A stretch of 63,837 nucleotides of DNA, the filler included, from Reclinomonas americana ATCC 50394 (Eukaryota): the NCBI GenBank assembly GCA_048213135.1. It is 13 parts of 13 records of this genome, joined end to end, with 100 filler letters (N's around TTAATTAATTAA, not from the genome) between each part and the next. Parts side by side here need not be neighbours in the genome. Positions count along the whole stretch, not along the records: positions 10,343 to 19,357 come from AFZH01018952.1; positions 19,458 to 21,110 come from AFZH01018955.1; positions 21,211 to 23,855 come from AFZH01018956.1; positions 23,956 to 30,819 come from AFZH01018957.1; 9 more parts are not named here. One strand, 5' to 3'. Positions 1 to 63,837 of the stretch are shown here, piece by piece. Within the stretch, counting starts at the first letter, position 1; the number at the start of each line of letters is the position of its first letter. The translations under genes and the position numbers were made by a program. Below the pieces are notes generated by a model. It worked only from the letters and a program-made list of their open reading frames with translations. It was not told where the DNA came from and did not search any database.

Positions 1-15224
<15,224 letters not shown>

Positions 15225-16033
15225 CCGCCACTGCTCTTGTAAAAGTTGAGAGAGAGTGTGTGTTGTTTGCGCGCACGCAGCGGTGAGGGTGTTATGGAGG
15301 AATACCACTTGCCAAAAAAGCGACTCGCAATTGTGCGCTGCGCCTCTCTCTTTCTGCGTTGCTCGCGCTCGCCCAAAGCAACTCGCGAGCACGAGAGTGG
15401 GAGTGAAGTGATGAGTGGTGCGCTCGTGGGATGCAGCAATAGGGAGCGTCGTCGTCGTGTGTTGCTTTGTTATTCGATCGTGATCGTGTCTTGTTGTTCG
15501 ATTTCATGTTGCACATTTGAGTGCGCGAACATGGAATTCGAGTCGCAAGTTCCGCACTGATGTGCACTTGCAGAGAAGAACAGTGGACCATGGCATGGTG
15601 ACCGACAGCTGCGAGGGGAAAAGAAAAAAGTCTTCTGCCTGATTCGAACACAACAATGTAAGAAAGTAGACAAAAATCAACATGCGTTCTGTCTCTTTCT
15701 CTCTGTCGCCCGCTGCTGCCTCTCTGAGGGCCACACTGCAACTGTAACTGTGCTGTGGTGCTGGAATGTAAAGTTGAGGAGAGAAAAAGCAAGAGAGTAT
15801 TGTCTGAGCGCCCCTGCGGGGACCTTCTCTATAACCACCACCGCGCAATGCACATTGGTCGTCACTGCACTCTGCTCCGCCCCACACATACTCACTATTC
15901 TGCTAATGCTCTTCCACTATTTCACCACCAAACCGTGACCACTTGGCCACACACAAAAACCACCAACCGACTGCTGCACAAGTCACTCGCACTAAACTCT
16001 GTTACAATGGCAAACAAAACACGTCTCCTTTCC

Positions 16034-19000
16034 TCACTCCACATCCTCCCTCTCCACCGAACCCGGAACAACCATGGCCCGCAGAGGTGGCGGTCGCGCC
16101 AGCGGCAGCACTGGCACCGACGACACGTCGCGCTGCGAGTACAGCGGGCTGCGTTGGCGCGCCGAGTCCGTGTCCGACGCGAGCGAACCATCATCGCTCA
16201 CGGCACCGTCAAAGGCCTGCTGCAGCTGCAACATGCCAGCCGGCAGCGGCGACACACGGGAGGACGAGGTGCGGTCGTCGCTGTCTGACTCGGAGCGAGG
16301 CGACCCCATGAGCCGGACATTGCTCGGCGACACTGGCACCACCATCGACGAGGCCGAGGTGGGGCGAGTGGCGGTCACGGTGAGCACCTTGAGCGACGTT
16401 GTCGAGGACGACTCGGTGTGACGACGACGGCGGCGCCGCACGACAATCACCACGAGCACCAACACCGCCACCATCAGGCACACGCCACCGACAGAACCGC
16501 CGACAATTGCGCCAATGTTGATGCGGGTGGATGAGGTGGAGGGGCTGTTGGTGGTGGGCGATGAACCTGTGTAGCAAAGTGATGAGTGACGAGACAGGGA
16601 GACGAGATTTCATCACAAGCGGATGGCTTTCTCACGCACTCTCTCACTTGCGTATCTTCTTTCATGCAGACAAAAAGGAAGCGCACCTTCGTATTCTCTC
16701 TCTACCGATTGGTGCGTTTCTTTTCTTTTGTCTTTCTCTCGGTCCATTTACCTCCCCCTTCTTTGCTCCTTCCCATTGCTCTCTCTCTCCGCGCCCTCTC
16801 CTATTCCCATTTCCTCCTGCTCACCTGCCGACCCACCACCACCTGATGCTCCTCCATCCGACGCACTCCCCCCACTGCCACCCGCACTGCCACTCCCGCC
16901 AGTGGTACCCCCGGTGTCACTTCCGCTGCTGCTGCCAGTGCCACTTCCACCAGTGCCCGCGTCAGCTCCTCCACTGCTTCCACCGCTGCTGCCACCTCCA
17001 CTGCTGCTACTTCCTCCTCCCGCTCCTCCTCCGGTTGCACCACCACCACCACCACCACCGCCCGCGTTGTTGACGGGGGCAGCAACTGCATACGTGCCAA
17101 ATTGCTGCATTACCACAAAGTCAGCTACTTACACATTTCGCACTCTTCCCCTCTCGCCACTGGCTCACCGTGAAATGGCAGATGTTGACACTGAGTGTGC
17201 CAGCGACGGGATCAAACGTCTGCGAGGCCTGCGGTGGATCGAGCTTGCCACACGGCTCGTTAACATTGACCCAGTTCTGCAGCACAGTGTCGTAGTAGAA
17301 GAGCTGCAGGGTCTCGCTGGCCAGCACCGCCGAGGTTCCGACGTCCAGCGTCAGGGAGATGGCACTGCTGAGTTGAATGCCACTGGCGACATTGGTGGGT
17401 GACTTCAGTGTGAAGCTGACGTCGGCAAAGCGCGCCGTTGGCAGCGGCAACTGGGCCGCGGGATCTGAATCGAACGGAAAATGAGTCGGGAAGACGGAAG
17501 GGGGAAGACGGAAGGGGGAAGACGGAAGGGGAAGACGGAAGGGGAAGACGGAAGGGGAAGACGGAAGGGGGAAGACCGAAGGGTGAAGACCGAAGGGGGA
17601 AGACCGAAGGGGGAAGACCGAAGGGGGAAGACCGAAGGGGGAAGACCGAAGGGGGAAGACCAAAGGGGAAAGAGCAAAGGGGAAAGAGCAAAGAGGAAGA
17701 CGGAAGGGGGAAGACGGAAGGGGGAAGACCAAAGGGGAAGACAAAGGGGGAAGACCAAAGGGGGAAGACGGAAGGGGGAGGACAAGGGGGAAGACGGAAG
17801 GGGGAAGACGAAAGGGGAAGACGAAGGGGGAAGACGAAAGGGGAAGACGAAGGGGGAAGACGAAAGGGGAAGACGAAGGGGGAAGAGCAAAGGGGTAAGA
17901 CCAAAGGGGGAAGACCGAAGGGTGAAGACCGAAGGAGGAAGAGCGAAGGGGGAAGACCGAAGGGGGAAGACCAAAGGGGGAAAACCAAAGGGGGAACACC
18001 AAAGGGGAAACTCAAGGTCACGGAGGAAGAGCATGAGAGCATGCGCATGAGCAACAAGAAGAGACGGAGAACGAGGGAAAAGGACATATAAGAGAGTACG
18101 TGGGGGAAAGGACAAGGTCAGCAGGATCACCGCTGCTTCATCTCCTCTTTCCGCTCTGCTTTCTCCTCTTCCCCTTCTCCATTCTCCCTCTCCCCTCTCT
18201 TGTCTTCTCCCTATTCCCCGTCTCCTTCCCCTTGCACGCACCAACATCAAACGTCGATCCATTCAACGACACATCCAACTTCGGATTGGTCGCCCCATTC
18301 GCATTATCCATGGTGCTATTCAGTGCACCAGCGGGCACACGCAAGCGCATGGAGACAGGTCGACCGGCATTCGTTTGCGTCTCGATGAGGCTCTCAAAGT
18401 CGGCGGCCTTTGGAATGTCAATTTGCACCTTTTCCTTCTTGACAGTGTCCTTGAGCCACTGTGGGGAGGTGCGTAAGAGCGCAGTGCGTGCTTATCACCG
18501 GCATCAACTTCACGCAACTCGAATCATGGCCTTCATCTGCAGTGATTGACAAGGAACAAAGAAATGTGAGACACGTATTTAGCAGGAGAGAATGGAACGA
18601 GCAGGACGAGACCTTTGGCGCCGACTCGACGGGCTGTCCACTGTGTGTGCGTGGCCAACTCATGAGTAAGCGGAGGGGAAGAGGCCGACGATTCAACATC
18701 GCAAACACGCAACGTGTACTCGAGCGCGCCCCAGCTGCCGTACTGGGACGGGCGTGCGCAAGTCACGAAATGCATGAGGCTGTCGAAACCCAGGTTGCGG
18801 TACTGCATAGCGAAAATGTGTGCGAGTAAGCGAGAGGTCGTACGCATAAGACCAACAACTGTAGATTACCTCATCCAGATACTTGTAGTACAAGTCCTCC
18901 ATTCGAGGGTCGCGATTGACTGCAAATACCATGAGACAGAAATCAAAGCAGAAAGTAGGGGAATGAAAGAAAATAGAGCCATGAACTGAGTGGCATCGTT

Positions 19001-22000
19001 CGGCGATCATTGAGGGGAACCTTGCTCACATTGCGGTTTCTCTCCTCTATCTCTTGGTCTCTCCTTCCATCGCCCCCCAGTAGCCCAATCTTCTATCCCT
19101 CTCACGCGCTCTTATTTGCTCCACGCAAACGCTCTCTTCTCCCTCTCCTCTCCCTTCCTTTCCTCTCCTCTCCTCTCCCTCGCTCTCACCCTCTCCCTCC
19201 CCGCAACATAACGTCTTTTTTCTTTTTTCTTCTCTCTCTCCTCCTCCTCCACCTCCTCCTCCTCCTCCTCCCCACATCATTACGTTTTTTCTTTTTCTCA
19301 CTTCTTCACATCCCTTCTCTTCTTCCCTTCCCTCTCCTCTCCTCTCCTCTCCTCTCCNNNNNNNNNNNNNNNNNNNNNNNNNNNNNNNNNNNNNNNNNNN
19401 NTTAATTAATTAANNNNNNNNNNNNNNNNNNNNNNNNNNNNNNNNNNNNNNNNNNNNGGAGACACGAGTGCAACGAGGGAGACACGAGTGCAACGAGGGA
19501 GACACGAGTGCAACGAGGGAGACACGAGTGCAACGAGGGAGACACGAGTGCAACGAGGGAGACACGAGTGCAACGAGCGAGAGACGAGTGCAACGAGGGA
19601 GACACGAGTGCAACGAGGGAGACACGAGTACAACGAGCGAGACACGAGTGCAACGAGGGAGACACGAGTGCAACGAGGGAGACACGAGTGCAACGAGGGA
19701 GACACGAGTGCAACGAGGGAGACACGAGTGCAACGAGGGAGACACGAGTGCAACGAGCGAGCGACGCAAGCAACGAATGGGAGACGAGTGCAACGATACA
19801 TCTCACAAAAGCAACATGCAATGTGAGTGAGAGAGATTCCACTTCGACTTCTCATCATCCAAACCTTGCGAAGAAAGGACACGAACAATGCGATTGCTGG
19901 CGTCGATGCCGAACACGTCGTAGAAAATGTCGAAAACTGCAGCACGTATAGTCAGTCCTCGTTTCTTTCCCCACTTTCTCACACCCCCATCACGCAATGT
20001 GTAACTTTGCATGGACCTGAGCCCATTGTAGCAGAAGCGAGCACGATTCGCATCCGTCGACAAATTCAGTTGCAGTCCCCGCTGCGAGCAGGCGTATGTG
20101 AGACCACAGGAGTTGGCCAATCCAGACACTGCAAATGAACTCACCTGACCGGCCAAGATGCCGCCCGGGAAAAGCGTACCCCACACCTATATAACAATTG
20201 GTTTGTCACCGAGCTGCGCTAACGCTTGTCCAACCACAATGGACGTACCTCGTTGGAGTGCTCGACATAGATCTTGACATCGGGACGCAGCTGGTCTCGA
20301 AGCATGGTGGCCCTGCAGCGCATTCCTCGCTCAGCACCACAAGCACAGAACAGTAGTCACAAGAACAAAGAGAGGGATAGAAGAGTGAGGAGACGCAACA
20401 TTTGTCGCACATAGTCGTCGTCGGCAGTGTGCGGCACATTGACCCAAGCGTCGCTGCCGAGCATGTTCGTCAGCAGGACAATGTACTCCAGCGAGACACC
20501 GTTGAATGCCTGGGAGAAAAAGGCTGGAGTGGGCCGATTGGCCCACGTTCCCGGCACTCGATCTGAATTGGTGATCATCTGCAGCCCAATGGCTGTTAGA
20601 TGTACCGCAATCACTCCCGCGTGAATAAAGATACAACGAACCCAATCCATAAAGCGCAGCGTGCGGTATTGTTCCATGCTCTGCACAAACGCCGGATGGA
20701 ACGGGAACTTGCGCACTGTTTCCTCGTCAATGCCGTCGGGAATCACGCGGCAGTTGCGCACCGGGTCGTCGGGGTTGGTGAGAGTGATCTGTGTGCAGCA
20801 CGCTGTGAGCCTCGCAGCACATGGTGATTTTCACGCACTCCTGAAGAATAGTGCACCTTGAAAAAGACACCGTTGTTGAAGTCGAACGACGGCTTGTAGT
20901 CGAACACCACAATGCCGACGTCACGCATCACAATATTGATGTCGGTGTTGGTAAACAGAAGCGTGACAATGCCGTCGCCGTCATACAGCAAATTGTATCG
21001 ACCAGGAGGGAAGTGGCTGCACGGATGTCCAATGAGGGAGGAGAAAGAAGGAGAAGAAGAGAAGAGTGTGCAACGAGAGAGAGTACAACGAGAGAGTGCA
21101 ACGAGAGAGTNNNNNNNNNNNNNNNNNNNNNNNNNNNNNNNNNNNNNNNNNNNNTTAATTAATTAANNNNNNNNNNNNNNNNNNNNNNNNNNNNNNNNNN
21201 NNNNNNNNNNTGCAACGAGAGAGTGCAACGAGAGAGTGCAACGAGAGAGTGCAACGAGAGAGTGCAACGAGAGATGAGTGCAACAAGAACGAAGTCAAGG
21301 TGCTGCAGCACAGGACGCAACGCTTCCACATCGCGAACAAGCATGACGCCGACAGCCTGGAGACGTCACATGTTGCACATGTTAGAGCAGGTTTTAAAAA
21401 GGGGGAGAATCCGACTCGGCACACCTGATTCGGCAGCAGGCTCGCAGGATACCGATTCGGGCCAAAATCGATTGGGATCTACGTAGCATGATAGACGAGT
21501 GAGCCTTCAGCGCCAGCTGTTCTGGCCCCTTGACTCTTGGATTCACCATGGTGTCCCAAGTAAAGGTCTCCGTGTGCACTTCAGAGGCCACCCAGTCACG
21601 CGCTCGCTTCATGAGATCGACAAAGTCGACACGCCGAGCCCAGTCGTTGACTCCCTGCACGACTAGTGTTGGATACACGCTGTCGGAGGAGAAGCAAACA
21701 GCACACATCACGCAACTGACACGTTGATGCCGACGCTCGTGGCACACTTGGCCGGGATGGGCTCGGTGAGCTGCGTGCAATCAACTCCCGAGTATCCTGT
21801 AACAAGGAGATGTGTTATTTCTCACCACACATGAGAGACATGCAGGTCTGTGGGCAAACCTCGGAAACAAACACAAGTGCCAGTCTTGTCGCACGTTCCC
21901 CACTTGCAGGCGGGTGAACACTGGCGCAAGAACAAGTGCGCTGAGACAATGGGGAGGCAGTAGAGCGGCTCATTAAAACAAACCGTGGGGTGTGGTGTCG

Positions 22001-25000
22001 GCGGCGGCAGATCGGCACGAGTGTATGGAATTGCCGACGGCTTGCCGGCGAGGAAGTCCACATATCCCTGCGACAGTCGAGATGTTGTGAGAAAAGAACA
22101 ACTACTCGCCAAAGAGGCACATTTGATCGCCAACGGTGTATCAGAGCAGTCACCAACAAAAGGGAATCCAATCTCCTTCGGCTGAAAGAAGATCCACGGC
22201 CATCTCATTCATCACTGCCGCGCCTTGAGGCGAGCGACAGAAAATGCACTCAACTATCTTCACAGCGACGCTTCACCCTCACTGAGCTCTGCCTTCCTTC
22301 CCAAGTCTCCTCACGTTCACCGGCCTCACCACTCACGCACCCACTTAATCATCTCAAAACACAATCCATGCTTCTGTATCACCGCAGCATCTCTTTCCCT
22401 TGGTTGCTCACCTTGAACTTGGGGCTGGCAGTCAGGTCGGCATTCCAAGACTGGAACAGTGCGCGATTGCCACACCAGTCCTTGACCATGGCATTCACAG
22501 TGCAGCGCTCAGCCTGCCGCACCGTGGGAGGCTATACATTGCAGGTGTAAGAAATTCTCCCCCATGGACACAGTGAGAAGGTTGCGGAAAAATGAACGCA
22601 CCGTGATCACCAGCTGACCGCCGGCACGACGCCAGCGACGCAGGTAGTCCATGACAAAGTCGCGCATCACTGGCAAGTCACTGACGATCAGCAGTTTGTC
22701 CTCAAGAACCTGCTCGGCATCGGCCGCGGCCTGCAGCTTGGCCAGATCACTCGGTGAAGTGGCTACGTGTCGAGGGTGAGGGTGTGGAGGCACAAGAGGT
22801 GACGGCAAAAGGGACAAAAAAAACGCAACTGGTCGGCGCCCGCTTCAAGTCGAACCGATGACCAAAGACGGGAGCGGAAACCAGCGGTCCGCCCCAGTAC
22901 GCAATCAGGTACTTGTTGTAGCGGGCGGCCTGGTTGATGAAGACGTTGAATTGCTCCTCCTGATGGAGAAGTGAGTGAAATATGAGACTGCTCAGCGAAA
23001 ACACGCACACAAACACGCACCTCCTCAAGAATCGATTGGCGCAGACGCTGGGTGAGCCACTCCACCGACTTGCCGTCCACTGTCGACAAATCGAAATTGT
23101 TGTCTTGCCACCCAGGCGAGTCGCCAAAGTACGACGGGATGCCGAAGGCTGCGAGGGGAGATGAGGGCGTGCTATTTGGTGACAGGCATATATGCGCGAG
23201 TCTCACCGTCGAGGCAGTCGAGACGTTGCGGGTTCATCGCTTTCAGCGCGGCGATGGTGTGCGGGACGTAGCTGCGGTACTGCATGCCGAAAATGCGGGT
23301 CAGGGGGCGACTGACGGCGCCAAAGACGTTGCGCCAGATGTCGAGCACCGCGACCGTGCGGTTGACTGGTGGGGGGAGAAGGGGGGGAGGGTAAGGGGAG
23401 GGGGGAAAGGGGAAAGGGTGAAGGGGGGGAGAGGAGGAGGAGGACAAGGATGAGGTGCAACGATTCGCAAAATTGCACACGAGTGAGGAAGCGACGAAGT
23501 GCATGAGAGAGAACAAACACGGGAAATGAGAGCGTAAATGATGGAAGGAATGAGGGGCGAAGCAAACAAGGACAGAATCAAAGAAAGAGTGCGAGGGAGA
23601 GAAAGTGAGAGAGAGACAGTGAGAGAGAGATAATAGAAAGCGAAAATCGATACAGGACGAGGGCTTGAAAGACGAAAAATTGGCCAGAGGAGAGACATCC
23701 AAAACGCAATCGAGCGAGAGAGAGAGGGGCGGGGGGGGGGGGGGGGGGGGGGGTATAGTGGAGACGAAGGGAACGGAGGAGAGAAGAACGACAGTGAGAA
23801 GAAAAAGAGAACACACACATAGCGGACAACGAGACGTACGGAAGAGACGTACGACNNNNNNNNNNNNNNNNNNNNNNNNNNNNNNNNNNNNNNNNNNNNT
23901 TAATTAATTAANNNNNNNNNNNNNNNNNNNNNNNNNNNNNNNNNNNNNNNNNNNNGGGGAGGGGGGGGGGTCGGGAAATGGTGACAGGAACGAGGGGGCA
24001 GTGAAAGAAAGGACCAACTGTGGAAAGAGAACAAAATGAAGACACACACAATGGCGACAGAATCGGAAGAGACTGGCAACTCAAGGCACTGAGTAAGGGA
24101 GAGCGGTTGAATAGTGACAGGAACGAGGGGCAGTGACAGCAAAGACCAAATGTGGAAAGAGAACAAGTTGAAGACACAATGGCGACAGCACTTGAGGAGA
24201 CTGGCAACTCAAGTCACTGAGTGAGGAAGAGAGAAGAAATGAATAATTATGATAAAAGGAGGCAGCACGGACCAAAAATGTGATAAGAGACCAAGATGAA
24301 GACACAATGGCAACAGAACTAGAAAAGACACTGGCAACACAAGTCACTGAGTGAGGGAGAGACAAGGTATGATGAAAGGAAAGAGGGGCAGTGAAACAAG
24401 GACCAAATGTGGGAAGAGAACAAGACGAAGACACAATGGCGACAGTACCTGAGGAGACTGGCAACTCAAGTCACTGAGTGAGGAAGAGAGAAGGAATGAT
24501 GAAAGGAACGAGGGGCAGTTAAAGCAAAGACAAAAAATGTGTAAGCAGAACAAGATGAAGACACAACGGCGACAGCACTCGAACAGACACAACACAGAGA
24601 AAGGGTGGGAGGGGGAGAGAGAGAGAAGAAGAAGAAGAAGAAGAAGAAGAAAATAGTTGAGAGCTTGAAAGACGAAATATGAGAGACACGCGAAACGCAA
24701 TTCAGAGAGAGAGAGAGAGGGAGGGGGGGAGGGAGGGGGCTGTTGGGAGAGAGAGTGACAGAGGGAGGGAGAGAGAGAGAAGGAATGATGATATGGAGGG
24801 GTGCAGTGAAAACAAGGACCATCGTTGAAAGAGAACAAGATGAAGACACAGCGCGACAGCGCTCAATCAGACATAACTCAGCTCACAGTGAGAGAGAGAG
24901 AGAGACCGAAAGGAATGCAAGGTGGGAAAGAGCTTTCGCCTCAGCGAACTGTAATATCAGCATCCCCCTCTCTTCACACGCACCAAAATCAGTCGACCAC

Positions 25001-27390
25001 GAGCCACGCTCCCAGTTCTCCACATAGACGCGCAGCGACGGATCGAGCGTGTCGCGCACGAGCGTCGCAAAACCAGTGACAAAGTCGTCAGTGGCGTATT
25101 GTGGCATACACACCCAGATGTGCTTTTGCAGTTGGTTGGCCTGCAGGGAAACGGTGAGAAAATCTGCACCAGGTCTCACCCGTGCACCCCGCTGCGCACT
25201 CTCTGCCCACTATCCTCTCTCCCTCTCTCTCTGTCCGTATGTCTGTCTGTCTGCCAGTCTGTCTGTCACTCTCTGTCTGTCCCTGTCTGGCTATCTGTCA
25301 ATCTGCCTGCCTATCTGCATGTCTGGCCGCGTGCATGCATGCCTGTCTTTCTGGCTCTCTGTCTACCTGCTTGTCAGTTTGCCTGTATGTCTGTTCGTTT
25401 GCAGCGCTATCTGCGCGTGGTCGGTCTCCATAATATGTATGTTTGCCTGCCTGCTGTCTGCCCGCTCCTTTCAACTGTCTTCTCATACCCTGCTCACTCC
25501 CTGCCCACTCCCTTCCACACCCTGCGCCTTTTTTTGCCCACTCCCTATCCACTCCCTGCGCACTCCCTGCCCACTTCCTTCCACATCCTGCACCTATTTT
25601 CTGCCAACTTCTTCCGCCCACTTTCTGCCACCCTTCCGCCCTTCCCCCCTTCCACCCACTCTCCCTCCCACCCGCCTCACCAGCTGCACCATGTGCTCCA
25701 CCGCCACACCGGCCGCCAACGCCTGGCTGGACGACGTGGTGCGTGTACGCGCCGTCCACGGCACCGCCACCTTGCTGCCGTACACGCCGACCCAAAACGC
25801 AAAGCGCAACAACTCGAACGCCGACGCGCGCGCCACAAACGTCGGGTGGAACACGTCGGTGGTGAGGTAGGTGGCCTCCAACGCCTCCGGCACCACCCGC
25901 ACGTTGCGCACGGGATTGGACTCGTCGGTGGCGGTGATGCGGATTTGTGCTCCGTTGCTGCTGACTGCAGCCACGTTCATCACGAGACGACCGGCTGCCG
26001 ACTCGGCGGTCACCACTGCGCCATCGCCGCCGAGCACCACTGTGCCACTCCCGTCGTACAGAACACTGCATCACACAGAGAATTGTTGAGGGAAAGGCAA
26101 GAGGAAAAATAGGGGGAAAAACAAGACGCAACATGTAGCGTCCGGCCAGCGGCACTGGCACTGTCGACTGTGCGAGGAACAGGCGATTCTCGCCGGCCGG
26201 CGGGCGGAGGTTCAACGGGTAGCCGTTGGAGTCGAGGGCGAGGGTGGCGGAGGAGAAGAGGGTGGAGGCGCCTGCAAGGAGAGGAGAAGTGAGGGAGAGG
26301 GAGGAGGGAGGAGAGGGAGAGTAAGGAGAAGGGAACGAGAAAAGGAACGAGAAGAGGAACGAGAAGAGGAACGAGAAGAGGAATGAGAAGAGGAGCGAGA
26401 AGAAGAGCGAGAAGAAGAACGAGAAGAGGAACGAGAAGAGGAACGAGAGAGGAATGAGAAGGAATGAGAGAGTATGCGTGGAACGAGAAGAGGAGCGAGA
26501 AGAGGAGCGAGAAGAGGAGCGAGAAGAGGAGCGAGAAGAGGAGCGAGAAGAGCGAGCGAGAAGAGGAGCGAGAAGAGGAGCGAGAGCACAGCAATGGAAA
26601 GCGAGGAATGAGAGAGGAATGAAAGTCAGGAGAGAGGAGAGAGCACGATAGAGGGATGCAAGGGAGTCCGAGTGGAGCGACAGTTGCCTGACAGGCTGCA
26701 AACACGCACCATTGTTGGTGCTGACGCGGGCGATGAATCCTTGACTGTGCTTGAAGAGATCCGAGAACACCCATTCGTTGCTGCAGAAAAGAAATGACAA
26801 AGTGATTGAGTGAGTGAGTGAGTGAGTGAGTGAGTGAGTGAGTGTGTGAGAGAGTGAGTGAGTGAGTGAGCGAGAGAGAGAGAGAGTGAGTCAGTGAGTG
26901 AGTGAGTGAGCGAGTGAGTGAGTGAGTGAGAGTGAGTGAGTGAGTGAGTCAGTGAGTGAGTGAGTGAGTGAGTGAGTGAGTGAGTGAGTGAGTGAGTGAG
27001 GGAGTGATATGAGGGAAACCAAATCAATACTTCTTCTCACTTCCTCTCACTCCTCTCTCTCCCTCTCTCTCACTCCCTCTCTCTCACACACACACACTCT
27101 CTCTCTCATCTCCTGCACACTCACTCACACTCACCCACACAAATCAGACAACGTCTCACTCTCCTTTTTTTCCCTGTCTCCCTCCTCCCCTCCTTCCCTC
27201 ACACACACACACGCAACATCTTCCCGCCCACCAACTCCAGCGACACCAAGTTGGCGCCAACACGCACCGCCGACACGGGCGGCACACTGCTATAATCAAC
27301 ACTTGTGGCCGCACGCACACTCACACACGCACACAGTGCGAGAAGAGGAAGCAACAGCAGCAACAGCGAAAGAGGCTGTCGCGCGTGCAT
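16034..27390 (-). CDS. Type I membrane protein: signal peptide, putative GH-A-like domain 1 (degenerate), EGF-like module, putative GH-A-like domain 2, beta domain ending ICHFTQF, Gly/Ser linker, TM helix, Ser-rich tail
   Basis: Signal peptide MHARQPLSLLLLLLPLLALCACVSVRA. Domain 2 motifs YNLLYDGDG, DPVRNCRVIP, FHPAF, LRFMDW, GVSLEYIVLLTN, WVNVPHTADDDYV, IYVEHSNEVW, NRDPRM, YGSWGALEY, which I recognise from bacterial proteins often labelled 'cellulose-binding domain protein'. Parallel motifs in domain 1 (VLYDGSG, NPVRNVRVVP, FHPTF, LRFAFW, GVAVEHMVQL). EGF CSPACKWGTCDKTGTCVCFRGYSGVDC. TM IGAIVGGSVGGVCLMVAVLVLVVIVV-RRRRRR. Stop at 16034. Three gaps fall inside the gene and probably hide exons. 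Confidence 0.8.
17487..18010. repeat. Intronic 13-14 bp minisatellite (GGGGAAGACGGAA-like)
   Basis: Directly visible degenerate tandem array. Confidence 0.9.
19458..19795. repeat. Intronic 20-bp minisatellite (GAGACACGAGTGCAACGAGG)n abutting an assembly gap
   Basis: About 15 near-perfect copies. A related 14-bp unit TGCAACGAGAGAGT flanks the gap at 21069-21285. Confidence 0.95.
23976..24860. repeat. Intronic degenerate tandem repeat, unit about 120-130 bp, 5-6 copies
   Basis: Recurring GGGGCAGTGA..ACCAAATGTG..GAACAAGATGAAGACACAATGGCGACAG..GACTGGCAACTCAAGTCACTGAGTGAG. Confidence 0.85.
26330..27000. repeat. Intronic 12-bp (GAGGARCGAGAA)n and (GAGT)n repeats flanking a small exon
   Basis: Directly visible at 26330-26590 and 26805-27000. 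Confidence 0.85.
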
Positions 27391-27589
27391 TCTCTTTCAG
27401 TGTGAGAGAGTGAGAGGTCGTGAGATGCTATCGCGGCGAATGTTGCCAATTTCGTCGTGTATTGATGGGCGGTTGGTCGGACGTCCATATTCAATACAAC
27501 TTTTTAAGAGATCGACTGCGTTATCAGTGTCCTCGGAAGACATCTGCAGATAAGCAGCACCTAGATGGCTACCAAAGGCACTAGAAAAT

Positions 27590-28550
27590 CAAGAGGAAAG
27601 GAGAAAAAAGCAACAGTTTTTGAATACCGACGTTCGATATTGAGGAAGAAGCGCCTGAGGAAGACCAGTGAACCTGGAGAACCGGCCCGTGCAGCCAGAG
27701 AGCGACAAACAACAACAACAATACATTCACCAACAAAAAAAAACAGCAGCTGTCTTGATGACCAAGTTCAACAGCATCGAAGGCACAATTCGAATTCCAC
27801 CAGATTCACGCGGTTTCGGAGGAAACGAAGACAAAATGGGCCTTCTCGTTGTTTGCTGTGTCGCCACTTCCATTCGGGATCTATTCACTCACTGTGCGGC
27901 CACCGGTCAGTGGCTGTCACAGTGTTTGAAACAGCAGGTTTCTTATGTGTGTGTTTGCTCTCGGAGCTCCGAACAAGTCGAGAACTGCGATCTTCACCGC
28001 ATAAGCGTGGTTGAACAGTGGATTTGACGCACTTGCAAAAGACGCATAGTGTTTTCTGCGATCGTACACGGCACATCGACGCATAGTGTTTTCTGCGATC
28101 GTACACGGCACATCGAATTCGGGAAAAGGCGATAGCCAGGCAAACAAAGCAAAACCGGGTCCGGATCTGTGAAGCAAGCAGAGCAAAAACAGTTGTGGTG
28201 TCGCACGTTGGTGGTGTAGCTGAAACAGAAGAGAGCTTGTCATGTTGTTGGTGAGGCTCATGTCGGTGGTGGGTGGTGGAAGGCGCGGTTGTTGTTGTTG
28301 TTGTTGTCATTGTTGTCGCATCAGTGACTGCCTCAAGATTGGCCATTTGGTGTCTGTGTTAATGTTTTGGATACGGTTGAACTTGGTCATCAAAGCAGCG
28401 GGCTGCTGTCGTTCGCGTGCTGGCGAATGAATCGTTTGCAACTGCTCAGCTGCATCTCTGCTCCAGTCGTCTGGCCCTTGCTGGGTTTCCTACTGTTCTC
28501 TGACGCCAATACTCTTGCTATCTTTCTGGTTTTTCTTTGGAATTCGGCGT
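27590..28550. repeat. Diverged inverted repeat with a perfect 18-bp core, enclosing a 37-bp tandem duplication
   Basis: TTGATGACCAAGTTCAAC at 27755-27772 and its reverse complement at 28376-28393, with patchy similarity extending outward. Direct duplication at 28041-28116. Confidence 0.6.
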
Positions 28551-28688
28551 CAGGTTGTCACGAGCCGTGGCTTCTCTTGCTACCTCCCTCCCTCCTCGCA
28601 TTGCTGAGGGGTTTCCCCGTGCGTACAATCATCCTTACTTTTCCTGCTTTTCAACACTTATTCTCTTCCCCTGAATCTCCAACAACAC

Positions 28689-30668
28689 TCACTGGCGCGG
28701 ACCGTTGACCTGCTTCAGCAACTCCAGCTTGGCTTTCACGGCATCTGTTGATAACAAAGCGGGGGTGAGCGTCACGAATGGAGCTTTCTCTGTCTCTCTC
28801 ACTCGCGCACTGATATTCGTGCACACATAGACAATGTTCTCCTTCTCCCATACACCAATGGAGTCCGTCTCTCTCTCTCTCGCACACACTCTCTCTCTCT
28901 CTCTCTCTCTTTCTCACTCTCTCTCCCACTCATGCACTGATATTCACACACCGGCACGCGTGCACACATGTCCTCCTTCTCACACAACTGCAACTTCGAA
29001 CCAACGGAGGCTGTCTCTCTCACACACACACTCTCTCTCACTCTCCCACTTACTCACTGATATTCACACACCGGCACGGGTGCACACACATAGACAGTGT
29101 CCTCCTTCTCCCGTACACTCACCAAATACGAATTCAATCTCTCTCTCTCTCTCTCACTCTCACTCACTTTCTCTCTCTTACTCTCATGCACTCCTCGTCT
29201 ACTACTTTACAGAGACCCGATTGATCACCACAGTAGAGTACCGACCAGGTGCCTTGCTCTCCGATCCAATAAGAAGAGGACACAATCGTCACGTTGTCCT
29301 CGACTTCGTGCTCGCTCTCTCCTCTCTACCACTCACTCTCACCCACTCTCTATGCGCTCTTCCCTCTCCTCCTCCTCTCCCCACCCACTCTTCCAACAAA
29401 CCCCCTTTCCCCCTTCAACTCACCGACCATCTGATCGTCCATCTCATCATCCACATCACTCAGCTCGCCACGCGCGTTGCGACCCTCATACATGTACGCC
29501 ACCTTGGTCTTGCGGCGCGCCTGCTCTCGCAGCTGCTCCAACTCTTGCGAGCGACGCTGCTCCTCCTCCACCGCCGCCGGATCGCGGTGCTTGACCTTGT
29601 GACCGGCCTCGCGCTGGTACTCGCGACCGACCTGAATCAGGCGCTGCGCACATGAAAGAAGGAGGATGAGTCAGGACAAGGCGTGACGACGGAGTGTGCG
29701 GCGCGAGGGCATGCAGACCTTGCGATACTCCTCGTCGGCATCCTCCTTGGAGATCTTTGGCGCGTGAGAGGCGGTTCCGGTGCCGGCCGGCACACGACGC
29801 ACGCGACGGCGACTGCAGGAAGAAGAGGAAGTGTCGGTAAAGGCAAGGAATGAGGAAATGGGGCGGGAGAGCTGCGCAACGGTGGTGCGGCTGCGGCTGG
29901 TGCGGGAGGCGATCCATCTGCACGCGAGATTGTGAGTTACTGTGCTCAACGATCAACAAACAATCATGCTTGAGACAAACCTCCACCTGCGGCAGCTGCA
30001 GCAGCTTGAGATTCTGTGGGCGCAATCAACCGGTGAGCAGTGCATCAGTGTCATTTGTGCTCATTCACTTTCCCCTCACGCATTCTCGTGCTTACGCGCA
30101 CACTGTTCCCTAACTCACACTTTCTCATATCTCATTCGCGCACTGTGCATTGATACACAATGGCGGCTTCTGGAAGCTCAGCACGCCAAAGCAGAGAGAG
30201 AGAGAGAGGAGGGAAGGAGAGGGAGAGAGAGAGACAAGTACAACGCAGAGACTAGTACAATGCTGAGACAAGCATAACGCTGGTGCAACGCCGAGATAGA
30301 GCGCGACACGAGAGACAAGTACAACACAAGAGACAGAGTGCAACACTGAGACGATTTCCTCACTTGCGCATCTGTCAGCAAGTGACTAAACTTGACTCAC
30401 TTGTCTGTGTTCCCTTACTTGCACACCCGCGTTCCCTTTCTCTCATCCCTATCCTCAGTTTCACTCTTTCCAAACCTTCGCCGTCGCTCACAAGCACGCG
30501 CATCCTCTCTTTCTCCTGTTTCTCTCTCCACCTCTCCTCGTTCTATTTCCCATAAGTCCTCTCTCTCTCTCTCCCCTCTCGCATCTTCTGTCACTCCTAC
30601 TCTCACTGCCCTCCCATTCGTTTTTCTTTGCTCTTTTCCTCAGTCAGTATCCAACTTTCCGTCCAACC

Positions 30669-30747
<79 letters not shown>

Positions 30748-31023
30748 ACTCTTCTCTCTCTCTCTCTCTCTCTCTTCTTCTTACTATACTCTCTTCCTTC
30801 TTACTACTACGCGACGACGNNNNNNNNNNNNNNNNNNNNNNNNNNNNNNNNNNNNNNNNNNNNTTAATTAATTAANNNNNNNNNNNNNNNNNNNNNNNNN
30901 NNNNNNNNNNNNNNNNNNNGTAAACGGTAACGTAACGTACGTACGACGTACGAACGACGAACGAACGAACGAGTAGAGAAGAACGAACGACGTACGTACG
31001 GTAGGACGAACGAAGAACGAGAG

Positions 31024-31085
<62 letters not shown>

Positions 31086-34000
31086 CGGTGCTCTCTTATT
31101 CTCAATCAGTCAGACTGCGTTGTGAACGCCTCCCTGTTCTCATCCCGTCACTCATGGACGAACACACATCATCGCTCACTTCTTGCACATCCTTTCCCCC
31201 TCTCTCCCTTTTCCCCTTCTCCTCACCATCCAACAACTGCGCTCCCCATCCCGGTCCATGCGTGCTGGCATCTGCCGGTTCGGTGCGAATACGACGCTCC
31301 ACGCGCTGTCGCTGTATCCGTGTCTGAATCTGCGCACCACCAGCAGTTTTTCAGCACCAATAAAGCGGCAAAACAATGCACCCTCCTGGCACTCACCTCC
31401 TGCTGCTTCGCGGGATCCACACGCGGCTTGTGCTTCTCCTTGACCAGTCTCTGATACTCGGCACGGCGATCCAGCACGGCCTTGGCGCGCTCGGCCTCGA
31501 TCTGCGCCAGCTCCTTGCGTTTTCTTTCCTCCTCGAGGGCCAGTGCCTGTATAATGAAAGAGGTGAGGAATAGACATAAAGGAGGAGGCGCAAAAGAGAG
31601 CAGCGTGTTCAAACCATGGCGCGACCCTCATAAAACTGTTGCCGCTGCGGGGAGGTGCGAGCTGGAGACACGGACTTGGGCTGGATGGCTTCCAGCTGCA
31701 CCAAAAGGGACAAAGAAAGCAACTCAGGAACACATCGGTGCAACTTCACCTCTATCTCGCTCCTTCTCACCCACTCCACAACTAGTCCAACCTAAACAAA
31801 TTCCAATGTTCTCTCACTCCATGAAATATCTTCTCGTATCTGCCGCATCACGTTCCCCACGACCAATCAAACCCAATCTAAACTTCAACTCCCGCTCCAT
31901 TTTTCATTACGTGCTTTTTCCTCTTCCTCTCACCCCTTCTCGATATGCCCATCCCTTTCTTCCCGCCCAGTCAATCACATCAAGTACGACCTTCTCGCCC
32001 TCCATCTTCTGAGTCTCGTGCCCCTTCCTCCACTACCCCTTTTCTGTATCATTCCTCCCAACATTTCGCACCTGGTACAATCTTTCCTGAAGCATCTCCC
32101 GCCTTCTTATCTCTTCTCTCTTCTTCTCCTACCTTCCGTCCGCTGCCTTCCTCTCATCCCTTTTCTCTCGAATCTCCCACGACTTCCCCTTCCCCTTCCC
32201 CTCTCACTCACCACCGGTCCAAACTTCTCCTCATGCTCCTTGATGTCCGCCAGCGTGCCATTCTTCGGGTGGAACTGATCGTACAACACCTGCAGCTTCT
32301 CGCGGCGCTTGCTCTCCACATCCTCCAGCTCTGCCACCCCCCGCTCAGTCAGTCGACAAGCGGACACCCGATTAAATCAACTCCACAGACCATGCGAAAA
32401 GTGCTCCTCCATGCGAATGTGCAGCGGCTTGGCTGCAGGCTTGCGCGTGCCCTGCGCACGACTCAACTCCTACGCCATTTTCTCGAGGCATGAGCACCGA
32501 ATCAATGGCATGGTCGCAGCGTCTGCAGCATGCACGCACCTGCAACTCGCGCTCCTTCTTCTTCTCGCGCCACCTCGTCCAGCGCTCTTCGCGCTGCTGC
32601 TTCTCCTCCTCCTTCCACTTGTTCGCCTCGGCCTGGATGCGCTGCTCCACGGTCATGTGCTCCTCAGCCCACTGCGCCTTCAGCATCGCTTCGCGTTCCT
32701 GTTGGAGAAGGGCGAGTCACGATATGTTTAGCACTCACACAAAGATCGCAGCGCGCAATAAGATAGCGGGATTGTAAGAAAGAGACGTTTGAAACACACA
32801 GCGCGTAAACCGAGAGTGAGTGACAGAGAAAAATGAGAGTGAGATATAAACACACTCCAAGAGAGCGAGACAGATCGCACGCACACAGATATTAGCGCTT
32901 ACACTGAGAGCAACAGAGAGATAGAGAGGGAGAGAGAACTTGTCGCAGCGCCAATAAAGATCTCAGCACGCACAAAGCAAGTGAGATACACAAAACTTAC
33001 AGCGAGCATGCGGCGCACGAAAGATGGAGAATGAGAGTTAGACAGACACACCTACACACATAGTTCTCGAGTGGGAAAGAAGAGAGAACCAAACACACAG
33101 CGCGTGTACCGGGAGTGTGAGATAGAAATGAGAGCGAGACACAAGCACACACAGTGCCGAGAGTAAAAACAAGACAAGAGAGCGAGCCAGACACATAACA
33201 AAGATACAGCGCGCACAAAGTGAGAGAGACACAGGTAGGCGCACACAGAAACACACAAACATCTCACATCGAGCATGAAACGTAAAAGATGAAGAAAATG
33301 AGTAAGACAAACACACTTACACCCAAACATCTCAACGCGCAACGAGGGAGTGGACGACATGAGAGATACAAACACACATCGCGTGCACCGAGAGTGAGAG
33401 AGCGAAATGAGAACAAGACATAAACACACAAAGATATCACAAAGTGCTAATGCACATAAAATAAGAGAAATAAAGAACACCAACACACACACACACATAC
33501 ACACAATCCCAGCGCGCAAGGAGAGACTTGGGGTAATAGAGAGATACGAATATAGATCTAAGCAGCGCCGTGAGTGTCAACGAGAGGGAACATAACCCCA
33601 TCCTCCAGCACCCGTCCCTTTTCCCTCCTCCCCCTTCCCCCTTGCCCCTCTTCCCCTCCCCATTTCGCGCACCTGCCGACTCTTCTTCCGCAACACATCC
33701 TCATGGACGACCTTCTTGTGCCTCTCGCGCAACTCGCGCTGCGCCTGCGTGTCCGACTGTGGTCGAGCCGCCGTCGCCGCGGCCGCCGCCGGTGGAGCAG
33801 CAGTAGCCGCCGTGGCCGCCGGAGCGGGCTGCCTCTTGCGCAGTGGCGCCACTGGTGCCGACGGAATGGGCGGCGGCCTGGTCAACTGCGCGGCGAAGTG
33901 TGATGAGCGACGGAGGCGATTTGACAGGTCAACCAGCATGGTGTACGCAACTGAAATGTGATTCTCCAGTGCCCACGCAGCAAACTCGTCAAACAAGACG

Positions 34001-37000
34001 TGCTGTGTGAATTGCATCAAGTCAGCAGCGAGTCCAATCCCTCTTTTTCCGGCATTGCCAATTCCGCAACTCCTCCGTGGTTCTTGTCAATCGCTGCAAA
34101 CATGTCGAGTGCACGGGTTCCCTCCGGCACACCAAACGCCACCAGTCGCGGCATCGCCTTGCGCACTTCCTCGAGATTGAGACGCTTGTCGTGCGAGCTG
34201 TCCACCTCGGCGAATCTGCGCCGCGAGATCTACAAGTGAGGGAGGAGTGCGGCAGAACGACGGGGGAGGAGCGCACGCAACATCTTGAACAGCTCAAAGT
34301 ACTGTCGCAGATGGCGCAGAAGCAGCGCAAACTCGGCCTTTTGCACAAAGTCGTCGCCGGCCTTGTCTTTGCCCTTGTATGTGGACTTGGCGGCTTGGAA
34401 GGCGCGCATGACGGCCGGCTTGGAATCGAAGACCTCGTCGAGCTTCAGAACGTCGCGGATGCCCTTGTCTGTGGAGCGGGGAAGCGAGAATTAGACTTAG
34501 AATACACGCACAGTCCTTTCTCTCACAAGTACGCACACAAGAAGTGACATGCACATTCTGGACAGCAACTGACATCGTTTCTTGTCGACAAACTGCGAGC
34601 AATCTAACCTTCTTGACTCATAACACAAGCACATCCCACAGTAACACAACGGAGGATAAACGCCGAGAAGCAACACACATGCGAACACCACTTTCATCAA
34701 ATCGGCAGACTGTCACACTGTGATGTCACTCTTGTCTGCACGCTGCCCGCACTATCATTCTTCTTCTGCGGATCCATATGCTGTGCACTCTGTATCCCAG
34801 CTGCACTTTGCTTCTACTCGTTCGATTTTCCATGACGCAATTCACAGCACATTTTGCACACACACACATACCACGCACACTTGCGGTACTATCATTCTTC
34901 TTCTGCTGAATGTGAAACACATTCAGAAGCACTGCTCTCTGTTTGCCATGGTCATTCTGCCTACACTTTGCCACACACAAGCACATCCTGAACTCATTCA
35001 ACTGATTATTCAGCAACTGAACACGCACAGTGGAAGTGAGCAACACCATCTTTCTTTCTGCAGACTACGACACACATTCAGGCGCAGGCAATCGTAATTT
35101 CTGTTCTGACCTGCCTCTTCTTTGTCTATGGTTCTCACATTATGCCACACACGCTCAACTGATCACACATATGCACACGCACATCGAAGGCACCAGTATT
35201 CTACCTCTGCAGATTGCGACACACGTTCTCACGCAGTGATCTCTGTATCCCTGCTGCACTCGGCCTCCACTCATTCTGATTCGCTTTATATCTGCCACAC
35301 CCAAGCACATTCCGACCTCATTCAAGTGATCGCAAATACATACACACACATATATGCAACACGCACAAAGAAAACACTGCAGTATCTCACCCATTTCAGC
35401 ACATTGTGATACACAATCATAAGCTCTACGTTTGCCTGCTGCACATTCTCTGCCACACGCACCATGACGTACGCCCCCCTTACCCTTCTCTCCCTTCTCT
35501 CCCTTCCCCTACCTCCCTTTCCCTCTTACCCCCTTCCCCATCGCCCTCCCTTCTCCCTACACCCCCACCCACCAACTTCCGCCAACGACAAATACCCATT
35601 GCCGTTGGTGTCAAAGAGATTGAACAAGCGGTTCCGATCCGCCTTTTCCCCATCCGTCTTGCCGTACGGCAGCGCCGCACAGACAGCCGCCCAACGCTCA
35701 GCGGCGGGATCCGCCGGTGGCGCGGGTGCAGCAGCCGCAGAAGTGGCTGTGGTAGTGGTGGCGGTGGCGGTGGAGGCTGCCTTGACACGCCGGGGAGCGG
35801 CATGTCCGTTGTGTCCGGCGCTCGGTGGGCGCGACGGAGGTGCCTCCTTCAACGCTTCGAACTTGTTCTCGGCCCACGCAGCGAATTCGTCAAAGAGAAT
35901 CACCTGCGACAAACGAGGAATGAGCATCACTCACATTTGGGAATGGAGAGGACTGGGTTGACAAACCCCGCCCTGGTTGACGTCAATCTCGGCAAATGCG
36001 GCGTCAGCGGTGACCGTCGCCGGCATGCCAGCGGCATGCATCTTGGACTCAGCCTGTCGCAGCTCGTCCATGGAGATGCGTCGATCGCGAGAGGCATCAA
36101 TGTCCGCAAACCTGGAGCGACGTGAGTGTTGGCGACAGCAGAGGCAAGCCTTGTGTTCGCCACGCAACAGCTGATACAACTGGAAGTAGCGACGCAATTG
36201 GCGCAGAAGCAACAGGAACTCGGCGCGCTGCACAAAGTCCGCACCGAGCTTGTCGTCTTTGCATGCCGCCTTGGCAGACTGCGTGGAGGAGTGGATTCAG
36301 GCACTATAAAGGTGGATAGATGGGTGCTCTCTCGTGCGTTTCCTCACACATACATACACCTCTGCTGGCACGAACACATTCTGAATGTTCGCAATCATGC
36401 ACGAACACACAGGCATAATCTCATCACCGACTACTTACCTCTCATGCAAACCAACTTATGAAACACACAGAGTATCTCCAAGATACATTCTCTATTCATG
36501 CAGCACATCGACTGACAAAACACTCAGACACAGGGCACCCTTCTCACTCTCTCCCAGAGAGGATACTGAGATGCAGCGCATTCCTGCCTGCTTCCTATCT
36601 TATTATTTCCCTTTCGCAAACGACTCAGATACACAGCATTCCCACCGGCCTCCTAGCTCTTCCCAGACCCTCCCGTTCCTCCTTCCCACACCCTTTCACC
36701 CATCCCAACCCTCCCTCTCCGTCTCCCCACACTCCTCTCACCTGGAACGCTCGCATGATTGCCGGCTTGCAGTCAAACAGCTCATCCACCTTTAGCACAT
36801 CGCGAATTCCCTTGTCTGTGCGTGCGTGAGACACAATAGAAGAATCGCTCACATCCACAAACGAATTCCCTAACAAACCAACTTCCGCCAGCGACAGGAA
36901 ACCGTTCCCGTTCGGGTCGAACGCGTTGAACAAGCGCTGGCGCTCCGCCTGGTGAGCCTGACTGTTGGACACGGGCAGCGCGTCGAGAATGCGACGCCAG

Positions 37001-38238
37001 TTGGGCACAGGCGAGGAAGCCGCCGCCGCAGCGACGCCAGATCCCGACGGGCCACTGGACGCAGCGGTGGCCTTGCCGCCGGCGGGCTTGGGCGGTGCGC
37101 TGCCGGCCGAGGCGGGAATCTCGTCCATCACTTCGCCATCGATCTTGACGTGCTTGGCGATGGCCCATGCCGCGAATTCGTCAAAGAGGACGACCTGAAT
37201 GCGAGGAGATGATGAATGAGAAAAATAGAGAGGGAAACGGTCAGAGGAGGATCAAGGAAAGAATCAAGTAAAAAGACACCCCGAGAGACAGTTGATAGGC
37301 GCTCGTGAGAGAATGTGCACATTCTTGAAACAATGGGGAAAATGAATGGAATGAATGATTGATCAGGAGATAGCCCCCATTATGAGGCTGACGACAAAAG
37401 GAGAGAAACGCGGTGTTCAAGGAACGCATGAACAGCGACGCACGAGAAAGTGAGTGACACACATCACCGGACATGAAACGCGGCTCGTGTTGTTCAAAGA
37501 GAGTACTGGCCACGCATAAGATTAAGAGAGTGAAAGCACGAAAGGGGGAACGTGTGGATCTACATCAGCGACTGACGATGCGTGACCTTTGTTAAAGAGA
37601 GAGGTTGCCAGCGAATAAGATCAAGGAAAATGGACGGCGAGGTCTCTAACAGAAAGCGACACATCGACCTTTCCCCTCTTCTCTTCCCTTCCCCGCCACG
37701 CACCCCTCCATGGTTCGCGTCAATCTCCTTGAATGCATCCTCAGCCTTCAGATCTGCAGGCAATCCCCAGCTGACGAACTTGGCAAACGACTTCTTCAGC
37801 TCCTCCACCGTGATGCGACGATCGTCCGAGGTGTCGACCTCGTCGAACCTGAATTGAGGAAGAATGACATGAGCTGTTATCTACAAAAGGAGAAGCAGCT
37901 CAACCAACGCAACAGCTGATACAACTCAAAGTAGCGACGCAGATGGCGCAGCAGCAGCACAAACTCAGCGCGCTGCACGTAGTCGTCGCCAACCTTCTCG
38001 TTCCCGTTGTACGATGACTTGGCGGCCTGGATGGGGAAACAGGTGCGTGAGAGGCAGCGTGAAAGGGAAGGGGAACAAACGTCGCGTAATAATCAATGGG
38101 AAGGGAACGAAAAGGATGAAACAATCAAGAAAGAATGCATGGAGAAGGAGAAGCAAATAAAATAGCAGAGGAAAGAAAGAAAGAAAGAAGAAAGAAAGGA
38201 AGGAAAGAGAGAAGGAATCAATAAGTGAAAGGAAGAAA

Positions 38239-38282
<44 letters not shown>

Positions 38283-41200
38283 GAGATTGAGCGAGAAGGA
38301 ACGGGAAATGAAGAGAGATGGAAAACGAATCGAGCAGAGAAAGAATGCAGAAAAGAAACGGCGAGTGAGTGCGATAAATCCTTCCTGTGACACAAGGAGA
38401 GCGAGCGAGAGAGTAATAGATGGAAGAGACCAAGGAAGTAAGAGAGAAAGAGAGAAAAAATCAATGAAGAAACAGAAAGAAAGAGAAACAGTTGACATCA
38501 GAAAGAAAGAAAGAAACGGGGAGGAAGAGAAAGAAGCAACGAAAGAAGGAAGTGCAACAGAGAAAGAACCATGACAACCAGAAGGCGAGAGTGCACAAGA
38601 GATAATCTTCCCTCTCCATCTCACAGACTCACCTGGAATGCACGCATAATGGCCGGCTTGCAATCGTACACCGCATCCAAGTCGAGAGCATCGCGAATTC
38701 CCTTGTCTGCACACCCAAATATATATGAGCACAAAAACTGCATCACGAAGATCGCACTGTTCACCAACTCACCGACTTCAGCCAGCGACAAGAAACCGTT
38801 GCCGTTCGGATCGAACAAGCCAAACAGGCGAGCACGTTCAGCCTTGTCGGCAGCGCTGCTCGTCACCGGCAGTGCATCGAGCACCTTTCGCCAGTTCGGC
38901 GACGTGGCGACACCGGATCCCGATGCGCCACTCGCGGAAGCAGTGGACGCAGCAGCGGCTTTGCCGGCGGGTTTGGGTGGTGCGCTGCCGGCCGAGGCCG
39001 GAATCTCGTCCAGCACCTCACCGTCGATCTTGACGTGCTTCGAAATGGCCCACGCCGCGAACTCGTCAAAGAGGACGATCTGTGGGAAACGGTGAGGACG
39101 CGGAAGCAAACGCACAAGCGAGAGAGAAGAGGAAAGAGCATATCGAGCAAAAACGGCGAAGAAGGAAGAAACGAATGGGCAACAACGAAGAAGACGACGA
39201 CATGCTGAGAGCGAACGACCACACTTGTGCGATATCACATCAACCATCTTCCTCTTCCCATGTATACTCACCCCTCCATGGTTGGCGTCGATCTCCTTGA
39301 AAACATCCTCGGCCTTCAAATCCGCCGGCAATCCCCAGCTCACAAACTTGGAGATCGATTTCTTCAGCTCCTCCACCGTGATGCGACGATCGTCCGAGGT
39401 GTCCACCTCGTCGAACCTGGCGACAGAGTGAGCGACAGGCACAACAACACCAAGCAGCTCGCACGACGCAACAGGTGGTACAGCTCAAAGTAGCGACGCA
39501 GGTGGCGCAGCAGCAGCACAAACTCAGCACGCTGAACGTAGTCGTCGCCGACCTTTTCGTTGCCCTTGTACGATGACTTGGCGGCCTGCATTGTGGGGAA
39601 AGTAGGTGCATCAGAGGCAGATAATAGCAAAGAAGAACAAATGTCGCATGGGAGGAGAACGAACAGAGTGAAGCACTCAAGAAAGAATGACAGAACGAAT
39701 AAGAGAGAAATAAACAATAGAAGATGAGACAGCAAGAGAGAAAGAAAATGACTCCAAGACGGCGACGGAGTGCACGCAAAGAGCGAGCGGGAAAGTAATA
39801 CCAGATGAACAGAAGAAAGTATGAAGTGAGAAAGAAGGGGGGAAATGAAAGACACAATGAAAAAGAAACAATGAGGAACTGAGGAAGGAAAAAGTCAAGA
39901 AAAGACTGCAACAGAGAAAGAAGAATGACAATCAGAAGGCGAGAGTGCACAAGAGATAATCTTCTTTCTCCATCTCACAGACTCACCTGGAATGCACGCA
40001 TAATGGCCGGCTTGCAGTCGTACACCGCATCCAAGTCGAGAACATCGCGAATTCCCTTGTCTACACACCAAATATGTGAGCACACCAGCTGCATCACGAA
40101 GATCGCACTGTAAACCAACTCACCGACTTCAGCCAGCGACAGGAAGCCGTTGCCGTTCGGGTCAAACAAACCAAACAAGCGAGCGCGTTCGGCCTTGTCA
40201 GCAGCGCTGCTCGTTACCGGCAGTGCATCAAGCACCTTTCGCCAGTTGGGTGAAGCAGCAACACCAGACCCCGACGGACCACCAGCCGCCGCTGCCGCCG
40301 ATGCCGCTGTTGCAGCAGGTTTGCTTGCGGGCTTGGGTGGCGCGCTGCCGGCCGAGGCCGGAATCTCATCCATCACCTCGCCGTCGATCTTGACGTGCTT
40401 GGCGATGGCCCAGGCCGCGAACTCGTCAAAGAGGACGATCTGTGCGCACGGAGAAAATGAGAATGAGGAAACAACAACATAGAGGGGAAAGGGTGAGAGA
40501 GAAAGAAAGCAGAAGAATTGCGAGCAAGAATAGTAGGGAGAGAAGGATAACAAGGGTGGATCAACTAAAAAGTGATACACATTGAGGGAAACACAGCAAG
40601 TGCGATTTGCCAAGGTAAAAGAGAAAGAATGAACCCATGAGGGAACTTGATTTGCCACGAATGCAAATCTCTGGGACACGAGGATGGGTGAAAGGGACGG
40701 GCCCTTCGATAAGAATGACTTTGCAGTGAGTGCATAATGAGAAAGACTGGCCACCACTAATGAATGGAGTCAGCGAACGAGGAGAAAAACACATCAGCGG
40801 GCTTCGATTGCTCGTGCACGAGACAAAGAAAATGAGCCAACGAGAAAGAGTGAGAATTCGACTTGCCAAGCGCGAGCCAAAAGGGGGAGAGGATGGCCGC
40901 AACCAGAAAGAACTACCATCGCTGCAGATGGCAAAGAGCAATAACCGCACGACCTTCCCCTTCTACTTCCTCTCCGCCCACACTCACCCCTCCATGATTG
41001 GCGTCAATCTCCTTGAAAACATCCTCGGCCTTCAGATCCGCCGGCAATCCCCAGTTCACAAACTTGGAGATCGATTTCTTCAGCTCCTCCACTGTGATGC
41101 GACGATCATCTGACGTATCCACCTCGTCGAACCTGAATCGACCAAGGAAGACATGAGCTCCCATTCCACACGCGCGCAGCAACGACGATGACGCAACAGG

Positions 41201-44029
41201 TGGTACAGCTCAAAGTAACGACGCAGATGGCGCAGCAGGAGGACAAACTCCGCACGCTGCACATAGTCGTCGCCGACCTTGTCGTTGCCCTTGTACGACG
41301 ACTTGGCGGCCTGCGTTGTGCGGGGGAGTAGGTGCATGTGAGCAATGGAGAACTAAAGTCACGTAAAGACAAACGGGAGAGAGGGAACGAAAGAGAGAGA
41401 GAGAGACAGAAAGAGAGAAAGAAAGTAAGACAGAAAGAGAGAAAGAAAGACAGAACGAGAAAGACACAGAGAGAGAGAGAGAGAGCGTGGAAGAGAAGCA
41501 AACAATTAGAGAAAAGAAAGGAAGAGAAAAAGAAATGAATCCAGCAGAGAAATGCAGCAGGAGAGTGCGATACAAACCGTCTATACACACAGAGAGCGAG
41601 AGAGAAAGTAATACCAGATGGAAAGAAGAAAGCGAGGAAGGGAGAAAGAAAGAAAGATTGAGAGAGAGAGACAGAGACAGAGAAAGAGAAAGAGAAGGAA
41701 TCGATAAGTGAAGAAAACGAAGAAAGAAAACGAATTCAGCAGAGAAAAATGCAGGCACGAGACGCGAGTGAGTGCGATATAAAGCCTTCTCTGGCACACA
41801 GAGAGCGAGTAAGAAAGTAATATATGGAGGAAAAAAGGAAGAAAGAATCAGAGACAAAGAGAGAGAAATGAGAGAAAACACAAGGAAGGAAAAGTAAGAA
41901 GAGAGTGAATGAGAGACAGAATGGCGATAGTGCACAAGAACAACCTTCCTTCTCTCATGCAAGTGGACCCACCTGGAATGCACGCATAATGGCCGGCTTG
42001 CAGTCGTACACCGCATCCAAATCGAGAACGTCACGGATACCCTTGTCTGCACACCCAATTGTGTGAGCACACCAGCTGCATCACAAAGATCGCACCCTTC
42101 ACCAACTCACCGACTTCAGCCAGCGACAGGAAACCGTTGCCATTCGGATCAAACAAGCCAAACAGGCGAGCACGTTCGGCCTTGTCAGCGGCACTGCCTG
42201 TCACAGGGAGGGCATCGAGCACCTTGCGCCAGTTGGGCGACGCAGCGACCGGCGCAGCGACGCCTGACCCTGATGCGCCACTCGCGGATGCGGTGGCCGC
42301 AGCGGCGGGCTTGCCGGCGGCAGGTTTGGGTGGTGCGCTGCCGGCCGAGGCAGGAATCTCGTCCATCACCTCGCCGTCGATTTTGACGTGCTTGGCGATG
42401 GCCCACGCCGCGAATTCGTCAAAGAGAACGATCTGGTTCGAGAAGATGATGAATGAGGAAAGGGAGAGGAAAAGGGCAACAGGATCAAGGAAAAAGACAC
42501 CCCGAGAGACAGTTGATGGGCACTCGTGAGAAAATGTGCACGTTCTTGAAACAATGGGGAAAATGAAAAGAGCGGATGATTGATTAGGAGATAGTCCAGC
42601 ATAATGAGGCTGGCGACGAGAAGAGGGAAACGCGGTGTTGAACGAACGCATGAACCGAGCAGCTCAGCGACGCACGAGAACGTGAGTGACAGACATCACC
42701 GGACACGAAACGCGGCTGGTGTTGTTCAAAGAAACTACTGGCCACGCGTAAGATTACGAGAGTGAAAGGCACGAAAGGGAGAACGTGTGAATCTACATCT
42801 GTGACTGACGGTGCGTGACCTTTGTTAATGAGAGAGGTTGCCGGGAAATTAGATTAAGGAAAATGGACGGTGACTTCCCTAACAGAAGAGCGACACATCG
42901 ACCTTTCCCCTCCTCTCTTCCCTTCCCAGCCAGACTCACCCCTCCATGGTTCGCGTCAATCTCCTTGAATGCATCCTCAGCCTTCAGGTCTGCGGGCAAT
43001 CCCCAAGTTACAAACTTGGCAAACGACCCCTTCAACTCGTCCACCGTGATGCGACGATCGTCAGAGGTGTCGACCTCGTCGAACCTGAATTGAGGAAGAA
43101 GGACATGAGTTGTTATCTAAAGTAACAAGACAGCTCAGTCAACGCAACAGCTGATACAGCTCAAAGTAGCGACGGAGGTGGCGCAGCAGGAGCAGAAACT
43201 CGGCGCGCTGTACAAAGTCGTCGCCGACTTTTTCATTTCCCTTGTACGAGGACTTGGCGGCCTGAGCGAGAAGAAGAGAGTGATTGGATTGAGTAAAACG
43301 AGAGGGATGCAAGAAACCGCCAGCAAGAATGAAGAGAATTCAGCGAGGGAAAGGTGATGCATCGGCAGGATGAGCCAGAAGAATGCAAACAAATGACATA
43401 GAGGGAAAAGGCAATGCATCGACGCGTGGTGCAAGAAGAATTCAAGCAAATGACCCCACCGCACACACAAAAGGACAGGGAGAGAAAATGGATCACTCAG
43501 TGAGAAGAGTGCCACGCCAGTCCTCCAAATTCCAACCCACCTGGAAAGCACGCATAATAGCCGGCTTGCAGTCGAACAGCGCGTCCAACTTCAGCACGTC
43601 GCGAATGCCCTTGTCTGCACGCACGCGATTAGTGTCTCCGCAGAAAACTCGAACCACCCTCCCTGCCCACTCACCAACTTCGGCGAGCGACAGGAATCCA
43701 TTGCCGTTCGGGTCGAACAAGTCAAAGAGTCGCGCTCGCTCCGCCTTGTCGGCCGCATTGTTGGCCACCGGGAACACGGCGCATACGCGGCTCCAGTTCA
43801 CCGACTTTTTCGCAGGAGGCGCTGCGGATGAGGATGAGGGACCGGCGGCGGCGGGTGACTTGGCGGCGGCCGGCGACTTGGCGGCCGGTGAGCCCTTGGG
43901 CGGTGGTCCGGTCTCGTCGGCCACATGGTCGCCGTCCAGGACCACGTGCTTTTGCGTGGCCCACGCAGCGAATTCGTCGAACAGCACCACCTGGAGCGAC
44001 ACAGTGCGTCAACAACAGAAACCATGGGT

Positions 44030-44090
<61 letters not shown>

Positions 44091-44594
44091 GACGACGACG
44101 ACCGACCGACCCGTACCCGACCGACGTACGTACGTACGACGNNNNNNNNNNNNNNNNNNNNNNNNNNNNNNNNNNNNNNNNNNNNTTAATTAATTAANNN
44201 NNNNNNNNNNNNNNNNNNNNNNNNNNNNNNNNNNNNNNNNNAGAGAGAGAGAGACAGAGGAAGGATAAAGTGCGCGCATGTGAAGATAGGTGCGTCCAGG
44301 CAACGACTATATCCTTTGCCTTTATCTTTGCAGATCGATCGATTCTCTCAGTGAGCAGAGTGTTGCAAAGAGAGAGAGAGAGACACAGAGAGAGAGACAC
44401 ACACACAGAGAGAGAGAAACAGATTTGCAGTGTCCGATCGCCTCATCAACCGGAATCACACATACACACACAGAGAGAGACACAGAGAGAGAGGCAGAGA
44501 ATGAGAGAGGAACAGAGTGTGCAATTAGAGAGAGAATGTGCGTGTGTGAGAGAGAGAAAGAGCGCGAATAATGTAACCAATCACTCACCGCCAT
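28689..44594 (-). CDS. Poly-calflagin: at least 6 complete tandem flagellar calcium-binding protein (FCaBP)-like EF-hand domains plus the end of a 7th, then a charged coiled-coil C-terminus
   Basis: Each spliced repeat reads W..LP..ERARLFxLFDPNGNGFLSLAEVDKGIRDVL..DCKPAIMRAFQAAK..DDYVQRAEF..LLRHLRRYFELY.LFDEVDTSDDRRITVEE..WGLP..FKEIDANHGG.VLFDEFAAWA, collinear with trypanosomatid FCaBP. Repeats at about 43800-42400, 42235-40410, 40250-39050, 38895-37165, 37002-35875 and 35695-33970; partial one at ~43990. The E/K/R-rich tail ends MVDAVKAKLELLKQVNGPRQ* (28689). Candidate start ATGGCG|GTGAGT at 44594 lies beyond a gap and is uncertain. Confidence 0.8.
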
Positions 44595-45529
44595 TTTCTT
44601 TTCTCAACACACAAAAGAGCAACGCGCTCACTGTCTAATCACACACAAAGAGACAGACTGCGGAGAATGAGTGTGTGTGTGTGAGAGAGTGTTGCTTGTG
44701 AGAGACACTGATTTGCTAAACTGCTGCTCGCCGTTTCCCGCGCGATTTGCATTAGTCCCAATTTCTGCTTGGTTTTTTCGCCTTTTTTTTTCGTTCCTTG
44801 AGCGGCTAGCCGCGCGCTATATTTGAAGATGGTGGCCACATTGTGCTCTTGCACTTGAGCGAGAGAGATGGAGAGTGAAAGAAACTGATGAAATTGAAAT
44901 TTCGAATTCGTTTGTGCAGGCCTACCGGGTGCGCAAAGGAAAGAAAGCAACAGTGCAAGTTGGATTGTGATTGTCTGTGTATGTGCATGAGAGAGATGAG
45001 CTGAATTGCAGTTTTCTCTTTCGAATTCCCGCGCGATTTGCATTTCTGTCGCCTGCATTTCCATGAGAGGCGATAGATTTGACGACTGCGACAGATTGCG
45101 CTCTTGCACTTGAGCGAGAGAGATACAGAGAGAGAAAGAAGCTGAGAAATTCGAAATTCGAATTCGAAATTTCGATCGCGAATCTATGCAGTGCAGAGCG
45201 TGCTAACAAAAAAGTGCAGCAACAAAGCAAGAGTGCGAGAGAGTGATGGAAGGGTTGATCATAGCCTTGATCATGAGCTGCGGAATACGAAGTCGAGGAC
45301 AATCGATAACTGTAGTGTCCTCACACTTCAGTTCCTTGCTTCTGTAGGCTTCCTCTCTTACGAGAGCAAGCCACCTGGTTGGCACTTTCGAGTTCTGTGT
45401 GTGTTTCTGTGTTAGGGCTTCAGTTTTCGCTGCTCGCTCTTTCCCGCGCGCGCATTTTGTCCCATTTGTCAATTCCCGCGCGCGGAATTATCGTTTGAGA
45501 GGCAAACTGCGCGCTTTTTATTTTGAAGG
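44595..45529. promoter_or_regulatory. Putative divergent promoter with clustered E2F-like (TTCCCGCGCG) and CHR-like (TTYGAA) motifs
   Basis: TTCCCGCGCG near 44735, 45026, 45441 and 45473. TTTGAA at 44822 and 45522. TTCGAA at 44901, 45020, 45150, 45157 and 45163. The region lies between two predicted divergent ATGs. Confidence 0.4.
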
Positions 45530-45633
45530 ATGGCGACCTCGATTAATGGCATTCCGCTGTTGGATGTGAGTGAAAGAGAGAGAGAGATAAAAGGAAAAGA
45601 GAGAATGAGAAAGAAAGTTAGAGAGTGAGTGTT

Positions 45634-45726
<93 letters not shown>

Positions 45727-45752
45727 TAGTAGTAGTACGTAGTAGTGTAGTG

Positions 45753-45800
<48 letters not shown>

Positions 45801-45930
45801 TAGTGTAGTAGTAGTAGGTAGTAGTAGTAGNNNNNNNNNNNNNNNNNNNNNNNNNNNNNNNNNNNNNNNNNNNNTTAATTAATTAANNNNNNNNNNNNNN
45901 NNNNNNNNNNNNNNNNNNNNNNNNNNNNNN

Positions 45931-45970
<40 letters not shown>

Positions 45971-46018
45971 CAAGAGAGGCAAGAGAGACAAGTGATGCAT
46001 TTTGTACTGTGCATTTGT

Positions 46019-46061
<43 letters not shown>

Positions 46062-49049
46062 ATGCAGTGAACGTGTGTGAGTGAGTGAGAAAAAGAGTGA
46101 TTGAGAGTGATGCAATTTGATGTTTTCTTGTCTCTCACTCTTTCACACACACTCTCTCTCATACACACACTCATACACACATTCTCTTTCTCTCTCTCTC
46201 GCTCTCTCACGCACTCGCAGATGCTCACTGAGATGTGCTTTTTTGTTGAATATCCGAGAGAGAGAGAGAAAGAGTGAGGAGAGTGTGTGTGTGTGTGTGA
46301 GAGAGAGAGTGTGTGTGTGAGTGAGTGTGTGAGTGAGTGTGAGAGAGAGAGAGAGAGAGAGAGAACGCGTGTGTAAGGGAGAGCTGCATGACGAGAGAGT
46401 GATTGTGAGTTGTCCTTCGTTGCTATATTGACTGTGTGTTTCATTGTGCAGGCGCCTCCGGCTGGACTTGTGTACTCGCAGCATGTGTACCAGAGTGTTG
46501 CGTGAGAGAGTGCCATTTTCTGCCTCTTGTGTTTGTCTCTCTCACTCTTCTCCCTCTCCTTCTCCCTCTCCTTCTCCTTCTCCATCTCCTTCTCCCTCTC
46601 TATTCTCTTTTCCTCGCTCCATCCTTCTCCCTCTCCCTCTCCTTCTCCCTCTTCTTCTCCCTCTCCTTCTCCTTCTCTTTCTCCCTCTCCTTCTCCCTCT
46701 CCTTCTCCCTCTCCTTCGCCCTCTCCTTCTCCTTCTCCTTCTCCTTCTCCTTCTCCTTCTCCTTCTCCTTCTCCTTCTCCTCCTCCCTCACTCACGCATC
46801 CCCCGTGCACAGTACTGGCAGCAAATGGTGGCCACCTATCCGAATCTGAAGCACCACAAGGCGCCTTCCAATGCGCAAGAGTACAACCAGATTGTTGTGG
46901 GGTGAGTGTGAAGATCATGGGGAAAAGAGAGGGAGGGAGGGAGTGGGCATGCAGAGCCGGTGATTTCCTAGTGCGCCGTTAAAAGCGGAAGGAGACCAAT
47001 CTGCTGACTGACATCGGTCGCGACGTCAACGTAGCTAAGAGAACGAGAGCGAGGCAGGGAGGAGGGAGGGAACAATGGGAGAAGAAGTGTGCAAGGAAAG
47101 GGGGGAGAGAGGTGACAAACAAGAGAGTGCGAGAGAGAGAGAGAGATGAGACGAGACTAGATGTGTGTGTGAGAGAGAGACAGAGGCAGGGAGGAGGGAA
47201 GGAACAATGGGAGAAGAAGAGAGCAAAGAAAGGGAAAGAGAGTTGTAGTAAACAAGAGAGAGAGAGAGAGAGAGACGAGATGAGAGACAGAGAAAGAGAA
47301 AGCGAGAGAGGGCAGGGAAAGGTAGGAGATCGTAGGCGGCACTCGTCATTGCGCGCCTTGTCACTCAGCGGGAGATCAATCTGCTGACTCCAACGTGGCG
47401 ATATGCACTGTGACAGCTGTTGACTTGCCCTCTACATCTCCCTCTCCTCTTCCTTCATTCTCATCTCTCTCTCTCTCTCTTCACCTTGCCCAGGTGGTAC
47501 AACCTCAGCTGCGAGCAGTCTGGCGCGCGTCTCCCTCTGCCCCAGGTCCACCCCGAGCGTTGCGTCCTCACCCTCATTCTCAGCCTCTTTCTCCATTGTC
47601 TCTCAAATATCCCCTTGTCTTTCACTCTCCTTTGCCTGCGGCGCTCATTCTTTTCTCACAGTGCCTGGACCCTTCCTGCGAACCACAAACCGTGAGTCCC
47701 TCCCTGCTCAAATACCTTCAACACCTTCTGCACTGCCGCTTACTCTTCCAAACAGCGTCCTTCTTGATCACCGCCCCGCAGCACGAGCTCGCGGCTGCCC
47801 ATGCCATGCAGGAGCGCGCTTCTGCACAACCTGTAGTGCCGCACAAAGATGGAGGAGATGTTGCGTCGTGTACCGCTCATTGCTTATTCGCGAGTTCATT
47901 CGATTCACCCCTTGGGTCATTGTTGCCAGATGGTCCGCAACTATATCGTTGCGTCCATACTTTCCGCGTGCTTTATTCCTTGCCGGCATCGGTTTCTGGA
48001 GCTCGAGCTCTCGCTCTCCTCCCTTCCTCCCTTCCCTCCGTTCCCTCCCTTCCCTCCCTTCCCCGCTTCCTCCCTTCCCTCCCTTCTCTCGCTTCCTCCC
48101 TCCCTTCTCTCCTTCCCTGCCTCCCTTCCACCCTTCCACCCTTCCACCCTTCCACCCTTCCACCCTTCCACCCTTCCACCCTTCCACCCTTCTACCCTTC
48201 CACCCTTCCACCCTTCTACCCTTCCACCCTTCCTCCCTTCCTCCCTTCTTCCCTTCCTTCCTCCCTTCTTCCTCCCTTCCTCCCTTCCCTCTCGTCCCTT
48301 TTCTCCCTCCCTCCCTTCCTCCCTTTCTCCCTTCCCTTCCCTTCCTCCCTTCCCTCCCTTCCCACCCTTCCCTCCCTTCCCTCCCTTCCCTCCATTCCCT
48401 CCCTTCCCTCCCTTCCCTCTCTTCCCTTCTCTCTCTCCCTTCTCTCCCTTCCCTCCGATCTTCCCTTCNNNNNNNNNNNNNNNNNNNNNNNNNNNNNNNN
48501 NNNNNNNNNNNNTTAATTAATTAANNNNNNNNNNNNNNNNNNNNNNNNNNNNNNNNNNNNNNNNNNNNTCCCTCCCTTCTCTCTCTCTCTCTCACTCTCG
48601 TCGCTTGTTGCCACCTGCGAAACAGGAGCGCACTATGAGTTCACCTCCGCAAGCCCGACCGGTACGTCAAGTGGTACACGACTTTCACCTCCTCTCTTCG
48701 TGCCCCTCACCTTTGTGCCACACGCAGCGACCGCCTCCCGTCGAAACAGTGAGCGCTATCTTCGTCCGCTGTGTGATCTTACTCTCTCTCACCGCGTATT
48801 GTGCTCAGCGGCCCGTATTCGTGTCGTCTAATCCCGGATCGGTAAGCACCAACTTCGTCCAAATACTCGTGAGTGTGCCTGACCCTGGGCTTATACCTTG
48901 TGCAGCAACCCAAGTCCAAGGCTTCATTGGCAGCGGTGGTGAGTCGACGGCATGCTTGATGGAAAGAGTGAGGGGAGAGGAAGAGAGTGAGCGAGGACGA
49001 GAGAGTGAGCGAGATATTGAGAGAGCGCATGTGAGTGCGAGATTGTGCG

Positions 49050-49100
<51 letters not shown>

Positions 49101-50188
49101 AGAGAGACAGAGTAAGTGTGAGAGAGAGAGACAGTGAGAGATGGATGGAGGCAGAGAGTCAGACAGACTGAGAAAGGGAACGACTGACAGAGAGTGAGAC
49201 ACAAGGAGAGGTATATGTGGTAAGTGTGTGTGAGAGAGAGAGAAACAGAGAGTGGGCGAGGACGGAGAAGAAGAAGGGAGGCAATTAATTTTTTGTTCCA
49301 ACTCTCGCTCTCACCCTCGCTTCTGTCTCTTTTCTCTGTCTCTATCTCTCTCAGTGTGTGTCTCATTTTTATCACTCTCCCCATTTCTCTCTTTTGTTTA
49401 TGTGCTCCATCTCTCGCAATCAAAGAGAGAATTGAGATAGCGAAAGACAAAAGAGAGTCTGACTTTCCCGTTCTCATTTCTCCATCTTTCCCCTTCCCCC
49501 CCCCCTTCTCCTTAACCCCGACTGAAGAATGTGAGAGCACCTGTACGATAGTTGCGAGCATAGCTGAATGCCCTTTTCCGCAGCGCACATCTTCTGGTGG
49601 TGCCTCCCGTACAACTGAAACCTTCTTGCTGCCGGTGCGTGACATGAACCCTAGTATTGCCGATCTGGTGTTTCTCTCCTCACGTTACATCGCTTCCTTC
49701 TCGCAGTCTGCCAAGGAAGTGGTTTGTGCATCACCTTGTCGGCCGCTCATGCATGCCTCATGTAGCTCACTCTTCGTTGACAAACGGCAGCTGGCGCTGC
49801 AGCAAAAGCAACAAGCGGAGCGACCGAAGGTCTGTTTGCACATCTCTCTGTCAATTGTTCGCCTCTGACGGTGAAGCGTTCGCCTCTGCAGTTTGAGATC
49901 CACTCCGTCCGGCATCACGCGGATGAGCTGGACGATGATAAGGAGGATCATTCGGCGCTGAGTCGCGCGCTGGGAATTCACAAGAGCGTTGCGTGAGGCG
50001 AGGCGAAAAGAGTGGGCTTGTGCAGTTGTGTTCACCATGTGCCTGCTGGACAGCAGTCGGGGAGTTCGTCAAAGCCAAAGGAGGTGAGTGTGGGAGGAAG
50101 AAGGACATGGTGGCAGTATTGTTAGATCTTTCATCACTTTGCATTTGTAGGGTGACTCTCAAGTGTGTATGTGTGTGTGAGAGAGAAG

Positions 50189-50240
<52 letters not shown>

Positions 50241-52128
50241 GATGATGCATGAACGCGAGTGTGTGGCCGTCCGAATGTGACTGTGATTGGCGTGCTCACG
50301 ATCGACACTCCACAGCACGGAAACAAGCATGCGCATCGCAAGCAATCGGATGTACGTGATGCATTTGTGAGTCATGCGCTTTTCTTATCTGTGTTGATCG
50401 TCGCTCACCATCTTTCTCAGCAGAAGCATCAACTGAGCCTGGACGAGGCGCGTCGGTATAGAACCGCAGAAGAGCGGCATGCAGAGAAGCGTGGAGCGTT
50501 GTCGGTGAGTATAGTGAAGGTTCTTCTCTGTGCACCAAATTCAGCGTTGCCTCACTCTCGCGTCACAGCACGAAACCGCATCGCCACCAGCTGTCGTCCG
50601 CAAGGACACCACTTTTGAGCCGGTCATGTTTGTTGCGTCCACCAGCCGGCGCTCTATCACTCGCGCAGAGTCACTCCCCCACGCACTCGCCCGTTCACGC
50701 CACCTTCTTCTGCCTTTCCCACGCACGCAGGCCCGCTGCCACCTTCATCTCTCTCTCACACACACGCACGCTCTTACTCTCTCACGCACTCGCCCATTCA
50801 AGCCACCGTCTTCGGCCTTTCCCACTCACGCAGACCGCCTGCCACCTTCATCTCTCTCTCTATCTCTCGCACACGCACGCTCTCACTCTCCCCTCCATCT
50901 CTCTCTCTCTCTCTCTCGCATATACACACTCTCCTTCCCGTCTCCCTCCCCCTATCTCTCTCTCTTGCACACACACACACGCACGCACGCACTCTCTCTC
51001 TATCTCCTCCCCTCCCTGTCTCCCTCCCCTGTCTCTCTGACCATTGATGGTGCAGGGAAAGCACATAGTGCGCAAGCGGAGTCGAGAGGTTGAGGTACAC
51101 ACGTCTGTTTTTTTCCCACTCTTCCCAATCTCAATCCTCACGTGCTTGTCGCCAACCAAAGGCCGACGACGATGTCGGCCACGGTTTTTTCGATGGCATT
51201 GATCCGGAGCAGGTGAGTTTCAGCGCTTCCCGCATAGAATCACTGCTTCGTGGAAGAAGTGACGACGTTGGTGCGCAGTTGATGCAGCAGAGCAATGGCG
51301 AACTTGAAGACCCGCACAACGACGATGACGACTTTAACTTGGGGGTGAGTTGGGGGGATGTTGTGTTCGTGGTTGAGGTTCCTCGACTCACGTTGTTTTT
51401 GTGTGTGATGCAGCGATCGGCGCCGCGACGTCGTGATGAGGTTAGGGGGAGGGAGTTTGAGAAAGGGAGATGGGAAGGGAGGGAAGGAGGAAGTGGGGAA
51501 GGGGACAAAGTGTGTGGGTTTGGTAGCTTTCAATGTTTGTTGCTGATGTGTGTTGTGCTTCTTACTTGCGTGACATGTGCGTGCGTGTCTGTATGTGTTG
51601 CTTGGGTATCTGAGTGCATGTATTTTGGCGTTCGTGGTGTTGTGTTATCTGTGTCTGTGTGTGCACACGTCTGATCTTCTGTCCGTGTGCAACTGTTGTT
51701 TGCTGAATGTGTCCTCTGCAGCCTCCATACCGGCTTACGATCGAGAATTTGTTGGGTGGCAAGCTGCGGCCGGTGAGTGACGGGGAGAAGAACAACACTT
51801 CACACTGGTCGGAAGACAGCAGCTGCATTGTGTACCTGTTTGCTGGGAGAATTCGTCATCGTCATCGTCATCGTTGTCGGTGTTGTTGTTGTTGTTGTCT
51901 ACAGACAGAAGGCGTGTGGCTTCCACTCTTCTATTTTGCTTTCCGCACACTGTGTATGTGCCTCTTTGTCACACACAAGTTTAAGATTAGCTTTGGCCTG
52001 ATCATTGTCAGTTCTCTCGTGATTGTCTCACAAAGCTGGTTATTTTTCACATTCTCCGCTTTCTCCCGTCTCCTTTCGCTCTGTCTCTATTCTTGCTCTC
52101 TCTACTGTCCTTCTGTCCTACTCTCTTT

Positions 52129-52227
<99 letters not shown>

Positions 52228-52285
52228 TTCTTTCTTTCTTTCTTCCTTCCTTTCTTTCTTTCTTTGTTTGTTTGTTTCTTTCTTC

Positions 52286-52320
<35 letters not shown>

Positions 52321-52813
52321 TCGTTCTTTCCTTCTTTGTTTCTCTGCGTTCACTATTCATGAATAATTGTTTCGCATCCCTCCTTTCCCTTTAACCTCCC
52401 CTCTGTTCCCTCTTCACCCAGGAGCGCCCCCGCGACATCGCCACCCCCACCACAGTGGGCGAGTTGGCCGAGCTGTCACCCGACGACGTGATGCAGTACG
52501 CCATGTTCCACGCCCTCGCGCGACTGGTGGCCAAGCGGCGCTTCAATGCCAAGTACCCGATGGTCTCATTGCATCTTTTCGTGCTCGTGTGCATCAGGTT
52601 TTTGCTCATCCTTGTTGGTATCTGCAGGAAGCCGAGCCGGGCTACAAGAAACGCGGTCGCGTCGCCCGCAGCGCTCCCTCGGCTGCGACCACAACACCCA
52701 CTCCGGACGCAGTCGGTGCGATGTTGCCGCCCACGGCGTATGATGATGCACCGATGGCCGCGGCGGCCGAGGAGGTAGACGAGGATGGGTCGGATGATAT
52801 GGGGGCGAAGTGA
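45530..52813 (+). CDS. Micro-exon-rich hypothetical protein of unknown function (possibly two genes; spans gaps at 45831 and 48469)
   Basis: Candidate first exon MATSINGIPLLD|GTGAGT at 45530. More than 20 short exons flanked by YAG/GT. The 3' part reads in frame to ...ERPRDIATPTTVGELAELSPDDVMQYAMFHALARLVAKRRFNAKYPM|EAEPGYKKRGR...DDMGAK* (52813). The frame of the exons at 47494-47947 is ambiguous. Confidence 0.6.
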
Positions 52814-52859
52814 AAGCGGGGAGTAGACATGTTGCGCAGGGGCGGGAAAGGAGGAGAGG

Positions 52860-53585
52860 GTGTGATAGGGAGGGAGAGAATGTTGTTCGCGGACGCTATT
52901 CGTGCGAGGTTGATTAGAGAGGAGGAAGGTAGAAAAAAGGGAGAAAGGGAAGGGAGAGAGACAACCTGAATGCATGAAAGGGAGAGAAGGAGAGAGGGTG
53001 AGAGTGCAGTTGTTCGATGAGTAAGCAGTGAGGTCTTGAGAGAGGAGGATAGAGAAATGGAGAAAGGGAAGGGTGAGAGACAACCTGGATGCATGAAAGG
53101 GACAGAAGGCGACTGTGTGTGCGAGAGTGTGATGTTCGCGGACGCTATTTTGGCGAGGTTGATGAGAGAGGAGGAAGGCAGAGAAAATGGATAAATGGAA
53201 GAGAGGGAGAGAAGGAGAAGATGTGAGAATGCAGTTCTTCGTGGACGCTGTTAATGCGAGGTTGATGTGAAAAGCAGTGAAGTCTTGAGAGAAGAGGAAG
53301 ACAGGGAATGGAGAAATGAAGGGAGAGAGACAACCGATGCATGAAAGGGAGAGAGGGAGACTGTGTGTGCGAGAGTGCGATGTTCGCAGACGCTATTTTG
53401 ACGAGGTTGATGAGAGAGGAGGAAGACAGTAAAACAGGAGAAATGGAAGAGAGGGAGAGAAGGAGAAGGTGTGAGAATGCAGTTGTTCGCCGTCGATATT
53501 AATGCGAGGTTGATGAGAAAAGCAGTGAGGTCCTGAGAAAAGAAGAAAGAGAATAATGGAGAACGGAAGGCCAGACATGCATGGG
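52860..53585. repeat. Intergenic degenerate tandem repeat, unit about 250 bp, 3 copies
   Basis: Recurring TGTTCGCRGACGCTATT..GAGGTTGAT..AAGCAGTGA..ATGCATG at about 52883, 53133 and 53381. Confidence 0.8.
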
Positions 53586-53744
53586 TTGGCTGTCAGAGTT
53601 AGAATGAGAGACTGCAGTTGTCCGACGACGGTCGCCTTCACAAAGTCAAGAGATTGGATATGCAATGCAAGCGCGCTGCGTGTTCTCCCACAAATAGGCC
53701 CTGTCAGTCTCCACGCTTTTTCGCCTTCCATCTCCCTTCACTTT

Positions 53745-55193
<1,449 letters not shown>

Positions 55194-55219
<26 letters not shown>

Positions 55220-55329
55220 ACGCACACACACACACACTGTTTCTGTTCTCTCGCACGACACCACAAAAAACACGCATGAAAATTCACACCTTTTTCCATA
55301 GTTTTCCTCATTGTTTTTGCGTTGTGAGA
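55194..55329. promoter_or_regulatory. Compact bidirectional promoter between ALG13 and PTPA
   Basis: Only 136 bp separate the two divergent start codons, part of it CT/CA microsatellite. Confidence 0.6.
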
Positions 55330-55576
55330 ATGTCCTCTGTGTTGCCTGACGAGAGCAGCAGTGTGTCTGTTGTTGCTGCTGCGAAAGAGGAAGTGGAACA
55401 TGTGAGTAGGTTTTTGTAAAGGGCGCGAAAATGTGTATTATTAGAGGTCGGAGAGTGCGGAGTGTGTGTGAGAGAGAGAGAGAGGAGGGAGGAGGGGGAG
55501 AGAGAGAGAGAGAGAGAGTGAGTGAGAGAGAGAGAGAGAGTGAAGGAGGGAGGAAGGGAGGGAGCAAAATCTCTCT

Positions 55577-55611
<35 letters not shown>

Positions 55612-58600
55612 GTGTCAACTTGGCAAACTGACAGTGGAGCTCTTCTTGTCTGTCACTCACAGCTCATTCCTTCTCTGCTCTCAACTTTTCCTGCATTCTC
55701 TGCACTCTCTCTCTCTCCCTCTTTGCTCCTACTTGCTGCAGTCTCCCTGTCTCTGCCACTCACTCTCTGCATTATGCATCACCCTTCGTCTGTATCCAAC
55801 TTCTCCTGCTTTCTCTGTCACTCACTGTCTCTTGCATCGATCTCTATCATTGCTCTCTGACTCCTGAACACACTCTCATTCTCGCTCTCCCTCATTGCTT
55901 CATCTGCTCCTCCGCAATCCCCTCCTGTCGTGATCACTCACTACCCCACCCTTCCCCTTCATCAGCACCACCACCACCACGGCGACTCCTGCGACCACTC
56001 TCACTCTGACCACTCTGACGACGATCACGACGACGACGCCGATGCCGTCGGTGGCTTCCGACGCCCGCGACGCGCCATCTTCACCCAGGCCGACCTGCAG
56101 TGCTTCCTCGAGTCGTCCACGTGCTCGCAGTTCCTCGAGTTCCTCGAGGCCATGGCGCGCAGTGTGCGAGGTGTGCCCGTGTCGTCGTTGGAGGTGCAGG
56201 TGTCGGAGGTGTGTGTTGCGCGAGAGAGAGATCGTGGGGAGGGGAGAGAGAGACTGAGAGATCCAGAAGAAGGCTGCTGAGGACGCACGGTCTCTCTCTC
56301 TCTCATTCTCTCTCTCTGTCTCATTCTCTCTCTCTCTCTCAGTCTCTCCCTCAGTCTCTCTCAGTCTCTCTCAGTCTCTCTCTCAGTCTCTCTAAGTCTC
56401 TCTCAGTGTCAGTCTTTCTCTCAGTCTCCTCTCAGTCTCACTCTCAGTCTCACTCTCAGTCTCACTCTCAGTCTCACTCTCAGTCTCACTCTCAGTCTCA
56501 CTCTCTCTCTCCAATCTCTCTCCGCGTTCTTTTCTCCTTGTCTCTCCTCCCTCCTCTCTCTCTCTCTCTCTCTCAGTCTCACTCTCAGAGTCTCTCTCAG
56601 TCTCTCTCTCAGTCTCACTCTCAGTCTCATTCTCTCAGTCTCACCCTCAGTCTTACTCTCTCTCCCCAGTCTCTCTCTCCGCGTTCCTTTCTCCTTGTCT
56701 CTCCCTCCCTCTCTCTCTCTCAGTCTCTCTCTCACACACACGCACACTCTCTCTCTCTCTCAGTCTCACTCTCAGTCTCACTCTCTACTTCTGCGCTTCG
56801 TCTCACTGCGCGCGATTTTGCAGCGGGTGGGCGTGATGGTTGAGTCGCTGGAGATGCTGAGCCGGTGGGTGGATGAGATCCCGCCACTGCCGAACTCGTC
56901 GCGCTACGGCAACCCGGCGTACAAGACGTGGCAGGCGCGAGTGCAGGAGGTGAGAAAGAGAGAAAGAGCGAAGGAAAGGGAGATCGTCGTTCTTGACAAG
57001 AATCAGCACACTGAGATTGCGTATGAGAGAGAGGGGATCAGTATCTCGAATGGAGAAGGTAGTACCCTCGGACACAGCATCAGAATCGCTCGTGGCAGAG
57101 AAGACAGAGCTTGAGTTAGAGCAGCGCGTTAGAGAATTGTTCTTTCTCCGTGTGATTGCGTGAGAGACAGGTTTGATGGAGAGCAAGTTTTGACTTGTCT
57201 TTGTCTGTGAGTGGGATAGAGTGAGGAAACCAGACGGTCACCGTGCACATACATGCGTACGCAAAGGAGACATGTGCAGAATGGCATGTCGCGATTACAC
57301 ATTCCAGCGAAGCAATTGTGGCCCTCCTTGTATTCACAGCAGCTGAAGATCTCTGAACATTAATTCATTCTGTCCTCGCCCGCAGCATTCACGGGAGATG
57401 ATGGCACGTCTGGTGCCGGCGGAAGCTGTGGTGGAGTTCAGCGGTGAGTGACACGGATCGATCAGAAGTTGTATTTGTTTGCAGGGCCTCCGTAACTATT
57501 GTTGCCATGCATCTCGTCCCGCCCTTTTCCATTGATCACTTTCCGTGTGGCTGTCTCTCGCCACCTCTTCTCGTCGTTTAACCCGTCCTTTCTCCACTCA
57601 TTGTCGTTCTCATGCAACCTTCCAGCGCGCATCCGATAACTGTCGCTTTCATGCTTTCTTTTTCCGCTGTCGATATCCGCAACTCTTCGCGCTCCTGTCC
57701 TCTCCTCCTCCCTCTCCTCTCCTCCTCCCTCTCCTCTCCTTCACCTTCTCCTCTCCTCTTTCTTCCTCTCCTCTCCTCTCCTCTCCTCTCCTCTCCTCTC
57801 CTCTCCTCTCCTCTCCTCTCCTCTCCTCTCACTCCCCTCTCCTCCCCTCTCACTCCCCTCTCACTCCCCTCTCACTCCTCTCTCACTCCCCTCTCCTCTC
57901 CTCTCCTCTCCTCTCCTCTCNNNNNNNNNNNNNNNNNNNNNNNNNNNNNNNNNNNNNNNNNNNNTTAATTAATTAANNNNNNNNNNNNNNNNNNNNNNNN
58001 NNNNNNNNNNNNNNNNNNNNCTCCTCTCCTCTCCTCTCCTCTCCTCTCCTCTCCTCTCCTCTCCTCTCCTCTCCTCTCCTCTCCTCTCCTCTCCTCTCTC
58101 TCCTCTCGTTCTCACTCTCCTCTCCTCTCCTCTCCTCTCCTCTCCTCTCCTCTCCTCTCCTCTCCTCTCCTCTCCTCTCCTCTCCTCTCGTTCTCACTCT
58201 CTCTATCTCCGTCTCCCTCTCCCTCTCCCTCTCCCTCTCCCTTTATCTCTTTGTCCTTCTTCCCCTCTCTATGATTCTCACCCTTTCCCCTTACGCAGGA
58301 TACTGGCTCCACAGCTTCGGCAACGCCCAGCGTGTAGACTACGGCACCGGCCACGAGGCGCACTTTGCCGTCTGGCTGTTTCGTCACATCCTACCCCCTC
58401 CTGTTCCCTTCTCCTTCTCACCCAGCCCTTCACAGCTACTGCTTCTTCAAGCAGGGTCTGGTGACGGAGGCCGACTTCGCGGCCCTCGTGCTGCGCGTAT
58501 TCGTCAGGTTTAGTGCTTGAGAGTCCTATTCCATGTTCTCCCCACACTTCTCACCGCCCGACCAGATATGTCGCCCTGATGTTCAAGCTGCAAACCACGT

Positions 58601-60275
58601 ACTGGCTGGAGCCAGCCGGCTCACACGGCGTGTGGGGCCTGGACGATTATCACTTTTTGCCGTTTTACTTTGGTGCCTCGCAGTTGATTGGTGAGAGCGA
58701 TGTGAGCATGACTTGCCTGATCGTTGAATCGCTCACCCCGTCCTCGTGCAGGTCACCGACACATCAAGCCCAAATCGATTCACTACAGCGAGATTGTCGA
58801 CGCGTTTGCGGCGGACTACATGTACTTGCAGTGCATTCACAACATCAACGAGGTGCGTGACTGGCGGGTGAGATTGCAATTAAACATCGCAGCGCTCATG
58901 CATGTCGCCAGGTCAAGACAGAGTCTCTGGTGTGGCACTCGCCGATGCTGAACGACATTAGCGCGGTGAAGTTGTGGGAAAAGGTGTGTCTGAAGTTTAG
59001 CAGTCTGAGAGACAGGCAAGGATGCACTCTGCTTTCAGCTCACGCACTCTGAAGTTAGTTTACTTCTGCTCTTCTTTTCTTTTGCTGAACATCGCGTAGA
59101 ACCCACTCGCTCCTTGAGGTCTCCACTGGCTCAGTTAGCCGCAATCTTTTGCTCTTTCACTTGATCTGTGCATGTAGACCCAGAGGTGTTTTTTTCTTAA
59201 GACCGCAGGACTCGAGTTGCACACTACGAAATCCAATGAGAAGCAGCAGTAATGTGTGTGTGTGAGACAGACAGACAGACAGACACACGAATGACAACAA
59301 GAGAGCGCGAGTGAAGAGTTAAAGAAATTGAAAGAGCAACTGAGAGACAGACGAAGGTGCAGTCAGTGAGAGAGAGAGAGGAATATCATGGTGAGTGCTC
59401 CCTGCTGTCCTGCGCTACTTCCTTTTTTGGATTCCTGCATTCCCATTCTTATTTCCTCCTTCTGTCCTCTTTAATTCTGTCCCTCCCTTCTCCCATCCCT
59501 TCTCCCTCACCTCCTTTCCCCTCTTCCCCTTCTGTCCTCTTCAATTCTGTGCCTCCGTTCTCCCATCCCTTCTCCCTCACCCCCTTCCCCTTCTTCCCCT
59601 TCAGTCCTTTTCAATTCTGTGCCTCCCTTCTCCCATCCCTTCTCCCTCGCCCCCTTTCCCCTTCTTCCCCCTCCTTCTGTCCTCTTCAATTCTGTGCCTC
59701 CCTTCTCCCATCCCTTCTCCCTCGCCCCTTTCTCTTCTTCCCCCTCCTTCTGTCCTCCTCAATTCTGTGCCTCCCTTCTCCCATCCCTTCTCCCTCACCC
59801 CCTTTCCCCTTCTTCCCCCTCCTTCTGTCCGCTTCAATTCTGTATTCATCCCCCGGCCTCCCTTCCGCCCTTCCCCCTTCTTCCCCCTCCTTCTATCCTC
59901 TTCAATTCTGTGCCTCCCTTCTCCCATCCCTTCTCCCTCACCCCCTTTCCCATTTTCCCCTCCCGCATCGGCAGGTCACCTCGGGCCTCATGAAAATGTT
60001 CCGCGCCGAGGTCCTCGGCAAGCTGCCCATCATGCAGCACTTCCTGTTCGGCTCGATCGTCTCGTTCGTGTCCACGGCCCCGGCACCCACCGACGAAGAG
60101 GTAAAAACCCGCCATCTCCGTGCCTGGCCTTGCAAACAGCACCACTCATTTCCTCTCGCCTTCACAGCTGCGAATCGCTTCCATACACCAACACGCGACG
60201 TGCTGCATCAGCCGCCTCCCATCGGCGGCTGCCGTGCGCGCGACGGGCACCAGGAAACTCATTCCATTCGATTAG
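55330..60275 (+). CDS. PTPA: Serine/threonine-protein phosphatase 2A activator (PTPA / RRD1-RRD2 family), 11 predicted exons
   Basis: Motifs [94 protein letters not shown] and C-terminal IPFD* (60275). Exons join in frame. Confidence 0.95.
56330..56790. repeat. Intronic (CTCTCAGTCTCA)-type tandem repeat in PTPA
   Basis: Directly visible. Confidence 0.85.
59456..59950. repeat. Intronic degenerate tandem repeat of about 70 bp in PTPA
   Basis: Recurring CTTCAATTCTGTGCCTCCCTTCTCCCATCCCTTCTCCCTC, 6-7 copies. Confidence 0.85.
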
Positions 60276-60584
60276 AGATAGAGACAGAGGAGAGCGGCGA
60301 AGATGAAAAAAGACATGCTTGTGAATAGATGGAGGAAAACATGCTTCATTGATCAAGCAGAGGATGGGGGCGGTTGCGGTGGCGGCCACGTGGAGCCTCC
60401 GTCGTAGTCGCTGTGATGGTGAGGTAGGAGATGAGCGAGGAGACAAAGGGGGAAGGGGCATGAACACGGAAAACTGTAAGATAAAGCAAGGAAGAGAGGG
60501 GTAGAGACAATGTGAACAAGACTGAATCTTAATTCAGCGAGAGGGGGACAGAGAGAGACGTGAAGGAGAAACCATCTCAATGCG

Positions 60585-60632
<48 letters not shown>

Positions 60633-60905
60633 GTACGTACGTACTACTACTACTACTATTACGTCGTAGGTACGTCGTACCGTACCAACTAACGTAACGT
60701 TACGTACGGTCGGACCGACGTAGGTACGGTACGGTTACGTTTNNNNNNNNNNNNNNNNNNNNNNNNNNNNNNNNNNNNNNNNNNNNTTAATTAATTAANN
60801 NNNNNNNNNNNNNNNNNNNNNNNNNNNNNNNNNNNNNNNNNNACGAGACCGACGTACGACGTACGGTAGTACGAGGTACCGACGACGTAGTAGTAGACGT
60901 AGAGA

Positions 60906-60949
<44 letters not shown>

Positions 60950-61158
60950 CGTCGTCAATCTCATTATCGTGAGTGCGTCACACAATTCGACTGGCGACAT
61001 GGGCAGTGTTCTTCGTATCGTCACTCTCTCACACGCGAGAGAGCGTGTGAGAGAGAGACAACGTAAAGAAGACTACCCATGTCGTCAATCTCATCATCGT
61101 AAGCGTGTACGCGAGAGAGAGAGAGATACAATCAAGACTGTCCATCTCGTTTATCGCA

Positions 61159-62053
61159 TCAGTGCAGGCTGAAGCCCTTGTACATCACAACGTGCTACCA
61201 CCCGCAGTCAACTCCATTTCATCAAGCTACACGTGCGTGTTCTCTGCTATCAGTAATTCTGTTCTTTCATCTCCTCTCACTCACTTCTTCTCGCTATCCA
61301 CTCATGCCTCACTCGAAACACTTGTCATTCTCACATAAATCTCGCACAAAAACGGTCTGCCTACCCTCATCATGCCTCCTAATCTGTCACCCACGCCAGC
61401 AACTCTTTACAATCCACCACTCGTCAACGCTTCCCAATGAATCGTCTCCATGAGAGAGTTCTCTCGTAGCTGTCTCTTTCCCAACAACCCCCTTTCCCCT
61501 CCTCCCCCTCCCCCTCCCCCCTCCTCCCCCTTCCTCCGCTGCTACGCAACTCCACATGCAACGTCCCCGACGACGGCAACTGCGCACTGCCGGGAGGCTG
61601 CGGAGGCGAAATTTTGATCTCTTCGCTGAGGCAGTGGGAAGCACGACCACGTAAGTCCCGACCAATGACGAAAACAAGCGCAAGTCAATGACCACCAACC
61701 TCGGCTTGCACTCCGCGTCGTGGTCGTCCACTCTGCAGCTCCAATAAGCCACACGATAAAGACAGCAGACGAGAGTGGCAGACGCAACTGCTTCACAGGT
61801 GAATAGTACAAGGCTCGCGGTCGGGAATCCTCGCCACCGCACAAGCAGTTGTCTTCCAAATACGCTCTGCCGCAGCAATAGGTGAATGAGAACGGGTAGA
61901 GCAGCAAGGAAACCTCCTCTCTGATTCTCTTGCCAAGAAAACCCACACTAAGTGTACATTTCCCCAACGACGATCCGAGTCAGAAATACGATGAATGCCG
62001 AAAACGCCTCCTTGCTCTTTCTCTTTGCACTCCAACCGATCTCTTTCTTTCTG

Positions 62054-62102
<49 letters not shown>

Positions 62103-63445
62103 TTCTTCTTTCTTTCTTCTTCTCTCTTCTTCTTATTCTCTTCTTTCTCTCTCTTACNNNNNNNNNNNNNNNNNNNNNNNNNNNNNNNNNNNNNNNNNNN
62201 NTTAATTAATTAANNNNNNNNNNNNNNNNNNNNNNNNNNNNNNNNNNNNNNNNNNNNGGAGGAGGAGGAGGAGGAGGAGGAGGAGGAGGTGGTGGTGGTG
62301 GTGGTGGTGGTGGTGGTGGTGGTGGTGGTGAAGGAGGAGGAGGAAGAGGACAAGGAGACGAAGGACCAGGAGGAACTGGAGGAGCAGGAGATGGAAGTAA
62401 TGCTTGGTTACATCGAGGACAAACGGAGACGGATGCACGACGCGGTGGCTGTGAAGGAGGCAAGCGGAGAAAGGAAGCAGAGGGCAAAATAGGCATAGAG
62501 AGCGAGTGAGAGAGAGAGAGAAAGGGGGAGGCGGAGAAGAGGAAGCGAAGAGAAGAGACAAAAGAGACGAGGCACAGAGTTATCGGGGCACATAGAGCGA
62601 CGTACAAGGCAAATGCGCGGAATCTGGCAAGTAGTCGAAGGCGGCAGAGGGAAGGGAGTGCAGAGAGAGAGAGCAAGTGAGAGAGAAATGGAGAGTGGAG
62701 CAAAAGGGGAGAGGAAAAACTGCGAACGGAGAGGCACACGGCACGGCAAGATGACATGACGTGAAAGAGACAGGAGGGGAGAGAGAGAGAAGGGGGCGTG
62801 AGAGAGAGAGAGAGCAAGTGAGAGAGAGAGAAAGAGATGGAGAGAAAGAAGCAGCGGGACAGGCAGAGCGTGCGAGTGCAAGTCAGAGATAGCCTCGGAG
62901 ATGAGGTCGACGAGAAAGAGAAGAGAGCAAAGAGAATTAGAACCTGACACTCACACTAGAGGAAAGATGCGGCACTCTAGCAACAAAACACGCTCAGACA
63001 CAGACAACAGCGACAGACACGTGGAGGTTCCATGAGCGGGAAAAATGAAATGAGTCACATTTCCCTTCTCTCTCTCTCTCTTCCTCCCACACACCTTGTC
63101 GCCCACCGCCCGCCTCTTAAACGGCGGCGGCTCAACGCCCTCCATTCCCACGTCATCATCATCATTATCCGCCTCGCGCGTTTCGCGCCTTTTTACCACC
63201 GACAAGATCTCCACGTCATCGCCATCATCCTCCGCTACCATCTTGCACTGCGCGGTCGATGTCGACTCGGTGCGCGTCACAAACACCACCGCGCCATTGT
63301 CGTAAAAGTCGTCATCGTCGTCGTTGTCAAAGTCAAGCTCGAATGAGGAGGAGGCGGAGTCGGAGTCTGCGTCGGAGTCTTCTTCTTCTTCATCGTCGTC
63401 GTCGTCAAGTGTGAGGTCGATGATGGCGTCGTCTGCGCTGGCCAT
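61159..63445 (-). CDS. Hypothetical protein with an acidic N-terminus carrying SUMO-interacting-motif-like segments
   Basis: Exon 1 MASADDAIIDLTLDDDDDEEEE..VVFV..DDVEILSVVKRR..PPFKRR..GDK|GT. After gap 62158-62257, phase-consistent exons give EAFSAFIVFLTRIVVGEIAYLEDNCLCGGEDSRPRALYYSPVKQVDDHDAECKPSEEIKISPPQPP..LHVDYERTLSWRRFIGKR. The 3' end is uncertain (stop at 61424 or 61159). Confidence 0.55.
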
Positions 63446-63837
63446 TTGTGTGTGTGTGTGTGTGTGTGTGAGTTTGTGATGGACAGTTGAGGCGCGCGAG
63501 CATCCGCGAAGTTGGAGTGGAATGGATGGAATTGAAGGTGGATTCGCGAGCAACAACAACAACAACAACTTTACTAATCCAAACAGCAACACAGCTGCAT
63601 GATGATCACCATCTCGAGTGAGCACCAGAAACTCAGACATCACGAAAAAAAGCGAGAAAAAGCGAATTTGGTGGGGGGTGTGATGGAGGAGAAGGTACGG
63701 AGATGCGTGGGTAGGAGCTGTAGTGCAAGTGCTGCAGATGAGGAAAAACGCAATGGCACGCAAAATATCAAATACCGGAATTCGAACAGCAGCAGCACCT
63801 TTTTTACAGCAAACAAAAACAAAAACTTTTAATTCAA

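Follow-up and report, generated by a model that had tools for sequence, protein, structure and literature searches.

A putative membrane glycoprotein gene of Reclinomonas americana joins a degenerate and an apparently intact copy of a mainly bacterial, clan GH-A-like domain

The closest structural matches of the domains described here are the GH51 alpha-L-arabinofuranosidases (2y2w_A, 3ug3, 6zt9), with which the GH79 beta-glucuronidases/heparanases and GH39, retaining enzymes of clan GH-A that act on polysaccharides outside the cell, are tied within about 1-3 Z units. Members of this clan share a layout in which an Asn-Glu pair follows strand 4 of the barrel and a Glu follows strand 7, and GH39 includes the exopolysaccharide-trimming PslG, encoded in a biosynthesis cluster. 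Glycosidase folds are also known to outlive catalysis: chitinase-like lectins have lost the catalytic residues and were kept for binding, and the GH81-type beta-glucan-binding protein is reportedly a catalytically dead member of a glycosidase family. Another such case is the pseudoamylase BAM9, an amylase-family protein without catalytic activity of its own that reportedly binds and activates an active amylase (PMC12046210). A parallel of another kind is GH148 (EngU), a clan GH-A-like family which was long missed by domain libraries, had its catalytic Glu residues identified by motif inspection (INNEN and VTEYN) and carries a CBM4 inserted in the barrel (PMC5725463).

The gene reported here lies on the minus strand of a 63,837-nt stretch of the R. 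americana ATCC 50394 genome (the window), which is assembled from 13 parts joined by 12 fixed 100-base linkers, three of them within the gene. The whole visible gene (16034..27390) was built by hand as 27 exons and 26 introns, with splice junctions inferred from genomic sequence and homology, and its open frame was verified. All 26 introns of this model are GT-AG, five of them with the donor GTTGCGT, and 978 codons precede the linker at 19358-19457 while 499 codons and a TGA stop follow it. Exon order is collinear with 13 relatives (tblastn) and with a six-frame profile scan; doubt attaches to the junctions 21720/21680, across an intron of 41 nt, and 18708/18491, where the acceptor is weak. 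Read in order, the product starts with a signal peptide and continues through GH-like domain 1, an EGF module and GH-like domain 2 to a Gly/Ser stalk, a single TM helix and a tail. The linker at 23856..23955 falls in a 1618-nt intron of domain 1, where alignment with other D1 domains revealed no missing segment; since the D1 domains of relatives are without the same segment of about 28 aa, no exon has been lost there. That at 21111..21210, in an intron of domain 2, has the same 13-nt repeat on either side and lies inside one array, and the exons flanking it join in frame. The third (19358..19457) consists of 44 N, TTAATTAATTAA and 44 N, and the tandem repeats flanking it are unlike on its two sides.

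With a single contiguous stretch of domain 2 as query, 2098 of 1.84 billion representative proteins matched at E<=1e-3, and in genomes of bacterial species at least 556 loci encode a relative (556 of 557 pattern-matched stretches); the similarity of the window's domains to this family is far beyond chance. Searches of Pfam, NCBIfam, PHROGs and PDB sequences, the last also with a profile, neither covered nor named the family. The profile used was built from 38 bacterial-type proteins, and in 41 bacterial-type homologues the consensus is VYVEYSNEVWN and AYEGGQHLVG, which bears out VEYSNEVW and AYEGGQH, the motifs that the first-pass annotation had given for the bacterial family. At the catalytic positions of aligned single-domain members Asn is found in 99 of 99, the first Glu in 96 of 98 and the second in 74 of 77. 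The AF2 model of one bacterial member, P0143 (pLDDT 92.2, pTM 0.90), is a predicted clan GH-A (beta/alpha)8 barrel nearest to GH51 and GH79 (Z about 25), with N272-E273 after strand 266-270 and E416 after strand 411-414. Foldseek returned 288 PDB matches to it at E<=1e-3, all of them glycosidases among the matches listed, and VIA gave Z 25.1 for GH51 2y2w_A (rmsd 3.1, 300 aa), 24.8 and 24.3 for GH79 5bwi_B and 7psk_A, and 21.6 for GH39 2bfg_A. The earlier proposal of two copies of a mainly bacterial TIM-barrel family with the clan GH-A layout is upheld; in this model Asn-Glu and Glu follow strands 4 and 7.

The barrel, with acid/base after strand 4 and nucleophile after strand 7, is what the family would share with GH51; it differs in having just 8-13% identity, other motifs and, following strand 1, an additional beta-rich insert, and neither a Pfam GH51 match nor a PDB sequence match, profile included, was obtained. 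Sequence-level membership of GH79 or GH39 is likewise lacking, and at about 11% identity their specificity is not transferable. GH148 is alike as a clan GH-A-type family missed by domain libraries, but going by its published description it is set apart by motif (here EYSNEVWN and AYEGGQH) and by its CBM4 insert, which this family does not have. The assignment as putative glycoside hydrolases is based on the predicted fold and on where the motifs sit in it, identity to solved enzymes being about 10%.

Domain 1, of the D1 type, occupies 22412..27390 and comprises 535 aa including the signal peptide, in 10 exons (27390-27218, 26780-26710, 26271-26133, 26065-25681, 25140-24984, 23365-23207, 23148-23021, 22959-22830, 22762-22602 and 22513-22412). 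Exon 1 (27218..27390) holds the start Met, a Leu-rich signal peptide called by eye (Arg in the n-region, Leu-rich core, VRA ahead of the likely cut) and the beginning of the domain, with a VGANL segment corresponding to the family GxNL. Once spliced, the domain matches the bacterial profile with E values of 7e-73 (profile 16-282), 5e-11 (320-432) and 2e-4 (441-510). The first-pass annotation had called it an apparent pseudoenzyme from the motifs VYVENWERGSW and LIAYWGGPL, as against IYVEHSNEVW in domain 2, and all three were located on the minus strand where it had put them and checked by splicing. LIAYWGGPL (22882..22908, exon 22959-22830) has Trp in the place of the nucleophile Glu of the family AYEGGQH, and this alignment is unambiguous since LIAY before it and GG after it do not differ from the bacterial reference. 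VYVENWERGSW (24997..25029, exon 25140-24984) is the degenerate counterpart of the acid/base region VEYSNEVWN; aligned ungapped, its Glu stands opposite the Asn of the family and its Arg opposite the Glu, while hmmalign instead deletes YSNE. The pseudoenzyme reading stands as regards the nucleophile and the vanished Asn-Glu, but because the Glu of VENWER is no more than one residue away from the acid/base position only the nucleophile loss is unambiguous. Given that Glu, and a P/S-E kept near the same position by D1 of three relatives, an acid/base may be retained in D1. In total 33 of 47 family-conserved sites are retained in domain 1, and E416 is replaced by W, H242 by Q, and S-N-E is absent.

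Domain 1 is followed by the linker IPYTRADL and an EGF-like module (21721..22067; exons 22067-21860 and 21796-21721) with the sequence CxxxCKWGTC...CVCFRG|YSGVDC, which Pfam left unscored because it is split between exons and which matches the LPFTxxD and CxWGxC...GYSGxxC module found after D1 in relatives. An extra in-frame 63-nt intron is possible within the module at 21983-21921. The N-terminal two thirds of domain 2, of the D2 type, follow at 19865..21679 (profile E 3e-89) in nine exons: 21679-21547, 21478-21425, 21356-21322, 21016-20857, 20788-20642, 20578-20400, 20312-20249, 20186-19985 and 19936-19865. Its acid/base motif IYVEHSNE|VW (20181..20272) keeps Asn-Glu intact, as had been claimed, and is split by a 62-nt GT-AG intron (20248-20187) into IYVEHSNE (20272-20249) and VW (20186-20181). 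The domain falls within the D2 clade of relatives (FastTree support 0.996; with five D2 domains, SH-aLRT 82).

Profile positions of about 358-452 of domain 2, which include the nucleophile, PYFG and YEGG, found no match in any frame of the window. This fits the earlier suggestion that the nucleophile lies in the gap at 19358-19457, where the unmatched region falls, but the gap may hide far more than that, since relatives have three copies and the piece after it resembles the third; it may also conceal an EGF array as well as the bulk of a third domain. The piece in question, the C-terminal ~47 residues of a GH domain (NRDPRM...YGSWGALEY; 18709..18919, exons 18919-18870 and 18802-18709), matches profile 455-499 with E 4e-13. 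Together with 27 aa downstream it scores 63.5 bits on the D3 model vs 60.2 on the D2 model, while its 45-aa core alone is ambiguous between the two types; it appears to close the third and last copy, and its type is not firmly assignable to D2 or D3. A juxtamembrane module of ~180 aa comes next (17169..18490; exons 18490-18242 and 17464-17169). Its last residues are CHFT (17180-17169), and owing to the weak acceptor its junction at 18490 is the least certain of the gene model. BLAST and Pfam searches with the module gave nothing significant, and three relatives have C....HFTLV at the same distance past the last GH domain, then a stalk and a TM helix. In the window a Gly/Ser-rich low-complexity stalk exon (16825..17104) precedes the last exon (16034..16566), which encodes a Ser/Thr/Pro stretch, the TM helix (16516-16439) followed by six Arg, and a Ser-rich cytoplasmic tail of ~130 aa ending at TGA (16036-16034). 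Pfam gave a weak hint of receptor TM segments in this region (EphA2_TM, E 0.007). From signal peptide and TM helix together the domains would be extracellular, in agreement with the cell-surface placement proposed before.

Long relatives, among them proteins of Mesostigma viride (P0002/P0151), Paulinella micropora (P0014) and Bicosoecida sp. (P0157), consist of a degenerate D1, EGF, an intact D2, an EGF array and an intact D3; the third intact copy follows a teneurin-type EGF array in 18 of 19. P0157 is titled 'PA14 domain-containing protein' and the relatives are otherwise annotated as hypothetical, while single- or double-domain relatives occur in Saccostrea, Patella and Batillaria. The window gene has the D1-EGF-D2 modules in common with them (identity 29% for D1, 39-42% for D2), and its third copy is either lost or concealed in the gap at 19358-19457. 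TM anchors are also common in relatives, a C-terminal hydrophobic 19-mer being present in 9 of 23 long ones (molluscs excluded). N272, E273 and E416 are retained in all 16 D2 and all 16 D3 domains, while Asn-Glu is absent from 11 of 11 D1-type domains, whose residues at the nucleophile position are W, L, T, T, D, A, E, A, S, S and A (the single Glu in P0009, the Asp in P0022). Identity is 25.0% for D1 vs 36.3% for D2, with D1 below D2 in 230 of 231 pairs, which indicates that D1 evolves faster; even so, 35 of its columns stay at >=80% conservation. Judged from these alignments, the degenerate D1 is a conserved feature of the family, common to distant protists. Any bacterial origin and fusion to EGF, as had been suggested for this gene, must for that reason be ancient; such an origin is plausible.

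From these observations it can be proposed that the product is a type I membrane glycoprotein and belongs to a protist family that is conserved and made up of repeated units from a mainly bacterial, uncharacterised branch of clan GH-A. Its parts would be, in order, signal peptide, D1, EGF, D2, the gap (which probably holds the remainder of D2 and perhaps also an EGF array and D3), the last GH end, the CHFT juxtamembrane module, stalk, TM helix and tail. D2, and D3 if present, would be a retaining glycosidase on extracellular polysaccharide. D1, presumably unable to form the glycosyl-enzyme intermediate, would most likely be a non-catalytic module which, in the manner of a lectin or CBM built into the protein, holds or recognises glycan on behalf of the live copies, because the barrel and most framework residues seem to be kept under purifying selection. 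We consider this combination of live GH-A-type copies with a dead, glycan-holding D1 on a membrane anchor reasonably probable; glycan binding by D1, activity of D2 and roles in prey capture or wall digestion are putative. BAM9 (PMC12046210), the GH81-type protein and the chitinase-like lectins are similar to D1 in having a glycosidase fold with catalytic residues lost, and serve binding or regulation. Unlike in these, the dead copy here shares one polypeptide in cis with live copies of its own family, lies N-terminal to them and is anchored in the membrane, an arrangement which distant protists have conserved in a family still uncharacterised.

A possible, though rather unlikely, alternative is that D1 acts on the protein level as activator, scaffold or spacer of the live domains, or is a receptor for something other than sugar. 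The activation of an amylase by dead BAM9 (PMC12046210) speaks for it, as do the conserved motifs D1 has gained of its own (GGP...YGxR and RC...CGN.G) and the losses beyond the catalytic residues, namely H242 in the window and often N230 and D246 in relatives, by which the sugar-binding pocket may have been remodelled beyond use. Against it, D1 keeps the family-core residues R188, W203, R206, Q214, E223, Y362 and Y415, and the D1-type domain of the relative P0029 (whole model pLDDT 82.6) still models as a GH-A barrel, its residues 121-516 matching GH51 6zt9_B with Z 18.7 and rmsd 3.2 over 275 aa; the structure of the window's D1 was inferred by alignment to two models. The EGF linker, moreover, separates D1 from D2 rather than letting them pack together.

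We regard it as improbable that D1 is still an enzyme of an unorthodox kind, one in which the nearby Glu serves as acid/base and the nucleophile is substrate-assisted or of some other sort, or one that works as a lyase or transglycosylase. In other barrel glycosidases catalysis can be substrate-assisted and need no nucleophile from the enzyme, and besides the Glu of VENWER in the window there is a Glu on the acid/base column in P0008 (hmmalign) and near it in P0007 and P0029. However, the residue at the nucleophile position varies among the 11 D1 domains, which fits loss of function and not a new catalytic residue, and the missing Asn and the faster evolution of D1 argue in the same direction. 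Equally improbable is a non-GH TIM barrel with another activity or pure binding and two Glu in place by coincidence; it would suit uncharacterised members absent by name from the databases above and called just 'hypothetical' or 'cellulose-binding protein' in bacteria, but the top structural matches are clan GH-A glycosidases at Z 20-25 over ~300 residues, the Asn-Glu and Glu are nearly invariant and sit after strands 4 and 7 as in that clan, and bacterial partner modules include dockerin, CBM9 and T9SS tails. A decaying or mis-assembled locus, with the D2 nucleophile truly deleted or the gap at 19358-19457 separating different genes, is suggested by the fixed linkers, the unlike repeats and an exon model resting on genomic sequence. 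It is nevertheless very improbable, given that the frame stays open through all 27 exons and their GT-AG introns, that strand, order and intron phase (1/1) do not change across that gap, that an HFT module, stalk and TM helix follow exactly as after the last GH domain of relatives, and that D2 agrees with the reference at 37 of 38 visible conserved sites.

As to the substrate of the live copies, polysaccharide-biosynthesis genes adjoin 13 of 50 bacterial homologue loci, a gene setting resembling that of PslG, and sulfatases, other GH genes or CBM adjoin 6 of 50, both being raw counts with no formal background control. This context points weakly to exopolysaccharide or O-antigen-type polymers.

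The gene was modelled by hand from the sequence, with reading frame, GT-AG splice sites and homology as guides, and on the minus strand it comprises 27 exons from a Met codon at 27390 to a TGA stop at 16036-16034. All 26 introns are of the GT-AG type and five of them, starting at 27217, 26132, 22829, 21321 and 20399, carry the donor GTTGCGT, always preceded by an exon that ends in T, C or A. Both tblastn with 13 relatives and a six-frame profile scan recovered these exons in collinear order, while the rest of the window gave no match; a word-index protein search with two of the window exons found nothing. All splice junctions are those that we infer from the sequence, the weakest being those of the 41-nt intron at 21720-21680 and the acceptor at 18490, and an extra in-frame intron of 63 nt at 21983-21921 is possible. 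The predicted protein starts with a Leu-rich signal peptide, followed by a first copy of the glycoside hydrolase (GH)-like domain, which extends down to 22412, a linker with an EGF-like module (22067-21721) and a second copy (21679-19865). Beyond the assembly gap at 19358-19457 come the ~47 C-terminal residues of a GH domain (18919-18709), a module of ~180 amino acids ending in CHFT, a Gly/Ser stalk, a transmembrane (TM) helix (16516-16439) followed by six Arg residues, and a Ser-rich tail. A surface location of the protist protein is supported by the predicted signal peptide and TM helix; a C-terminal hydrophobic segment was found in nine of the 23 long relatives examined, molluscs excluded.

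The first-pass annotation had taken the first copy for a pseudoenzyme and the second for an active one, from short peptides that indeed lie on the minus strand where it had placed them: VYVENWERGSW at 25029-24997 and LIAYWGGPL at 22908-22882 in the first copy, and in the second IYVEHSNE at 20272-20249, which a 62-nt intron separates from VW at 20186-20181. In the numbering of the bacterial reference, the first copy keeps 33 of the 47 invariant or nearly invariant sites of the family (including R155, R188, W203, R206, Q214, E223, N230, W237, D246, E269, W275, R309, R326, D355, Y362, Y415, G418 and K495), but the nucleophile E416 is replaced by Trp, H242 by Gln, and the S-N-E triplet is missing. 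At the nucleophile position the alignment leaves no doubt (LIAY-W-GG against LIAY-E-GG). In the acid/base region it is ambiguous: when VENWER is aligned without gaps, Glu falls in the column of Asn and Arg in that of Glu, while hmmalign deletes YSNE. What can be said firmly from these alignments is therefore limited to three points, namely that the first copy lacks the nucleophile, lacks the Asn-Glu motif and has one Glu nearby.

This state is shared by distant relatives. The proteins that score best in the family search, of 1500-3300 amino acids, share one layout: the first copy is degenerate, and after an EGF module come an intact second copy, an EGF array of teneurin type (present in 18 of the 19 long relatives scanned, molluscs excluded) and a third copy, likewise intact. 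Their named sources are Mesostigma viride, Paulinella micropora and a bicosoecid; shorter proteins with one or two copies are found in molluscs (Saccostrea, Patella and Batillaria). N272, E273 and E416 are retained in all 16 second copies and all 16 third copies, whereas Asn-Glu is present in none of 11 first copies, where direct alignment puts W (the window), L, T, T, D, A, E, A, S, S and A on the nucleophile position. First copies, that of the window included, also lack a segment of ~28 amino acids after the acid/base region, so no exon needs to be missing at the gap 23856-23955. They have motifs of their own, GGP...YGxR and RC...CGN.G, to which AYWGGP...FGHR and RC...CGNRALF correspond in the window, and the window likewise conforms to its relatives in having the EGF module CxWGxC...GYSGxxC after the first copy and then a copy of the second type, its Asn-Glu intact. 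Mean pairwise identity is 25.0% among first copies versus 36.3% among second copies, being lower in 230 of 231 protein pairs, and 35 columns of the first copies are conserved at 80% or more. First copies evolve faster than second copies, and their degenerate condition is a conserved state and not a local accident.

Some members depart from this common plan. In P0033, a bacterial-type protein with two copies, the first copy has lost the catalytic residues (EYSADVWS, AYSAG), while its close sister P0039 keeps Asn-Glu and the nucleophile in both; P0033 is an independent dead-then-live tandem inside the same GH family. Two of the long relatives carry additional modules: P0006 has WW domains at its extreme C-terminus (2922-2950), beyond the TM segment, and P0013 has a PA14 domain inserted in the first copy (499-577) and thrombospondin type-1 repeats after the third (2381-2643).

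The fold was examined on an AF2 model of P0143, a bacterial single-domain member, made with an alignment of 41 sequences (pLDDT 92.2, pTM 0.90). The TIM barrel that had been proposed is borne out by this model, a (beta/alpha)8 barrel which matches GH51, GH79, GH39 and GH5 structures at Z 20-25. Foldseek returned 288 PDB matches at E<=1e-3, with GH51, GH26, GH10, GH79, GH39 and GH5 at the top and identities of 9-16%, and VIA-align gave Z 25.1 with GH51 2y2w_A (rmsd 3.1, 300 amino acids), Z 24.8 with GH79 5bwi_B, Z 21.6 with GH39 2bfg_A and about Z 20-21 with GH5_4. Enzymes of clan GH-A carry the acid/base, in an Asn-Glu pair, where strand 4 ends and the nucleophile, also a Glu, where strand 7 ends. 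According to DSSP, N272-E273 of the model follow the strand 266-270 and E416 the strand 411-414, which by strand order would be strands 4 and 7, so that the clan GH-A layout suspected from the motifs is found in the family. From the barrel matches and the positions of the Glu residues it follows that the family, as modelled, is a distant and unnamed branch of clan GH-A, presumably of retaining glycosidases. The window's own two copies are placed in the clan by alignment, the models being those of P0143 and of P0029, a long relative of which 968 amino acids (first copy, EGF module and part of the second copy) were folded with 24 relatives (pLDDT 82.6, pTM 0.82). The first copy of P0029 has the same order of strands and helices, and over residues 121-516 it gives Z 18.7 with GH51 (rmsd 3.2, 275 amino acids) and Z 17.8 with GH79; on the strength of these matches the degenerate copy is still predicted to be a GH-A barrel.

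The family is large. A search of 1.84 billion representatives with one contiguous stretch of the second copy gave 2098 proteins at E<=1e-3, and the matches of ~530 amino acids are single-domain proteins of bacterial type. The bacterial motifs which the first-pass annotation had given were correct, the consensus of 41 bacterial-type homologues being VYVEYSNEVWN and AYEGGQHLVG. The named source of single-domain members is a Planctomycetota MAG, and two clusters of two-domain proteins include MAGs of Deltaproteobacteria and Pseudomonadota. In one-per-species bacterial genomes, at least 557 stretches fitted one of two degenerate peptide patterns, and 556 of the 557 listed encode a relative; the matches listed come from Planctomycetota, Verrucomicrobiota, Armatimonadota, Cyanobacteria (including Acaryochloris marina), Acidobacteriota, Lentisphaerota and Pseudomonadota. 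In the ESM Atlas, several clusters close to P0143 and P0029 carry the label 'Uroviricota' for up to 50%; tblastn of P0143 against 50,697 GenBank phage records gave no match, so these labels remain unconfirmed.

General libraries do not name the family. No GH family of Pfam-A matched the window exons, 12 homologues or 21 long relatives, with single exons giving noise, and the sequence models of GH51, GH79, GH39, GH5 and GH53 had no significant match to the family. NCBIfam and PHROGs had no match to the exons or to bacterial members, and the PDB, searched by sequence, had none with one exon and a single unrelated one (E 1.1) with the 41-sequence profile. ESM Atlas labels such clusters just 'hypothetical' or 'cellulose-binding (domain) protein', and a literature search that reached few subscription journals found no paper on this GH family or on a characterised member. 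GH148 was considered as the identity of the family and set aside on the ground of its published motifs: it has INNEN and VTEYN and a CBM4 inserted in the barrel, unlike the family described here (PMC5725463).

Of the 38 conserved sites visible in the second copy of the window, 37 agree with the reference, S-N-E (as HSNE) among them, and this copy falls within the clade of second copies with a FastTree support of 0.996 and, in a reduced IQ-TREE analysis, with five second copies at SH-aLRT 82. Its nucleophile had been expected in the gap at 19358-19457. Profile positions ~358-452, which hold PYFG, YEGG and the nucleophile, were matched nowhere in the window by tblastn or the six-frame profile scan, and the exons flanking the gap are both in phase 1; therefore this remains the simplest reading of the sequence. 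The gap may hide more. In relatives the second copy has an EGF array behind it, which the piece after the gap lacks; together with the next 27 residues this piece scores better as the end of a third copy; and CHFTQF in the window corresponds to the HFT position that three relatives have after their last copy. The scores are 63.5 bits on the third-copy-end model versus 60.2 on the second-copy-end model. In a leave-one-out test these models were correct in 40 of 42 cases, and all 21 true second copies preferred their own model by at least 6.5 bits. Against a hidden third copy, the 45-amino-acid core of the piece does not separate the two types (mean scores 83 versus 87, leave-one-out 31 of 42), and BLAST gives the tails no significant similarity. 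Within the assembled sequence of the window, tblastn and the six-frame profile scan found neither an EGF array nor a third intact copy, and we put the chance that a third copy is hidden in the gap at a little over one half. Tandem repeats are unlike on the two sides of this gap, and the gap at 21111-21210 breaks up one array. A search of metagenome contigs with an exact 34-nt exon pattern, meant to bridge the gap, had no match. All 12 gaps of the window (starting at 10243, 19358, 21111, 23856, 30820, 44142, 45831, 48469, 54780, 57921, 60743 and 62158) are exactly 100 bases long and contain a six-frame stop linker, N...TTAATTAATTAA...N. Since these linkers are fixed, the gap sizes are placeholders, and how far the contig joins can be trusted depends on the scaffolding.

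The second and third copies of eukaryote type group with the mollusc proteins in a single clade of 63 domain instances (FastTree support 0.998; SH-aLRT 86 in a 59-row mixture-model IQ-TREE tree). It sits among bacterial-type sequences, with weak nesting nodes (0.43 and 0.36) and with most rows lacking a taxon label. The placement of first copies has a FastTree support of 0.27 and is scattered in IQ-TREE; their branches are long, and they may have arisen within the eukaryotic clade or separately. A bacterial origin of the domain, followed by fusion to EGF and TM parts, had been suggested for this gene. The origin itself is plausible, as the bulk of the family is bacterial, but the domain repeat and the EGF fusion are older than this lineage.

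Just before the stalk and the TM helix, ~180 amino acids after the last GH domain, the window protein has CHFT (17180-17169, minus strand) and then QFGTYAV (17104-17084). Three long relatives have C....HFTLV 150-190 residues after the last copy, with a low-complexity stalk and then a TM helix beyond it; here C-x(0-4)-H-F-T and hydrophobic residues occupy 2084-2093 in P0020, 2435-2444 in P0027 and 2227-2236 in P0030. Modules of the GPS/GAIN and ZU5 types cleave themselves at H-(L/F)-(S/T) sites, and CHFT|QF of the window resembles such HFS sites at the level of the motif alone. The Pfam models GPS and ZU5 had no match in the window exons, nor in these three relatives at E<=5, and BLAST of the window tail against relatives was not significant (E>=0.16).

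As to function, the neighbours of 50 bacterial loci were counted, 2-3 per side in a first batch and up to two per side in a second; the counts are raw. Polysaccharide-biosynthesis genes (GT2, GT4, WecG/Bac_transf, GT25, WbsX, Wzy, Poly_export, a flippase, hexapeptide transferases, GDP-mannose dehydratase and a sulfotransferase) adjoin 13 of these loci, and sulfatases, other glycosidases or a CBM9 protein adjoin six. Some glycosidases trim a cell's own exopolysaccharide, and the context of the bacterial homologues resembles that of such enzymes. It suggests an extracellular bacterial or algal polymer as the substrate. The live copy or copies would cleave an extracellular glycan by the usual retaining mechanism with two Glu residues, while the first copy, which could not form the covalent intermediate, would work as a built-in binding module. 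This division of labour is the most likely one, and we hold it with somewhat better than even confidence.

The other explanations are each considerably less probable. That the first copy acts as a regulator or scaffold at the protein level is rather unlikely; such a role is reported for the pseudoamylase BAM9 (PMC12046210). It is improbable that the first copy, with its one nearby Glu, is an enzyme of an unorthodox kind, and just as improbable that the family, for all its GH-A layout, does not consist of glycosidases at all. That the locus is broken or chimeric is the least probable of these: the frame is open over 978 codons before the gap at 19358-19457 and 499 after it, with no internal stop.

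Returning to the first copy as a binding module, a fuller history can be sketched as a tentative proposal, doubtful as a whole. An unclassified branch of clan GH-A, abundant in bacteria, would have entered one surface protein before the divergence of several eukaryotic supergroups, or have been passed between them; its first copy would long have been kept as a nucleophile-less glycan 'reader' for the live copies, on a receptor-like stalk perhaps self-cleaved at HFT, in a protein with which phagotrophs capture and digest bacterial exopolysaccharide.

If true, this would make the family a new one among glycosidases and its first copy a carbohydrate-binding module of a new kind, descended from the family's own catalytic domain. 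If the reading as a binding module next to live copies holds, general domain libraries would have missed a large clan GH-A family whose representatives number in the thousands and which occurs in 556 or more bacterial species and in various protists and molluscs, acting probably on an extracellular or bacterial polysaccharide. It would also be a clean natural case in which a catalytic domain has become, in cis, a non-catalytic module, common to a green alga, a rhizarian, a stramenopile and this protist and informative on the origin of lectin-like modules from enzymes. On the protist surface, a receptor-like protein that processes glycans would have a bearing on bacterial feeding or on remodelling of the cell's own coat. 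Dead relatives of glycosidases and bacterial-type CAZymes in eukaryotes are known kinds, and no established idea is overturned. What looks new is the family, unnamed in Pfam, NCBIfam, PHROGs and the PDB, the conservation of a dead-live(-live) arrangement in cis across distant protists, and the setting of this tandem on a receptor-like stalk.

Other genes were also noted in the window. Directly downstream on the minus strand lies a very large gene (6225-14276) whose long open reading frames are full of GGGA(L/I)-type repeats and match Pfam Beta_helix (PF13229, E 4e-19) and NosD; this gene, too, probably encodes a protein of the cell surface or a secreted one, here with a beta-helix. At ~33500-44000 on the minus strand, six or more open reading frames with FCaBP-type EF-hand domains (PF22592, E 1e-13 to 2e-5) are arranged in tandem, and an exon of phosphotyrosyl phosphatase activator (PTPA, PF03095, E 5e-23) lies on the plus strand at 58465-58857.
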